The translations under genes were made by a program, and so were the position numbers. From NCBI GenBank assembly GCA_028284675.1, contig JANQRI010000005.1, forward strand, positions 31,997-95,996: a DNA stretch of 64,000 nucleotides. The letters run 5' to 3'. Below, in pieces: positions 1-64,000 of this stretch; positions within the stretch are counted from its first letter, which is position 1; the number at the start of each line of letters is the position of its first letter. A model generated the notes under the pieces. The model did not search any database and was not told the DNA's origin. It saw nothing but the letters and a program-made list of their open reading frames with translations. Origin of the DNA: Gammaproteobacteria bacterium (GTDB lineage: Bacteria > Pseudomonadota > Gammaproteobacteria > HTCC5015).

Positions 1-165
1 GTGACCGGTGGCGAAATTTTCGGGCCCAACCCAAAGGGCCGGGACCGTTTTTGCACCCGGCGGCGTTATCATTCGCTTATGTGGAATAACCACATCACGC
101 TTATTCTGCCTTGCCGGATACAAAAACGGCCTCCGGCAGGTGCATGCAATAAGTGTGAACAGGCC

Positions 166-750
166 CTAGGGTAAAATCAATCCCCGGTTTGCGAGCATGG
201 TTGTGAGCCTGATTAACGGTAAGCCGATCAAAGCGGTCGGGTCGGTACCGTTGAGTGATTCAAACAACGTAATTCCCAATGCTTCTGATTTGAAACTGCC
301 GGCTGAGTCATAGGGTTGCTCGGCGCTGACATAACGCTCGATCTGGTCTGTGCTGAGCTTTCTGAATTTAACGTCAAACAACACATCGTCGATCTCACGA
401 TGATTGTTTTCAGTATCAAGCACGCAGAGGCCGGTATGAAATGTTACCGTGCGGCCGCTGCACTGGCTGAGTTGTGAAACCGCGTTTGCATGTGACCCGG
501 GTTTGCCGAGTATCCGGCCATTGAGTTCGGCGACCTGATCCGAGCCGATGATCAGTGCATTTTGAAATTGGCCGGCAATTGCAGTAGCTTTGGTTTCTGC
601 GAGCCGTGTAACTAATGCAGAGGCGGATTCCCCGGCTTGTGCTGTTTCATCGATGTCTGGGGCATGTATTGAGAAGTTGATACCCAGGCGTGCCAGCAGT
701 GTTTTGCGCTGCGGTGAACCGGAAGCCAGGATGATAGGTTTGGTGTTCAA
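166..750 (-). CDS. maf: Maf-like nucleoside triphosphate pyrophosphatase (YceF-type by neighbourhood)
   Basis: 194-aa ORF with the Maf N-terminal motif ILASGSPQRKTLL. It starts 10 nt downstream of pycB on the same strand. It is divergent from yceD-rpmF-plsX, as yceF is in E. coli. Confidence 0.85.
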   Translation of the reverse strand: MNTKPIILASGSPQRKTLLARLGINFSIHAPDIDETAQAGESASALVTRLAETKATAIAGQFQNALIIGSDQVAELNGRILGKPGSHANAVSQLSQCSGRTVTFHTGLCVLDTENNHREIDDVLFDVKFRKLSTDQIERYVSAEQPYDSAGSFKSEALGITLFESLNGTDPTALIGLPLIRLTTMLANRGLILP

Positions 751-760
751 CGGCTAACCG

Positions 761-2587
761 TTATTCTATCTCTATCAGTGTTTCATCCGGATTGACTGCA
801 TCACCTTTTTGTATATGCACTGCTTTGATTGTGCCGGAGACCGGTGCGTGAATTTCGGTTTCCATTTTCATCGCTTCAGTAACCAATACCGGCGCGCCTT
901 CTTTGATGGTATCGCCTTCCTTAACTAGTACATCGATAATCACACCGGGCATGGTGGTGCTGACATCACCGGGTTTACTCGCACGGCGGCGTTTGGATTT
1001 ATTGTCATCCTGCTCTGCAGTGCTGGTTGAGCCGTCCGGTTGAATGACTTCAATGGTTTCGAGCAGTACTTCTTCCGGAATGCCGTCGATCGTCACATAG
1101 AATGGGCGTTTCTTCATACTCTTATGGCCGGTGCCGTCTACACGGATCACATAGGTTTCGCCATGCATCGTGACTTCAAACTCGACCGGAATCGGTTTGT
1201 CCGTACCGGTGGAGGCGGCAGTGACAGGCTCGAGTGGTTCCGGCACCAGCGTGCCGTCTTTGCGTTGCTGTAAAAATTCCTGGCCGATTTCCGGAAACAT
1301 CGCGTAGGTTAAAACGTCTTCTTCGGATTCAGCGAGGCTGTGGATCTCATATGTCAGTTTCTCCAGCTCGTCCGGTATCAGGTCGGCCGGCCTGCAGTCG
1401 ATGGGTTCTTCTTCTGTACCGATCGCTTGAATTTTCAATGCCTGGTTGATCGCTCCGGGGGCTTTGCCGTAGCGGCCTTGCAGGTACAGCTTGACTTCGT
1501 TGGTGATGGTTTTATAACGCTCGCCGGTCAGTACATTCATGACTGCCTGGGTGCCGACAATTTGTGAGGTCGGTGTAACCAGCGGCGGATAACCGAGGTC
1601 TTTGCGCACGCGCGGAATTTCGGTCAGCACATTGTTCATTCTGCCCAATGCGTCCTGTTGCTTAAGCTGGTTACTCAGGTTGGAAATCATGCCGCCCGGA
1701 ACCTGGTTAACCTGTACCCGTGTATCGAGCGTGGTGAACTCACTTTCAAACTGATGATATTTTTTGCGGATCTCATGAAAGTAAAATCCGATTTCCTGAA
1801 GCAGTTCAAGGTCCAGACCGGTGTCATATTCGGTGTCGCGCAGTGCCGCAACCATGCTTTCGGTCGGTGGGTGACTGGTGCCGCCGGCAAATGCGGAAAT
1901 CGCGGTGTCGATATGGCGGCAACCGTTTTCAATCGCTTTTAATTGGCACATGTCCGCCAAACCGGCAGTGGCATGCGAGTGTATAAAAACCGGCACGTTT
2001 AATTCAGCAACCAGTGCTTTAACCAGTTCCGCGGTTTTAGATGGTGTCAGCAGGCCGGCCATATCTTTAATCGCGATACTGTCACAGCCCATCGATTCCA
2101 TTTGTTTGCTCATCTCAACAAACTGTGTTTTGGTATGTACCGGGCTGGTGGTGTAGCAGATGGTTCCCTGCGCATGTTTGTCGGCTTTTTTCACTGCATC
2201 GATCGCAGTTTGCAGATTACGGATATCATTCATCGCATCAAATATGCGGAACACATCAATACCGTTTTCTGCAGACAGCTCGATGAATTTACGAACCACA
2301 TCGTCTGCATAATGCCGGTAACCGAGCAGATTTTGTCCACGTAGCAGCATCTGTAAGCGGGTGTTCGGTAATGCTTCACGCAAAGAGCGTAACCGCTCCC
2401 ACGGATCTTCTTTTAAAAAGCGGATGCAGGCGTCGAAGGTTGCACCGCCCCAGCATTCCAGCGACCAGTAACCGACCTGGTCAAGTTTTTTACAAATCGG
2501 CAGCATATCCTCGGTGCGCATCCGGGTTGCGATCAGGCTTTGATGAGCATCACGTAGAATGGTATCCGTTACATAAACTTGCGACAT
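761..2587 (-). CDS. pycB: Pyruvate carboxylase subunit B (carboxyltransferase plus biotinyl carrier domain; OadA-like)
   Basis: 608-aa ORF. The N-terminus TDTILRDAHQSL is a HMGL-like carboxyltransferase. The C-terminus carries the biotinyl-lysine motif EAMKMETEI. It lies directly downstream of a biotin carboxylase gene. Confidence 0.85.
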   Translation of the reverse strand: MSQVYVTDTILRDAHQSLIATRMRTEDMLPICKKLDQVGYWSLECWGGATFDACIRFLKEDPWERLRSLREALPNTRLQMLLRGQNLLGYRHYADDVVRKFIELSAENGIDVFRIFDAMNDIRNLQTAIDAVKKADKHAQGTICYTTSPVHTKTQFVEMSKQMESMGCDSIAIKDMAGLLTPSKTAELVKALVAELNVPVFIHSHATAGLADMCQLKAIENGCRHIDTAISAFAGGTSHPPTESMVAALRDTEYDTGLDLELLQEIGFYFHEIRKKYHQFESEFTTLDTRVQVNQVPGGMISNLSNQLKQQDALGRMNNVLTEIPRVRKDLGYPPLVTPTSQIVGTQAVMNVLTGERYKTITNEVKLYLQGRYGKAPGAINQALKIQAIGTEEEPIDCRPADLIPDELEKLTYEIHSLAESEEDVLTYAMFPEIGQEFLQQRKDGTLVPEPLEPVTAASTGTDKPIPVEFEVTMHGETYVIRVDGTGHKSMKKRPFYVTIDGIPEEVLLETIEVIQPDGSTSTAEQDDNKSKRRRASKPGDVSTTMPGVIIDVLVKEGDTIKEGAPVLVTEAMKMETEIHAPVSGTIKAVHIQKGDAVNPDETLIEIE

Positions 2588-2622
2588 GATTTATTTTTAC
2601 CGTACTGTTTTAGTTGTATGGA

Positions 2623-4041
2623 TTAAAGTTGTAAATGCGCGGCGATCGCCGCGCCGACCGCGGCGGCTATTTCGCCTTTATTTTGTTTAATTGAGTACTC
2701 GGTGAGCTCCGGGTGCGATTCGACAAAGCTGGTATCAAAATGGGCGCCGGCGAACTCTTTGGAATTTAAAATCTGCATATGATACGGGATGGTCGTTTTA
2801 ACGCCATGCACTTCGATATCTTTAAGTGCCCGCTTTGAACGTGCAATCAGTTCCGGCCATGACAGTGCCCAGACGATTAGCTTGACGCACATCGAATCGT
2901 AGTAGGGCGGGATATGATAGCCGGTGTAGATTGCGCCGTCGGTTCTGACGCCGGGTCCGCCGGCAGCAAAATAACGGCTGATACGGCCGAAGCTCGGTAA
3001 AAAATCATTGCGTGGGTCTTCGGCGTTGATTCGGAATTCGATCGCGATTCCCCGGGTATGGATGTCCTGCTGCTTGACCGAGAGTTTTTTGCCGGCGGCA
3101 ATTCTGATTTGTTCCTGTACGATATCAATCCCGGTGATGGTTTCTGAGACCGGGTGTTCGACCTGCAGCCGGGTATTCATTTCCATAAAATAAAACTGGT
3201 CGTCATCGGACATTAAAAATTCCACTGTGCCGGCATTTTGATAACCAACCGCTTTGGCTGCACGCACGGCCAGATCACCGATATATTCGCGTTGTTTTTG
3301 CGTTAATTGCGGGGATGGCGCGATTTCGATCAGTTTTTGATGGCGGCGTTGAATCGAGCAATCCCGCTCATACAAGTGAATAATATTGCCACGGCTGTCA
3401 GCCAGAATTTGTACCTCGATGTGCCGGGGGTTAACAATGGCTTTTTCCATAAATATGTCGGCGCTGCCGAAGGCTTTGCTGACCTCAGAGCGTACGCGGT
3501 CAAAGTTATAGCCCAACTCGGATTCATCCTTACACAGGCGGATGCCCCGGCCGCCACCGCCGTTTGTCGCTTTCAACATGACCGGATAACCGATCTTTTT
3601 TGCAAATGCTTTAGCATCTTCGAGGCTTTCCAGGTTGCCCTCTGTGCCTGGCACAACCGGAATTTTGGCGGCAATCATTGCTTCCCGGGCTTTGATTTTG
3701 TCGCCCATCTGGCGGATGACTTTTGCATCGGGACCGATAAATTTGATGCCGCGCAGTGCGCATTGCTCGGCCAATGCCGGATTTTCAGATAGAAAGCCGT
3801 AGCCGGGATGCAGCGCATCGCAGCCGGTTGATACCGCCAGATCAACAATTCGCGATACATTCAGATAGCCGGCCACTGAGTCCGGGCCGATATTGTAGTT
3901 TTCGTCGGCTTTGGTCACATGCAGGCTATAGCGGTCGGCATCGGTATAAATGGCTGCCGATTTGATGCCCATTTCGTTACAGGCCCTGGCGATTCGAACT
4001 GCGATTTCGCCCCGGTTTGCAATGAGTATTTTTTTTATCAA
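2623..4041 (-). CDS. pycA: Biotin carboxylase (pyruvate carboxylase subunit A)
   Basis: 472-aa ORF. The N-terminus KILIANRGEIAVRIARAC and the glycine loop NGGGGRGIRL are typical of ATP-grasp biotin carboxylases. It is paired with pycB 35 nt downstream. Confidence 0.85.
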   Translation of the reverse strand: MIKKILIANRGEIAVRIARACNEMGIKSAAIYTDADRYSLHVTKADENYNIGPDSVAGYLNVSRIVDLAVSTGCDALHPGYGFLSENPALAEQCALRGIKFIGPDAKVIRQMGDKIKAREAMIAAKIPVVPGTEGNLESLEDAKAFAKKIGYPVMLKATNGGGGRGIRLCKDESELGYNFDRVRSEVSKAFGSADIFMEKAIVNPRHIEVQILADSRGNIIHLYERDCSIQRRHQKLIEIAPSPQLTQKQREYIGDLAVRAAKAVGYQNAGTVEFLMSDDDQFYFMEMNTRLQVEHPVSETITGIDIVQEQIRIAAGKKLSVKQQDIHTRGIAIEFRINAEDPRNDFLPSFGRISRYFAAGGPGVRTDGAIYTGYHIPPYYDSMCVKLIVWALSWPELIARSKRALKDIEVHGVKTTIPYHMQILNSKEFAGAHFDTSFVESHPELTEYSIKQNKGEIAAAVGAAIAAHLQL

Positions 4042-4283
4042 ATTGATATCCGTGATGATTTAAATTTGCTGCTGTTTTAGCCAGATTTGTTGCAATAACA
4101 CAGCTCCGGCTATTTTTTCTTAAAAAATATTTAAAATCAATAGTTTAGTGGGGTGTGTCAAATATTCCATGGCGTATATGCGGGTATTTCCTGTTAGCCG
4201 GGTTTTGGCAATGAGTCATTTTTGTGCATATTCCTTCAACTTGTTTTGACACCTATCTTACATCTCCCTAAAATTGCGCGCTT

Positions 4284-4796
4284 ATGCGTAGGCAACTGCC
4301 TGATTACTTCAATCCGGATCATCTTGCGGACTCCGGGGCGACTATCGAGGGTATATGGCCAAAAGCACGTTTTGACCGTTTACTGAATATCCCCGAACTG
4401 GTGCCCGGCGATATTCGGCTGAAACTGCGTTTCTCACGCAGGGTATCAGGCAACATCGTCATTGACGGGCGTATTTTGGCTGAGCTGCAATTATTTTGCC
4501 AGCGTTGCCTGCAATTATTTGACTGGCGAATTGATGATGATGTTCATTTGCTGGTCGCAAAGGATGAACAGGAGCCGGTGCAGGATGCGGACTATGAGTT
4601 GTTACCGGTTGATGATGAACGTAATGTGGAAATGTTGCAGCTGATCGAAACCGAGATTATTGTGCGCCTTCCGGATTATCCGGTACATGCACAGATCAGT
4701 GAATGTGATCAGAAAATGCTGCGACAACGCGAAGATACTGATGCAAACGGGACCTCTGGTAATAACCCGTTTGCCATTCTTAAACAACTGAAATAA
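4284..4796 (+). CDS. yceD: YceD/DUF177 family protein (large-subunit ribosome biogenesis associated)
   Basis: 170-aa acidic ORF with a CQRCLQ motif. It sits immediately upstream of rpmF, the near-universal yceD-rpmF arrangement. Confidence 0.8.
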   Translation: MRRQLPDYFNPDHLADSGATIEGIWPKARFDRLLNIPELVPGDIRLKLRFSRRVSGNIVIDGRILAELQLFCQRCLQLFDWRIDDDVHLLVAKDEQEPVQDADYELLPVDDERNVEMLQLIETEIIVRLPDYPVHAQISECDQKMLRQREDTDANGTSGNNPFAILKQLK

Positions 4797-4807
4797 CGGA
4801 GTAAGCT

Positions 4808-5002
4808 GTGGCAGTACAACAACGCCGAAAAACCCCCTCACGTCGTGGTATGCGACGTTCCCACGATGCCCTGGGAGGACCGACTTTATCGGTTGATTCC
4901 ACTACCGGGGAAACACATCGTCGGCACCATGTCGGTGCAGATGGTTACTACCGTGGTCGCAAAGTGGTGGATACACAAAGCTTTGACGATGATGATGAGT
5001 AG
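4808..5002 (+). CDS. rpmF: 50S ribosomal protein L32
   Basis: GTG start preceded by GGAG at 4798-4801. The N-terminus [21 protein letters not shown] is the L32 signature. Confidence 0.95.
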
Positions 5003-5026
5003 CACTGTTCACGGTAATTTTTCCAG

Positions 5027-5061
5027 CAGGGCTTGAGGTTACTCAAGCCCTGTTTGCTTTT
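5027..5061 (+). terminator. Rho-independent terminator after rpmF
   Basis: Perfect 11-bp stem CAGGGCTTGAG / CTCAAGCCCTG with loop GTTA, followed by TTTGCTTTT. Confidence 0.75.
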
Positions 5062-5192
5062 CATCGTTGCAAATTACGGTGTTTGGCTGAAGATGAGTGT
5101 TTATCAATGAATGTGCACAGCGGTTCCTATATAAAGGTAAAATTCGATATGATGCTTTGCGGTTTTATAATGCTCATATTTTCATACCAGGG

Positions 5193-6245
5193 ATGGCGGC
5201 AATAAGTCATAGTATGGTGGATTCGCAAACAGTCATTGCGCTCGATGCCATGAGTGGTGATTTGGGCCCGGAAGTGGTAATTGATGCTGCGGTATTTGTA
5301 GTGCAAAACTATCCGGCGTTAAGGCTTATGCTGGTCGGTGACCGGCCGGTTTTGGAAAAGTTGCTGGCCAGGCATGGCAACCAAGGTGATTTTTTGAATC
5401 AGATTACGATTCGTCATGCCACTGAAATCGTTACGATGGATGAACCGCCGGCTCAGGCCTTGCGTTCTAAAAAAGATTCCTCAATGCGGGTTGCAATTAA
5501 CCTGGTAAAAGACGGTCTGGCGCATGCAGCGGTCAGTGCCGGTAATACCGGTGCGTTGATGGCGACCGCACGGTTTGTTTTGAAAATGATTCCGGGTATC
5601 GACCGGCCTGCAATATGCAGTGCTTTGCCGTCGGCTCAAGGCCATACTTTTATGATGGACCTGGGGGCTAATGTTGATTGCAGTTCCGAACATTTATATC
5701 AGTTTGCATTAATGGGCTCGGTGCTGGTCAATGCGCTTGATAATGCCGAATCTCCCCGTATTGGTTTGCTGAATATCGGCGAGGAAGAGACCAAAGGTAA
5801 TGATATCGTCAAACAGGCCAGCCAGTTATTAAGCAAAAGTGATCTTAATTACATTGGTTATGTGGAAGGCAATGATATCTTTGGCGATAAAGCGGATGTG
5901 ATTGTGACGGATGGTTTTGTCGGTAATGTGTCTTTAAAGTCAACCGAAGGCGTTGCGAAGATGATTGCTGAGTATTTGCGGCAGGAGTTTAGCCGCGGTA
6001 TTGTCAGCAGGGTGATTGGGTTTTTGGCTTTGCCGGTACTTAAGTCTTTTAAGCGTCGTATTGACCCCAGGCGTTACAATGGCGCCAGCTTGCTGGGTTT
6101 GCAGGGAGTCGTGGTCAAAAGCCACGGTAGCGCGGATAAAGTTGCATTTGCAAATGCGATTAAAATTGCGATGCGGGCTGTAGAGCATGACGTTCCCGCG
6201 GTAATTGATCGTCAAATAAATAAACACAATGAAGCGGTAGCCTGA
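5193..6245 (+). CDS. plsX: Phosphate acyltransferase PlsX
   Basis: Contains VIALDAMSGDLGPEV and SAGNTGALMA motifs. The ORF track starts at 5097, but the first 32 codons lie in the terminator and promoter gap and look non-protein-like. ATG 5193 or ATG 5214 (MVDSQTVIALD, same length as the E. coli N-terminus) are the plausible starts. Confidence 0.9.
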   Translation: MAAISHSMVDSQTVIALDAMSGDLGPEVVIDAAVFVVQNYPALRLMLVGDRPVLEKLLARHGNQGDFLNQITIRHATEIVTMDEPPAQALRSKKDSSMRVAINLVKDGLAHAAVSAGNTGALMATARFVLKMIPGIDRPAICSALPSAQGHTFMMDLGANVDCSSEHLYQFALMGSVLVNALDNAESPRIGLLNIGEEETKGNDIVKQASQLLSKSDLNYIGYVEGNDIFGDKADVIVTDGFVGNVSLKSTEGVAKMIAEYLRQEFSRGIVSRVIGFLALPVLKSFKRRIDPRRYNGASLLGLQGVVVKSHGSADKVAFANAIKIAMRAVEHDVPAVIDRQINKHNEAVA

Positions 6246-6262
6246 TCAGAAAGGGGGTAAAA

Positions 6263-7198
6263 GTGGTTTATTCACGAATTGCAGGTACCGGATCTTTTCT
6301 GCCTGAGAAAGTATTGACCAACGCCGATCTGGAAAAGATGGTGGACACTTCAGATGCCTGGATACAAGAGCGCACCGGCATTCGTGAGCGGCGTATCGTG
6401 GCTGATGGCGAAACAACCACGGATCTTGCCGCCGGTGCATTGGAAAATGCGCTCGCAGCTGCCGGCAGATCGGCATCTGATCTGGATTTAATTATTGTGG
6501 CTACCTGCACGCCGGATAGCCTGTTTCCCAGTACTGCGGTGCGCTTGCAACGGCGTTTCGGTATATCCACGTTGCCCGGGTTGGATCTTAATGCGGCTTG
6601 TTCCGGGTTTATTTATGGCTTAAGTATTGCGGACAATATGATACGTGCCGGCAGCAACCGATGTATTGCTGTTATCGGTGCCGAGCGTATGTCAACGATT
6701 CTGGACTGGAATGATCGGGGTACCTGTGTGTTGTTTGGAGACGGTGCCGGCGCGGTTATTCTTGAAGCTGCAGAGACACAGGGCGTAATCTCCACACATA
6801 TTCATGCGGACGGCAAGCATGAAGACCTGCTTTATCATGACATGGCACAGAATGCAGTGATTATGCAGGGCAATGAGGTGTTTAAGGTTGCGGTCCGTAC
6901 ACTGGAGCGAATTGTTGATCAAACACTCGATGCAAATGGCCTGGAGAAAACAGCAGTTGATTGGTTGATCCCACATCAGGCAAACTTACGTATTATGCTG
7001 GCAACGGCCCGAAGGCTCGGGCTCGCGGAAGACAGAGTCATTGTGACAGTTGATACACATGGAAATACCTCTGCTGCATCGATTCCGCTGGCATTGGATC
7101 ATGGGGTTCGTTCCGGCGCGATTCAGCGGGGTGAAACCTTATTAATGGAGTCTTTTGGCGCAGGTTTTACCTGGGGATCGGCTTTGGTGAAGTACTAA
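6263..7198 (+). CDS. fabH: 3-oxoacyl-ACP synthase III
   Basis: GTG start after AGGGGG. The N-terminus is RIAGTGSFLPEKVLTNADLEK. The active-site Cys context is LNAACSGF, and IPHQANLRI and GNTSAASIP are also present. Confidence 0.95.
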   Translation: MVYSRIAGTGSFLPEKVLTNADLEKMVDTSDAWIQERTGIRERRIVADGETTTDLAAGALENALAAAGRSASDLDLIIVATCTPDSLFPSTAVRLQRRFGISTLPGLDLNAACSGFIYGLSIADNMIRAGSNRCIAVIGAERMSTILDWNDRGTCVLFGDGAGAVILEAAETQGVISTHIHADGKHEDLLYHDMAQNAVIMQGNEVFKVAVRTLERIVDQTLDANGLEKTAVDWLIPHQANLRIMLATARRLGLAEDRVIVTVDTHGNTSAASIPLALDHGVRSGAIQRGETLLMESFGAGFTWGSALVKY

Positions 7199-7267
7199 AG
7201 GCGATTTCCTTTATTGCGTTACCGTTAAATCAGAGCTTTCAAAACCAGAGTTCAGCGAGAAGTCGCT

Positions 7268-7912
7268 ATGATCAAAATGCTTATCGTCGATGACCATGAT
7301 CTGGTTCGTGCCGGCATCACCAGAATACTCGGTGATGTGGTGGACCTTGAGGTGGTTGGTGAGTGTTCCAGCGGGGAAGAGGCGATGACGGAATGCCAAC
7401 GTTTGCGGCCTGATGTGGTGCTGATGGATCTGCATATGCCAGGCATGGGCGGTATGGAGGCTGCAAAACGCATAATAGATCGCTATAGCGATATCAAAGT
7501 TATCATTTTAACCGCAGAGTCGGAAACACCGATTTCAAAACACACGATTAAATTTGGTGTGTCCGGATATTTGACCAAAGGCTGTGATGTCGATGAAATG
7601 GTTAAAGCGATTAAGCAGGTTCACGCCGGGCAGCGCTATATATCGCCGGTGGTTGCGCAGAAGCTGGCATTGTCGATGCTGGATGGCGATAAGTCCCCAC
7701 TAGAGAAACTCAGCAAGCGTGAACTGGAAGTGTTGATTCGTATCAGTAAGGGGCAAACCAACCGCGAGATTGCAGATCAACTACACCTTAGTCCGAAAAC
7801 GACCAGCACCTACCGTTCCCGGCTGTTGGAAAAACTGGATGCGTCCAATGATGTGGAGTTAAGCCGGATTTGCCGCGATGCGGGGTTATTGAATAACCCG
7901 ACAGAGGCATAA
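7268..7912 (+). CDS. uvrY: NarL/LuxR-family response regulator, UvrY/GacA-type
   Basis: The receiver domain has LIVDDHDLVRAGI and DVVLMDLHMPGMGG. The C-terminal HTH is LSKRELEVLIRISKGQTNREIADQLHLSPKTTSTYRSR. It sits immediately upstream of uvrC-pgsA, the conserved uvrY/gacA position. Confidence 0.85.
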   Translation: MIKMLIVDDHDLVRAGITRILGDVVDLEVVGECSSGEEAMTECQRLRPDVVLMDLHMPGMGGMEAAKRIIDRYSDIKVIILTAESETPISKHTIKFGVSGYLTKGCDVDEMVKAIKQVHAGQRYISPVVAQKLALSMLDGDKSPLEKLSKRELEVLIRISKGQTNREIADQLHLSPKTTSTYRSRLLEKLDASNDVELSRICRDAGLLNNPTEA

Positions 7913-8035
7913 ATCAGGTTTAGGTACTGATCAATCCTGTGTGATCTTTAATATAGCGCGATCCCGGATGCCTATGGCTACTGAAGGGCGATATTAAGCT
8001 ATCCGGTTACGAAGTATTTCAGGCTTCCATATTCT

Positions 8036-9862
8036 ATGTCAGCTGAAGAAAATCGTTTCGATTATAAAGCCTATCTGAAAACACTGAGCACGCGGCCGGG
8101 TGTTTATCGCATGCTTGATGCCAATGAAAAAATACTTTATGTCGGCAAAGCAGATAACCTGAAGGCCAGAGTCAGCAGTTATTTCCGTAGAGATGCGTTG
8201 CCGGTCCGGATTCAGGCTATGGTTGCGCAAATAGCGGATATTCAAATTACGATCACTAACACGACCGTTGAGGCTTTGTTGCTTGAGAGTAATTTAATCA
8301 AAGAGCTGAAGCCCAAATATAATATTTATCTGCGGGATGATAAGAGTTACCCCTATATTTATGTTTCCACCGATAGTACATTCCCCCGCCTGGCGTTTGA
8401 CCGGGGGAAACAACATGGAAACGGACGTTATTTCGGGCCATACCCAAGTGCGTCGGCGGTGCGGGAAACGTTGGGGTTGTTGCAAAAACTTTTCCAGGTC
8501 AGGCAGTGTGAAGACAGTTTTTTCCGTAACCGTTCAAGGCCGTGTTTACAGTATCAGATTAAGCGTTGTTCCGCGCCATGTGTTGGTTTGGTTTCTGAGG
8601 GTTCTTATCAGCAGGATGTTGAAAAAAGTCTGTTATTTTTAAACGGAAAAAATACCGAGGTGATTGATGTTCTTGCCGGCCAGATGGAGAAAGCGTCTGC
8701 TGAATTAAACTATGAGGCGGCTGCAACTTACCGGGATCAGATCCAATATCTGCGAAAAATTTATGATAAACAATATATCAGTGGCGAGGGCGGGGATCTG
8801 GATATTATCGCAAGCGTTATTGAAGATAGAGTTGCCTGTGTGCAGGTTTTTTATGTTCGTGGTGGGCGGGTATTGGGTAACAAAGCGTTTTTTCCGTCTG
8901 TGCCGGAGAATGCAGCCAATAAAGATGTGTTACATGCGTTTATTTCCCAGTATTATGCACGCCACGAGATTATCGCGGAGTTGCTGGTCAATGAGCCTAT
9001 CGAGGATCAGCAAATGCTGGCGGATATTTTAAGTACGCGCACTGAAATTAATGTTTCTATCTCCGGTAAAGTCCGGGGCGAGCGTGCAAAATGGTTGCGG
9101 TTGGCCGAGGCAAATGCGAAAGCTGCGCTCAATACCTATTTGTCTTCACGCCAGGGTTTATTGCAGAAGTTTGAAAGTCTGAAAAACCTGCTGGAGCTGG
9201 ATACCATTCCAGAACGTATAGAGTGCTTCGATGTTAGCCATACCCGTGGTGAAGCAACAGTTGCCGCATGTGTGGTTTTTGATCAGCAAGGCCCGGTGAA
9301 ATCAGATTACCGGCGTTTTAATATTAAGGGGGTCACCCCCGGGGATGATTACGCCGCAATGCGGCAGGCACTGGAACGGCGTTACACCCGTCTTAAGAAA
9401 GGTGAAAGCAAAATGTCGGATGTTCTGTTGATTGATGGCGGTAAAGGCCAGGTCGCTGAAGCGATGAGTGTTATGGAGGAATTACAGATTCAGGAACTCG
9501 CAATTGTCGGTGTTGCCAAGGGCCCCGAGCGTATTGCCGGTCGCGAACGGCTGGTTGTGCCGCATTTGAATAAAACCCTGGTTACTGCTGCCGATACGCC
9601 GGGTTTGCATCTGATACAGAATATTCGCGATGAGGCGCACCGGTTTGCTATTACCGGTCATCGTGCACGGCGCAGTAAGGCCCGAAATCGCTCAGTGCTT
9701 GAGGATATAGAAGGCCTGGGCCCGAAACGGCGCCAGGCATTGTTGCAGCAGTTTGGAGGGTTACAGGGGCTTAAAAAAGCCGGAATCGAGGATCTGGCCG
9801 GTGTTCAGGGTATCAGTGATAAAATGGCCCAAAAAATTTACCTTACATTGCATGAAAGTTAG
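8036..9862 (+). CDS. uvrC: Excinuclease ABC subunit C
   Basis: 608-aa ORF with GIY-YIG motifs PGVYRMLDANEKILYVGKADNLKARV, a UvrBC domain and a C-terminal helix-hairpin-helix region. Confidence 0.95.
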   Translation: MSAEENRFDYKAYLKTLSTRPGVYRMLDANEKILYVGKADNLKARVSSYFRRDALPVRIQAMVAQIADIQITITNTTVEALLLESNLIKELKPKYNIYLRDDKSYPYIYVSTDSTFPRLAFDRGKQHGNGRYFGPYPSASAVRETLGLLQKLFQVRQCEDSFFRNRSRPCLQYQIKRCSAPCVGLVSEGSYQQDVEKSLLFLNGKNTEVIDVLAGQMEKASAELNYEAAATYRDQIQYLRKIYDKQYISGEGGDLDIIASVIEDRVACVQVFYVRGGRVLGNKAFFPSVPENAANKDVLHAFISQYYARHEIIAELLVNEPIEDQQMLADILSTRTEINVSISGKVRGERAKWLRLAEANAKAALNTYLSSRQGLLQKFESLKNLLELDTIPERIECFDVSHTRGEATVAACVVFDQQGPVKSDYRRFNIKGVTPGDDYAAMRQALERRYTRLKKGESKMSDVLLIDGGKGQVAEAMSVMEELQIQELAIVGVAKGPERIAGRERLVVPHLNKTLVTAADTPGLHLIQNIRDEAHRFAITGHRARRSKARNRSVLEDIEGLGPKRRQALLQQFGGLQGLKKAGIEDLAGVQGISDKMAQKIYLTLHES

Positions 9863-9874
9863 AATAGGCGATAA

Positions 9875-10438
9875 ATGTCACTAACCATTCCAAATATTCT
9901 GACATTGTTCAGAATCGTCCTGATACCAATTCTATTTATACTCTTTTGGTTGCCGGTCGATTGGGCCCGGCCTGCTTGTGGTATTGTTTTCACGCTGGGT
10001 GCGGTCACCGACTGGTTTGATGGGTATCTGGCCCGTCGTTTGGGTCAGCACACGAATTTCGGTGAGTTTCTTGATCCGGTAGCGGATAAGTTGATGGTTG
10101 TGTCAGCATTGATACTGATTCTCAGTGGTGAGCCAAAATTATGGATGGTGATTCCGGTCGCCGTTATTATCGGGCGTGAAATTGTAATCTCCGCGCTGCG
10201 CGAATGGATGGCCGAGCTGGGTAAACGTGCTCAGGTGGCCGTCAGTATGGTTGGAAAAACCAAAACAACGTTTCAAATGATTGCAATTGCGTTTTTGTTG
10301 TTTGAGCAGCCGTTGCTGGGTATTCAGATTTACCCTATTGGAGTGCTGCTTTTGCAGGTTGCCGCCGTGCTGACGATTATGTCGATGTTTTTATATCTGA
10401 AATCAGCCTGGCCTTATATCGGAGAGTCACGCAATTGA
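9875..10438 (+). CDS. pgsA: CDP-diacylglycerol--glycerol-3-phosphate 3-phosphatidyltransferase
   Basis: CDP-alcohol phosphatidyltransferase motif DWFDGYLARRLGQHTNFGEFLDPVADK, with multiple TM segments. Confidence 0.95.
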   Translation: MSLTIPNILTLFRIVLIPILFILFWLPVDWARPACGIVFTLGAVTDWFDGYLARRLGQHTNFGEFLDPVADKLMVVSALILILSGEPKLWMVIPVAVIIGREIVISALREWMAELGKRAQVAVSMVGKTKTTFQMIAIAFLLFEQPLLGIQIYPIGVLLLQVAAVLTIMSMFLYLKSAWPYIGESRN

Positions 10439-10503
10439 TCCGGCACAGTGTGTGCTTGACTAGATCTTCGTGCGGGTTAGAATAACCGCCCTGCCGATAT
10501 CAA

Positions 10504-10579
<76 letters not shown>

Positions 10580-10690
10580 TTAAGTCGTTGATTTTAAAGA
10601 AACCGGTTTTTATATTGCTGCAGTATGGCCATAAGTCGATGTGCCTGACTGTGGCTCAATGTACGGTTGCTTATTTTAGTAAGCTTTAGC

Positions 10691-11296
10691 CTAGTACTTA
10701 ATACTGCAGCCATAAGGTGCGGTTTTCGTTTTGGCAATTTTCTCGCCGGCCAATAATGAGTCCATCGCACTGCGCAGAAAGTTCTCTGACTTCGGAATAT
10801 CGGCAGGATCGGCACTGTTAATACTGTCGATAGCTCCGTTATATCTCAATATTCCAGCCTGGTCGATGACAAAGATATGTGGTGTAGTGCGGGCGCCGTA
10901 CAGGCGGCCGACTTCGCCGTCAGGGTCCAGTAATACCGCGGTTGGCTGGGCACCTCTTGACGCGGTGAGCTCATTCGCTTGAGTGCCTGAAACATAGCCT
11001 TGTTTGCCGGGTGCGGATGAAATAATCGACAACCAGATAATATTTTTTTCAGTGTATAACTTTTGCAGCGCTTGCATATTGCCGCTTTTATAATGCTTGC
11101 GCACAAACGGACAGTCATGGTTTGTCCATTCGAGAATAACAATCCGGTCTTTAAAATCACTCAGCGATACCGATGCAGCATTACTGTCCGGTAATGTAAA
11201 AGCCGGGGCATTACTCCCGATTTTAGCTGTTGCAAAGACGTTTGAAGAAACGGATAAACACAGGCATACCAGTAAGATACGGTTTATTTTATTCAT
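10691..11296 (-). CDS. Secreted thioredoxin-fold (redoxin family) protein
   Basis: Signal peptide MNKINRILLVCLCLSVSSNVFA, then ILEWTNHDCPFVRKHY, a thioredoxin-fold motif with a single CPxV cysteine. The ORF track starts 6 codons earlier at 11314. Confidence 0.7.
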   Translation of the reverse strand: MNKINRILLVCLCLSVSSNVFATAKIGSNAPAFTLPDSNAASVSLSDFKDRIVILEWTNHDCPFVRKHYKSGNMQALQKLYTEKNIIWLSIISSAPGKQGYVSGTQANELTASRGAQPTAVLLDPDGEVGRLYGARTTPHIFVIDQAGILRYNGAIDSINSADPADIPKSENFLRSAMDSLLAGEKIAKTKTAPYGCSIKY

Positions 11297-11453
11297 TTGC
11301 AAAGCGTCTCCCATTGACGATTGTTATTGCTTGAGTACGAATGTCGAATGCTGAAAAAGTTCCATATGAAAGCGTCAATAGCGCAGTAAATCAGGGTTTG
11401 TACCGTCAGAGGCTGCTATTATAGAATGAACCATTTAGGGCTTCTGACCAAAT

Positions 11454-12773
11454 TTGTATAAACAAGCAAAAATTATCCAGCGCTCCGGGCATAATATATC
11501 CCGCACCAATATTAATGACAGTGCGTTAAAAGTGCTGTACCGGTTGCATCACGGAGGTTATAAGGCGCACCTGGTCGGAGGCTGTGTTCGCGATTTATTG
11601 CTCAACCGGGTGCCTAAGGATTTTGATGTCGTGACTGATGCACACCCGGAGCAGATCAAGCAATTGTTTGAAAACTGTCGTCTGATCGGGCGGCGTTTTC
11701 GCCTGGCTCATGTGATGTTTGGCCGTGATATTGTCGAAGTCGCGACATTTAGAGGGCAACAAAGTGATGATGAGCAGCGCCTGAATACCGAGAACGGCCG
11801 GATTGTCCGTGATAATGTTTACGGTGATATTGAAGAGGATATCTGGCGGCGTGATTTCACAATGAATGCGCTGTATTACAATATTGCTGATTTCAGTTTG
11901 ATTGATTATGCCGGTGCGCTGGACGATATCCGTAAGGGTGTTATTCGGCTGATCGGTGATCCACAAATACGTTATCGTGAAGACCCGGTAAGGATGTTGC
12001 GGGCAATACGGTTTGCTGCAAAACTTGGATTTAAAATAGACCGTTATTCTGCTGAACCGATTTATGAAATGGGGCATCTGCTGAAAGATATTCCCTCTGC
12101 GCGTTTATTTGATGAAGTCATCAAGCTTTTTCATGGTGGGCATGCGGTAAAAAGTTTTGATTTATTGCGTCAATATGGCTTGTTTGAGCACCTTTTTCCG
12201 GCAACCCATCACCTGCTTGAGCGGGAACCGTATGCCTTTTCACTGTCATTTATTCAGGCGGCATTAACCAATACCGATATCAGAATTAATCAGGGCAAAC
12301 CGGTTACGCCTGCATTTTTATTTGCAATATTCTTGTGGTTGCCATTATTAAAATCCCTAAAATACACAGTGGATCAGGAAATTCCGGGTGTGATGGAAAT
12401 GCAAAGGGCCGCGTCCAGAATCATCCATGAACAACATCAAAGAACAACTGTGCCGCGCCGCTTTACTACCGTGATGCGCGATATATGGACATTGCAGCCT
12501 CGTTTGCAGCGATACAAACGCAGGCGTGCATTGCAATTGCTTTCGCATTTGCGATTTCGTGCTGGCTATGATTTTTTATATCTGCGTGCGCAGGCAGGGG
12601 AAGCGGTGCAGGAACAGTCTGAGTGGTGGACGGAGATTCAGCAAAAAGATACGGCCGATCAGTTGAATATGGCAGAGGTACCGGCGTCTTCGAAGAAAAA
12701 CGTCCGCCGTAAACGCAGAACGAAAAAAAAGGGAAGAAACAAACCGGCGACAGATCGTAGTGACAGGAAATAG
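11454..12773 (+). CDS. pcnB: Poly(A) polymerase I
   Basis: Head domain GGYKAHLVGGCVRDLLLNRVPKDFDV and RRDFTMNALYY, with a Lys/Arg-rich C-terminal tail. TTG start. folK follows, as in E. coli. Confidence 0.92.
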   Translation: MYKQAKIIQRSGHNISRTNINDSALKVLYRLHHGGYKAHLVGGCVRDLLLNRVPKDFDVVTDAHPEQIKQLFENCRLIGRRFRLAHVMFGRDIVEVATFRGQQSDDEQRLNTENGRIVRDNVYGDIEEDIWRRDFTMNALYYNIADFSLIDYAGALDDIRKGVIRLIGDPQIRYREDPVRMLRAIRFAAKLGFKIDRYSAEPIYEMGHLLKDIPSARLFDEVIKLFHGGHAVKSFDLLRQYGLFEHLFPATHHLLEREPYAFSLSFIQAALTNTDIRINQGKPVTPAFLFAIFLWLPLLKSLKYTVDQEIPGVMEMQRAASRIIHEQHQRTTVPRRFTTVMRDIWTLQPRLQRYKRRRALQLLSHLRFRAGYDFLYLRAQAGEAVQEQSEWWTEIQQKDTADQLNMAEVPASSKKNVRRKRRTKKKGRNKPATDRSDRK

Positions 12774-12774
12774 T

Positions 12775-13308
12775 ATGATCCGGCCTGCAGTAACGACTTA
12801 TTTGGGGTTGGGAAGCAACTTGGGAGATTCCATTGGGCATATCGCCGGAGCGATTCAGGAATTATCAGAGTTGCCGGATTGTGAATTACTTGAGTCATCT
12901 TCGTTTTATAAAAGCGCAGCCTTATTGCCTGATGAGCAGACGGGATATTCGGTCGAAACGCAGCCGGATTATATTAACGCGGTAGTTGCATTACATACCG
13001 CATGGGACCCGAAGTCTTTATTGAATGAATTGTTTGTGATTGAGCGGCGGCATCAGCGGGTTCGTGTCCAGCATTGGGGGCCAAGAACCCTCGATCTGGA
13101 TATCCTGCTGTACGGAGACAGCTGTATCAATGAGCCCGGTCTCAGTATTCCGCATCCGGAGATGCATAAACGTGCATTCGTACTGTATCCTCTATATGAA
13201 ATTGCACCGAAACTTGAAATTCCCGGCAAAGGCCCGTTAAAGCACTTGATTGATGGCTTAGAGGCGAGTGAAATACGTAAATTGACAACAGCTTTACTTG
13301 AGCGGTAA
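12775..13308 (+). CDS. folK: 2-amino-4-hydroxy-6-hydroxymethyldihydropteridine diphosphokinase
   Basis: Contains YLGLGSNLGD and HWGPRTLDLDILLYG motifs. ATG 12775 lies 1 nt after the pcnB stop. The ORF-track start at 12760 would overlap pcnB. Confidence 0.9.
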   Translation: MIRPAVTTYLGLGSNLGDSIGHIAGAIQELSELPDCELLESSSFYKSAALLPDEQTGYSVETQPDYINAVVALHTAWDPKSLLNELFVIERRHQRVRVQHWGPRTLDLDILLYGDSCINEPGLSIPHPEMHKRAFVLYPLYEIAPKLEIPGKGPLKHLIDGLEASEIRKLTTALLER

Positions 13309-13310
13309 TA

Positions 13311-13958
13311 ATGCAGGCAAAATTAGATTACATTGTGGTTGAAGGCCCGATTGGTGTCGGTAAAACAAGCCTCGCAAAGCGTCTGGCGGAAGCATTTAAT
13401 ACGGATTTGCTTTTGGAAGCAGCCGATGGCAACCCTTTTCTGGAGAGTTTTTATCGAAACCCCAGTCGTGCGGCACTGGCTACCCAGCTGTTTTTCCTGT
13501 TGCAGCGTGCCCAGCAGATCAATGAACTTAGCCAGGCAGATATGTTTCAACCGGTGCGAATCGCTGATTTTTTAATCGAAAAAGACAGGCTGTTTGCGGA
13601 ATTGACCCTTGATAGTGATGAATTGAAACTGTATGAACAGGTTTATTCACATTTAACATTGAATGCACCCAAGCCTGATCTGGTGATTTATCTGCAGGCT
13701 CCGGTCGAGGTGTTGTTGGACCGGATTGCAAAGCGTGGTATTACTCATGAGCAGCTGATAGAAGCGGCTTATTTGCAGCGCCTGGTTGAAGCATACACAC
13801 GGTTTTTTTACGATTATAATGATTCGCCGTTATTGATTGTGAATGCGACGGATATTAATTTTGTTGATAACGATGCTGATTTTCAGCTGTTGCTGGAGCA
13901 GGTGCGCAAACCCAATACCGGGATACAATATTTTAATCCTGCGCCTTACAATGTTTAA
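13311..13958 (+). CDS. Deoxynucleoside kinase family protein
   Basis: P-loop VVEGPIGVGKTSLAKRL, PDLVIYLQAPVEVLLDRIAKRG and an overall dCK/dGK-like layout. Confidence 0.75.
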   Translation: MQAKLDYIVVEGPIGVGKTSLAKRLAEAFNTDLLLEAADGNPFLESFYRNPSRAALATQLFFLLQRAQQINELSQADMFQPVRIADFLIEKDRLFAELTLDSDELKLYEQVYSHLTLNAPKPDLVIYLQAPVEVLLDRIAKRGITHEQLIEAAYLQRLVEAYTRFFYDYNDSPLLIVNATDINFVDNDADFQLLLEQVRKPNTGIQYFNPAPYNV

Positions 13959-13985
13959 GGGTTTATTGAACAGGTTGTATGCCCT

Positions 13986-14804
13986 ATGACAGAAACAAAT
14001 ACAAAGCGAGTTCAGGTTACGGTGCGAACCTTGCAGCGCATGAAGCGGCAGGGCGATAAAATTGCAATGCTGACTGCCTATGATGCCAGTTTTGCCGCTA
14101 TTTTGGATAAGGCCAATCTGGATGTGATACTGGTCGGTGATTCACTCGGTAATGTGATTCAGGGAAGAAGCAGCACTTTGCCGGTTACGATGGACGAAAT
14201 GATTTACCATACCGCGGCAGTGGCGCGCGGCTGTCACCGGCCGTTACTGATTGCGGATATGCCGTTTATGAGCTACCGCTCGACTGATCTGGCGTTATCC
14301 AATGCTGCCAGGTTTATGCAGGAGGCCGGTGCCCATATGGTGAAGCTTGAATGTACCGATGCTCAGCGCGATATTGTCAGTGCGTTGGTAAACGAAGGTA
14401 TTCCGGTTTGCGCGCACTTGGGCCTGCGACCGCAATCAGTACATAAACTGGGTGGTTTCTGGGTGCAGGGGCGTGATGAGTCAGCAGCTGCCGCAATGTT
14501 GCAACAAGCGCGACAACTGGAAGCGGCCGGCGCTGATTTATTGTTGCTGGAAGCTGTGCCCGCATCATTGGCGGCAGAGATAAGCCGTGAAGTTCAGGTG
14601 CCGGTTATCGGTATCGGTGCCGGCGTGGAATGTGACGGCCAGGTGTTGGTTTTATATGATGTGCTCGGGATTTCGCAAACCCGGATACCCAAATTCGCGC
14701 AAAACTTTTTGACTGAAAACATCTCCGTGCAGGCTGCAGTGGAGGCTTATGTGGCGGCGGTTAAATCTTCAGCATTTCCAACTGAAGCGCATAGCTTTAA
14801 TTAA
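13986..14804 (+). CDS. panB: 3-methyl-2-oxobutanoate hydroxymethyltransferase
   Basis: Motifs IAMLTAYDASFA, ILVGDSLGNV and ADMPFMSY. Confidence 0.95.
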   Translation: MTETNTKRVQVTVRTLQRMKRQGDKIAMLTAYDASFAAILDKANLDVILVGDSLGNVIQGRSSTLPVTMDEMIYHTAAVARGCHRPLLIADMPFMSYRSTDLALSNAARFMQEAGAHMVKLECTDAQRDIVSALVNEGIPVCAHLGLRPQSVHKLGGFWVQGRDESAAAAMLQQARQLEAAGADLLLLEAVPASLAAEISREVQVPVIGIGAGVECDGQVLVLYDVLGISQTRIPKFAQNFLTENISVQAAVEAYVAAVKSSAFPTEAHSFN

Positions 14805-14833
14805 TCTCTTGCGGTTGCAGGGCTTCAGCTGGC

Positions 14834-15682
14834 ATGGACACGATATCCGCGATTGCTCAATTACGTGACAGAGTAAACCAATGGCAGGCAAGTGGTGAGC
14901 GCATCGCTTTTGTGCCGACCATGGGGAATTTACATGCGGGTCATCTTGAATTGATAAAGGCTGCTGCGGGTAAAGGTAGCCGGGTACTGGTCAGTATTTT
15001 TGTCAATCCATTGCAGTTTGCACCGGGCGAAGATTTTGAAAAATACCCAAGGACACTGGCTGATGATCGCGAACAGTTGTCAGGCCTGTCAGTTGATTGT
15101 TTGTTTACGCCCGATACCGAAATACTCTATCCTCGTGGAAAATCCGGTACAGCCATGGTTGTTGTGCCGGAATTAAGTGACGTATTATGCGGCGCATCCC
15201 GCCCCGGGCATTTTGCGGGGGTCGCTACAGTGGTCGCTAAATTATTTAATCTGGTGCAACCGTCAGTGGCCCTGTTTGGTAAAAAAGACTATCAACAACT
15301 GCTGATAATCCGTCGTATGGTTCAGGATTTAAACTTTCCTACCGAAATAATTGGGGTGGAGACGGTCAGGGAACATGATGGTTTGGCAATGAGTTCACGA
15401 AATCAGTATTTGAGTGCAGGAGAGCGAGCTAAAGCTCCGGAGCTGTTTCGGGTGTTGTCAGATGTTAAGCGCTCGATTATGGGCGGTGCACGGGATTACC
15501 CCCGGCTGGAGCAGGATGCAATGCAGGCATTATCAGCGCATGGGTTTGCCCCGGAGTATGTAGAAGTGCGTAGATCTGATGATTTGTTACGGCCTTCTGA
15601 TCATGATCAATCCTTGGTGTTGCTTGCAGCGGCACGTTTGGGTCAGGCTCGTTTGATCGATAATCTGGAAATTCGTTGCTGA
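14834..15682 (+). CDS. panC: Pantoate--beta-alanine ligase
   Basis: Motifs FVPTMGNLHAGHLELI and FGKKDYQQL. Confidence 0.95.
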   Translation: MDTISAIAQLRDRVNQWQASGERIAFVPTMGNLHAGHLELIKAAAGKGSRVLVSIFVNPLQFAPGEDFEKYPRTLADDREQLSGLSVDCLFTPDTEILYPRGKSGTAMVVVPELSDVLCGASRPGHFAGVATVVAKLFNLVQPSVALFGKKDYQQLLIIRRMVQDLNFPTEIIGVETVREHDGLAMSSRNQYLSAGERAKAPELFRVLSDVKRSIMGGARDYPRLEQDAMQALSAHGFAPEYVEVRRSDDLLRPSDHDQSLVLLAAARLGQARLIDNLEIRC

Positions 15683-15740
15683 AAGAAGTTATAATGCTGA
15701 TGCTTTTCCGTTTTATTATTAATTTTTTTAATAATCAAAG

Positions 15741-16133
15741 GTGCCAGTGGCGGTGCAGGTAACGCTCTTAAAATCCAAGTTACATCAGGCATATGTGACT
15801 CATTCCGAGCTGGAGTATGAGGGGTCGTGTGCTATTGATGGAAGCTTGCTGGATGCGGCCGGTATCCACGAATATGAGCAGATTCAGATTTACAATCTGA
15901 ATAACGGCGAGCGGTTTACAACGTATGCGATCCGGGCAGAGGCGGATAGCGGCGTTATTTCAGTTAACGGTGCGGCGGCGCATAAAGCCCAGCCGGGCGA
16001 CCGGGTTATCATATGCACATATGGGCAGTTCAATAGTCATGAAGCGTCGTTGCATAAGCCCATATTAATTTATATGGACCGGGAAAACCGGATTGTTCGC
16101 ACTGCAAATGCGGTTCCGATTCAGGCCGCCTGA
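15741..16133 (+). CDS. panD: Aspartate 1-decarboxylase
   Basis: [24 protein letters not shown] includes the Gly-Ser self-processing site. GTG start, and the exact start is uncertain. Confidence 0.9.
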
Positions 16134-16370
16134 GCTGGTTTATCCAAAACCGGCTTATTCCAAATTATATTCTGCCCCAATCGAGGGCTTTTCCGATCAA
16201 GTTCAGGGAATAATGGCCGAGCGTATACAATAGAGCGCTTTCTGGCCCTTATAGCTCATGGTTATTCCATCCATAACCGGGGAAAATAATCATTGGAGCA
16301 TGATAGGCTGGGTTTTCCACTGATGTTGAAGAATTGAATATGATGGTTTTTTGATTGCCCGGAGCTAACA

Positions 16371-18011
16371 ATGTCCTCATTAACAGATTCATCCGCCTGG
16401 CGGGCGCTTGTAGAACATTCAAAGTCCATGCCGTCAGTGCATATGCAGACACTTTTCGATGCTGATCCGCAACGTGCGGCAAAGTTCCGGTGTGAGGCTA
16501 CCGGCATACTTCTGGATTATTCAAAGAACCGTGTTACTGAAGAAACCTTTAATTTGTTGTTGGCACTGGCGCGTAGTGCCGGGTTGGAAGACTGGCGGGC
16601 GCGCATGTTCAATGCGGACACAATCAATCATACCGAGGCCCGCGCGGTATTGCATGTGGCACTGAGAAACCGCTCAGATAGTCCACTTATGCTGAATGGC
16701 GAGGATATTATGCCCGCTGTTCGAAAGGTGCAGGCCAAAATGCGGGACTTTTCTCAGGCGGTTCGACAGGGGAGCTGGCGTGGATATAATGGCAAGCCAA
16801 TCAAGGACATCGTCAATATTGGAATCGGTGGCTCAGACCTGGGGCCACGAATGGTGTGCGAAGCACTGAAACCTTATGCCCGCGCAGACTTAAGAACTCA
16901 TTTTGTCTCGAATATTGATGGGGATCATATCCAGGATACGCTGAGTTTATGCGAGCCGTCCACTACGCTATTTATCGTTTCTTCAAAAAGCTTTTCAACT
17001 CAGGAAACACTGAATAATGCGCTGGCTGCCAGGGCATGGTTTTTGGGTAATGGGGGTTCTGAGATAGAGATTCGCAAGCATTTCGTTGCGGTGACAACAA
17101 ATGCAAAGGCGGCGACTGAATTTGGGATTGATTCGGACAGCTTGTTTGATATGTGGGATTGGGTCGGCGGACGTTTTTCATTGTGGTCGGCTATTGGTCT
17201 GCCGATTGCGTTGAGTGTCGGCATGGAGGAGTTTGATGCACTGCTGGCCGGTGCGTATGCAATGGATCAGCATTTTTGTAATGCACCGTTAACCGATAAT
17301 TTGCCGGTTATATTGGGCTTGCTGGGGGTTTGGTATAACAACTTTTTGGGTTTTGATACCCTTGCGGTATTGCCTTATGTGCAGCATCTGGAACATTTTC
17401 CCGGATATTTACAACAGGGTGATATGGAGAGTAATGGTAAGCGTATCGACCGTAATGGTAATGAGGTTGATTACCAAACCGGGCCAATCATTTGGGGTAG
17501 TACCGGTACCAATGCACAGCATGCTTTTTTTCAATTGATGCACCAGGGTACCAAGCCTATACCCGCCGATTTTATTCTGGTACGTGACAGCCACTCTGAT
17601 TTGGCCAATCAACAGCGCATGCTGTTGGCTAACGGTTTGGCGCAAATGGAAGCACTGATGCGGGGTAAAACGGCTGATACGGTAGCGCAAGAACTCAGTG
17701 AAAAAGGGGTGTCCGCTGAAGAGTGCGAACGCCTCAGTCCATACATGGTCTTTGAGGGCAATAAGCCGACTAATGCGCTGCTGATGGATAAATTGACCCC
17801 GGAGAGACTGGGAGCACTCATTGCACTGTATGAACACAAAATTTTTGTACAGGGTATTATCTGGAATATTAATTCTTTTGATCAGTGGGGTGTGGAATAT
17901 GGCAAGCAGCTCGCCAAAAATACCTTAAATGCCCTTAATGGTGAGTTGGAAGCGGCAAAGGGCTTCAGTGCTTCCACCAAAAGCCTGATCGATGCACTAA
18001 AATCCGAGTAG
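16371..18011 (+). CDS. pgi: Glucose-6-phosphate isomerase
   Basis: 546-aa ORF with DIVNIGIGGSDLGP and GSTGTNAQHAFFQLMHQG signatures. GGAG lies upstream of the ATG. Confidence 0.95.
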   Translation: MSSLTDSSAWRALVEHSKSMPSVHMQTLFDADPQRAAKFRCEATGILLDYSKNRVTEETFNLLLALARSAGLEDWRARMFNADTINHTEARAVLHVALRNRSDSPLMLNGEDIMPAVRKVQAKMRDFSQAVRQGSWRGYNGKPIKDIVNIGIGGSDLGPRMVCEALKPYARADLRTHFVSNIDGDHIQDTLSLCEPSTTLFIVSSKSFSTQETLNNALAARAWFLGNGGSEIEIRKHFVAVTTNAKAATEFGIDSDSLFDMWDWVGGRFSLWSAIGLPIALSVGMEEFDALLAGAYAMDQHFCNAPLTDNLPVILGLLGVWYNNFLGFDTLAVLPYVQHLEHFPGYLQQGDMESNGKRIDRNGNEVDYQTGPIIWGSTGTNAQHAFFQLMHQGTKPIPADFILVRDSHSDLANQQRMLLANGLAQMEALMRGKTADTVAQELSEKGVSAEECERLSPYMVFEGNKPTNALLMDKLTPERLGALIALYEHKIFVQGIIWNINSFDQWGVEYGKQLAKNTLNALNGELEAAKGFSASTKSLIDALKSE

Positions 18012-18151
18012 TTGTTTGTTATAACCTTCATATCGACGTAAATTGTGATGCTGATTGCGGTGCATGATTGTTGGATAATATAAAGTGCGTCCTTCTAAAG
18101 CATATTAGAGTATGATTCAGTCCAAAGTATAAAGCTGTGTGGAGGTGCGGC

Positions 18152-18679
18152 GTGAAAAAAACGATCTTCTCAGCTGTGTTGATCATGATGGTAAGTACCG
18201 GTCACGCGCAACAGGCCGGTTGGGAGTCCTCCCGGGAGGAGTTGCAGGGCATCGACGACCAGGTCCAGACTCTGAAAAAAGAAGTCATTCAAATAAACCA
18301 TGAGTTGTCTCTACTTGAGGAAAAACTGCTGTTTCCGTCGACGACCCAGCTTTCGGTGTTTGTATCGCTGGAGGCCAAGCCGGAGTTTCGTCTTGACTCG
18401 GTGGAACTGAAAGTAGGCGAGCAGGTTGTTGCAAAGCATATTTACACGTTTCGCGAACTTGAAGCACTGCAAAAGGGCGGCGTACAAAGGTTGCATACCG
18501 GTAACATTGCGACTGGAAAGCATCAGTTGCACGCGGTTATTCGCGGTAAAACCGCCGGAGGCAGCAATTTTGAGCGCACCGCGAGTTTTCCGGTTACCAA
18601 AGACATCAAGCCCAAGTTTGTTGAAATGCAGGTACAGGCCGGTGGCACCCAGCCACGCGTAAATTTCAAAGACTGGTAA
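18152..18679 (+). CDS. Secreted coiled-coil/beta-rich protein, first gene of the TPR-ExbBD-TonB-like cluster
   Basis: GTG at 18152 lies 6 nt after GGAGG (18141-18145) and gives the signal peptide VKKTIFSAVLIMMVSTGHA. The ORF track starts at 18137. The mature protein has a heptad-like stretch (QVQTLKKEVIQINHELSLLEEKL), then a beta-rich part. I do not recognise the family. Confidence 0.7.
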   Translation: MKKTIFSAVLIMMVSTGHAQQAGWESSREELQGIDDQVQTLKKEVIQINHELSLLEEKLLFPSTTQLSVFVSLEAKPEFRLDSVELKVGEQVVAKHIYTFRELEALQKGGVQRLHTGNIATGKHQLHAVIRGKTAGGSNFERTASFPVTKDIKPKFVEMQVQAGGTQPRVNFKDW

Positions 18680-18688
18680 TTTGCAATT

Positions 18689-20698
18689 TTGAGCAGGCAA
18701 ATGGTTTTTGGGATACGTTTTCCAATCGCATTGACTCTCGGCATAGTGCTGTTTGCCGGGCATTCGGGAGTTTCTGCAAAACAGGACCCGTCCGAACTCA
18801 ATGATCTCTATTATGGTGAAGCACTTTTTTATGCATTACAGGAAAACCACTTCGATGCGATAACCCGGCTGGATGCTGAGTTGATTCAGCATTACGCACT
18901 GGATGAGCCCGAACTGGACAGCCTGGTTAGCCACCGTAGTGATGCTGAATTTGGTGTTGGTGATTTGGAGCTGAATTACCGTATGCACCAAAAAGCCGGT
19001 CGTGCGATAGAAAGAGTCCTGGATGCCAAGCATGTTCCCCAGATTATTCGTAATGAAGCGGCTTACCGGTTGGCCCGTATATATTTTGAAAAAGGTTATT
19101 ATGTAAACGCATTACATGCATTGCAGTTGATCCAGGGGCCGGTGCCGGAACGTATTAAAGATGAGGTGGTATTGCTGCGTGGCCAGGTGGAGATGACCCA
19201 AAGAAACTATGATACTGCGGTTAAGTTGTTTCAGTCAGTCAAAGGGTCTAAAAGCGTTTTTGGTTATGCGCAGTTTAATTTGGGAGTTGCGCTGATTAGA
19301 GCTGATAAATTCAAAAAAGGCGCTGCACAGCTGGATCAGGTTGGCTTGTTTCAGGATGGTCGCCGGGAAATGATAGCGTTACGCGACAAAGCGAACCTGG
19401 TATTAGGCAACAGACTGCTTGAAGATGGTAAACCCCTGCAGGCCAGACAGTATTTTGAACGCGTGCGCCTGGAGGGGCCGTTTTCCAATAAAGCTTTACT
19501 GTGGGCCGGTTGGGCGAATGCCGCACAACTGGACTTCAGAAGTGCTTTGGTTCCCTGGACTTTATTACATGAGCGCGATCCCACTGATGCGGCGGTTCAG
19601 GAAGCATTGCTTGCTGTCCCGTATGCGTATGCCCAGCTGGAGACTTTCGGGCAGGCAGCTTTATTGTATGGTAAAGCTGTTACTGAGTTTGATAAAGAGA
19701 TAGACCGTCTGGATTCATCAATGCGAAGCATACTTGAGGGTAAACTGCGGGTGGCTTTATTGAAAGATCCGCAGGAGCGTAATTCAACATTTATTCAGAA
19801 TTTACGCAGTCTCGAGGATGCCCCGGAGACACGCTATCTTCTGGAGCTGATGGCGAGCCATGATTTTCAGGAATCGGTCAAAAATTATCGTGATATGGAG
19901 CATTTGCGCCTTAACCTGCTCCAATGGCTGGCCAATATTGAAGCATATAATGATCTGATTAAGATTCGCCGAAATTATTATGAGCCGCTGTTGCCCGGAA
20001 TCGAACAGGAATTCAAAACCCAGGATGCATTAATGAGTTCGGTATTGTTGCGTCGCGATGAAGCTGAGCGCCAATTGGACACTGCGCAGCGTCAACGTGA
20101 TATCAATGCGTTTATGACACAGTCTGAGCTGGTCGTCAGTGGCCGGCTTGCACGACTTGAATACCGGCTTTCAAGATTGTCACCGCAGCCGGGGCTTAAG
20201 CAGGCGAAAGCACGTCTGGCCCGCTTGCAGGGCGTATTGGATTGGCAGGTGGAAACCGGTTATGACAGTCGTCTCGCGGTTACTCATGAGCATCTGAAAG
20301 AGCTGGATAAATCCCTGGAGGCGCTTCGTGTGCAGCATCAATTGGTTGTGCGTCTCAAGCGCGAAGCTTATCAGAGTTATGAAGGTTACAAAGTACCGTT
20401 TCGGCGTGCGACCACCCGTTTACGCACATTAAACAATCGTATTAAAGCGATTATGGTGCAGCAGGCAGCTTATCTGGAAAAAGTTGCAGTAAAAGAGCTG
20501 GATCGGCGCCGCCGTAAACTGGCTGATTACCGTGTTAAAGCGCGATTTGCGTTGGCAGAGAGCTATGACCGTGCCACCAAGAAAAAAGCCGAAGAAGCCG
20601 AGCGGGCTATTCGTGAACAACAAAATCAAATTCAGGAAATTCAGGTTGAAGACGAACCGGCAATCACTACAGAAGAAGCAGAGGCCGGCGCTTCATGA
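18689..20698 (+). CDS. Secreted TPR-like plus long coiled-coil protein
   Basis: 669-aa ORF (TTG 18689, alternative ATG 18701) with signal peptide ...LFAGHSGVSA. The N-terminal half has helical-hairpin TPR-like units (e.g. AAYRLARIYFEKGYYVNALHALQ). The C-terminal half is heptad-rich with an acidic tail. Confidence 0.75.
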   Translation: MSRQMVFGIRFPIALTLGIVLFAGHSGVSAKQDPSELNDLYYGEALFYALQENHFDAITRLDAELIQHYALDEPELDSLVSHRSDAEFGVGDLELNYRMHQKAGRAIERVLDAKHVPQIIRNEAAYRLARIYFEKGYYVNALHALQLIQGPVPERIKDEVVLLRGQVEMTQRNYDTAVKLFQSVKGSKSVFGYAQFNLGVALIRADKFKKGAAQLDQVGLFQDGRREMIALRDKANLVLGNRLLEDGKPLQARQYFERVRLEGPFSNKALLWAGWANAAQLDFRSALVPWTLLHERDPTDAAVQEALLAVPYAYAQLETFGQAALLYGKAVTEFDKEIDRLDSSMRSILEGKLRVALLKDPQERNSTFIQNLRSLEDAPETRYLLELMASHDFQESVKNYRDMEHLRLNLLQWLANIEAYNDLIKIRRNYYEPLLPGIEQEFKTQDALMSSVLLRRDEAERQLDTAQRQRDINAFMTQSELVVSGRLARLEYRLSRLSPQPGLKQAKARLARLQGVLDWQVETGYDSRLAVTHEHLKELDKSLEALRVQHQLVVRLKREAYQSYEGYKVPFRRATTRLRTLNNRIKAIMVQQAAYLEKVAVKELDRRRRKLADYRVKARFALAESYDRATKKKAEEAERAIREQQNQIQEIQVEDEPAITTEEAEAGAS

Positions 20699-23600
20699 TG
20701 CGGTATCCATACCATACGATAACCCTGGTGCTGCTGACAGTTGCATTATCTTCCTGTGGTGGTGGCGTTCGGCACAAAGACAGTATTGGCAGTCTGAATA
20801 AAAAGGTTATCAAAGTCGAAGAACCGCTGATTGAAGACTCGCTGGAAAAAGCGATGCAGGCCTATCGTAAATTCCTGACTGAGACTGACGAAACGGAAAT
20901 GACTCCTGAGGCTATGCGTCGCCTGGCTGATTTGCAGCTGGAGGCAAGCTCCGGCTCGTATGATTTTGTAAAACCTCCTGAGACTGTTAAAAAGCCTGTT
21001 CAGGAAAAACAAAAAGCTGTTGCCAAAAAACCAGTGCAGCAGGCGCCGGTTCGTCCCAGTGGCGCAACAGTTAAACAGGAGTCGATTGACCCTTCACAAT
21101 TTGGGAAATCAAAAGTTGAGTCGCCAATCCTGGAGGAGCGGGCCGATGGTACACAGGTTGCGAAAAAAGGCATTACAGCAAATCCGGAAATTAAGTCCTT
21201 AAGCGACGAGTTTAATATTGGTCCTCGCAGTGTTGAAATATTATTCTCGCTGGAGTACGAAAAAAATTCAGCCGCAATTGAATCCGAAGGTGATTTTGAA
21301 AAACGTGCTACCGGTATTTCCAAACCGGCAGCCGCACAAACAATCGCATCACTGCCGGAAGAAGCCGCTGCTGAGCAACAGCAACAAGCTGTGATTGCAA
21401 ATGCAGAAGAGGCGATTGCGCTTTATAAAAAATTATTGGACAAGTATCCACTTTACGAACGTAATGACCAGGTGATGTATCAGTTGGCCCGTGCATATGA
21501 GGAAAGCACCAGGCAGGAAGAGGCAAAAGCGGTGCTGGATAAGCTGGTTAAAAAATATCCGACATCTGTTCATTATGATGAAGCTCAGTTCAGGCGCGGT
21601 GAAATATTTTTTGTGCGCCGTAAGTATTTTGATTCGGAAAAAGCGTATACCCATGTCGTCAATTATGGTCCGAGTTCCGCATTCTATGATCAGTCTTTAT
21701 TTAAGCGCGGTTGGTCATTTTTCAAACAAAGTCTCTATGAAGAAGGTCTGGATGATTTTGTTAAATTATTGGATATCAAAACGGCAGCTGGCTATCACAT
21801 CAAAACTGAGACAAACAAAACTGAGTATCAACGGGTCGATGATACTTTTCGGGTGGTTAGTTTAAGTTTTTCTTATTTGGGTGGTCCCTCTTATATTAAC
21901 GATTATTTTAGCCGGCGTGGGCACCGCGATTATGAGTATCTGGTCTACAGTTATCTGGGAGAGCATTATCTGATCAAACGTCGCTATCAGGATGCGGCGG
22001 ATGCATACAATACATTTATTTCACTTAACCCCTATCATGAAAAATCGCCAAGCTTTCATATTCATACTATCGAGATTTACCGTAAGGGCCAGTTTCCCAA
22101 GCTGGTTATCGATGCTAAAAGGGAATTTGCGATCACCTATGATTTAAACGGAGCTTACTGGACTTATCATGATATTAATCAGTTTCAGGGAATCCTTGCA
22201 TTTATAAAAACCAATCTGACGGATTTGGCCAAGCATTATCATGCTTTGTCACAACGTTCTAAAAAGCGTGACAAACGCCGTGAGGCATATCTGGAAGCCG
22301 CGCGCTGGTATCGCAGTTTTCTGGCTTCGTTTCCGGAAGATAAGCAGGCACCTGAGTTGAATTTTTTACTGGCTGAGCTTTTATTTGATAACAAAGAGTA
22401 TAAGCAGGCTGCCGAGGAATATGAGCGAACTGCCTATGCGTATCCGGTTCACCCCAAATCGGCCGAATCAGGTTATGCGGCGATTTTGTCTTTTCGCGAA
22501 TATAAAAAACAGGCGCCGGAACATTTAAAAGCGCAAATTCATTTGGAGGCAATACGAAGCTCCCTGCAGTTTGCTGATACGTATCCGGCGCATCCGCAGG
22601 CAGCTGATGTATTGACCAGTGCTGCTGAAAGCCTGTATGCGCTTAAAGAGTATGACCGGGCTATTATGGCGGCGCAAAAAGTATTGGAGCGGCATGCGAA
22701 GGCGGACCCGAAGTTAATAAGCGCTTCCTGGATTGTTGTGGCGCATTCAAAGTTTGATTTGCAAAACTTTCCCGACGCGGAGCAGGCATATCAGCAGGTT
22801 TTAAAATTATTACCGAAAAAAGACAAGCGTAAAACAGCGTTGACCGACAAGCTGGCCGCATCCATATATAAACAGGGTGAACAGCATAAAGATCTGGGAG
22901 AATTGGATCTGGCTGTTGAGGATTTCTTGCGTATCGCGAATGTTGCGCCACGTTCCAAGATTCGCCAGACGGCTGAGTTTGATGCGGCAACCGCATTGAT
23001 TACCTTAAAGGACTGGGATCGTGGCGCTAAGGTTTTGGAAGCATTTCGAAAAAACTATCCGAAAAACCCGCTGCAATATGATGTGACTACCAAACTGGCA
23101 TTTGTTTATCAGGAAAGCGGTCAGGCCGGTGCAGCGGCACGTGAATATCAGCGCATCGCGGATGACAGTAAGGATACCGCAGTCAAGCAGGAAGCACTGC
23201 AGAAAGCTGCCGAGCTTTATACCCAGGCTGAACAGTACCCTGCGGCCATTTCAATGCATAAACGTTTTATCAAAAGGTATGCCGATCCGGTTGAGCCGGC
23301 GTTGGAAGCAAGACAGCAACTGGCTGAGCTGTATAAAAAGATCGGCCAGCAAAAACAATATACAAAGACCCTGAAAGAAATTGTCGCGGTTGATAAAAAA
23401 GCAGGTAAGCAACGCAATGAGCGCACCCGCTTTCTGGCGGCAAATGCGGCTTTGGTGCTGGCCGAGCCTGTATTGAAGGTATTTAAAGATGCTCCTTTGG
23501 GACCGCCGTTTAAAAAGACCCTTGCAGCGAAGAAAAAGAAGATGCAGCGGGCACTAAACTTATACGGGGATCTGGCCGATTACAACGTGGCGGAGGTCAC

Positions 23601-23901
23601 CGCTGCGGCAACATTCCAGATTGCCAATATATATTATGAATTCAGTACAGATCTATTGGAGTCAGAACGGCCCAAAAAGCTATCCGCTGAAGAACTGGAA
23701 CAGTACGATTTATTACTTGAAGAGCAGGCTTATCCATTTGAAGAGAAAGCCATCGAAGTTCATGAAAAGAATGTCGAGTTGCTGTCTCTGGGTGTATACA
23801 ACCGGTGGATAGCAAAAAGTTTGGAAAGCCTCGGGCGTTTATTGCCGGTGCGTTATGCAAAACAAGAGCAAGGTGAAAAATTTGTTCTCTCTATTTATTA
23901 A
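20695..23901 (+). CDS. Large TPR-repeat lipoprotein (GltD/NfsD-like by architecture)
   Basis: 1,068-aa ORF with an ATGA overlap with the upstream gene. The lipobox is LSSC (Cys codon 20755-20757). It has a Lys/Pro/Gln-rich linker, then many YbgF/BamD-like TPR hairpins (e.g. QVMYQLARAYEESTRQEEAKAVLDKLVKKYP). Confidence 0.75.
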   Translation: MMRYPYHTITLVLLTVALSSCGGGVRHKDSIGSLNKKVIKVEEPLIEDSLEKAMQAYRKFLTETDETEMTPEAMRRLADLQLEASSGSYDFVKPPETVKKPVQEKQKAVAKKPVQQAPVRPSGATVKQESIDPSQFGKSKVESPILEERADGTQVAKKGITANPEIKSLSDEFNIGPRSVEILFSLEYEKNSAAIESEGDFEKRATGISKPAAAQTIASLPEEAAAEQQQQAVIANAEEAIALYKKLLDKYPLYERNDQVMYQLARAYEESTRQEEAKAVLDKLVKKYPTSVHYDEAQFRRGEIFFVRRKYFDSEKAYTHVVNYGPSSAFYDQSLFKRGWSFFKQSLYEEGLDDFVKLLDIKTAAGYHIKTETNKTEYQRVDDTFRVVSLSFSYLGGPSYINDYFSRRGHRDYEYLVYSYLGEHYLIKRRYQDAADAYNTFISLNPYHEKSPSFHIHTIEIYRKGQFPKLVIDAKREFAITYDLNGAYWTYHDINQFQGILAFIKTNLTDLAKHYHALSQRSKKRDKRREAYLEAARWYRSFLASFPEDKQAPELNFLLAELLFDNKEYKQAAEEYERTAYAYPVHPKSAESGYAAILSFREYKKQAPEHLKAQIHLEAIRSSLQFADTYPAHPQAADVLTSAAESLYALKEYDRAIMAAQKVLERHAKADPKLISASWIVVAHSKFDLQNFPDAEQAYQQVLKLLPKKDKRKTALTDKLAASIYKQGEQHKDLGELDLAVEDFLRIANVAPRSKIRQTAEFDAATALITLKDWDRGAKVLEAFRKNYPKNPLQYDVTTKLAFVYQESGQAGAAAREYQRIADDSKDTAVKQEALQKAAELYTQAEQYPAAISMHKRFIKRYADPVEPALEARQQLAELYKKIGQQKQYTKTLKEIVAVDKKAGKQRNERTRFLAANAALVLAEPVLKVFKDAPLGPPFKKTLAAKKKKMQRALNLYGDLADYNVAEVTAAATFQIANIYYEFSTDLLESERPKKLSAEELEQYDLLLEEQAYPFEEKAIEVHEKNVELLSLGVYNRWIAKSLESLGRLLPVRYAKQEQGEKFVLSIY

Positions 23902-24550
23902 TGGAAAACCCTGGTTGTTTTTTGGGTTGTTGATGATCCTCGTTGGCTGTGTAGGGGGCAATACCAGCGTAAAGTACCGCGGTAGTGAAGCCCGGTCGCC
24001 GGTCGCGATTAGTGCCGCGTTGCAAAACGATTTTAAAAAAGCACTTGCACTGATGAAAAAGGAGAAGTACGAGGATGCGATCCCGCTTCTTGAGGCTATT
24101 TTGGCAAAAAATGATCAACTTCCGGGTACGCATATTAATCTGGCCATTGCGTATATGAATGTGGTAACTGACGATGATAAGGAAAACTTAAGCAAAGCGG
24201 AGCGTTCCCTGTTACGTGCTGTTGAAGTAAACCCCAAAGATGCTGTTGCACATCACCAGCTCGGTTTACTGTATCGCAAAACCGGGCGTTTTAAAGAGGC
24301 CCAGACAGCATATCAACGCGCACTTTCGCTCAAGCCGGACTATGCTAAAGCGCATCTGAATCTTGGCATTTTATGCGATATTTATTTACAGGAGTTTGAG
24401 TGCGCGATTAAGCATTTTGAGCAATACAGCGGTATGGCAGGAGAAGATCGTGAAACAGTTTCATTATGGCTTTCGGATTTGCGACGGCGGGCCGGTATTC
24501 CTGAGCCGCCGCAACAAGAGCAGGCTGCTGTCAGTGAGGTGAGTCCATGA
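23855..24550 (+). CDS. Small TPR lipoprotein (GltE/NfsE-like by position)
   Basis: 231-aa ORF with lipobox ILVGC (Cys codon about 23948). It has canonical TPRs (AHHQLGLLYRKTGRFKEAQTAYQRALSLKPDYAKAHLNLG). The start is uncertain: ATG 23855 overlaps the upstream gene by 47 nt, and GTG 23873 is an alternative. Confidence 0.75.
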   Translation: MQNKSKVKNLFSLFINGKPWLFFGLLMILVGCVGGNTSVKYRGSEARSPVAISAALQNDFKKALALMKKEKYEDAIPLLEAILAKNDQLPGTHINLAIAYMNVVTDDDKENLSKAERSLLRAVEVNPKDAVAHHQLGLLYRKTGRFKEAQTAYQRALSLKPDYAKAHLNLGILCDIYLQEFECAIKHFEQYSGMAGEDRETVSLWLSDLRRRAGIPEPPQQEQAAVSEVSP

Positions 24551-24825
24551 GAATAATTTCAATTGTGCTATTCATGTGTATCGGGCTAAACAGTGCGGTG
24601 CATGCACAGGCTCAACCGGAAGGTGAAACAGTCGATATGAGTGGCATTTCAATTATTGGTAACAGAGAACTGCCCAAAACCCTGTTTATTGTGCCGTGGA
24701 AGAATTCCGAGGTGGGTATCGAGAGTGAGCTGACAAACACACTTGATGCGGGTATGCGGCCTGTTGATCGTAAAGAGTTTGTGCGCGAGCTGGATTATTA
24801 TGATTTTAGCCGCAATCTGCAGTAG
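24547..24825 (+). CDS. Small secreted protein of unknown function (GltF-like only by size and position)
   Basis: 92-aa ORF with an ATGA overlap with the upstream gene and signal peptide MRIISIVLFMCIGLNSAVHA. No recognisable domain. Confidence 0.6.
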   Translation: MRIISIVLFMCIGLNSAVHAQAQPEGETVDMSGISIIGNRELPKTLFIVPWKNSEVGIESELTNTLDAGMRPVDRKEFVRELDYYDFSRNLQ

Positions 24826-24997
24826 ACCTGGGGTTTGTGCATATACCTTGAATGAGCCTGTATAAAAGAGCTTTCCGGGTAGAGCTTGCTGAATCAGTGC
24901 AGGTTGCGGGATTTGCTGCTGTAAACAGAAGAATAAGCTTAAAAATTTGTGTTGGTTCAATACTTTGGGCTAAAGTGCTCCAAATTATCTAAGGTTT

Positions 24998-25006
24998 TGA
25001 TAGTAT
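24998..25006 (+). promoter_or_regulatory. Candidate extended -10 promoter element upstream of exbB-like gene
   Basis: TG-A-TAGTAT (TGnTATAAT-like) lies 30 nt upstream of the ATG at 25036, inside a 210-bp non-coding gap. The -35 is weak (TCCAAA). Confidence 0.25.
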
Positions 25007-25035
25007 ACAGCTGATTTTGCGAAGAGGGTGTCGGT

Positions 25036-25689
25036 ATGTCTGATTTTTTATATGCAATTCCCCGGTTTTTTCAAACGGGCGGACCATTCATGTATCCGAT
25101 TCTTATCGTGTTTGGTTTCGGGCTGGCGATCGCGATTGAGCGCTGGATAAAGCTGAATAGTGCCAGGCGTCGCAACAGGAAAACATGGGACGAAATCCAG
25201 CCAGTTTTACAGGAAGGTGATTTTGATCAGGCGCGGGAGATGACCTCGGGCTCCGAAACCGAGTTGGGCATGGTATTAAGCTTGGGTTTAAGCCGTCAGG
25301 GTGCGGTGCGCCGACGCGATGATATCGAGATCGCGATGGAAGAGGGCATGATGGAAATTATCCCGCAACTGGAGAAGCGCACACATTATTTGGCATTGTT
25401 TTCAAATATGTCCACACTGTTGGGATTATTGGGAACAATTATGGGCCTGATTGCAGCGTTTACCGCGGTGGCAAATGCGAATCCGGCTGAAAAGGCGGAT
25501 TTGCTCTCGGCCAGTATCTCGGTTGCAATGAATACGACCGCATTCGGTTTGATGGCAGGTATTCCATTGCTGTTATTGCATGCGGTATTAACCACCAAGA
25601 CCAGTGAGATTGTGGATAGTCTGGAAATGGCTCAGGTTAAAACCCTGAACATCATTACCGAGTTTGCCAAGCAAGAAGCGCGTAGCTGA
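25036..25689 (+). CDS. MotA/TolQ/ExbB-family proton channel subunit
   Basis: 217-aa ORF with three TM segments. The C-terminal region LFSNMSTLLGLLGTIMGLIAAF ... SVAMNTTAFGLMAGIPLLLLH is typical of ExbB/TolQ. Confidence 0.9.
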   Translation: MSDFLYAIPRFFQTGGPFMYPILIVFGFGLAIAIERWIKLNSARRRNRKTWDEIQPVLQEGDFDQAREMTSGSETELGMVLSLGLSRQGAVRRRDDIEIAMEEGMMEIIPQLEKRTHYLALFSNMSTLLGLLGTIMGLIAAFTAVANANPAEKADLLSASISVAMNTTAFGLMAGIPLLLLHAVLTTKTSEIVDSLEMAQVKTLNIITEFAKQEARS

Positions 25690-26228
25690 TGTCCAGACGA
25701 CGTCGTTTCCGCTCCGACAATAAAGCGCCGGGCGAGCTTGATATCACCTCATTTTTGAATTTGATGGTGGTATTAGTGCCGTTTTTGCTGATTACTGCGG
25801 TATTTTCAAGAATCACGATTTTGCAGTTAAATCTCCCCAGTGGGGAAGGTGCCCAACAGGCGGACGATAAAAAAATCACAATTGAAGTTATTATACGCCG
25901 GGATCGAATCGACCTTGGTGATGGGCGCCAGATCGTAACCCGTTTCCCAAATACCGAAACCGGTGAATACGATATCGTGTCACTGTCCGCGACTCTGCGT
26001 GAAATAAAAAATAATTTTCCAGCAAAGCTCGATGCCATTGTGTTGATGGAGCCTGATCTTGAATATGAGTTTTTGGTCAAGGTTATGGATGCTGTCAGCG
26101 GTGCCGAAGTACTGGAGGAAGACGGTACGACCACCAAAATCGAGTTGTTTCCACAAATTTCTGTCGGTGATGCGCCCGGAGTTAAAACTTCGGGCGTATT
26201 TTTGCAGATCAAAGGTGCCTATACATGA
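25689..26228 (+). CDS. ExbD/TolR-family protein, paralogue 1 (Asn at the canonical TM Asp position)
   Basis: 179-aa ORF with a TGATG overlap with exbB. The N-terminal TM is ELDITSFLNLMVVLVPFLLI, followed by a periplasmic domain. Confidence 0.85.
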   Translation: MSRRRRFRSDNKAPGELDITSFLNLMVVLVPFLLITAVFSRITILQLNLPSGEGAQQADDKKITIEVIIRRDRIDLGDGRQIVTRFPNTETGEYDIVSLSATLREIKNNFPAKLDAIVLMEPDLEYEFLVKVMDAVSGAEVLEEDGTTTKIELFPQISVGDAPGVKTSGVFLQIKGAYT

Positions 26229-26728
26229 AAGATTCACGCCGCATCAAGCGCATGAGCCGTGGGAAGGGCAAGAAAAAAGTGCCCAGCATGAACCTGGTAT
26301 CGCTGATGGACGTGTTTACCATCCTGGTATTCTTTTTGTTGGTGAACTCTTCCACGACTGAGGAGCTGAGTGATCCTAAGTCGATAGAATTACCTGAGTC
26401 CGTGTCAGAGAGTAAACCGGAGCAGACAATTGTATTGATGGTCACACCGACCAATATATTGATCAGAGGCGAAAGCATCGCGGTTGTTGAAGATATACTG
26501 GCGCAAAAGGAACTGGTAGTGAATTCAATCAGGGCCGCGCTGATAGAAGAAGCGGAGCGTAATCAAAGTCTGAGCACGCAAAGCCAGCAAAAACGGAAAG
26601 AAATCACAATCATGGGTGACCGGCAAATACCGTTTAAGTTACTCAAAAAGGTGATGGCCAGTTGTACTTCGGCCGGTTTTGAAAAAATTTCTTTGGCGGT
26701 GGTGCAGAAGGCATCGCAGGCAAGCTAA
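26225..26728 (+). CDS. ExbD/TolR-family protein, paralogue 2 (canonical TM Asp retained)
   Basis: 167-aa ORF with an ATGA overlap. The TM segment is MNLVSLMDVFTILVFFLLV, with Asp29 at codon 26309-26311. Confidence 0.85.
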   Translation: MKDSRRIKRMSRGKGKKKVPSMNLVSLMDVFTILVFFLLVNSSTTEELSDPKSIELPESVSESKPEQTIVLMVTPTNILIRGESIAVVEDILAQKELVVNSIRAALIEEAERNQSLSTQSQQKRKEITIMGDRQIPFKLLKKVMASCTSAGFEKISLAVVQKASQAS

Positions 26729-26774
26729 GGTCTGTTGACATTAATGGCATGTATCTGCCGATTGCATAGAGACA

Positions 26775-28172
26775 ATGACCGATCAGTTATCCGAAAAAGA
26801 GATAGAGCTGGAACGCGAACTTAATGAGCGTAAGCAGGTCCTGTCCGAAGCCCGTGCCGAATTTGAAGCTGCCGAAACTGCTTATGAGCAGTTGCGTAAA
26901 AAGCATGATACCGCGCAAAGGCTTGATCAACTTGCGAAGCAACTGGCTGAACTCGCACAACTTAATCCGCTAAATGAGGAAAGCCCGTTTACCGGTGAAT
27001 CACTGGAGGGGGCTGATCAGGTTAATCAGCATTATGCTGAGCTGGTTGAGCGTATCAATGCTCAGGTCGGGGCTTTTAGAAAGCGCTATAACGAAGCTGA
27101 GTCCAGGGTAAAAGCTGCAGAGAAAGAATTAACCGTCGCGCGGCAGGCGAGCAATAAAGTGGCCGGCGAGCTTGAGCAGGCAAGGCCATTGGTTCGTACC
27201 AGCACAATCATGCGGACCGGCAGTGATGGTGTTGAAAGAGCTTATGTAGTTATTTATCGGCGTGACACGGTGATGCCCTGGTCTGAAGCGACCAAGGATA
27301 AAAGGCGGTTCCGTAAGGCTGTTGTTCGTATCACGCTGTTGATGTTGATACTGGCGATTATCCTGCCTTTCATACCATTGCCGGAACCCAAAGAAATAGA
27401 GGTGATTGAAATTCCTGAAAGGGTCGCCCAGCTGATTCAGGAGCGTAAGCCCCCGCCGCCGCCTCCACCTCCGCCACCCAAGAAAGCTGACAAGCAACCC
27501 AAGGATGCAAAGAAAAAGCAGCTTAAGCCGCGCAAACAGGCGCCTAAAGCGAAAACAGAAGTGGCCAAAGCCGCGCGTGAAAAAGCCCAGCGTTCCGGTT
27601 TGCTGGCTTTTCGGGAAAGCTTTGCCGACCTGATGGACAATAGCGCTGAGGCCAAATTGGGTAAGCAGGCCAGAGTGACCAGCGGCGGTCAGACCGCAAG
27701 AAAAACCGAACGCTCTTTAATCACAACTGCTGCGGGTAAAGGCAGCCAGGGTATTAATGTTGCAAGTTTAAGTCGTGATGTTGCCGGAACCGGGCTAAAA
27801 GGGCGAGGCACCAGTCGGGTAACCGGGGTTATCGGTGATGAGTTCGGTGATGCTGACAGACCGTTGGCTGAGTCTATCCGGGGTTCACGCACTGATGAAG
27901 AGATACAGCTGGTTTTTGATCGAAATAAAAGCGCGCTATATTCGATTTATCAGCGTGAATTAAGGAAAAACCCGACCCTCAAAGGTAAAATCGTGCTGAA
28001 AATCACGATTGCACCATCCGGTAAGGTGTTGGCTTCCGCGGTGGTTTCCAGTGATCTTAATAGCCCGGAACTGGAGCGCAAAATTGCTGCCCGTGTGAAG
28101 CTTTTCAATTTTGGCGGCAAAGACGTAGATACCATTACGATAAATTACCCGATAGACTTTCTGCCTGCCTGA
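26775..28172 (+). CDS. Atypical TonB-like energy transducer (AgmX/PglI-like C-terminal domain, from memory of that family)
   Basis: 465-aa ORF with about 180 aa of N-terminal coiled coil and a single TM (ITLLMLILAIILPFIPL). A run of 10 Pro (27450-27479) is followed by a Lys-rich linker. The C-terminus has a TonB_C-like fold signature (KGKIVLKITIAPSGKVLASAVVSS...ITINYPIDF). Confidence 0.8.
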   Translation: MTDQLSEKEIELERELNERKQVLSEARAEFEAAETAYEQLRKKHDTAQRLDQLAKQLAELAQLNPLNEESPFTGESLEGADQVNQHYAELVERINAQVGAFRKRYNEAESRVKAAEKELTVARQASNKVAGELEQARPLVRTSTIMRTGSDGVERAYVVIYRRDTVMPWSEATKDKRRFRKAVVRITLLMLILAIILPFIPLPEPKEIEVIEIPERVAQLIQERKPPPPPPPPPPKKADKQPKDAKKKQLKPRKQAPKAKTEVAKAAREKAQRSGLLAFRESFADLMDNSAEAKLGKQARVTSGGQTARKTERSLITTAAGKGSQGINVASLSRDVAGTGLKGRGTSRVTGVIGDEFGDADRPLAESIRGSRTDEEIQLVFDRNKSALYSIYQRELRKNPTLKGKIVLKITIAPSGKVLASAVVSSDLNSPELERKIAARVKLFNFGGKDVDTITINYPIDFLPA

Positions 28173-28556
28173 TCCGTATATTTTAATAACGGAAACACTC
28201 TGGAAATCTGTGTGTTTTATTAAAAAATATGCGTGCTTATACGCGCGTTGGTTGTGCTTGCAGGAATCTGCTGCTCCAAAATGATTGGCTTGCAAAGTTT
28301 AAAAACCGGTTTTTTCAATGCTTAAATTTAGTTTAATTCCGGTGCTTTCGGGCTCTTCCGCTAAGAGGTGCTATTTGTTAGACTAGCGGCGATGATAAGT
28401 ATTGTAAAAACAATAAGTTAGGGCTATTTTATTATAAGGATCATTTAATGCGAGGCATATCACGGTTGCAATCCCAGGGACGGCTAAAATAAGCCGGATA
28501 TCCTGAATCAGAATGCCTGATCAGGACAACTTTAAATTTGGTTTTAGTTTAATTTG

Positions 28557-31500
28557 ATGCCCAATAAAAAAATAACAAGGCAGGTATTACCGCTTATCAG
28601 GTACTGCTTTTTTGGCTTTAGCCTGCTTGCCTTGTTGACTGTGCATCCCATAGCTAGAGCTGTTCCGCTTATAAACTCTGCGACTCAGTTTACTCCTGCA
28701 GATACAGCCCGTGACCCTGATTCAGTGCCGAACAACGGCGATGAATATATGGATTCCGCGGGTGTATGGAATGGTCTTGTCGAAGTTACCAATACCACCG
28801 GCGATAGTTTTCAGATTACGCTGACTAACAGCGCGGCCGGTGCACCCGATCCGCTGGTAGACGATGTTGCATTCGATATCGGATTGACCCTGAATGTACC
28901 TGCCGGGTTTCGCTTGCCGGTAAGCCCGTTCAATGTAACCACTGCCGCCACTGGTGGCGACCCGGGTGCGGCTAATTGTGTGGCGCCCGGTGGTGGCACG
29001 ATTACCGCAACCCAGGCCGGTGGTGCCGGTACCCCAATCACGTTCAATATCCCGGCCGATACCAATTTGCCGGCACGGGCCCCTTGTAACTACTCTTTCC
29101 AGTTTGGGCTGACGACCAATGACAGTGCTCCTTTCGTAACCGGCGGCAACTACCAACTGGATTACGATTTTAGCTATAACGAGATTGATGATGATGCCGG
29201 TTCTCAACAAACCACGAACGCGATGCAAAGTGTTGAGGTGCGTGAAGGGGATATCATCATCGTAAAAGCAGCTGTGCCGAATCCGGCGGACCCGAACGGT
29301 GCCTATGCAGATGGTGAAACCGCCGAATGGACTGTATCCGTATTCGGTAACGGTAATGGCGGCAGCTTTGCAGTGCTAATAACTGATTTGTTGAATATCA
29401 ATTTTGATGCGGCGACGTTGCAGTTGACACCGCCGGCAAATCCACCGGGTACGCCGTTCCCTGTGCCTGTGGGTAACAATCAGTACACAATTAACTATCT
29501 GGCTCCCGGGCAACGTGTTGATATCACGGTGCAGGCGAATGTAGCGGTTCCGGCGAATGCAGCAAGTTGCCCTGATTTGCGCAATGATGTAAATGCTGCC
29601 GATCGCCTTGGCAATGCCAGTGCATCGTTTGATTCGGTGGTGTTTGATTTGCAGGATCCATTGCTGGCTTATACGCCGAACGATATTAACATTCCGTTTG
29701 GCGGCACTGACACGGTCAGTTTTAATGTGACCAACCCGGGCTTGGGTGCTGACGGGGGTACTGCAAGAAATATCGTGCTGGATGTCAGTGGTCTTGCCGG
29801 TTTTACCGTGTCCAATGTGTCCGCGCTATGGGCCTTTGACGGCACCAGCCAATTCACTTATCTGGGGCTAGACGGTTTACCGGCTTCCGGTGATGAAATT
29901 CTGGTCAACGGCGGTTCGGCGTTACTGCAATTTGATGTGGGTATGGGGACCTGTGGCGGTCCGGCCGCCAGCACACTGACCTGGACACCCAGTTATGAAA
30001 ACCTGTGTGGGCTTTCGTTTACTCCGCCGATAGAAACATCAACCATTACAGTTGTTAACGAACCGACCTTGGGTATCACCAAGGCTGTTGCACCGGGTGT
30101 CACTAACTTTGGTCAGCCGGCCGTGTATACAATCGATATCACCGGAGCGAACGCGGGCGGCTTGCCGACTGTCGCTGGAGTAGATAATGACTGGACGGTG
30201 ACTGATACATTGCCGCCAGGTGTCAGTGCCGGGGTGATTCCAGCAGTCCCCACCGGCACGATAATTACGATCGGTGCTACAGTATTTACCGATGTTGATA
30301 CAAATATCCCGGTGACTGCCGGCGATACGATTATCTGGCAGGGTGACCGTGATGACCTGGTTCCGACGCTGCCCTCCATAACGGTGAACTTTACCGTTGA
30401 TAGTGGTCCGTTTTGTCCTCCTGATCCGCCGATTACCATTGGCAATACCGCGACACTTGACTATCCGAGTTGTGGCATCAATGTGGCAGACGGTGCCGCA
30501 TTACTTGTGAACGATAGTCCGATTGATGGTGCGCTGCAGCAGTTTACGATTTCAGCCGGTACTCCGGCGCCATTTGAAACCGGTCGGCCTGATACTGATC
30601 TGGTCGCGGTGAATGAAGCAAATGAAGGTGAGCGGATTACCTTTACCGCGACTTACCAGTTTCCTGTGGGTTATCCGGGTATCTGGAGCGGTTCATCCTT
30701 AACCACTGAGATGGGTACCGGCGCCGGCGGTTTAGCGGGTTCACCGTTGCAGCTGGCCTTTGTCGACGGGAATGGAGATGATTTGCCGACTGCCGGGGAA
30801 GTCAGCGGTGTGACGGTTCAGGTGACCAATCCAGGTGGTCCGGATTTTCCGTTAACCAATCTGACGATCGGTGCCGCAGCAGGCCAGGTTACCGTAAACC
30901 CGGGAGGTACGATCACAATAGCAAACCTCGATTTTATCGGTGCAGTGGTCGGTGCCAATATGGCCGATACCACTTTCACGATTGCCTACACTGTCACTGC
31001 ACCGGAAGGTAATCTGGATGCAAATCTGCAGCCGCTGGATGAGGTTAACATTGGCGCATTTACCGAGCGCCTCACATTCTCAGTGGCGAACAACCCGGCC
31101 AGTTGCGGTGGCGGAATTGATTTTACTCAGGGGATTACCGGGATTCAGCTGGAGCGTTCCGATGTCGGCATTGGCGGTAATATCAGCACAACCAACGATG
31201 CCGGTGCTTGCGGTCCGACCACTGCGACCATTGATATCACCGCGCCGCCGGCCGGTGGGCTTAATGCCGATAATATCCGTATTTTATTGCAGGGCACGGA
31301 CTATGTATTGCCGAATATGGTCGGCGATTATACCTTCGGCGGTGCCGGCAACCTGGCTGCGCTCAATCCGACGATCAGTTTTGCCGGCAGTGATGTAATT
31401 ATTGAAGTTACGCCGGGTGACGGCGGTAACCTGACCGGTGATTCGACAATCAGTTTTCCGGTAAATCTAAATGCCGCGGCGGCTGCGCGTGATTTGCCGG

Positions 31501-34500
31501 CAACGGTGTTCTTTGACAGCAATCACACCTCGCCTGATTTTTCTATCGCGCTGGAAAGCGATGAAGACTATAACAATGCTGCGGTGCTGGCCGGTCCGGT
31601 GCAAACCGCAAATCTGGATGTCGAGTTTTTTCCGCCGAATGTGATACTCGGTGATCCGAATAATTTTGCCGATGTTGATCCCGGTCAACCCGGACTCGAA
31701 GGGGTGTTTACCTGGCTGGTCAGAATCACCAATGTCGGCACTAATACCGTTTCGGGTTATGTGTTTTCGAACATGGTGCCGCCGGGCTTTTTACCGTTTC
31801 GTGCCGGTTCATCTCCGGTCGCGGATGCCGGTCTGCTGACCGATCCGCTGATGGTCTGGAGCGGTTTACCTGATTTGTTGCCGGGCGGTTCGGTTGAGAT
31901 CACTGTTGCGATCGGATTGCCGCAAAACGCCGGTTGTAATGTGGGTAATCCGAATCAAACCACGGTTGCTTCCGGCTGTGTTGATGGCACCACGCTGTTT
32001 ACTGAAAACGGCCCGAATGTTTTGTTTCCGGTTATTGATCTGCAGCTTGAGCACCTGGATACCAGTTTCTGTGAATTATGCCGTGATGGTACGGTGGAGC
32101 TGGAAGTGCGTAACGAAGGTGCCTCTGATTTATACGATGTTGTTGTAACCGAAAATCTCGCCGGTTCCGGTTTGGAATATGTGTTGGGCAGCACCGAAGT
32201 ATTTGTCGAAGGCACTGCCGGATTCGTTGCGGTTGGTGATAATGCTGCAACCAATGCCACGCAAATTGTTTGGGATAGCACAAACATTGCGGCATTGGGA
32301 CAGCTGCTATCCGAGATTAACGGTATGCCGTCTGAAATGACGATTCGGTTCCGGGTCCGGTCCTCAGACCCGAACGCGGAAAACCTGGTTGCGGCAAACC
32401 GGAATATCAGTGCAAGCGGGGATTTTAATTTGTTTTGCGGTGATCCGGGTTTGCCATTGGTGGTCGATAATTTTCAGGTGCCCTTGCGTCAGCCGCAGCC
32501 GCAGGTGGAGAAACTTGGCCGAAACTTTTCGGCGCGGCAGACCGCAGCTGATTATGCCGACCCGGTATTTGGTGGTACAGATGACATCGTGATCTGGCAG
32601 GTTGACGTTGCGAACAGTGGTGTAACTTCATCCGCTGATTTGGAAGACTTGCTGGTTAACGATACGGTTGCACCAGGCCTTAACTTTACGCTGCAATTTG
32701 TTTGTCCGACTGAGGCTGATGCGGATGCCCGCGCGGTCGCACTGGAAACATTGGTGGCTCCGGCAGATGCATGTATACCGTATTTACCGGTGTTAGATGT
32801 CGATGACCCTTTCGGTAACCCGGGTAATGACCAGCCCGGTACGTTTATCGATGCTGCGGCCGGTAGCAGCGCTTTTGTTTATTACGTCGGTACGATTCAG
32901 AATCTTTGTACCAATGAAAATAATAATGTTGATATCCAGTGGGGTTGTGAGTCGAACAGTCCACCTGCGGGCGGTATCAATGCTGACGGTAGTGGCGGTG
33001 CATTATCGGCAGGCCTTGCCGCAGGCGATGATGATGACAGTGCATTTCTGAGTACGACCGTTGATCCGAATGGTGTGCTGGTCACACAAACCTTTACCGG
33101 AACCAATACGGCTCAACCTGTGGGCACGAAAGGTATTCTGACAATTACCGTCACCAATAACAGCGGTGGTACGGTACGTGATCTTATTTTAACCGATACC
33201 CTGCCGACCGATTACGAGTTGGATTTGACCTCATTGAATCCGCCAAATACGCCATTTGTTGTGAATCCTGCATTTGGTGTGTATCCAGGTATTGCCGATA
33301 CGTTTGCGGTTAATGCGACCAATCCGAATCAGCCGGTGTTTACATTTACCAGCTCAACCCAGGGGACGGTGAACCAGGCAAATTTATTGCGTAATGGTGA
33401 TGAGTTGGTTTTGACCGTGGGTGTAGTGCGGGTGCGGCCGTTTGATAATGTTAATGACCCTGAAGTCAGAACCGAGAACCCAGGTGACGGTACCGACCCG
33501 GATTATGCCCCACCGTTGCCGGCGGACGACGATAACACCGTCAGCCTGCAGTTCAGTAATACCTGTGGCACTGTATTCACTGATGCAGACAGTGTAAATC
33601 TGCCAAGCGTTATAGACGTTAATATCAACCCCGAGGATATCGATGTCGATATTAATCCGGCTGATCCTAACCTGCTGTTTATTCTCAGTGACCCGACCGC
33701 GACATTAAACTTCAATGTTGTCGTTAGCAATAACGGTGGTCATGACGCAAGCGACTATGATACTTACGTAACCGTGGGTAACGGTATCGATCCCGGAGTG
33801 ATACCGGCCGGGTGTGCACTGGCTGCCCCACCGGCTGAGCTTGGTTTTCCGCCAACAAATCCGGCAGGCATATTGCCGCCGGAATATAACCCGGCTGATT
33901 CACTGACGTTTCGTTGTGTAACCACCGACCCAATACCTCCAGGCGGTTCCGATACATTTGGCTTTACCATACAGCGCGCATTGCCGTTGGGTGTGTCCGG
34001 AGACTTAACATTTCGTGCCGATGTATTGGCACGCACTACATTAAGCGACGGGTCCGCGCCACCGGACCGGGGGGCGGCCGGTTATCCTTATTACTCCAAG
34101 GATAATATTCTTGCCCGTATTATTGGTTTTAATTTATTTAAAACATTTTTCGGAAACTGCAGTGAGGATAATCCCCCGCCGGTTGCGAACGGTAATGTGA
34201 TTATCGGTGAAGAATGTACGTTTGAAGTCGAGGCTGAATGGTTTGGTTTCGCAACACCCGGTTTTGGCAATATTGAAGTACGCAATCCGCGCATCTATGA
34301 GGGTGCGCTCACGAACAACCCGCCGCCGCCCGAGGGCAACCCCGGTGTTGATCCGCCAAACCTGCCGGATACTTTGGACGGGCAGGGGCTGGTGAGTATT
34401 GATACCACGGCCAGCAGCGCCGGTGTCAGTGTTGCGGTACAAAACCCGGCCGCACCCGCAGCGCTGGCCGAAACCGGATTGGCCTGGCGGTTAAATAATA

Positions 34501-37500
34501 TTGCCGCGGTTGGTAATACCGAAGAACGTTTTATCGCGCGGGTGCGTTGGCGAACATTGAATGACCCGGTGAATACTTCGGCCGTGCCAAACCTGCATGC
34601 GGCATTACAAAATGATGAAGTGAACGCGCGTTTTGATGTGTTTTTCTCAGGCACTGGTGCAACAGTGAGTTTTGATGAAACCACCGCAGGCTATCCACCG
34701 GCCGCATTGCGTATTGCCAGTGTCGTCGTAACCGAACCGAATGTCACGATTACCAAAGAAGTTTGTAACGAATCGATATCGATTGCTAACAACCCGGCTG
34801 ATTCGGGAGCAAACTGCCAGCCGTTTGTCGCATTGCCTGGTTTGGTTATGGGGGATTCGGATGATTTATTTATTTATCGTCTGACGGTGAATAATGAAGC
34901 GGCCGCATCCGGTGTTCCCAGAGCGCCGGCTTATGATGTTGCGATCAATGACAGTTTTGATGCGAGCGACCAGATCGCCCCGTTCGATTTCACCACTGAC
35001 GGGCTGGACAATGACGGCGACGGATTGGTTGATGCAGCGGATCTTGACGGCGAAGGCACGGTCGATGACCTGGTGCTGGTGAACGGCAACCCGGCGGATA
35101 TTACCATTGATTCGGCTAACAGCACGGCGTTGGCGCAGGTTGATCCCGGTGCCACGGTTGAGTTGTTTTATCGCGCGCGTCTGGACAATATGGTGACGCC
35201 GACCCAGCAGCTGATCAACACGGCAGACGGCACGTATGATAGTTTACCCGGCGCGTCCGGATCACAGTCGGCACCGCTAGGTGCCAGCGGTGCGTTAGGC
35301 GGCGCACGGCAATACAATATTCCACAGGCTCAGGCAACGATCGAAATCGATAACATCGTAGTTAATCCCGGTTCCAAGGAATTTATCGACAGTGCAAGGC
35401 GTGATGCAGGTCTGGTTGCGGGCGTCTGTGCATCACCCTGTGTGGATGAGAATGTCGTGATCGGTGAAGAGGTCATGGTGGAGCTGGAATTCACGCTGCC
35501 ATTGTCCGAATTGCGTCAATTTGCACTGGAGGACAATCTGCCGGCCGGTATTGAATGTATCGAGGCAATGGATATCGTGCTGCCGGTATTTAATCCGCCG
35601 GCAGTGGATCCGGGTTTTACCCCGGGCGGTGTATTTCCGGCGGCGACCTGTGATGCGAACCTGGTGCGTTGGGATTTAAGTCTGGCCGGCGATCAGACTC
35701 TGCAGGGCACCGGCGGTACGATGCAGTTCGATGTGCAGGCACGATTTATTGCCCGCGTACAAAATACTGTGGTCACAAACAACGGTGGCATTATCGCCAA
35801 TGGGGGTGCATCCACGAATGTGAATGTTTCCTATCGCGATGCCGGCAACACGCTGGTGATGATTCCGATCGACGAAGCACGATTGACCGTGCAAGAGCCG
35901 GTTGTTACGGTCACCAAAACAATGGACCCGGTCGCACCGGCGATAACAGTCGATGCACGTGATTTGATTAATGTGACGGTGCAGGTGCAAAACAACGGTA
36001 CCTCGCCGGCATACAATTTAAGATTGCAGGATGATTTAACCGCGCCCGGCACGAATCTGACTTATATCGCCGGCAGTCAGGGTGGTGCGAATATACCGGA
36101 TGTGATTGATTTAACGATACCAAATGCACCGGTATTTATTTTCAATAATCCATTGCCGCCCGCTGGTACCTTTACGTTTACGTTCCAGGTGCGTGCGGCG
36201 GATATCGTACAGCCTCTGGAAGAACTCAATAATACCGTGGCTGCCCGTTTTACCTCGTTACCCAATAACAATGTTGCGTTGAATGCGGGTGGTGCCATCG
36301 GTTTGGATGGTGCGCCCAACGGTATGCGGACCGGTGCGATCCCGCCGGCCGGAGATCCGGTGAATGACTATGAAGCACAAGGCGTGGATCAGGAAATCGT
36401 GCCGCCGTTGACGATTGTGAAAAACGATCTGACTCCCGGCGTACCGACGACAATCGGGGTCAGGAAAAATTTTGAAGTTGTACTGACCCTGCCGGAGGGT
36501 GTTAGCAACGGTGTGATTGTAAATGACAATCTGATGGCCGGTACAACCAGCTTTGTGCTGGAGAATAATGCTGCTTTCGATATCGTTTATACGTTTCAGG
36601 ATATCGTCAGCATCAACGGCGTGCCGGTTGCCGGTTTTGCAACGCCCGCAGATGCGGAAGCGGCGATGGCGGCATTTACCGCGGTTGATGCCGCCACCGG
36701 CCTGGTAATCTGGAACTTCGGCAATGTTGTGACTGCGATAGAGCAGGACCCGCTAACCACCGTGGTGAATCCACGCATTGTGATTAATTATTTTGCACGG
36801 GTCGGCAACAATGTGACGACTGTAGCCGGTGCAACTTTACAGAATGCAGCCGATTCGAATTATATTAATGGCGAAAACGGTGGTGTTGAAGTTATTAATG
36901 CGCCGTTGTTAGGGCCGTTTGTCGTGGTGGAGCCGGATTTGGTCGTGAATAAAACCGGTCCGGCGGTCATGAACCCGGCAGTACCGGCTTCATTTACGAT
37001 TACCGCGGACAATATCGGCACATCAACTGCGTGGGATGTCACAATCACCGATTTATTACCAAACCTGGATCCGGCTCCAGGTGGTATGTGCGATAACGCG
37101 CCGGTGATAACCGCGATTGATGTGGCCGGCCGTGCACTGGTGGAGAATGTTGATTATACGTTAACGTTTAATCCGGCACCGGCCTGTACGTTTTTAATTA
37201 CATTAATACCGACTGATGCTGCGCCGCCGGCTAACAATGCGCGTATCGATGCCGGTGAGACGCTGACGGTTGTTTACGATCATGTCCTCGACGCAGATAC
37301 GGCTTCGGCAACCAATCTGACCAATATTGCCGGCGCGACCCAGTGGTTTAGTTTGGACACCGACGGTGTGTTGGTGCCGCCGGAAATCAGAACCTATAAC
37401 CGGGTATTAACCAACGGTACGGTCGGCGTGCCTGATCATGAAGATGCGCATACGCTATTGGCTCAAGGGCCGGTATTGTCCATATCGAAGTTGGTTACAA

Positions 37501-40500
37501 ACTTAACCACAGGGCAGGGGCCTGCTGTCAATGTCAGTGCAAGCCCCGGGGATGATTTGCAATTTACATTGCAAGTGGATAACACCGGACCCGTTGCGGG
37601 GAATAATGTTCGGGTGTTTGATGACCCTGATTTATTGAATACACCGCCGGGTTATTACGAAAATTTTTCCACAGATCCGACCGAAAGGCTGCGGAATGTA
37701 ACAATCAGTGCGCCCGCTACGGATAACTCATTGGTCGGTGGTGGTGTTAACAACTCGGGTTTTCTGGATATTACGCTAAATACGCTTGATGCCTGCCCGG
37801 CACCGCCGGCCTGTCCGCCGGGCAGTTCTGCAACCGTTACCTTCGATATTACATTGGATCAGGAAATCCTGAACACCGCGGTGCTGGATAATCGCGCGTC
37901 GACCAGCGTTTTAGGTTTACTTCCAGTGAATTCGAATTTGGTGCAGGTGCAGGTTGGCCAGACGCCAGGTCTTATTGTTGAAAAAACCTCACAGGATTTG
38001 ACAGGTGATCCGAATGTGCTCGCGGTGGGTGATCAACTGCGCTATACGATTACCGCAAAAAATATTTCAAATGAAAACGCGGTTAATGTGTTATTACGCG
38101 ATCAGATTCCGGCCAATACCACTTATGTTGCAAACAGTACTTTCCTGAACGGTTTTGCGGTGGCGGATCCGGCCGCGAATACTTCGGCATTAACCGATGG
38201 TTTGCTGATTAATTCGGTTGATGTTGCGGTGCCCGGGTTTATGACCGCAAATCCGGATCCGGCAGTGAATAATGTTGCAACGATACAGTTTACTGTCACT
38301 GTAAACAGCAATCTTGTGAACGGCACGGTTATTTCAAACCAGGGTGTCGTAACCGGTCTGGGTGAAAACAACGGTCTGGGCTTTGTGCCGATTCTCAGCG
38401 ATGATCCGGCCACACCGGTTGCGAACGATCCGACCCAGGATATTGTCGGCAGCGGTCCGATTATCGATGCGCAGAAACAAGTCAGTATTGTTGCCGGCGG
38501 TGCCGACGGCACCGCGGATCCGGGTGATACCCTGCGTTATACCATCACGGTGTTTAACAGTGGCAACAGTCCAGCCACCGGAGTTCGGCTACGCGATGCG
38601 GTGCCGGCCAGTACGACGTATGCAGCGGATACTGTATCTCTAAACGGTCTTCCGGTTGCGCAACCTGACGGTGGTATTTCGCCGCTGATTGCGGGTATCG
38701 ATATCAGTTCCAGTGATTTGACGCCGCCGTTACCGGGTGCTGGTGCCGGAACTTTGTCTGCAGGTGGCGTTGCAACCATTGTTTTCGATGTGACGATCAA
38801 TGGCGGCACTGCAGCGGGTACGATAATCAGCAACCAGGGTTTCATTACCTCCAATCAGCTGCCGGAAGAACCAACCGATCAGGATGGTAATGATGAAAAC
38901 GGTGATCAGCCGACTGAAATTGTCGTTGGCGGCATCCCGGAACTGGAAATTACTAAAGAAGTTGTGATTGTCGGTGGCGGTACTGCGCAGGCAGGCGGGC
39001 AGCTGGAATATCTGATCCGGGTTGAGAATACCGGGCCGGTGGCTGCGGATAATATCGTTATAAGCGATACGATGCCGGCATTGACGACCTATGTTAACGG
39101 GTCCGGCCGGATCAACGGCGCAGTCGCGGGTGTCACGTTTGCCGGTAATGTGTTGACTGCTGATTACACTTCGGTGTTTGGTACTTTGGGGCCGGGTGAC
39201 TTTTTCCTGGTCACGTTCAGGGTGCAGATTGATGCATTGGGTAATCCGGGTCAGTCGATCGATAATACTGCGAACCTGGTTTGGAATGATGGGGCGCCAC
39301 CGAATTTTAATGCGGCTGATTCGGCCAGTGTCGATATCGGCGGGGCACCGGGTGTCGTCAACTTAAATGGCCTGATCTGGCATGATGCCAATCACAATGA
39401 TTTGTTTGATCCGCTGCTTGAACAGTCATTGCAGGGTTGGGAAGTGCAGGTGTATTTTAATAATGCCGCGCCTACCTCTGCGGATACGCCTATCGCAACT
39501 GCACCGCTGACCAGTGACAGCGGTTTGTTTAGTTTTAACGGTTTGTCACCGGGCGGGCCTTATACGGTTACATTTGCATTGCCCGCCAATAATGTTGCAC
39601 TGGGTGAGACGGTATCGACTGCCGGTACGGCCGGCTTGATGATTATTACCGATATATTTGGCAGTGCCGGTAATAATCTCCAGGATGAAAATCTCGCGGT
39701 TGAACCGACAGGCGTCGTTTACAATTCGGTCAGCCGCACCGGTGTCGGCGGTGCGCGAGTACGATTGGTACGCCCGGATGGTTCGCCGGTTCCCGCGGGT
39801 TGTTTTATAACTCCTGCACATTTGACCAATCAGCAAGGCAATAGCCCTGAGTTGCTTGGGCAGGTTACCCCGGGATTTCAAACCAGTGCCAGTGGACAGG
39901 AAGTTCCTGCGCAGGCCGGTTTCTATCGTTTCGACCTGAATTTTACAGATCCGGTTAATTGCCCAATTGGTCTGTCGGATTATCAAATCCAGGTTATAGT
40001 ACCGAACGAAGATGATTTTGTTGCCGGCGTATCGGGCGTAATACCGCCGGATACCGGTCCGGTCAATCTAAATACCTGTACCGCACCGGCCGGCCAATCG
40101 GTGGATACCATACCACCGCCGCCAGCAAGCACCTGTGATATCCAGGCACAGGGTTTGCCGCCTGATCCTGTCATTCCGCGCGGTAACGGCACGCGTTATT
40201 TTCTGGATCTGCAACTGGGTCAGACTTCGCAGAGCCTGTTTAATAATCATATTCCATTGGATCCTGTATTGGACGGTGTGGTCGCTATCGCGAAAACCAC
40301 ACCGTTAAAGAATGTTGTAAAAGGTCAGTTGGTTCCATATACGATTACATTGACCAATTCATTTACTTTCCCGCTGACCGGATTGTTTGTTCTCGATAAT
40401 TTTCCGGCAGGTTTTAAATATGTTGAAGGTTCTGCACAGATCAATGGTGTCAGCACTGAGCCGGTAGTTGACGGCCTGACGTTAACCTGGAGTGATCTGA

Positions 40501-41264
40501 CTTTGCAGGGGCTCGATACGATGACAATTAAGTTGTTATTAATTGTTGGTGCCGGTGTTGGCGAAGGCGAGTATACCAATACCGCACAAGCGTTTATTGC
40601 CGGCCTGGCCGGTTCTGTTTCCGGTGTCGCCAGTGCCACAGTACGCGTCGTACCGGACCCGACTTTTGATTGTTCAGATGTAGTCGGCAAGGTTTATGAT
40701 GATCGCAATGCGAATGGTTATCCGGATAGCGGGGAACCGGGTATCCCGGGTGCAAGAGTGGTTACCGCCAGGGGGCTGGTGATCACCGCTGATCAATTCG
40801 GTCGTTTTCATGTTGTTTGTGCGGCGGTACCGAACCCTGACCGTGGTTCTAATTTTATTATAAAGCTTGATGAACGGAGTCTGCCTTCCGGATATCGGGT
40901 AACCACTGAAAACCCGAGAGTCCAACGCCTGACCCGTGGTAAAGCCGCGAAGTTTAATTTCGGTGTCACCGTGCACCGAGTCGTGCGTGTTGATCTGACC
41001 GATGCGGCGTTTGAGCCGGGTGGTGCCGAGATACGTGAACACTGGCATTATGTGATCGACGATTTATTTAAGCAATTGCGCGAAGGTCCTTCAGTATTAA
41101 GGCTGTCATACCTGGGTGACAGAGAGTCCGGCAGTCTGGCTGCACGGCGGGTCAAAGCAACCAAGAAGCTGATCGCCAAACGCTGGAAGGCATTAAGTTG
41201 TTGCTACAACCTGCAGATTGAAACCGAAGTATTCTGGCGTACCGGCCGGCCGGGGGACAAGTGA
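28557..41264 (+). CDS. Giant (4,235-aa) secreted surface protein built of DUF11-type and prealbumin/SdrD-B-like beta-sandwich repeats; putative adhesin
   Basis: Uninterrupted 12.7-kb ORF (TTG 28554 / ATG 28557) with Sec signal peptide MPNKKITRQVLPLIRYCFFGFSLLALLTVHPIARA. It has many modules of the form L-x-[IV]-x-K...Y-x-[IV]-x-V-x-N-x-G...A-x-N-V-x-[IV]-x-D-x-[LI]-P, for example LIVEKTS...LRYTITAKNISNENAVNVLLRDQIP. Composition is acidic and rich in Thr, Gly, Asn, Val and Pro. Confidence 0.9.
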   Translation: MPNKKITRQVLPLIRYCFFGFSLLALLTVHPIARAVPLINSATQFTPADTARDPDSVPNNGDEYMDSAGVWNGLVEVTNTTGDSFQITLTNSAAGAPDPLVDDVAFDIGLTLNVPAGFRLPVSPFNVTTAATGGDPGAANCVAPGGGTITATQAGGAGTPITFNIPADTNLPARAPCNYSFQFGLTTNDSAPFVTGGNYQLDYDFSYNEIDDDAGSQQTTNAMQSVEVREGDIIIVKAAVPNPADPNGAYADGETAEWTVSVFGNGNGGSFAVLITDLLNINFDAATLQLTPPANPPGTPFPVPVGNNQYTINYLAPGQRVDITVQANVAVPANAASCPDLRNDVNAADRLGNASASFDSVVFDLQDPLLAYTPNDINIPFGGTDTVSFNVTNPGLGADGGTARNIVLDVSGLAGFTVSNVSALWAFDGTSQFTYLGLDGLPASGDEILVNGGSALLQFDVGMGTCGGPAASTLTWTPSYENLCGLSFTPPIETSTITVVNEPTLGITKAVAPGVTNFGQPAVYTIDITGANAGGLPTVAGVDNDWTVTDTLPPGVSAGVIPAVPTGTIITIGATVFTDVDTNIPVTAGDTIIWQGDRDDLVPTLPSITVNFTVDSGPFCPPDPPITIGNTATLDYPSCGINVADGAALLVNDSPIDGALQQFTISAGTPAPFETGRPDTDLVAVNEANEGERITFTATYQFPVGYPGIWSGSSLTTEMGTGAGGLAGSPLQLAFVDGNGDDLPTAGEVSGVTVQVTNPGGPDFPLTNLTIGAAAGQVTVNPGGTITIANLDFIGAVVGANMADTTFTIAYTVTAPEGNLDANLQPLDEVNIGAFTERLTFSVANNPASCGGGIDFTQGITGIQLERSDVGIGGNISTTNDAGACGPTTATIDITAPPAGGLNADNIRILLQGTDYVLPNMVGDYTFGGAGNLAALNPTISFAGSDVIIEVTPGDGGNLTGDSTISFPVNLNAAAAARDLPATVFFDSNHTSPDFSIALESDEDYNNAAVLAGPVQTANLDVEFFPPNVILGDPNNFADVDPGQPGLEGVFTWLVRITNVGTNTVSGYVFSNMVPPGFLPFRAGSSPVADAGLLTDPLMVWSGLPDLLPGGSVEITVAIGLPQNAGCNVGNPNQTTVASGCVDGTTLFTENGPNVLFPVIDLQLEHLDTSFCELCRDGTVELEVRNEGASDLYDVVVTENLAGSGLEYVLGSTEVFVEGTAGFVAVGDNAATNATQIVWDSTNIAALGQLLSEINGMPSEMTIRFRVRSSDPNAENLVAANRNISASGDFNLFCGDPGLPLVVDNFQVPLRQPQPQVEKLGRNFSARQTAADYADPVFGGTDDIVIWQVDVANSGVTSSADLEDLLVNDTVAPGLNFTLQFVCPTEADADARAVALETLVAPADACIPYLPVLDVDDPFGNPGNDQPGTFIDAAAGSSAFVYYVGTIQNLCTNENNNVDIQWGCESNSPPAGGINADGSGGALSAGLAAGDDDDSAFLSTTVDPNGVLVTQTFTGTNTAQPVGTKGILTITVTNNSGGTVRDLILTDTLPTDYELDLTSLNPPNTPFVVNPAFGVYPGIADTFAVNATNPNQPVFTFTSSTQGTVNQANLLRNGDELVLTVGVVRVRPFDNVNDPEVRTENPGDGTDPDYAPPLPADDDNTVSLQFSNTCGTVFTDADSVNLPSVIDVNINPEDIDVDINPADPNLLFILSDPTATLNFNVVVSNNGGHDASDYDTYVTVGNGIDPGVIPAGCALAAPPAELGFPPTNPAGILPPEYNPADSLTFRCVTTDPIPPGGSDTFGFTIQRALPLGVSGDLTFRADVLARTTLSDGSAPPDRGAAGYPYYSKDNILARIIGFNLFKTFFGNCSEDNPPPVANGNVIIGEECTFEVEAEWFGFATPGFGNIEVRNPRIYEGALTNNPPPPEGNPGVDPPNLPDTLDGQGLVSIDTTASSAGVSVAVQNPAAPAALAETGLAWRLNNIAAVGNTEERFIARVRWRTLNDPVNTSAVPNLHAALQNDEVNARFDVFFSGTGATVSFDETTAGYPPAALRIASVVVTEPNVTITKEVCNESISIANNPADSGANCQPFVALPGLVMGDSDDLFIYRLTVNNEAAASGVPRAPAYDVAINDSFDASDQIAPFDFTTDGLDNDGDGLVDAADLDGEGTVDDLVLVNGNPADITIDSANSTALAQVDPGATVELFYRARLDNMVTPTQQLINTADGTYDSLPGASGSQSAPLGASGALGGARQYNIPQAQATIEIDNIVVNPGSKEFIDSARRDAGLVAGVCASPCVDENVVIGEEVMVELEFTLPLSELRQFALEDNLPAGIECIEAMDIVLPVFNPPAVDPGFTPGGVFPAATCDANLVRWDLSLAGDQTLQGTGGTMQFDVQARFIARVQNTVVTNNGGIIANGGASTNVNVSYRDAGNTLVMIPIDEARLTVQEPVVTVTKTMDPVAPAITVDARDLINVTVQVQNNGTSPAYNLRLQDDLTAPGTNLTYIAGSQGGANIPDVIDLTIPNAPVFIFNNPLPPAGTFTFTFQVRAADIVQPLEELNNTVAARFTSLPNNNVALNAGGAIGLDGAPNGMRTGAIPPAGDPVNDYEAQGVDQEIVPPLTIVKNDLTPGVPTTIGVRKNFEVVLTLPEGVSNGVIVNDNLMAGTTSFVLENNAAFDIVYTFQDIVSINGVPVAGFATPADAEAAMAAFTAVDAATGLVIWNFGNVVTAIEQDPLTTVVNPRIVINYFARVGNNVTTVAGATLQNAADSNYINGENGGVEVINAPLLGPFVVVEPDLVVNKTGPAVMNPAVPASFTITADNIGTSTAWDVTITDLLPNLDPAPGGMCDNAPVITAIDVAGRALVENVDYTLTFNPAPACTFLITLIPTDAAPPANNARIDAGETLTVVYDHVLDADTASATNLTNIAGATQWFSLDTDGVLVPPEIRTYNRVLTNGTVGVPDHEDAHTLLAQGPVLSISKLVTNLTTGQGPAVNVSASPGDDLQFTLQVDNTGPVAGNNVRVFDDPDLLNTPPGYYENFSTDPTERLRNVTISAPATDNSLVGGGVNNSGFLDITLNTLDACPAPPACPPGSSATVTFDITLDQEILNTAVLDNRASTSVLGLLPVNSNLVQVQVGQTPGLIVEKTSQDLTGDPNVLAVGDQLRYTITAKNISNENAVNVLLRDQIPANTTYVANSTFLNGFAVADPAANTSALTDGLLINSVDVAVPGFMTANPDPAVNNVATIQFTVTVNSNLVNGTVISNQGVVTGLGENNGLGFVPILSDDPATPVANDPTQDIVGSGPIIDAQKQVSIVAGGADGTADPGDTLRYTITVFNSGNSPATGVRLRDAVPASTTYAADTVSLNGLPVAQPDGGISPLIAGIDISSSDLTPPLPGAGAGTLSAGGVATIVFDVTINGGTAAGTIISNQGFITSNQLPEEPTDQDGNDENGDQPTEIVVGGIPELEITKEVVIVGGGTAQAGGQLEYLIRVENTGPVAADNIVISDTMPALTTYVNGSGRINGAVAGVTFAGNVLTADYTSVFGTLGPGDFFLVTFRVQIDALGNPGQSIDNTANLVWNDGAPPNFNAADSASVDIGGAPGVVNLNGLIWHDANHNDLFDPLLEQSLQGWEVQVYFNNAAPTSADTPIATAPLTSDSGLFSFNGLSPGGPYTVTFALPANNVALGETVSTAGTAGLMIITDIFGSAGNNLQDENLAVEPTGVVYNSVSRTGVGGARVRLVRPDGSPVPAGCFITPAHLTNQQGNSPELLGQVTPGFQTSASGQEVPAQAGFYRFDLNFTDPVNCPIGLSDYQIQVIVPNEDDFVAGVSGVIPPDTGPVNLNTCTAPAGQSVDTIPPPPASTCDIQAQGLPPDPVIPRGNGTRYFLDLQLGQTSQSLFNNHIPLDPVLDGVVAIAKTTPLKNVVKGQLVPYTITLTNSFTFPLTGLFVLDNFPAGFKYVEGSAQINGVSTEPVVDGLTLTWSDLTLQGLDTMTIKLLLIVGAGVGEGEYTNTAQAFIAGLAGSVSGVASATVRVVPDPTFDCSDVVGKVYDDRNANGYPDSGEPGIPGARVVTARGLVITADQFGRFHVVCAAVPNPDRGSNFIIKLDERSLPSGYRVTTENPRVQRLTRGKAAKFNFGVTVHRVVRVDLTDAAFEPGGAEIREHWHYVIDDLFKQLREGPSVLRLSYLGDRESGSLAARRVKATKKLIAKRWKALSCCYNLQIETEVFWRTGRPGDK
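37971..39350 (+). repeat. Three consecutive ~160-aa canonical DUF11 repeats (protein-level, divergent at DNA level)
   Basis: The repeats start at LIVEKTSQDL (37971), IIDAQKQVS (about 38460) and ELEITKEVV (about 38940). Each carries the GDxLxYTI-x-V-x-N-x-G...V-x-[LI]-x-D-x-[IVM]P-x-x-T-x-Y pattern. Confidence 0.65.
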
Positions 41265-44200
41265 TGCGCTTCCGGTACGCGATTTTGTATTATTTGCTCG
41301 GTGGTTTGCCGTCAGTCGCGGTTTTTGCGCAGGATGATGTAACGGATAAAAACTGTCCGCAAGGTATTTGTCAGGTGATACCCGATTGCGAGGCGGAGGG
41401 CCTAAGTGAAGAAGAATGCGAGTCATATCAGCGTTCCCGTGCACGCGGGCGTATGCAGGACCAAAATAAAATTATTGAACCGGGTTTTTCGTTACGGAAA
41501 ACCAAATTGCCACAGAACAGTGAAATGCTGTTACCGGACGAGGCATTTACACTGTGGATGCAGGACGAAGAGCAGTTCCGGCCGCAGCAGGATGATGAAG
41601 TGGTTTTTGAAAAACGGATTGTGCAGGATGCAGAGACTATCAAGCTCGATGGGCTTGTTGATCCGGTTCGCTTTAGTTCCGGGCGTGACGATATTCCGGA
41701 GGAGTTTATTGGCCAGCTTCGTGATGTACTGAATGATATGCAGGGGCGTGCCAATGTCCGCTTGCATTTTATCGGCCATACCGATAATCAGGCTTTAAGT
41801 GGCGCATCAAAAGCGCGCTACGGTGACAACATCGGTTTGTCTGCAGCCCGCAGCCGGATGGTCGCCGAGTTTTTTCAACGTGCGCTGGGCTTGCCGCCTG
41901 AGGCGGTTTCATTTGAAGGTCGTGGTGCTGATGAACCGTTAGGGTCGAATGATACCGCAAGTGGCAGAGCGTTAAACCGGCGTGTCGAAGTGGAAGTCTG
42001 GTACGATGAAATTACCGAGAGAGAGGTTGAAGAGCAGGCGATCGGTGGGCCGGAAATGACCCGAATAAAAGTCTGCCGCGTGATGCAGCGTTGTATTTAC
42101 AAACGCAAAACAGGCAACTACAAAAAAATTCAGGTCATTAACGCGGTACCGCCGTTACGTTACGAAGGTACCCAGGTTGATATTGACAGTGCATATTTTT
42201 CACGTTTGCGTAAAGCGCTGGCTGATGTTGAGGATATGCCGAATGTTGCGATCCGGGTGGTCGGGCATACCGATAACCAGCCGCTGACCGGCGCTGTAGA
42301 ACGCATTTACACCGACCGAATTAATTTGTCGAAAGCATTGGCGAACCGGGTTGCACGGGTTATTCAGGAAACATTGAAACTCTCGAATACCGACGTAAGT
42401 GCTTTTGGAAAAGGCGAAACTGCACCGGTTGCACCGAATACCACTGCCAGCGGCCGGGCATTGAACCGCAGGGTTGAGGTGGAAATCTGGCATGATGATC
42501 CACGCGGCACTACCGTAAGCAAGCCGCTCGCCTGTCCGGGTGCGGCAGAGGCTGAGATGGTTACGCAAAAATATGAAGATGAAAAAATCATCGTGCCGTT
42601 CAAAAACGGTCAGCCGGCGTATCCGAATGGGTTTGTGCCGCGCGTGCAACGTATTCTGACCGAGTTGCGCGATAAAACCAATGTGCGCATCAATTTCTCC
42701 GGCCATACGACCAATGAGCGCCTGACCCGGCGCGCGGCCATGGTTTACGGTGATCATATGGGCTTGTCTGAGGCGCGTGGCCGACGGGTGATGCGCTATA
42801 CACAGGAGCAGCTGCAACTGACCGACGAACAGGTTCAGCATGAAGGCCGCGGTTTTATCGAGCCATTAAATAAACCGGATGATTCACCGTTTGCGCGTAA
42901 AACATTCAGTCGCCTCGGCCAGGATAATGATCCAATCGTGAACCCGGCCGATGCGCGGGTTGAACTGGAATTTTTATTCGATGAACTGGCCAAGGTTGAA
43001 GAGGACCCGAATCTGGAAATCGTGCCGGTCATGCAGGAAGAGCAGCCGGTCAGCCCGTTTTCATTGCAGCCGATCAGAGTCACCGTGGATGGGGTTACGC
43101 TGGATGATTCACGCCGGCATTCAGCCGATGTGCAGCGTTGTACCGATCTGGAGCTGGATAAGGTCAATATACAGCTTGCATACGATAATTTGCGTCAGTC
43201 ACCGCGACTGAATGTGCAGGCCGTGCCGGCAACCGTAACATTTTGGGATGATCCGGATACCGAGCCGATGGAAAACAAAGTGCGGTTCAAAGCCTATTCA
43301 AATTACCGCGCTTATATCGCGCGTGCTGAAGTGCGTGTTTATGATGCAGAGCAGTCTCTGCAGTCCGAGCCGCTGGAAGTGCTGCCGCTAAATGAAGAGC
43401 TTTATGCGGAATGGTGGTGGATACCCGAGATCCGGCCGTTCGAAGGACCGGTCAAAGAGCTGCGTTACGTGCTGCGTGTATACGACGATAAAGGCCGTTT
43501 CGATCAAACCGCCGCGAAACCACTGTGGGTGGTTAATCAGTTGAAATCGCCGGAATTTTTGCAGGAAATGGATACTGTTGCGGAACAACGTGTGGTGTAT
43601 GGTGAAAATCACCTGGCGAAGCGCGGTATTCCGGTCAATGGCGGCACGATCACCGTGAACGGTGAGCAGGTTGCTGATGGTTATACGGTATGGATTATGA
43701 ATCAGGCGGTGCCGCTGTCTGAGGACAACGCATTTGTTACTGAGCAGATTATTCCCGATGGCTTGCATTCAGTTGAAGTTGCCGTGTTGGATGGTGAAGG
43801 GAGCGGTAGTTTGTATCTGCGTGATCTCAGGTTAAAACGCAGTGACTGGTTTTATGTCGGTATCGCGGATCTGACGCTGGGTGTTGATGATACCGAAGGG
43901 CCGGCCGCGTTGGTGACCACCGATGATACTCATTATGAGAGTGATTTTTGGGCGGATGGCCGTATTGCGTTTTACACCAAAGGCAAAACCAAAGGTGATT
44001 TTACGATCACCGCAAGTGCGGACAGTCGCGAAGAGCCGTTAGAAGACTTGTTCAGCAATTTTGACCAGAAAGACCCTGATGCGGTTTTTCGTCGGCTTGA
44101 TCCTGATTACTTTTACCCGACTTACGGTGATGACAGCACCACAATAGAAGATGCACCGACCAGTGGCCGGTTTTTCGTGAAAGCTGAAAAAAATGAATCG

Positions 44201-46516
44201 TATGCAATGTGGGGTAATTTTGAAACCAAGCTTTACGATACTGATCTGGCGCAAATAGACCGGGTGCTTTATGGCGCGAATCTGCATTATGAAAGTTTAA
44301 GTACCACTGAGTATGGTGAGAACCGCACTGAGACGGATTTATTTATTGCCGAGCCGGGCACTTTGCTGGCCCGGGAAGAATTCCGCGGTACCGGTGGTTC
44401 GCTATATTTTCTGCAACGCCGTGATATTACGCAAGGCTCTGAACGCCTGCGTATAGAAGTGCGTGATAAAGATTCAGATATCGTTTTACAGGTTACCAAT
44501 CTGGTATATGCACAGGATTATGATATTGACTACATCCAGGGCAGGGTATTATTAAATGAGCCGCTGGCCTCTACCGCTGATGATGGCCTGTTGGTGCAAA
44601 ATGGTTCATTGAGCGGTAACCCGGTTTATCTGGTGGCTCGATATGAATACACGCCCGGTTTTGAGGAGTTGGATGATGTCGCAACCGGTGGCCGGGTCGC
44701 ACACTGGTTTGGTAACAAGTTTAAAGTCGGTGCAAGCTTTTCGAATCAGGAACAACTCGGCGAAGTGCAGGATTTGGCCGGTATTGATCTAACTATCCGC
44801 AAGACGCCGGCGACTTATCTGAAACTGGAGTCGGCGAAAACCGAAGGGCCGGCATTTGGACAGACGTTTTCAAATGACGGCGGTTTCCAGTTTAACAACC
44901 TTAATTTTACCGCTGACCCGGAAACCGATGCGGCTGCGCAACGCCTGGAAGCAGCTGCACAACTAAGCGACTTGTTTGGCAATACACCGGGTAAAGTGAC
45001 GTTGTATCTGCAGGAACGCGAGGCCGGGTTTGCGGCGCCGGGTCAGATTACCAATACCGACGTGTCGCAGGCCGGAGCAAGTGTGAATATGCCGGTCGGC
45101 AGCCGCTGGAATATTTTTGCAAAACTGGATGAACGTGATCAGGAGCAGGGTTTGTCAACATCGGCGATTGAGGTTGATACCCGCTATAAGCTGACCGATC
45201 AATGGCGTTTAAGCTGGGGTGTGCGTGCTGATGAGCGTGAAGATGACTCGGTTGTTGTGCCCGGGACCCAGACCACCGGCAAGCGCACTGATCTGTCATT
45301 CGAAGCGGCCTATGACAGCCTCGGCGACTGGTCGGTTTACGGATTTGTGCAGGGCACTGCCGATACCACCGAGAGTCGCGAAGACAACAGCCGGGCAGGC
45401 GTCGGTTCGGCATATCAGCTGTCGGACCGTTTAAAGCTCGATGCTGAAGTCTCCGGCGGTGACGGCGGTTCCGGCGGGCGCCTGGGAATCGATTATCTGG
45501 TCACCGACAGGACTAATCTATATCTTGCATATGCGCTGGAAAACGAACGTTCCGATACCGGCCTGCGCGCCCGTAATGGCCGTGCGACCGCCGGTTTCCG
45601 CACGCGCTATTCAGATGCATTAAGTGTATACGGTGAAGAGCGACTGCTGTTCGGTGAGCAACCTTCAGGGTTGACCCACGCTTACGGTATTGATATTGCA
45701 CCGGCGGATAAATGGACTCTGGGCATTTCTGTTGAGGCCGGCACGTTGGAGGATAATAATTCCGGCGCTGAAACCGAGCGTACCGCAGTGGGTTTGTCGG
45801 CCGGATTTGGTGGCGACAGAGTCCGGTATGCAACAGCGATTGAGCTACGTGAAGACATTACCGATGTTTCAGAGCGTAATACCTATTTGCTAAAAAATAC
45901 TTTATCGGTACAGCTCAGCCCCAGCTGGCGCACGATCGGCAAACTGAATATATCCGAGAGCGAAAGTTCCGCCGGTGAATTTTTCGACGGCGATTTCACC
46001 GAGTTTATTCTCGGTTATGCATACCGCCCGGTATATCATGACCGCCTGAACATGTTGTTCAAATACACATTTTTTGAAAACTTGCCGTCGCCTGAGCAGG
46101 AAACCACGAACAATGGCGCACGCGCGGATTTTATTCAGCGCAGCAATATTGTATCAGTGGACGCGACCTATGATCTGACCAAGCGCTGGACTTTGGGTAC
46201 CAAGTTGGCACGGCGTATCGGTGAGGTTTCTTTGGACCGAATTGATCCGCAGTTTTTTGAAAGTAATGCGAACCTGATTGTATTGCGGGCCGACTGGCAT
46301 ATTGTCCGCACCTGGGATTTGTTGGTCGAGGCGCGCGCGTTGGAGGTTGAAGAGGCCCAGGATGCCCGCGATGGGTTTTTGGTCGCCGGTTACCGGCATT
46401 TGGGCAACAATTTAAAAATCGGTGTCGGTTATAATTTTACCGATTTCTCTGATGACCTGACCGATCTGGATTTTGACAGCCAGGGTTTGTTTATCAATAT
46501 TGTCGGGAAATTGTAA
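41261..46516 (+). CDS. 1,751-aa outer-membrane protein: three N-terminal OmpA-like peptidoglycan-binding domains plus very large C-terminal predicted beta-barrel
   Basis: ATGA overlap with the giant gene, and signal peptide MRFRYAILYYLLGGLPSVAVFA. The OmpA-like domains lie at about 41645-42004, 42148-42493 and 42598-42980 (HFIGHTDNQ...LSAARS...SGRALNRRVEVEVW). From about 43841 onward the sequence has alternating-hydrophobicity strands with Gly, Asp and Asn turns up to the C-terminus. Confidence 0.85.
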   Translation: MMRFRYAILYYLLGGLPSVAVFAQDDVTDKNCPQGICQVIPDCEAEGLSEEECESYQRSRARGRMQDQNKIIEPGFSLRKTKLPQNSEMLLPDEAFTLWMQDEEQFRPQQDDEVVFEKRIVQDAETIKLDGLVDPVRFSSGRDDIPEEFIGQLRDVLNDMQGRANVRLHFIGHTDNQALSGASKARYGDNIGLSAARSRMVAEFFQRALGLPPEAVSFEGRGADEPLGSNDTASGRALNRRVEVEVWYDEITEREVEEQAIGGPEMTRIKVCRVMQRCIYKRKTGNYKKIQVINAVPPLRYEGTQVDIDSAYFSRLRKALADVEDMPNVAIRVVGHTDNQPLTGAVERIYTDRINLSKALANRVARVIQETLKLSNTDVSAFGKGETAPVAPNTTASGRALNRRVEVEIWHDDPRGTTVSKPLACPGAAEAEMVTQKYEDEKIIVPFKNGQPAYPNGFVPRVQRILTELRDKTNVRINFSGHTTNERLTRRAAMVYGDHMGLSEARGRRVMRYTQEQLQLTDEQVQHEGRGFIEPLNKPDDSPFARKTFSRLGQDNDPIVNPADARVELEFLFDELAKVEEDPNLEIVPVMQEEQPVSPFSLQPIRVTVDGVTLDDSRRHSADVQRCTDLELDKVNIQLAYDNLRQSPRLNVQAVPATVTFWDDPDTEPMENKVRFKAYSNYRAYIARAEVRVYDAEQSLQSEPLEVLPLNEELYAEWWWIPEIRPFEGPVKELRYVLRVYDDKGRFDQTAAKPLWVVNQLKSPEFLQEMDTVAEQRVVYGENHLAKRGIPVNGGTITVNGEQVADGYTVWIMNQAVPLSEDNAFVTEQIIPDGLHSVEVAVLDGEGSGSLYLRDLRLKRSDWFYVGIADLTLGVDDTEGPAALVTTDDTHYESDFWADGRIAFYTKGKTKGDFTITASADSREEPLEDLFSNFDQKDPDAVFRRLDPDYFYPTYGDDSTTIEDAPTSGRFFVKAEKNESYAMWGNFETKLYDTDLAQIDRVLYGANLHYESLSTTEYGENRTETDLFIAEPGTLLAREEFRGTGGSLYFLQRRDITQGSERLRIEVRDKDSDIVLQVTNLVYAQDYDIDYIQGRVLLNEPLASTADDGLLVQNGSLSGNPVYLVARYEYTPGFEELDDVATGGRVAHWFGNKFKVGASFSNQEQLGEVQDLAGIDLTIRKTPATYLKLESAKTEGPAFGQTFSNDGGFQFNNLNFTADPETDAAAQRLEAAAQLSDLFGNTPGKVTLYLQEREAGFAAPGQITNTDVSQAGASVNMPVGSRWNIFAKLDERDQEQGLSTSAIEVDTRYKLTDQWRLSWGVRADEREDDSVVVPGTQTTGKRTDLSFEAAYDSLGDWSVYGFVQGTADTTESREDNSRAGVGSAYQLSDRLKLDAEVSGGDGGSGGRLGIDYLVTDRTNLYLAYALENERSDTGLRARNGRATAGFRTRYSDALSVYGEERLLFGEQPSGLTHAYGIDIAPADKWTLGISVEAGTLEDNNSGAETERTAVGLSAGFGGDRVRYATAIELREDITDVSERNTYLLKNTLSVQLSPSWRTIGKLNISESESSAGEFFDGDFTEFILGYAYRPVYHDRLNMLFKYTFFENLPSPEQETTNNGARADFIQRSNIVSVDATYDLTKRWTLGTKLARRIGEVSLDRIDPQFFESNANLIVLRADWHIVRTWDLLVEARALEVEEAQDARDGFLVAGYRHLGNNLKIGVGYNFTDFSDDLTDLDFDSQGLFINIVGKL

Positions 46517-46630
46517 TTTTTAACTGCGAAAAAATTTCTGATTTTTGTAATGGCTTTATTCTTTGATTGGGTGAAGTAGTGACTTATGGTTCAGTAATAA
46601 TATCAGGGCAATAAAGACATGATCAGATGA

Positions 46631-46912
46631 TTAACTAACCAGAACGCCCTGCCAGAATGCAATATGATTTTTTATCGCTGCTGCTTTTGGTTTGGGGTCC
46701 GGATAATACCATGCGGCAGCATAATTGGTTTCACCATTGACTGTAATATCATAATAGCTCGCGGTGCCTTTCCATGGACATACAGTTTGTTTGTCACTCT
46801 TTATAAAGTATTCGTGATTAATCGCATCGGGTGGAAAATAGTGATTACCTTCTATAACGACGCAATCGTTGCTTTCCGCTAATATGGTTCCGTTCCAGAT
46901 CGCTTGGGTCAT
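46631..46912 (-). CDS. DUF427 domain protein
   Basis: MTQAIWNGTILAESNDCVVIEGNHYFPPDAI ... CPWKGTASYYDI ... AAWYYPDP matches my recollection of the DUF427 family pattern. The ORF track starts 7 codons earlier at 46933. Confidence 0.7.
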   Translation of the reverse strand: MTQAIWNGTILAESNDCVVIEGNHYFPPDAINHEYFIKSDKQTVCPWKGTASYYDITVNGETNYAAAWYYPDPKPKAAAIKNHIAFWQGVLVS

Positions 46913-47134
46913 ATGCTGTTGTGCTCCTTGCACTGCTGATTATGGGGTAAAATGCCAAATTCTTTAGCTCCTGGGTATTGTGACGGAATTTGCCGCTCAT
47001 AAGCAACTGAGATCCGTGTAGTATGGTTATTGAATATAAAACCAATAGAGTTGAAAATTGTCCATATGCGCTATGTTATCGAAATATATGAATATAGGTG
47101 GCGATTGTTGCCGGTTTGTCGGTGGTCTCAATAA

Positions 47135-47800
47135 ATGAACCCGGTTCGGTTAATGGCTGTTTCCACGAACAGTGCCAGGCGGAGGCTAATAAGCCTGTTT
47201 AGTATCGTGGCGATATTGTGTGCGTCCGTCGTTTTGGGGCATGTCAGCGCTACGGGTAATTTATCGATTGCCGGTGAATGGGTTTTTGATGTTGAAAAAA
47301 GTGATGATCTGCATAAATCGCTGGCCAAGCGCCTGGAGTTTTTGGATCTTTCGTCGGCAAGACGCGTGAACACATCGGATGGTCCGGTTGTGCTGGGCAA
47401 AGTGCGGCGGCGTCCGACTGAAAAACAGATAACTGAGCTGATTCAGGCGCTGGACAAAATAGTGCCGTTAAAACCGCTGGTGAAAACCTATCATCAGGGG
47501 GCGGTTGTGAACCTGTTTTATGCGGATGGCCGTGAGCGACGGATTTATACCGACGGGCGTGATTCGGCAACAACTGTGCAGAGCACGGCGATGAATCATG
47601 ATCAACAACTGGTGATTGCCGCCTGGGAGGAGCAGGCTCTCATAGTAGAGACCAACACCAATTCCGGTATAGAGATTTTGGAAAGCTATAAAGTTAACCA
47701 GGAAGATGGGAGTTTGCAGGTGATTATTTCGGTCGACTCGGCCGCATTGCCGAAATCCCTGCAGGTCAACTACGTGTATTTGCCGGTGTTGGCGGATTAG
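47135..47800 (+). CDS. Hypothetical secreted protein
   Basis: 221-aa ORF with an N-terminal hydrophobic segment (LISLFSIVAILCASVVLGHVSA) and a beta-rich remainder. No recognisable family. Confidence 0.5.
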   Translation: MNPVRLMAVSTNSARRRLISLFSIVAILCASVVLGHVSATGNLSIAGEWVFDVEKSDDLHKSLAKRLEFLDLSSARRVNTSDGPVVLGKVRRRPTEKQITELIQALDKIVPLKPLVKTYHQGAVVNLFYADGRERRIYTDGRDSATTVQSTAMNHDQQLVIAAWEEQALIVETNTNSGIEILESYKVNQEDGSLQVIISVDSAALPKSLQVNYVYLPVLAD

Positions 47801-47860
47801 ATTTGTTAAAATACCGATCTGGTTATTTTTTCCTTTTAATGCTGACGGGCTGGTAAAAAA

Positions 47861-48859
47861 ATGCAGGCAGCAAATTGCCCAAACAAAGTTGCTGATACCT
47901 CTATTGACCGACGCTTTTGTATAGCGCCGATGATGGATTGGACCGACCGGCATTGCCGGTATTTGCTGCGCCTGATTTTTCCACGGGCTTTGTTATACAC
48001 TGAAATGGTTACAACCGGTGCGATTATATTTGGCGACCGGCAGCGTTTCTTGGCATTTGATTCTTTTGAGCATTCACTCGCATTGCAGTTAGGCGGCAAT
48101 GATCCAAAGGCGATGGCGGAGTGCGCGCGTATTGCCGAGGGCTATGGTTATGATGAAATTAATTTAAATATCGGTTGCCCGAGTGATCGTGTACAATCAG
48201 GCGCGTTCGGCGCGTGTCTCATGGCGGAACCTGAAACAGTTGCTGCTTGTGTTGCGGCGATTAAAAGCACGGTGGGTATCCCGGTGACGGTTAAAACCCG
48301 CACAGGTATTGATGATCTTGATGAGCAAGAGTGCTTGTACCGCTTGATTGAAATGGTTGCCGCGGCAGGTTGTGAGACATTTATAATACATGCACGCAAG
48401 GCCTGGCTGAAAGGTTTGAGTCCGAAGCAAAACCGCGAGGTGCCGCCGCTGAATTATCCGCTGGTGCGGCAGTTGAAGCAGGATTTTCCGGCTTTAGAAA
48501 TTGTTTTAAACGGCGGTCTGAAAACTGAGCAAAGTATTGTTACACAACTGCAATATGTAGATGGTGTAATGGTGGGGCGTGAAGCTTATCAAAACCCTTT
48601 TGGTTTGCTGGGAGCATATCAAAAGGTTTTTGCTGAAAGTAATGTGCCTGTTGGTTGTACTCAAATTATATCCGCTTATTTGCCATATATTGAGCAACAA
48701 CTGGCACAGGGTGTGCCTTTAAAACAAATGACCCGGCATATGCTGGGTTTGTTTAAAGGCATGCCGGGAGCCCGGCGCTGGCGGCGTTCTCTGGCAGAGT
48801 GTTCAGCCGAAGCCGGGCCTGAAGTTATTGAAGACGTATTACGCTGTTTGAATAACTGA
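47861..48859 (+). CDS. dusA: tRNA-dihydrouridine synthase A
   Basis: Contains RFCIAPMMDWTDRHCRYLLR and NLNIGCPSDRVQSGAFGACLM, the DusA signatures. Confidence 0.92.
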   Translation: MQAANCPNKVADTSIDRRFCIAPMMDWTDRHCRYLLRLIFPRALLYTEMVTTGAIIFGDRQRFLAFDSFEHSLALQLGGNDPKAMAECARIAEGYGYDEINLNIGCPSDRVQSGAFGACLMAEPETVAACVAAIKSTVGIPVTVKTRTGIDDLDEQECLYRLIEMVAAAGCETFIIHARKAWLKGLSPKQNREVPPLNYPLVRQLKQDFPALEIVLNGGLKTEQSIVTQLQYVDGVMVGREAYQNPFGLLGAYQKVFAESNVPVGCTQIISAYLPYIEQQLAQGVPLKQMTRHMLGLFKGMPGARRWRRSLAECSAEAGPEVIEDVLRCLNN

Positions 48860-48879
48860 CTTTTTATCCGGGAGTAACT

Positions 48880-49710
48880 ATGAGCCGTAAACCAAAGAAG
48901 AAGCATAAAAAAGGGCCGACTATGGCCGAATTGGCAGACAAGCATGTGCTGTATGAGCAGTCTGTGCAGAATGTCGAATTTGAGGTCGAGTTTGTCGCCG
49001 ACACATTTAAAAGTATACGTCAGCGTAAAGCGAGAGCGATTCGCGAGGATTTCTGTGGCACGGCAAAAGCTGCCTGTCATTGGGTTGAGCAACATAAAGA
49101 CAATACTGCGGTCGGTGTTGATCTGGATGCTGATGTGCTGGCCTGGGGACGCAAGCATAATGTCGCGAAACTCAAGAGCAAAGAAGCCGCACGCGTTTCT
49201 TTACTGAATAATAATGTATTGGACGTCGAAACCGATCCGGTTGATGCGGTGTTGGCGATGAATTTCAGTTACTGGTGCTTTAAAACCCGTGACATGATGC
49301 GCACTTATTTTAAAAAAGTACATGCCGATCTGGTTGACGATGGAGTGTTCTTTCTGGATGCTTTCGGGGGCTACGAGGTCTATGAGGAAATGGAGGAAGA
49401 GACCGAGTATGATGATTTCACTTATATTTGGGATCAGGCGAAATATAATCCGCTAACCGGCGATATGACCACACATATACATTTTAAATTTCCGGACGGC
49501 TCTGAGCTGTGGCCGGCGTTTACCTATGAATGGCGCTTGTGGTCTTTACCGGAAATTCGTGAATTGCTGACTGAGGCCGGTTTTAAAAAGGTCACTATAT
49601 ACAGTCAGCGCTGGGATGAGGAAACCGACGAAGAAACCGAAGAGTTTTATCCGACAGAGACCATGGATGCCGATCCGGGTTGGGTGATATACATAACTGC
49701 TGAAAAATAA
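48880..49710 (+). CDS. Class I SAM-dependent methyltransferase-like protein
   Basis: 276-aa ORF with a motif I-like IREDFCGTAKAA, then VDLD and a post-I acidic residue pattern. The C-terminus is acidic. The assignment is moderate. Confidence 0.6.
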   Translation: MSRKPKKKHKKGPTMAELADKHVLYEQSVQNVEFEVEFVADTFKSIRQRKARAIREDFCGTAKAACHWVEQHKDNTAVGVDLDADVLAWGRKHNVAKLKSKEAARVSLLNNNVLDVETDPVDAVLAMNFSYWCFKTRDMMRTYFKKVHADLVDDGVFFLDAFGGYEVYEEMEEETEYDDFTYIWDQAKYNPLTGDMTTHIHFKFPDGSELWPAFTYEWRLWSLPEIRELLTEAGFKKVTIYSQRWDEETDEETEEFYPTETMDADPGWVIYITAEK

Positions 49711-49765
49711 TCCGGCCTGCATCATATTGCTTGCGGTCTTTGGTTTTGATGTTATCTTTGTCCGC

Positions 49766-50118
49766 GGAAGCCGGCCGGACAATCGCTCTGTATTCCATGT
49801 GAATCGGGGAGGAAAGTCCGGGCTCCGTAGGGCGGAGTGCCAGGTAACACCTGGAGGGCGTGAGCCCATGGAAAGTGCCGCAGAAAATATACCGCCTAAG
49901 CCTTCCGGGCCGGTAAGGGTGAAATGGTGTGGTAAGAGCGCACCGCGCCGGTGGCAACACCGGTGGCAGGGTAAACCCCACTCGGAGCAAGACCAAATAG
50001 GAAAGTGATTGCGTGGCCCGCGCAGCTTTCGGGTAGGTCGCTACAGGTAAACGGTGACGTTTATCGCAGATGAATGATTGTCCTCGACAGAACCCGGCTT
50101 ATAGGCCGGCTTCCTCAC
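49766..50118 (+). ncRNA. rnpB: RNase P RNA, bacterial type A
   Basis: Contains the universally conserved GAGGAAAGTCCGGGCTCC (49809-49826), GGTAAGGGTGAAATGGTGTGGTAAGAGCGCACC and ACAGAACCCGGCTTA. The P1 helix pairs 5' GGAAGCCGGCC (49766-49776) perfectly with 3' GGCCGGCTTCC (50104-50114). It is collinear with E. coli M1 RNA as I recall it. Confidence 0.95.
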
Positions 50119-50298
50119 TATTATATATGGGCTTAAATGAAGGCATGGATACTCCATTTCCGCCAAAACTTCATGTGGTTTCTAGCTTGATTCTTTAACT
50201 GCTTGAATAGTCTCTTCAATCACGGAAATATTCTCTTGGGATGACGCTAAGTCCCTGTCTTTAAAAGAAAAAAAACCTAATTTTAAGTTCCATTTTAC

Positions 50299-50327
50299 TT
50301 GCAAAAAGCCTTTTTGCTTTCTATAGT
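50299..50327 (+). promoter_or_regulatory. Sigma70-type promoter of the dcw cluster (Pmra-like)
   Basis: TTGCAA (50299-50304), an exact 17-bp spacer, then TATAGT (50322-50327), about 135 nt upstream of mraZ. Confidence 0.65.
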
Positions 50328-50335
50328 GTCGTAAT

Positions 50336-50360
50336 GTGGCGAAAAGTGGGAAATAGTGGT
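50336..50360 (+). promoter_or_regulatory. MraZ-type operator: three GTGGN direct repeats at 10-bp periodicity
   Basis: GTGGC (50336-50340), GTGGG (50346-50350) and GTGGT (50356-50360) are each separated by a 5-nt A-rich spacer. They lie just downstream of the -10 element. Confidence 0.6.
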
Positions 50361-50460
50361 AATAGCGCTGACAAAATAGCTGATCCAGCGATCGGTTTTG
50401 GCAGCGTATCTCCACGTTCCATGTTTTCCTGAATTGTGAAACGAGCGGCGGACAGTAGAG

Positions 50461-50931
50461 TTGTTTAAGGGCATAAATTATCTGAATCTTGATGCTAAAG
50501 GCCGTCTGGCAATGCCGGCCAAATACCGCGAGCGCCTGCAGGAAAATGGTGAAGGCAGTCTGGTTGTCACTATTGATCCCACAAATTCCGCCAAAGAGCC
50601 CTGTTTATTGCTTTACCCGCAACCGGAGTGGGAAATCATTCAGGCCAAGATTGATACCTTATCTAGTTTCAATCCTTCTTCCCGAAAGGTGCAGCGATTA
50701 CTGGTTGGGCATGCCGACGATGTATTGATGGATACCAGCGGCCGCATCCTGTTACCTGCTGCGTTGCGTGAGTTTTGCAGTATGGAAAAGAAAATCGTAT
50801 TGATTGGGCAGGGCAAAAAGTTTGAGCTTTGGGACGAGGCGACCTGGGATAAATCCCGCGCCAGTTGGCTGGAGCAGGCCGTAAGCGGGTCGGAATCGTT
50901 ACCGGCCGAGCTGGACTCTTTGTCATTGTGA
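50461..50931 (+). CDS. mraZ: Transcriptional regulator MraZ
   Basis: TTG start. MFKGINYLNLDAKGRLAMPAKYR and the second half DTSGRILLPAALR give the duplicated DxxxR motif. Confidence 0.93.
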   Translation: MFKGINYLNLDAKGRLAMPAKYRERLQENGEGSLVVTIDPTNSAKEPCLLLYPQPEWEIIQAKIDTLSSFNPSSRKVQRLLVGHADDVLMDTSGRILLPAALREFCSMEKKIVLIGQGKKFELWDEATWDKSRASWLEQAVSGSESLPAELDSLSL

Positions 50932-50988
50932 TAAGGCTGAATATCAGGCCTTTATTGCAACGAGCAGAGTGATTAGTAGGGGTGTGAA

Positions 50989-51912
50989 TTGGAACATCAG
51001 CCGGTCATGCTTGAGAGTGTAATCGCGGCGCTGAATATTAAGCCGGACGGCGTTTATCTGGACGGTACATTCGGTCGTGGCGGGCATGCAGCTGCAGTGC
51101 TGAAGGGTCTAAGCGCAGCGGGGCGCCTTTATGCACTTGATCGTGATCCGGCTGCAATCAGTGAGGCTGAACAGCAATTTTCCCAAGACAAGCGTTTCAC
51201 CATACGTCACGGTTCTTTTGAAACACTGATGCAATTTTGTGAGGAGTGGAAAATCGAAGGCCGTATCAACGGTGTGCTGCTGGATTTAGGTGTGTCTTCG
51301 CCGCAGCTTGATGATCCGGCACGCGGTTTCAGTTTTCAGTCTGACAGTCCTCTCGATATGCGTATGGATAACAGCGCTGGTTTGTCGGCCCGGGAGTGGC
51401 TGGCATCGGCAGCTGAGCAGGAGATTGCCGATGTGCTCTGGCAATATGGTGAAGAGCGGTATGCCCGCCGGATTGCGAAACGCATCGTGCATCAACGTAT
51501 TGAGCAACCGCTTAAAACGACCGCGGAACTGGTGCAGTTGATCACTGAAGCGAGTCCCCGCATGCAGCGCCATAAGCATCCGGCGACCCGTAGCTTTCAG
51601 GCGATTCGTATCTTTATTAACCGCGAACTGGAAGCATTGAAAAATGTATTACCGCAAGCGGTTTCGGTGATGGCGCCCGCCGGGCGTCTCGCGATAATCA
51701 GCTTTCATTCCCTGGAGGACCGTATCGTTAAGCGGTTTATGCGTGAGCAGGCCGCCGGTGACCGTTTGCCCCGTGGTTTGCCCGTGAAAGGGTATGCGGC
51801 TAATCGTCGCCTGAAGTTGATCGGGCGTGCACAAAAACCGCTTACAGAAGAAGTTAAGCAAAACCCGCGCGCCCGCAGTGCGGTGTTGCGTGTTGCGGAG
51901 AAGCTGCAATGA
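50989..51912 (+). CDS. rsmH: 16S rRNA (cytosine1402-N4)-methyltransferase
   Basis: Motifs YLDGTFGRGGHA, LLDLGVSSPQLD and SFHSLEDRIVK. TTG start. Confidence 0.93.
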   Translation: MEHQPVMLESVIAALNIKPDGVYLDGTFGRGGHAAAVLKGLSAAGRLYALDRDPAAISEAEQQFSQDKRFTIRHGSFETLMQFCEEWKIEGRINGVLLDLGVSSPQLDDPARGFSFQSDSPLDMRMDNSAGLSAREWLASAAEQEIADVLWQYGEERYARRIAKRIVHQRIEQPLKTTAELVQLITEASPRMQRHKHPATRSFQAIRIFINRELEALKNVLPQAVSVMAPAGRLAIISFHSLEDRIVKRFMREQAAGDRLPRGLPVKGYAANRRLKLIGRAQKPLTEEVKQNPRARSAVLRVAEKLQ

Positions 51913-52178
51913 TCCGGCAGTGGGCGCTGTTTCTGATTTTGTTGCTGTTGGTACAGGCATCGGCAATTGGTTTGGTGTATGTGAAACATTTAAACCGTAA
52001 ACTTTTTGTTGAATTGCAGGCTTCGCAAAGAGTCCGTGATCAACTGATGATTGAGTTTGGCCAGTTGCAACTGGAGCAAAGTACCTGGTCGACTCACGGT
52101 CGTATAGAGCGGATTGCACACCAGAAATTACAGATGCGTATGCCTGATTATGCGGCAGTGGAAATAATAAGTCGCTGA
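51909..52178 (+). CDS. ftsL: Cell division protein FtsL
   Basis: 89-aa bitopic protein with a TM segment then a leucine-zipper-like region (QLMIEFGQLQLEQS). It sits between rsmH and ftsI and has an ATGA overlap. Confidence 0.85.
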   Translation: MIRQWALFLILLLLVQASAIGLVYVKHLNRKLFVELQASQRVRDQLMIEFGQLQLEQSTWSTHGRIERIAHQKLQMRMPDYAAVEIISR

Positions 52179-53911
52179 TGATGAAAATGCGAAATAACAA
52201 TACCCGCAACCACAGCCCCTTCAGGGGGCAGTTGATGCTGGTGCTGATAATGACGGGATTCGTTGTTCTGGCGTTGCGTGCGTATGATTTGCAGGTGTTG
52301 CGGGGAGACTTTTTAACTTTGCAGGGCGATGCCCGCCAACAACGGGTGATTAATGTGCCTGCGCATCGCGGTATGATTGTCGATCGTCATGGCGAGCCGT
52401 TGGCAGTCAGTACACCGGTTGATTCGATATGGGTCGACCCCAGCCGGTTTGTAATGGATAAAAAGGCACTGCGCGCGCTGGCCGGTAAGCTGAATATGAG
52501 TAGCGGTGTATTGCAGCGAAAAATATTACGCGACGATACCCGGGAGTTTGTTTATTTAAAGCGTCAGTTGCCGCCGGCAGTTGCACAGGATGTGATCACG
52601 GCAGGTTTATCCGGTGTGTTTCTGCAGCGCGAATACAAGCGTTATTACCCAACCGCAGAAGTGACTGCGCATCTGTTGGGCTTTACCGATATTGATGACC
52701 AGGGGCAGGAAGGTGTGGAGCTGGCTTATAATGACTGGTTGGCTGGAGGTGCCGGGCGTAAGCGCGTAATTCAGGACCGTCTGGGACGGGTTGTTGAAGA
52801 CCTGGAAAGTATAGAGCCTGCCCGTCCCGGTCAGGATTTGAAACTAAGCATCGACAAGCGTTTGCAGTACCTGACATACCGGGAGCTGAAGTCGGTGGTA
52901 CAACGCCATAAAGCGGTATCAGGCTCCGCGGTTATGTTAGACAGTTATAGCGGTGAAATTCTGGCAATTGCGAATCAGCCGGCTTTCAACCCGCACAAGC
53001 GTGAAGATTTGCGTGGTGAAAAATACCGTAATCGTGCGGTGACCGATGTGTTTGAGCCGGGCTCTACCGTCAAACCTTTTACGATTGCCGCTGCACTTGA
53101 AAATCGTTACATAAAGCGCGGCTCTAAAATTGATACCAGCCCTGGCTTTGTTAAGGTGGGCAGCTACACCATCAAAGACAATCGCAATCATGGTGTGTTG
53201 AGTATTGAGAGCATTATCAGCTTGTCCAGCAATGTTGGTGCAACGCGATTATCGTTGGGTATGCCGGCCAGTGCGTTATGGCATGTTTATAACCGTTTTG
53301 GGTTTGGTCGTACAACCGGTAGCGGTTTTCCGGGTGAATCAACCGGTTACTTAAATCATTTTGATCGTTGGAGCAAAGTAGAGCAGGCGACATTGTCTTA
53401 TGGCTATGGTCTCGCAACAACTGCATTGCAGTTGGCGCAGGCTTATAGTGTGATTGCCAATGGTGGTTATTCCCATCCGCTGACCTATATTGCCCGGCAG
53501 TCACCACCGGAGTCGGTTCGTGTTATCAGTGACGCAACTGCCGAGGCAATGCGTAAAATGCTGATAAGCGTTGTTGACGAAGGTGGCACCGGTCGTAAAG
53601 CGCATGTGCCGGGATACCGTATGGCCGGCAAGACAGGCACAGTTCGTAAATCCACTGCACACGGGTACTCGGAAGAAGAATATATTTCGTTGTTTGCCGG
53701 TCTTGGCCCGGTTAACGATCCCCGCCTGGTCGTGGTTGTGGTGATCGATCAGCCTGGCGGTGATGAGTATTATGGTGGGCAGGTAGCGGCTCCGGTTTTT
53801 TCAGCCATTATGGAGGATGCGTTACGAATACTGAATATCGCGCCGGATGATCCACGCAGCCTTTACGCGCGTAATCGCGAACCCGGTTCCGCTTCCGGAG
53901 ACCGCATATGA
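52178..53911 (+). CDS. ftsI: Peptidoglycan D,D-transpeptidase FtsI (PBP3)
   Basis: Carries the SxxK (GSTVKP), SxN (LSSNVG) and KTG (GKTGTV) motifs. It has an N-terminal TM and a TGATG overlap with ftsL. Confidence 0.95.
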   Translation: MMKMRNNNTRNHSPFRGQLMLVLIMTGFVVLALRAYDLQVLRGDFLTLQGDARQQRVINVPAHRGMIVDRHGEPLAVSTPVDSIWVDPSRFVMDKKALRALAGKLNMSSGVLQRKILRDDTREFVYLKRQLPPAVAQDVITAGLSGVFLQREYKRYYPTAEVTAHLLGFTDIDDQGQEGVELAYNDWLAGGAGRKRVIQDRLGRVVEDLESIEPARPGQDLKLSIDKRLQYLTYRELKSVVQRHKAVSGSAVMLDSYSGEILAIANQPAFNPHKREDLRGEKYRNRAVTDVFEPGSTVKPFTIAAALENRYIKRGSKIDTSPGFVKVGSYTIKDNRNHGVLSIESIISLSSNVGATRLSLGMPASALWHVYNRFGFGRTTGSGFPGESTGYLNHFDRWSKVEQATLSYGYGLATTALQLAQAYSVIANGGYSHPLTYIARQSPPESVRVISDATAEAMRKMLISVVDEGGTGRKAHVPGYRMAGKTGTVRKSTAHGYSEEEYISLFAGLGPVNDPRLVVVVVIDQPGGDEYYGGQVAAPVFSAIMEDALRILNIAPDDPRSLYARNREPGSASGDRI

Positions 53912-55455
53912 TGACCGCTGTATCCGGCCAGTCATTAATTTCGTTGAGCACATTGCTCGAAGGTTTGGTGGTGACTACCGCGAATACCGAGATTGGTATT
54001 GGCGGTCTGTGCCTGGATAACCGTAAGCTGAAAGCCGGCGATGCCTTTTTTGCGTTAAAAGGCACTGCGCAAAACGGTTTGACATTTGCGCATTCGGCAA
54101 TCACGCAAGGGGCCGCAGCTGTACTACATGAAACACCGGCAGACGAAGTTCTGCAGCAGCTTGCGCTCAGGCATGGCGTGCTGTTGATTCATGATACACA
54201 GTTACGCAAAAATCTTGGTCTGATTGCCAGTCGTTTTTATCACGAGCCCTCGAAAAGTATGCGCACGATTGGGGTAACCGGTACTGATGGCAAAACTTCT
54301 TTGTGTCATTTTATCGCGCAATGTTTGGCCAGGCTCGGTGCTGCGGATGATAAAACCTGTGGTGTTATCGGCACGCTTGGTAATGGCTTATACGGTGAGC
54401 TGGGCCCGGCCGGTCTGACAACACCTGATGCGGTTTCATTACAGGCTCTGCTCGCGGATATTCGTGACAAAGGTGCGTCATATGTGGCGATGGAGGCATC
54501 CTCACACGGTATTGACCAGCAACGAATCAATGGTGTGGATATGGATGTTGCGGTGTTAACCAATATTGGCCGGGATCACCTGGATTATCATAAAAATTTT
54601 AATGCCTATAAAGCTGCCAAACGTCAGCTTTTTATGATACCAAGTTTAACAACAGGAATTGTTAACTACAATGATCAGCTGGGGCAAGAGCTGCTTGCCG
54701 ATGCATCTATTAAGTATCCGTTGCGGGCTTTCGGTTTGAGTGAAGAGCGTGATTCGGGTTTTAAATTGATGAACCGGCAGCTTGAAGACTGGGTATTGGG
54801 GCGTGATCTGCAATTTGATGACAATGGTTTTGATCTGGAGGTGGTGACTCCCGATTCGGTCAGACGAATCAAATGCGGGCTGTTGGGGCGGTTTAATGTA
54901 AGCAATGTTTTGACCGTGATTGCGGTTTTGCGGTCACTGGGTTTTGAGTATGCAGACTTGATTGCTGCGGTTGAAGCATTACAGAGTGTCACAGGGCGCA
55001 TGCAGCCTGTTCATCGTCCCGGGTGGCCGGTAGCAGTGGTTGATTATGCGCACACACCGCAGGCATTGGGGGCGGCATTGCAGGCCGTGCGTCAGCACTT
55101 TAGTGGCAAGCTATGGTGCGTATTTGGATGCGGTGGTGATCGTGATCGCGGCAAGCGGGCACAAATGGGAAGTATAGCTGAGCAGTATGCGGATTATGTG
55201 ATCTTAACTGATGACAATCCCCGCCATGAAGCGGCGGAAGAGATTACCGATGCGATTGCCTTGGGTATGCGCTCTTCGGCGATGTGTGTACATGACCGGG
55301 CTGAAGCAATACGTGCCGCCTTACATACGGCGGAGCCGGGTGATTGTGTATTGGTTGCGGGTAAAGGGCATGAGGATTATCAACAGTTTGGTGATGACCG
55401 TGTTGAGTTTAATGACAGGGTCGTGATTGAGCGCATCATGCAGGAGGGGCAATGA
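53908..55455 (+). CDS. murE: UDP-N-acetylmuramoyl-L-alanyl-D-glutamate--2,6-diaminopimelate ligase
   Basis: P-loop GVTGTDGKTS and the DNPR motif (LTDDNPRHE) indicating meso-DAP specificity. ATGA overlap. Confidence 0.93.
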   Translation: MMTAVSGQSLISLSTLLEGLVVTTANTEIGIGGLCLDNRKLKAGDAFFALKGTAQNGLTFAHSAITQGAAAVLHETPADEVLQQLALRHGVLLIHDTQLRKNLGLIASRFYHEPSKSMRTIGVTGTDGKTSLCHFIAQCLARLGAADDKTCGVIGTLGNGLYGELGPAGLTTPDAVSLQALLADIRDKGASYVAMEASSHGIDQQRINGVDMDVAVLTNIGRDHLDYHKNFNAYKAAKRQLFMIPSLTTGIVNYNDQLGQELLADASIKYPLRAFGLSEERDSGFKLMNRQLEDWVLGRDLQFDDNGFDLEVVTPDSVRRIKCGLLGRFNVSNVLTVIAVLRSLGFEYADLIAAVEALQSVTGRMQPVHRPGWPVAVVDYAHTPQALGAALQAVRQHFSGKLWCVFGCGGDRDRGKRAQMGSIAEQYADYVILTDDNPRHEAAEEITDAIALGMRSSAMCVHDRAEAIRAALHTAEPGDCVLVAGKGHEDYQQFGDDRVEFNDRVVIERIMQEGQ

Positions 55456-56870
55456 ATCAATTGCAACTCAGCGAGATTGCGAATGTTTTGCAAGGGCGTC
55501 TGGTGGGTACCAATGCAACGATGCAAACCGTTAGCATTGATACTCGCAATATACAGCCGGGAGATCTGTATATTGCGATTCAGGGCGAACGCTATGATGG
55601 GCATGATTTTAGCGCGGACGCCGTTGCAAAAGGCGCAGCTGCATTGATGGTGCAGCATCAACAGCCGGTTGCGGTACCGCAGATCATTGTGGGTGATACC
55701 CGTAAAGCTCTGGGGCAACTGGCAAAACACTGGCGTTTACAGTACGACATACCGGTATTGGCAGTGACCGGAAGTAACGGTAAGACCACAGTCAAGGAAA
55801 TGCTTGCATCAATTTTAAACGGTATGCAACCAACGCTGGTTACCTCAGGCAATTTGAATAATGAAATCGGTGTTCCGTTAACATTGTTGCGGCTTAGAGA
55901 TTCACACCGTTATGCAGTTGTCGAGCTGGGTGCAAATCACCCGGGAGAGATTCGCTATTTGGCCGGGTTGGCATTACCCAGCAGTGCTTTGATCACTAAT
56001 GCCGGGCCGGCGCACCTGGAAGGTTTTGGAAGTATTAACGGTGTTGCGCATGCGAAAGCCGAAATTTTTGAACCGCTGGGCCCTGAGCAAACAGCGGTTG
56101 TTAATGCCGACGATAAATATGCACCGTTATGGCGTGAGCTGACCGCGCAATGTAAACGTATCGAGTTTGGTTTGAATTTCGATGCGGTGGATGTGGGCGG
56201 TGTTTATACATCCGGCGAAAATCTTTTGCAGATAAAAACGGCCGATGGCACTTGTGAGGTTCAGCTGCCGGTTATGGGTAAACACAATGCGCGCAATGCG
56301 TTGGCGGCTGCAGCTATGGCGCTTACGGTCGGTGCGGATTTGAGCGATATAAAACAAGGTTTGGAGCGTATGCGTCCGGTTAAATCGCGCTTACACCCGC
56401 GGGCCGGGATTAAAGGCCTGCATATTCTTGATGATTCTTATAATGCCAATCCCGCGTCGCTGGAAGCTGCATTGGAAGTTGTGGCTGCAATGCCGGGAGA
56501 AGCCTGGTTGATATTGGGGGATATGCTGGAGCTGGGGGATGATGCCGAGCGGGTGCATGCCGAAATAGGTGGTCTGGCAAAACGCAATGGTATCAGCAGG
56601 CTGTTTACTCTCGGAAAACTCAGTGCATTGGCCGCCCAGAGTTTTGGGCCCGATGCGAAAGCGTTTAGTGATGTGAAATTGCTTACGCAGGCAGTGCTCA
56701 CAGCAGCGCGCCCAAAAATAAATGTGCTGATAAAGGGTTCGCGCAGTATGCGTATGGAAAAGGTTGTAGCCGCGCTGCTCGATTCGGGTTCCGCCGGTGC
56801 TGCCGGCATCAACGCCGAGAGTCCGACTCAATCCGCGGTGGCATCAAACCATGATGGGGATAAACTATGA
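55452..56870 (+). CDS. murF: UDP-N-acetylmuramoyl-tripeptide--D-alanyl-D-alanine ligase
   Basis: P-loop [10 protein letters not shown] and DDSYNANP. It has a ~20-aa C-terminal extension relative to my recollection of E. coli MurF. Confidence 0.93.
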
Positions 56871-57949
56871 TTTTGTATCTGACCGAGTGGCTGCAGCAGT
56901 TTCATTCCGGTTTTAGTGCATTTCAGTCATTGATTTTGCGCAGCATATGCGGTGCGCTGACCGCGCTGTTTATTTCATTTATTGTCGGACCGCATATGAT
57001 TCGCTGGCTAAGTGTTTATAACATTGGTCAGAGTGTAAGAGATGACGGCCCGCAGACACATTTATCAAAAACAGGTACGCCGACGATGGGAGGCGCGTTG
57101 ATACTGGTTGCGGTTATCAGCAGCACTTTGTTGTGGACCGATCTGAGTAATCGCCATATGTGGGTTGTGATTGTTGTAACCATCCTGTTTGGTGCCATCG
57201 GTTGGGTGGATGATTACAAAAAACTTGCGTTACGTAATTCCAAAGGTCTGTCAGCAAAGGCTAAATATTTTTGGCAGTCGGTGATCGCACTGGCTGTTGC
57301 ATTTTTTCTTTTTTATACTGCTCAAACGGCCAGTGAAACCACATTGCTTGTGCCGATTTTTAAAAATATAACCTATGAATTAGGCTGGCTTTTTATTCCG
57401 TTTACCTACTGTGTAATTGTCGGTACCAGTAATTCGGTTAATCTTGCTGATGGGCTTGATGGGTTGGCGATATTGCCGTGTGTGTTGATCGCGGGTGGGC
57501 TGGCGGTTTTTGCATATGCTGCCGGCAATATCAATTTTTCAACATATCTTAATATTCCCTATGTTGCCGGGGTTGGGGAATTAATCATATTTTGCGGGGC
57601 GCTGATGGGTGCCGGTTTGGGGTTCCTGTGGTTTAACGCTTATCCGGCGCAGGTGTTTATGGGCGATATCGGTGCATTGGCACTGGGGGCCGCATTGAGC
57701 GTTATTGCGGTGCTGGTCAGGCAGGAACTGGTTTTATTTGTTATGGGTGGCATTTTTGTATTGGAGGCAGTATCCGTCATTCTGCAGGTTGCATCATTTA
57801 AGCTGACCGGCCGCAGAATTTTTCATATGGCGCCACTGCATCATCATTATGAACTAAAAGGCTGGCCGGAACCGCGGGTAATTGTGCGTTTTTGGATTAT
57901 TACCGTGATTTTGGTTTTGGTTGGTCTGGCGACTTTAAAGATACGTTGA
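56867..57949 (+). CDS. mraY: Phospho-N-acetylmuramoyl-pentapeptide-transferase
   Basis: 360-aa polytopic protein with [13 protein letters not shown] and HHHYE motifs. Confidence 0.95.
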
Positions 57950-57950
57950 A

Positions 57951-59306
57951 ATGCAAATGGCTGCACAGGAAACCGCTTTGTCGACAACACTGATCGTAGG
58001 CATGGGTGTCACCGGGCTGTCGTGCGCGCGTTTTTTACAACGCCATGGGGTACCGTGGCAGATAATCGATAGTCGCTTAACCCCGCCGTTACTGCAGCAG
58101 TTTCAAAATGAATTCCCCGGCCAGACTGCAACGCTTGGTTCTTTTCAGGATACAGCTTTGCACGGAATTCAAACATTGTTATTGAGTCCCGGCATACCCA
58201 GGCGGCATCCGTTTGTGCAATTGGCTTTAAGTAAAGGTGTCGAGGTTATCGGGGATATTGAATTATTCTGCCGTTATGCCGCAGCACCGATAATCGCGAT
58301 TACCGGTTCCAATGGTAAAAGCACGGTCACAACCCTGGTCGGAGAGATATTGCGCAGTTCAGGTAAAGCCGTTGCGGTGGGTGGTAACTTAGGTATTGCA
58401 GCGTTGGATTTATTAAGTGAACCATTGCCGGATTTTTATGTGTTGGAACTTTCCAGTTTTCAGCTTGAGTTGACTGAAAGCCTGACCGCGCATGCGGCGG
58501 TTGTACTGAATATCAGTGAAGACCATATGGACAGATACTCCGCAATAGCGGAGTACGTTGACAGCAAGGCCCGGATCTATCGTGATGCGGCAAATTGCAT
58601 TGTTAACAAAGACGATGCACGGGTGATGCAGATGAACATGCCGGCTAAAGCGCGGCTTACGTGTTTTAGTGCCGATGAACCGGCTAATGATGAATTTGGT
58701 GTTTGTATTGATGATGGGCGACGCTGGTTGGCATATGGGGAGCGGTTGTTGTTGCCGGCTGACGAAATGAAATTGCAGGGAAATCATAATTGTCTAAACG
58801 CATTAGCCGCAATGGCATTGACGCAAGCTGCCGGAGTACCACCGGAAGAGGCATTGTCTGCGGTTAAGGAGTTCAGTGGTTTGCCACATCGCTGCCAATT
58901 AGTGGTAAAGCATGCCGGTGTATGTTGGATTAATGATTCCAAAGCCACCAATGTCGGTGCGGCGGAAGCGGCGATTCAAAGCATTGATACACCACTCATA
59001 TTAATTGCGGGGGGTGACGGTAAAGGCGCGGATTTCACTCATTTGCGTAAAGCAGTTTCACGCACCACACATACAGTGATTTTATTCGGACGGGATGCAG
59101 CTCTACTGGAGGCTGCATTGTGTGATATCAGTCGTTGTATTCTGGTGGCCGATATGCAGCAGGCTGTTACGCAGGCGGCGCATCTGGCGCGATCCGGAGA
59201 CACGGTATTACTTGCACCGGCCTGCTCAAGCCTGGATATGTATAAAGACTATCAGGCGCGCGGCGACGAATTTATCAAATATGTCAAACAGGTGGTCGTG
59301 CAATGA
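57951..59306 (+). CDS. murD: UDP-N-acetylmuramoylalanine--D-glutamate ligase
   Basis: P-loop AITGSNGKST and NDSKATN. Confidence 0.93.
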   Translation: MQMAAQETALSTTLIVGMGVTGLSCARFLQRHGVPWQIIDSRLTPPLLQQFQNEFPGQTATLGSFQDTALHGIQTLLLSPGIPRRHPFVQLALSKGVEVIGDIELFCRYAAAPIIAITGSNGKSTVTTLVGEILRSSGKAVAVGGNLGIAALDLLSEPLPDFYVLELSSFQLELTESLTAHAAVVLNISEDHMDRYSAIAEYVDSKARIYRDAANCIVNKDDARVMQMNMPAKARLTCFSADEPANDEFGVCIDDGRRWLAYGERLLLPADEMKLQGNHNCLNALAAMALTQAAGVPPEEALSAVKEFSGLPHRCQLVVKHAGVCWINDSKATNVGAAEAAIQSIDTPLILIAGGDGKGADFTHLRKAVSRTTHTVILFGRDAALLEAALCDISRCILVADMQQAVTQAAHLARSGDTVLLAPACSSLDMYKDYQARGDEFIKYVKQVVVQ

Positions 59307-60568
59307 GCGCAGTACACGCATTGCAGGGTTTGTTAAGAAAAGCCGCACCGGTAAAAACTGAGGTTTCAGGTATCGACATCGACAGGGTTTTATTGTTATG
59401 CATGTTGATATTGCTGAGCCTTGGTCTTGTGATGGTTAGCTCTGCTTCCGTGACAATTGCTGATAAACAACTGGGAGATCCATTTTATTTTACCCGGCGC
59501 CAAATCAGTTTTGTTGGGCTGGGATTGTTGTTTGCAGTATTCGTGCAACGAATTCGTTTGGTGCATTGGGAAAAATCCGGAATGGCGCTGGTGCTGTTTG
59601 CGTTTTTCCTGCTTTTACTGGTGTTATTGCCCGGCATGGGGCGTACCGTAAACGGTGCAACCCGCTGGCTGGAGCTGGGTGTAATTGGGTTGCAGGTATC
59701 CGAGCCCGCTCGCCTGTTGTTACTGATTTATCTGGCCGGATATCTTGTACGCAGGCAAAACGAAGTGCGTGCCTCATTTAAGGGTTTCATCAAGCCAGTT
59801 GCAGTGCTGGGGCTTGCCTGCATGTTCATACTTGCACAACCTGATTTTGGTTCCGGTGTTGTATTGCTGCTGACCTGTTTGGGAATGATGTTTCTGGCCG
59901 GCGTTCAGCTGTGGCGGTTTGCAATACTGTTGTTTGCGATGGCAGGTGTGCTGGCGGTGCTGGCAGTATCCTCTCCTTACCGTTTGCAGCGCCTGACTAC
60001 ATTTCTTGATCCCTGGGCAGATCCATACAACAGTGGATTTCAACTGACGCAGTCTTTAATTGCATTTGGCAGTGGCGGCTGGCAGGGCGTGGGTTTGGGA
60101 GCCAGTGTGCAGAAACTCTTTTATTTGCCCGAAGCGCATAACGATTTTTTGTTTGCAATTCTGGCTGAGGAACTCGGTCTGATTGGTGTGCATATTGTGA
60201 TTTTGTTATTCGCTTTGTTGGTCTGGCGGATTATCAGAATTGCGATGGCGGCAAAACACGAAGGTCATTTATTTGGTGCATACCTGGCCTATGGTATCGG
60301 TTTATGGGTTGCGATTCAGACGATCATAAACCTGGGGGTTAATATGGGTATATTGCCGACCAAAGGGTTAACGCTGCCATTGATCAGCGCCGGTGGCAGC
60401 AGCCTTCTGGTTATGTGTACCGCACTGGGGCTGGTATTACGGGTTCACCAGGAAGTTATGTTGACGCAAAGCCAGGCTTTACGAAAATCAGCACGTAAAC
60501 CAAAGAGTAAGCCGAAAAAGCCAAAAAGCCGTTCTGCGGCCAAAACCAAAAAGGCACGTAATGCATAG
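59303..60568 (+). CDS. ftsW: Peptidoglycan glycosyltransferase FtsW (SEDS family) with Lys-rich C-terminal tail
   Basis: Ten-TM SEDS layout with PEAHNDFLFA and GLTLPLISAGGSS. It sits between murD and murG. Confidence 0.93.
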   Translation: MSAVHALQGLLRKAAPVKTEVSGIDIDRVLLLCMLILLSLGLVMVSSASVTIADKQLGDPFYFTRRQISFVGLGLLFAVFVQRIRLVHWEKSGMALVLFAFFLLLLVLLPGMGRTVNGATRWLELGVIGLQVSEPARLLLLIYLAGYLVRRQNEVRASFKGFIKPVAVLGLACMFILAQPDFGSGVVLLLTCLGMMFLAGVQLWRFAILLFAMAGVLAVLAVSSPYRLQRLTTFLDPWADPYNSGFQLTQSLIAFGSGGWQGVGLGASVQKLFYLPEAHNDFLFAILAEELGLIGVHIVILLFALLVWRIIRIAMAAKHEGHLFGAYLAYGIGLWVAIQTIINLGVNMGILPTKGLTLPLISAGGSSLLVMCTALGLVLRVHQEVMLTQSQALRKSARKPKSKPKKPKSRSAAKTKKARNA

Positions 60569-61652
60569 CGATAATAGACCGGTATTGATTATGGCCGGTG
60601 GAACCGGCGGGCATGTGTATCCGGCACTGGCGGTTGCAAGGGCATTGCTTGCGCGTGATGTGCCTGTGGTTTGGCTCGGAACACGAAAAGGGCTGGAGGC
60701 ACGCGTGGTGCCGGAATCGGGTATTCCGGTTAAATGGATTACGGTATCGGGGTTGCGCAAAAAACGTATTTGGAATTTATTGTTTGCGCCCTTAACACTG
60801 TTATATGCCTGTCTGCAATCAGCCACAGTGATCGCGAGTATCAGGCCGCGCCTGGTTTTGGGGATGGGTGGATTTGTTGCCGGGCCCGGTGGGCTTGTAT
60901 CCAAAATAATGCATAAACCGCTGGTTATACATGAGCAAAATGCGATTGCCGGATTAACCAACCGCATATTGGCGCGCATGGCCAACTCCGTATTACAGGC
61001 ATTTCCGAATACGTTTAAGAATAACGTAAATGCTTACCATACCGGGAATCCTGTGCGGGAGGATATTTGGGCATTGCCGGAACCATCAGCGCGTATGGCT
61101 GAACGGCAGGGGCGCTTACGTTTGTTGATAATCGGCGGCAGTCTTGGAGCCCGGTTTTTGAACGAGCTGGTGCCAAAAGCAATTTATACGATGCCCTCGG
61201 GAATGTGGCCGGAAATCTACCATCAAGCAGGACAGATGCATATCGACTCAGCACGCAGCACATATACAAAGCTGGGTGTTGAGGCGGAGGTGCATCCTTT
61301 TATCGAAGATATGGCCAGCGCTTATGCATGGGCAGACCTGGTTGTATGCCGCTCCGGTGCGATGACCGTTGCAGAGCTGGCGGCTGCCGGCCTGCCTTCC
61401 ATATTAGTTCCATACCCGCATGCTGTTGATGATCATCAGACCGCTAATGGTCGTTATCTGGAGGAGCAAGGTGCGGCAATAATAGGTTCTGAATCAGAGT
61501 TAACTGCGGAGCAGCTCGGGGACTGGTTAAGTGAGCTGACAGTTGATCGTCAGCGTTTATTGCAAATGGCAAACTGCGCCCGGCGTTTGGCGCGGCCGGA
61601 AGCAACCCAGCTGGTTGTGCGTGAATGCCTTGCCGTGGCAGAGAGCTTTTGA
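60561..61652 (+). CDS. murG: UDP-N-acetylglucosamine--N-acetylmuramyl-(pentapeptide) pyrophosphoryl-undecaprenol GlcNAc transferase
   Basis: Motifs IMAGGTGGHVYPALAVA and SGAMTVAELAAAGLPSILVP. Confidence 0.95.
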   Translation: MHSDNRPVLIMAGGTGGHVYPALAVARALLARDVPVVWLGTRKGLEARVVPESGIPVKWITVSGLRKKRIWNLLFAPLTLLYACLQSATVIASIRPRLVLGMGGFVAGPGGLVSKIMHKPLVIHEQNAIAGLTNRILARMANSVLQAFPNTFKNNVNAYHTGNPVREDIWALPEPSARMAERQGRLRLLIIGGSLGARFLNELVPKAIYTMPSGMWPEIYHQAGQMHIDSARSTYTKLGVEAEVHPFIEDMASAYAWADLVVCRSGAMTVAELAAAGLPSILVPYPHAVDDHQTANGRYLEEQGAAIIGSESELTAEQLGDWLSELTVDRQRLLQMANCARRLARPEATQLVVRECLAVAESF

Positions 61653-61654
61653 TA

Positions 61655-63097
61655 ATGGCTGACAGCAATACAAGCACCGGGCAGATCTGGCGTAATCCAA
61701 TGCGACGCATTAAATGCGTGCATTTTGTTGGTATAGCCGGAGCAGGCATGTCCGGAATTGCGGAGGTAATGCTGAACCTGGGTTATCAGGTCAGTGGTTC
61801 TGATTTGTCTGTGAATACAACCACTGATCGTTTGCAACAGCATGGTGCGACAATATTTCAGGGGCATGCCGCTGCGAATGTAACCCAGGCCGATGTGGTT
61901 GTTACATCCACCGCAATCGCAAAAGATAATCCGGAAGTCAGTGAGGCATTAAAGATGCGTATTCCGGTAGTACCACGCGCAGGCATGCTTGCTGAGCTGA
62001 TGCGGTTTCGCCAGGGGGTTGCGGTTGCCGGCACACATGGCAAAACCACGACGACCAGCATGGTGGCCAGTTTGTTGGCGGCCGGTGGTCTGGACCCGAC
62101 TTTTGTGATCGGTGGCCGGTTGAATAATGCTGCTGCGCACGGGCAACTAGGGCAGGGTGATTATCTGGTGGCCGAAGCCGATGAAAGCGATGCCTCTTTT
62201 TTGTATCTGCAGCCTGTGATTGCGATAGTGACCAATATTGATGCTGACCATCTGAGTACTTATGAAGGTGATTTTAACCGCCTGCGCGATGCATTTAAAG
62301 AATTTCTGCATCATTTGCCTTTTTATGGTCTTGCGGTTTTGTGTATTGATAATCCGGTCGTGCGTGATTTACTGCCGGAGATTAACCGCCCGGTATTAAC
62401 CTATGGGATCGGTGAATTGGGAGACGTGCGCGCCACCGCAATTCATACCGATGCCGGGAGCAGTCGCTTTACTGTGCAGTTACCGGATGTGGAAAAAGCT
62501 TTTGAAGTACAGATGAGTGTGCCGGGCAGACACAATGTACAAAATGCGCTGGCGGCAATAACAGTTGCGAATGAGCTGGGTGTGCCGGTACCTGTTATGC
62601 AGGAGGCATTGTCTGCTTTTGCCGGAATCGGTCGTCGTTTTCAGCGTTACGGTACGCTGAAAATAAAGGCCGGCCAGGTGGAGTTAATTGATGATTACGG
62701 TCATCATCCCAGTGAGATTCAGGCAACCGTCACAGCGGTCCGTGAAAGCTGGCCTAAAAGGCGTTTGGTTGTTGCATTTCAACCACATCGCTATAGCCGG
62801 ACACGTGATCTTCTGGATGATTTTGCTGCGGTGTTAAGCGAAGTAGATGTGCTTTGTCTTTGTGAAGTCTATCCGGCGGGTGAAAAACCGATTCCGGATG
62901 CGGATGGGCGTGCGTTAAGCAAGGCGATACGCGCACATCGGAAAGTAAGTCCTGTGTTTGTAAAAGACATTAATAAATTACCTGAAAAGTTAAGCGCCTT
63001 ATTATCCGATGACGATATTCTATTGACGTTGGGGGCCGGTAATATTGGTGCGATAGCGGCGAAGCTACCGGCATATTTGCAGAAGGGGGCAGTGTGA
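61655..63097 (+). CDS. murC: UDP-N-acetylmuramate--L-alanine ligase
   Basis: Motifs HFVGIAGAGMSGIAEV and P-loop AGTHGKTTTT. ATG 61655 lies just after the murG stop. The ORF track starts at 61625, inside murG. Confidence 0.93.
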   Translation: MADSNTSTGQIWRNPMRRIKCVHFVGIAGAGMSGIAEVMLNLGYQVSGSDLSVNTTTDRLQQHGATIFQGHAAANVTQADVVVTSTAIAKDNPEVSEALKMRIPVVPRAGMLAELMRFRQGVAVAGTHGKTTTTSMVASLLAAGGLDPTFVIGGRLNNAAAHGQLGQGDYLVAEADESDASFLYLQPVIAIVTNIDADHLSTYEGDFNRLRDAFKEFLHHLPFYGLAVLCIDNPVVRDLLPEINRPVLTYGIGELGDVRATAIHTDAGSSRFTVQLPDVEKAFEVQMSVPGRHNVQNALAAITVANELGVPVPVMQEALSAFAGIGRRFQRYGTLKIKAGQVELIDDYGHHPSEIQATVTAVRESWPKRRLVVAFQPHRYSRTRDLLDDFAAVLSEVDVLCLCEVYPAGEKPIPDADGRALSKAIRAHRKVSPVFVKDINKLPEKLSALLSDDDILLTLGAGNIGAIAAKLPAYLQKGAV

Positions 63098-64000
63098 ACG
63101 TGGCCGAGCAACATCCGCAACTCAGAGGCCGGCTGCTAACAAATGAGCCGTTATTAAAATATACATCCTGGCGTGTGGGTGGCCCGGCGGAGCGTTTGTA
63201 TAAACCGGCAGACCGGGATGACTTGCAGCTTTTTATGCAGCAGTTGTCATCAACAGAACCACTAACTTTTATTGGTTTGGGCAGCAATTTGCTGATACGT
63301 GACGGCGGAATAAGCGGAACGGTGATTGTTACCCAGAATGCGGTTAACCGATTGGAAATACATCATGAAAGTCAGACTTCCGTGACAGTCTATGCGGAAA
63401 CGGGCGTAAGTTGTGCTCAGCTTGCCAGATTTAGTGTAAAGCATGCATTGACCGGTGGTGAGTTTTTTGCCGGTATACCCGGTACTGTCGGTGGTGCTCT
63501 GGCGATGAACGCGGGGGCATTCGGCAGTGAAACATGGCAGTTTATTGAGCAGGTCGAAACATTAAGCCGCGCAGGTGAGACTCTGATGCGTTCTGCTGTG
63601 GATTATGAAATTGGGTACCGCAGTGTTAAGGGCTGTTCACAAGAGTGGTTTTTGGCGGGATATTTTCGTTTTACACATGACCCGGCTGCGGATGGTGAAG
63701 AGCGTATAAAAGCATTATTGAATAAGCGTGGTGCCACACAACCGATAGGTGTATACAGCTGCGGCTCGGTATTTCGTAATCCTCCCGGTGATCATGCGGC
63801 CCGCCTGATAGAGTCTGTCGGGCTTAAAAGCTATCGCATCGGTGGAGCAATGGTTTCCGAGAAGCATGCGAACTTTATTATCAATGACGCTGATGCAAGT
63901 GCTGCAGATATAGAGCAACTGATTTATCACGTGCAGGCTGAGGTTGAGGCTAAAACCGGTATTCGATTACAGCCGGAAGTACGGGTTGTGGGAGACTCCG
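63094..64000 (+). CDS. murB: UDP-N-acetylenolpyruvoylglucosamine reductase, 3'-truncated by window end
   Basis: Not in the ORF track because it has no stop in the window. GTG 63094 (GTGA overlap with the murC stop) opens VNVAEQHPQLRGRLLTNEPLLKYTSWRVGGPAERLY ... FIGLGSNLLIRDGG ... GSVFRNPPGD, typical of MurB. The frame stays open to 64000. Confidence 0.9.
   Translation, partial: MNVAEQHPQLRGRLLTNEPLLKYTSWRVGGPAERLYKPADRDDLQLFMQQLSSTEPLTFIGLGSNLLIRDGGISGTVIVTQNAVNRLEIHHESQTSVTVYAETGVSCAQLARFSVKHALTGGEFFAGIPGTVGGALAMNAGAFGSETWQFIEQVETLSRAGETLMRSAVDYEIGYRSVKGCSQEWFLAGYFRFTHDPAADGEERIKALLNKRGATQPIGVYSCGSVFRNPPGDHAARLIESVGLKSYRIGGAMVSEKHANFIINDADASAADIEQLIYHVQAEVEAKTGIRLQPEVRVVGDS

Follow-up and report, generated by a model that had tools for sequence, protein, structure and literature searches.

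Organization of the locus

The 1751-residue protein analyzed here is encoded directly downstream of a giant adhesin, and the two genes are preceded by a module of nine genes, all within a window of 64,000 nucleotides, which is the whole stretch of DNA that was studied. The features, given as coordinates, strand and description, are:

18137–18679, + strand: u180, secreted 180-residue protein with a signal peptide, a coiled coil and a β-rich C-terminus; first gene of the module
18689–20698, + strand: 669-residue TPR protein with TPR matches; GltC counterpart by position and size, its place in the gene order being conserved across loci
20695–23901, + strand: 1068-residue TPR protein with YbgF/CpoB-like repeats and a BamD-like region; GltD counterpart
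23855–24550, + strand: 231-residue TPR protein; GltE counterpart, with a lipobox-like LVGC by reading
24547–24825, + strand: s92, small secreted protein at a conserved position
25036–25689, + strand: MotA/TolQ/ExbB-family proton channel, 217 residues; AglR counterpart (Pfam MotA_ExbB, E 9e-24)
25689–26228, + strand: ExbD/TolR-family protein 1, 179 residues; AglQ counterpart (Pfam ExbD, E 1.7e-14)
26225–26728, + strand: ExbD/TolR-family protein 2, 167 residues; AglS counterpart (Pfam ExbD, E 1.4e-18)
26775–28172, + strand: GltG-like TonB-type transducer, 465 residues (NCBIfam NF033768, 67.9 bits, cutoff 40)
28554–41264, + strand: giant fibrillar adhesin, 4236 residues, with CLIPPER/DUF11, DUF7619, DUF7927, SdrD-B and isopeptide-type domains
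40482–41261, + strand: conserved adhesin tail, last 260 residues
41261–46516, + strand: 1751-residue protein with three OmpA-like domains, β-sandwiches and a barrel; GTG start
41486–41614, + strand: conserved N-terminal motif, residues 76–118, with invariant E88 and W99
41615–42010, + strand: OmpA-like domain 1 (GHTD…LSAARSR…NRRVEVE)
42161–42496, + strand: OmpA-like domain 2
42596–43030, + strand: OmpA-like domain 3
43166–43840, + strand: two β-sandwich domains, residues 636–860
43841–46513, + strand: C-terminal outer-membrane β-barrel domain, residues 861–1751
44027–44614, + strand: conserved insert inside the barrel, residues 923–1118

Domain architecture of the 1751-residue protein

Starting from an N-terminus that reads as a signal peptide (…VAVFA/QDD), the protein is composed of three OmpA-like domains, two β-sandwich domains and a C-terminal region of 891 residues. 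Three stretches match the OmpA model of Pfam (91 bits, for a cutoff of 27.2), in agreement with the preliminary description of a signal peptide, three OmpA-like domains and a C-terminal barrel, whose interpretation of the protein is supported by our analysis. The four-cysteine motif singled out there is present (C32–C53); among homologues it is found only in the nearest relatives of the window protein, and it is thus a lineage trait that does not define the family. OmpA-like domain 1 is canonical and domain 3 is degenerate, as initially read; the degeneracy (GYT.N, no NRRVEV) is family-wide, and domain 3 carries an insertion of ~21 residues in the clade of the window. Domain 2, also taken as canonical, is so save for the Arg of LSxxRA, which most homologues carry and which is Leu in the window. 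The OmpA-type domains probably tie the barrel protein to the peptidoglycan of the cell wall; for domains 2 and 3 of this protein, such binding is in doubt.

The following segment, previously regarded as a β-rich linker of 280 residues, is indeed β-rich and is modeled as two β-sandwich domains (AlphaFold2 pLDDT 70–90), whose conservation, like that of the barrel, extends over the superfamily and which were detected in 124 of 150 representatives. The "inverted" order relative to OmpA holds, with precedents in the SlpA/OmpM-type connectors. Inverse autotransporters provide another one.

Fold and size of the C-terminal barrel

The translation from position 43841 begins SDWFYVGIADLTLG, and the amphipathic strand pattern noticed from this point onward was borne out: the hydropathy alternation in the strands (z = 4.1) and their hydrophobic face bias (z = 5.3), both against within-strand shuffles, place it beyond chance, and the ends of the strands are richer in aromatics (0.18 versus 0.10). 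The barrel-only AlphaFold2 model of the 891 residues, obtained with a deeper alignment, displays one globally defined fold (pTM 0.72, mean pLDDT 75.8); the first model had a pTM of 0.47 and one low-confidence stretch. Thirty-three strands follow one another with only short connections between them, the periplasmic-side turns having 2–10 residues according to a parity reading of the model. The whole region, always C-terminal, is matched in a single blastp alignment by 132 of the 150 representatives. The prediction of one large barrel made at the outset is consistent with this single fold, and we estimate, by indirect means, a probably closed barrel of ~36–42 strands.

All of the Foldseek matches listed are outer-membrane barrels, including SprA (36 strands, still called the largest known barrel), SlpA (30), LptD and MtrB (26 each) as well as TonB-dependent receptors; no solenoid is among them. 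SprA chains were matched with a probability of 1.0 and TM-scores of 0.17–0.20, and the highest query-normalized TM-scores, 0.23–0.25, are those of Deinococcus SlpA. The resemblance is just to very large outer-membrane barrels (LptD, MtrB, SlpA, SprA), and no specific structural relative emerged. Generic outer-membrane barrel models of Pfam gave weak matches in 14 of 25 members, with one distant member above the cutoff. In profile searches, none of the TonB_dep_Rec, autotransporter, POTRA and TpsB models matches the 1751-residue protein, and the only Plug match (E 0.18), located in the sandwich region, is not significant. No NCBIfam model matched the barrel, the sandwich or the adhesin tail at E ≤ 0.1. 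Membership in the usher, LptD, TpsB or TonB-receptor families was rejected. Of the usher, LptD or translocase size class suggested earlier, the very large size of the barrel is retained. The C-terminal Leu pointed out at the same time is present and is of no significance: close homologues terminate in F, L, M or I, and 124 of the 150 representatives in F, Y or W.

The insert of ~200 residues, present in 144 of the 150 representatives, is better conserved than any other part of the protein, with the motifs DPDY.YPT.GDDS, RGTGGSLYF, LRIEVRDKDS and DYDIDYIQGR; conservation is highest in this insert and the barrel strands, not in the OmpA domains. Searches of PDB and Pfam gave no relative of the insert, which could plug the barrel lumen completely.

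Pairing and fusion with the giant adhesin

The adhesin, which begins with an N-terminal signal peptide, is of the CLIPPER type, whose name and adhesin role are published (PMC12617251); given its domain types, we assume that it is exposed at the surface. Adhesin length varies from ~1.8 to 4.2 thousand residues across homologous loci while the tail stays conserved. This tail consists of an SdrD-B-type domain and ~95 residues of no recognized fold, and SdrD is its sole match in a PDB profile search. It is the part that tracks the barrel, with 53–77% identity across phyla: a homologue of the tail lies immediately upstream of the barrel gene in 82 of 83 loci from at least six phyla, which upholds the link with a giant neighbor envisaged by the preliminary description. 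The two genes overlap by 4 nt in the window, and 4-nt or 1-nt overlaps at 37 of the 82 junctions indicate that they are probably translationally coupled. In a tandem duplication in M. sediminum, one barrel is kept per adhesin. The CLIPPER/DUF11 adhesin is an obligate partner of the barrel protein.

The barrel-domain superfamily exceeds 1000 clusters at 50% identity. The OmpA domain is absent from 104 of the 150 representatives, which retain the barrel, the sandwich and the adhesin linkage; the triple OmpA is a subfamily trait. Adhesin, tail and barrel reside on a single polypeptide in 40 of 150 distant representatives, with CLIPPER/SdrD_B/SpaA passengers. The fused ORFs were verified at the DNA level and the fusions are genuine. 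C-terminal to the tail, the fused proteins P0126 and P0137 have a ~30-residue linker and, directly after it, the N-terminal motif and the OmpA domains. Neither of these two junctions contains an internal signal peptide, so the tail would share the periplasmic compartment of the OmpA domains. Passenger and barrel are thus arranged as in an autotransporter, which in the window is divided between two genes. Four loci with flanks of up to 10 kb (L165, L166, L169 and L170) carry stand-alone pairs or fusions with no motor or other secretion genes seen within these flanks; motor genes could sit elsewhere, and the arrangement suggests that the barrel can suffice for the adhesin. We found no description in the literature of the barrel family or of its linkage with adhesin and motor, and the adhesin/barrel system is both widespread and uncharacterized.

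The motor and TPR module

The module comprises an ExbB-family protein, two ExbD-family proteins, a GltG-like TonB-type transducer, three TPR proteins and two small proteins. It adjoins the adhesin/barrel pair, in either order, in 21 barrel-centered loci and in all 14 informative ExbB-centered loci, and it is also found beside the fused form in L164. This co-location shows a functional link, whatever its nature. The nine genes correspond gene for gene, in content, order and sizes, to the Agl/Glt core complex (aglRQS with gltC, D, E and G; Luciano et al. 2011, PMC3169522), known as single operons in Gura_3070–3077 and GM21_0438–0444. Table S3 of that work assigns 626–648-residue proteins at the GltC position to MXAN_2541/GltC, Gura_3076 (1108 residues) and GM21_0439 (1090 residues) to MXAN_4870/GltD, and Gura_3075 (240 residues) to MXAN_4869. 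It skips Gura_3074 and GM21_0441, which lie at the position of s92, and s92 fits the "additional gene" of the core complex mentioned in its text (PMC3169522).

The ExbB-family protein is 64–76% identical across loci. The 231-residue TPR protein matches NCBIfam gliding_GltE (E 2e-12, below cutoff), among many other TPR models. The transducer combines a cytoplasmic coiled coil, a TM helix, a poly-Pro tract and an AgmX/PglI-type C-terminal domain, the last above its NCBIfam cutoff; GltG (50.9 bits) and GltJ (33.1 bits) remain under theirs, and TonB_C is weak. A u180 homologue occupies the same position in the 21 barrel-centered loci and in the ExbB-centered loci extending that far; no Pfam or NCBIfam family was found for it. 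Neither in the window nor in the barrel-centered and ExbB-centered loci did the module show GltA/B/H/I/J/K or cytoplasmic regulators. Neither the nine-gene module nor the autotransporter-like logic of the fusions figured in the preliminary description.

Discussion

The motor module is akin to the core of the gliding machine of myxobacteria, and both systems bring together a motor, a TPR scaffold, outer-membrane barrel(s) and a surface adhesin. They differ in that the window has one giant barrel with OmpA-like domains and a CLIPPER fiber of several thousand residues, whereas Myxococcus xanthus has the small barrels GltA/B/H plus GltK and the VWA lipoprotein CglB; GltI/J and the cytoplasmic regulators are not seen in the window module. 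What the core complex does outside gliders was described as unknown (PMC3169522). Fibrobacter succinogenes, also listed as a carrier (PMC3169522), has an OmpA-family outer-membrane protein, TPR proteins, ExbB, ExbD, ExbD and TonB in the same order (FSU_2396–2403). In outer-membrane vesicles, a 180-kDa adhesin has been reported to share a complex with FSU_2396 and FSU_2397. FSU_2396 is only ~56 kDa, and the gene of the Fibrobacter adhesin, a fibro-slime protein, lies elsewhere.

Type V systems (Va/Vb) share with the present one a surface passenger on the N-terminal side and an outer-membrane barrel on the C-terminal side, either in one chain or in two adjacent genes, the N-terminal signal peptide of the adhesin and stand-alone units with no other secretion genes. 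Type V barrels have 12 or 16 strands and their passengers are β-helices, whereas the barrel of the window is about three times larger and the passengers of its superfamily are Ig-like isopeptide-type stalks, separated from the barrel by a periplasmic tail, zero to three OmpA domains and two sandwiches; in addition, a dedicated motor run by the proton-motive force accompanies one subfamily. The type IX system (SprA/Sov with GldLM/PorLM) likewise associates adhesins with a very large barrel made of a single chain and with an inner-membrane motor driven by protons, but SprA has low TM-scores, no sequence relationship and a different phyletic distribution, and the motor of the window module belongs to the ExbB/ExbD type and has a TonB-like transducer. 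T9SS genes are absent, and the adhesin has no detected C-terminal T9SS sorting domain. The SlpA/OmpM-type connectors have a comparable N-terminal wall-binding module and C-terminal very large barrel; Deinococcus SlpA, however, has an SLH domain and a trimeric coiled coil in place of OmpA-like and sandwich domains, and neither a partner adhesin, a motor module nor sequence similarity to the window protein. From sequence and contact maps, Solan et al. 2021 (PMC8346858) predict a superfamily of large outer-membrane barrels, of which families 002/003, single barrels with 38 and 40 strands, lie beyond any solved size and in the range estimated here; the main text names no proteins and, as far as searched, makes no link to an adhesin, OmpA or a motor.

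Among the explanations of the 1751-residue protein, we consider an outer-membrane conduit and anchor for the giant adhesin, wall-tethered and motor-coupled, to be the best and a reasonably probable one. A passive staple, connecting the outer membrane to peptidoglycan and offering a docking site to an adhesin that crosses the membrane by another route, would account for the three OmpA-like domains, for the top scores of SlpA with its wall-binding domain and plugged barrel, and for an insert that could fill the lumen. It is unlikely, because the loss of OmpA in most representatives with barrel and adhesin linkage intact indicates that wall tethering is not the core function, because the fusion of passenger and barrel is a hallmark of self-export devices, and because stand-alone pairs have no other secretion genes alongside and conservation culminates in the barrel and its insert. 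Hardly tenable is a subdivision of the 891 residues into at least two smaller barrels, or their folding into a soluble β-solenoid: chains with several barrels exist and the first model was poor, but the deeper alignment defined the entire region, no long inter-barrel linkers interrupt the strands, one alignment spans them in most representatives and solenoids are missing from the listed fold matches.

The neighboring genes invite two further readings. A surface-motility machine moving the adhesin along the cell, as does Agl-Glt in Myxococcus, where CglB and GltA/B/H complete the machine, would agree with the gene-for-gene match of the module, yet three peptidoglycan-binding-type domains would fix the outer-membrane part in place, the core genes are argued to be insufficient for motility and their carriers not to be known gliders (PMC3169522), and the remaining Glt proteins and regulators are not seen in the module; we regard it as very unlikely. 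Scarcely probable is a TonB-dependent importer, in which the adjacent ExbB, ExbD and TonB-type proteins would energize uptake of some large substrate that the giant protein captures. The homologous Fibrobacter cluster FSU_2400–2403 has been proposed to drive cellodextrin import, and TonB-dependent receptors are among the Foldseek matches. On the other hand, receptor and plug profiles find no significant match, the transducer has the GltG/AgmX-type C-terminal domain of gliding transducers and not that of a nutrient-uptake TonB, OmpA-less members occur without motor genes within 10 kb, and the fusion to a fibrillar adhesin has no parallel among receptors.

As conduit and anchor, the 1751-residue protein would be the outer-membrane half of a device displaying the giant adhesin. 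Its C-terminal 891 residues would form the single very large β-barrel with its insert, and the N-terminal half would lie in the periplasm as the predicted tether to peptidoglycan. The 260-residue tail of the adhesin would remain periplasmic beside the OmpA-like and sandwich domains, and we infer that the stalk passes outward through the barrel lumen. The topology would be that of an autotransporter whose passenger and barrel are two chains in the window and a single chain in other lineages. Within the subfamily that bears OmpA domains, the device is genetically coupled to the ExbB/ExbD/ExbD channel, the GltG-like transducer and the GltC/D/E-like TPR scaffold, and this motor may deliver proton-motive energy to the barrel or the adhesin for export, gating or tensioning.

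Architecture of the barrel protein

The barrel protein follows directly on a giant adhesin, downstream of a motor module:

18137-28172 (+), motor module of nine genes
28554-41264 (+), giant adhesin of 4236 aa
41261-46516 (+), barrel protein of 1751 aa

The ORF of the barrel protein overlaps the stop codon of the adhesin ORF by 4 nt and encodes a signal peptide, three OmpA-like domains, two β-sandwich domains and an 891-aa C-terminal barrel (aa 861-1751). The OmpA-like domains correspond to a PF00691 match of 86-91 bits in three stretches, against a Pfam cutoff of 27.2; they are the sole matches of the barrel protein in NCBIfam and PDB sequence searches, and their PDB relatives include the C-terminal domains of PomB, TssL and OprF. 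Residues were compared in an alignment of the window protein with 24 full-length homologues. Domain 1 is canonical and carries both the Asp of GHTD and the Arg of LSxxRA, which we take, from the OmpA/Pal structures, to be the canonical ligand-binding residues, while domain 3 is degenerate, and lacks the Asp of GHTD, throughout the family. The preliminary description had read three such domains, the third degenerate and the first two canonical, and this stands except for domain 2 (42161-42496): the window protein and its nearest relatives have LSKALANR, with Leu for Arg, and most homologues LSKARARR. As judged from these sequences, the canonical ligand-binding Arg of domain 2 appears to have been lost in the window's clade.

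The four-cysteine motif noticed behind the signal peptide is confined, in the same alignment, to the nearest relatives of the window protein, and its lineage-specific distribution rules it out as a family trait. Invariant cysteines are found at C272 and C278 (KVCR….C; 42074-42094) and at C425 (ACPG; 42533-42535), and a near-invariant one lies in a QRCTD motif near 43100; these residues likely form periplasmic disulfides between domains. Ahead of the first OmpA-like domain, a segment termed here the N-motif (41486-41614, aa 76-118; …NSE..LPDE.F.LW.QDE..F…), in which E88 and W99 are invariant, could be the peptide on which a TPR or TonB-like partner docks. The C-terminal Leu had been regarded as an atypical BAM signal, a view that we reject: since close relatives end in F/L/M/I, and 124 of 150 superfamily representatives in F/Y/W, we attach no significance to the terminal Leu.

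Fold and size of the C-terminal barrel

A first AlphaFold2 model (aa 580-1751, 42 sequences; pLDDT 64, pTM 0.47) resolves the ~280-aa β-rich linker of the preliminary description into two β-sandwich domains (aa ~636-860). The strands then begin exactly at SDWFYVG (aa 862), in agreement with the barrel start previously placed at 43841, and are followed by a poorly modelled insert and by 33 consecutive long antiparallel strands. Read by strand parity, the turns on the periplasmic side would comprise 2-10 aa and the opposite loops 2-30 aa. A second model, restricted to aa 861-1751 and built from 113 sequences, reached a pLDDT of 75.8 and a pTM of 0.72, the latter value indicating one globally defined fold. 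Foldseek searches of the PDB with both models returned, among the matches listed, outer-membrane barrels only, among them, for the better model, the largest ones known: SprA (36 strands), SlpA (30), LptD and MtrB (both 26). The TM-scores do not exceed 0.36 for any target, or 0.25 when normalised to the query, and therefore support the fold class and single out no specific structural relative.

Hydropathy alternates along the predicted strands beyond the level of within-strand shuffles (z = 4.1 and 5.3), aromatic residues are concentrated at the strand ends, and the Pfam model OMP_b-brl has weak matches in 14 of 25 members and exceeds its cutoff in the superfamily representative P0248. These predictions support the assignment of the 891-aa region to the outer-membrane β-barrel fold class. 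According to the DSSP strings, 3-8 strands around the insert add to the 33 long ones, giving a count of 36-42 and, as an estimate from these strings, a predicted wall of ~36-42 strands. SprA continues to be cited as the largest barrel known, and Solan et al. 2021 (PMC8346858; families 002/003) predicted single barrels of 38-40 strands from sequence. The preliminary description had also proposed a single large barrel of the translocase class, tied to the giant protein; this is supported by the pTM of the second model, by the barrel-only Foldseek lists and by the adhesin linkage described below.

Within the whole protein, the insert (aa 923-1118) is the most conserved part and the C-terminal strands come next; conservation is lower in the OmpA domains. 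The insert has no significant PDB profile match (best E 0.063, to a T-cell receptor) and no Pfam match. Searches with the barrel, the sandwich region and the adhesin tail (the last 260 aa of the giant) gave nothing at E <= 0.1 in NCBIfam and no named family in Pfam, just weak generic barrel models.

Partnership with the giant adhesin

Full-length homologues of the barrel protein are numerous, share 49-72% identity and are annotated as no more than 'OmpA family' or 'MotB'. When one genome per species was scanned, at least 594 genomes contained a relative, with carriers among the Gamma- and Betaproteobacteria, Desulfuromonadales, Thermodesulfobacteriota, Nitrospirota, Gemmatimonadota and Acidobacteriota. 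The protein belongs to a real, widespread and uncharacterised outer-membrane family. Directly upstream of the barrel gene, a homologue of the last 700 aa of the giant is present in 82 of 83 loci, the one exception being cut by a contig end, and the two genes overlap by 4 nt in 27 loci and by 1 nt in 10. The giant neighbour is an obligate partner of the barrel protein. Microbulbifer sediminum (NZ_JAJSAP010000001.1, ~337-377 kb; loci L010/L011) carries two tandem adhesin-barrel pairs, 16,075 nt apart and 97% identical over 7.7 kb, each adhesin having its own barrel gene beside it.

Pfam detects DUF11 in six stretches of the giant (169 bits), together with DUF7619, DUF7927, SdrD_B and an isopeptide-domain model. 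On this domain content, and following the family description in PMC12617251, we class the partner as a CLIPPER/DUF11 fibrillar adhesin, a class marked by tandem PF01345-type Ig-like stalk domains, a signal peptide and an anchoring module. The total adhesin length varies from ~1.8 to 4.2 kaa, and the last 260 aa are 53-77% identical across phyla. This tail consists of an SdrD-B-type domain and a final stretch of ~95 aa without recognisable relative. An OmpA-like nature of the tail was considered but is not supported: a PDB profile search matched the SdrD B domain only, with no OmpA-like structure even at E <= 10, and hhalign of the tail against the OmpA region gave an E-value of 0.027 with a probability of 1.8%.

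Superfamily and natural adhesin-barrel fusions

With the barrel domain as sole query, an exhaustive phmmer search yielded 3433 representatives at 50% clustering, 1018 of them at E <= 1e-30; in every case the domain lies at the C-terminus, and it is mostly matched end to end. The best 150 of the 3433 representatives were probed with the window protein's own segments. The sandwich region was detected in 124 and the insert in 144 of these 150, and the number of OmpA copies ranges from zero (104 representatives) through one (31) and two (9) to three (6). In 40 of the 150, the adhesin tail is part of the same polypeptide, upstream of the barrel, and the long fused proteins carry CLIPPER, SdrD_B and SpaA-type stalk domains according to Pfam. 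The family has probably been missed by structure-based surveys because AlphaFoldDB omits proteins of more than 1,280 residues.

In the representatives P0126 and P0137, a linker of ~30 residues leads from the tail (…ETE.(F/Y)WRRG.P) immediately into the N-motif and OmpA domain 1, and no signal peptide was found inside this junction. The fused ORFs translate correctly from contig DNA; these are true fusions and not frameshift artefacts. The N-motif is kept straight after the linker in the fused proteins. OmpA-less fusions, such as P0123 and P0172, have an altogether different architecture. Because the tail of the fused proteins stands ~30 residues from periplasmic OmpA-like domains, it must be periplasmic. 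If the N-terminal fibre is surface-exposed, as its domain types imply, the chain has to traverse the outer membrane at a point N-terminal to the tail, and the barrel is the only candidate conduit encoded for it. The layout is that of an autotransporter, passenger and then barrel, with folded periplasmic domains between them and a much larger barrel.

The motor module and the Agl/Glt core complex

The genes upstream of the adhesin gene are arranged in the following order.

Gene order of the motor module
180-aa secreted protein
TPR protein, 669 aa
TPR protein, 1068 aa
TPR protein, 231 aa
92-aa secreted protein (24547-24825)
ExbB/TolQ/MotA-family protein
ExbD/TolR-family protein
ExbD/TolR-family protein
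465-aa GltG-like protein

The 465-aa protein is composed of a coiled coil, a TM helix, a poly-Pro tract and an AgmX/PglI-type TonB-like C-terminal domain, the latter scoring 67.9 bits (cutoff 40) in NCBIfam with the GltG and GltJ models below cutoff. A ten-proline run after the TM helix (~27440-27470) resembles the Pro-rich spacer of TonB/TolA-type transducers. Since the equivalog cutoffs are unreached, the GltG and GltE counterparts are relatives and not equivalogs.

In 21 loci, from Desulfuromonadales, Nitrospirota, Gemmatimonadota, Acidobacteriota and other groups, the barrel gene is immediately followed by these nine genes, their internal order unchanged. When metagenomic loci of at least 9 kb were centred on ExbB, all 24 kept the module as far as the contig extends, and all 14 with informative flanks showed the adhesin and barrel genes, which follow the TonB-like gene in 11 loci and precede the 180-aa gene in 3. 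At locus L164, a fused form with three OmpA domains follows ExbD-ExbD-GltG-like genes. ExbB, ExbD and TPR genes are absent from the flanks of four OmpA-less pairs or fusions (L165, L166, L169, L170). In this small sample, the motor module seems to go with the OmpA-bearing branch, and OmpA domains and module may represent a coupled acquisition. The natural fusions and the linkage to this motor go beyond what the preliminary description had recognised.

Luciano et al. 2011 (PMC3169522) reported a core complex (aglRQS with gltC/D/E/G) in some Gamma- and Betaproteobacteria and in Geobacter, and stated its function in those bacteria as unknown. Two such clusters, Gura_3070-3077 and GM21_0438-0444, equal the window module in content, order and sizes, and the 'additional gene' skipped in them is matched as well; the 92-aa secreted protein corresponds to this unnamed gene. 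By gene content and order, the accessory module, and not the barrel itself, is thus assignable to the Agl/Glt core-complex type. The position of the gene for the 92-aa protein, next after the GltE-like gene, is the one that gltF occupies in the G1 cluster of M. xanthus, and the 92-aa protein may be a GltF analogue. As regards loci of the L058 type and Table S3 of the same study, some published core complexes have a much shorter GltG homologue of 321-334 aa (Maqu_1595, HCH_02634, Sde_2954), and there are two copies in Marinobacter; a link to the adhesin/barrel pair need not exist for every core complex. The barrel, sandwich and tail have no NCBIfam match at E <= 0.1, a weak negative for homology of the barrel to GltA, GltB or GltH of the Glt outer-membrane platform (GltA/B/H/K).

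The equivalent cluster of Fibrobacter begins with FSU_2396, an OmpA-family protein of 56 kDa. It has been reported to form a single complex in vesicles with the product of the neighbouring TPR gene and an adhesin of 180 kDa. At only ~56 kDa, FSU_2396 is not counted as a member of the barrel family and is kept as a possible parallel to the barrel protein.

Comparison with known outer-membrane systems

The protein is not a classical OmpA, which has an 8-strand N-terminal barrel and then one OmpA-like domain: the domain order is reversed, and the barrel region, at 891 aa, has no PF01389 match. The barrel of ushers has 24 strands and a plug, that of LptD 26 strands and an LptE plug, and that of TonB-dependent receptors 22 strands. 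Of the ushers (PapC, FimD), FimD appears in Foldseek as a generic fold match at TM <= 0.30; no Usher model of Pfam or NCBIfam matches, and chaperone or pilin genes were not detected near the barrel gene. LptD ranks top in Foldseek by E-value, yet at TM 0.15-0.17 and with no LptD/OstA profile match. Of the profiles of TonB-dependent receptors, the only Plug match is not significant (E 0.18) and lies in the sandwich region, and TonB_dep_Rec has no match. SprA/Sov of the T9SS likewise has no SprA profile match, with Foldseek TM-scores of 0.17-0.20, and T9SS genes were not detected in the window. Type V secretion shares the passenger-then-barrel layout, whereas its barrels have 12 or 16 strands and the present one is far larger; autotransporter, POTRA/Omp85-type (Vb, TpsB) and inverse-autotransporter (Ve) profiles gave no match, and YadA_anchor matched sporadically, in 1 of 25 members. 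The profiles that define the usher, LptD, TonB-receptor, type V and SprA families are absent from the barrel protein, which therefore belongs to none of them.

The adhesin-barrel device most resembles an autotransporter or two-partner system in its layout, and SprA with GldLM in scale and energy coupling; SlpA/OmpM likewise join an N-terminal wall-binding module to a huge C-terminal barrel. The searchable literature, itself incomplete, yielded no description of the barrel family, of its link to CLIPPER adhesins or of a link of the Glt core to the giant pair, and searches for the predicted flanking genes Gura_3079/3080, Maqu_1805/1806 and Sde_2952/2953 found no matches.

Boundaries of the locus

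Neither promoter nor terminator scans of the operon ends gave a signal above shuffled expectation. No related locus contains a homologue of the 221-aa ORF at 47135-47800, which suggests that the system stops at 46516. A 100-aa ORF, 46631-46933 (-), runs convergently towards the barrel gene. At 50989-63097, ten closely spaced ORFs of 307-577 aa share one direction and are unrelated to the barrel.

Proposed mechanism and implications

The analysis shows how the protein is built, its fold class, that the adhesin tail and the barrel are obligately and in some cases covalently linked, and what the neighbouring module is; from there we infer the mechanism beyond topology as follows. The adhesin would be exported by Sec, its tail retained in the periplasm and docked to the sandwich and OmpA region, and its stalk held inside the barrel lumen. 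The device would be fixed to peptidoglycan by OmpA domain 1 and perhaps by the other two. The ExbB/ExbD channel could pass proton-motive energy, through the GltG-like transducer and the TPR scaffold, to export, gating or fibre tensioning, with the conserved insert as a candidate plug or clamp in gating. The stand-alone OmpA-less units suggest that the barrel is sufficient for display, wall tethering and motor then being an add-on.

As a broader reading, offered tentatively and with more doubt than conviction, the barrel superfamily (>1000 clusters at 50% identity) would supply the translocon by which giant Ig-like fibrillar adhesins are exported and anchored, in an outer-membrane pathway that has gone unrecognised. 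This pathway would be autotransporter-like, fused or split, with a barrel at least as large as SprA and wide enough for a folded stalk. The OmpA branch would be the missing outer-membrane and surface output of an ancestral Agl/Glt core complex, and the myxobacterial gliding machine would have evolved from a proton-motive-force-coupled adhesin display device.

The barrel offers a proposed route by which Gram-negative adhesins of the CLIPPER/SdrD type, several thousand residues long, may cross and stay in the outer membrane; a 2025 survey of such adhesins covers their sorting and anchoring domains but says nothing about secretion. A barrel that may equal or exceed SprA, the largest solved single-chain barrel (36 strands), raises questions for BAM-dependent assembly. 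Cultured carriers suited to tests include Microbulbifer, Alcanivorax, Thiohalomonas, Alkalilimnicola and Geotalea, and the natural series of forms, with zero to three OmpA domains, fused or split, with or without motor, provides a ready comparison for what wall tethering and proton-motive energy give an adhesin. The Agl/Glt core complex, for its part, gains a concrete candidate output in the giant adhesin and its barrel.
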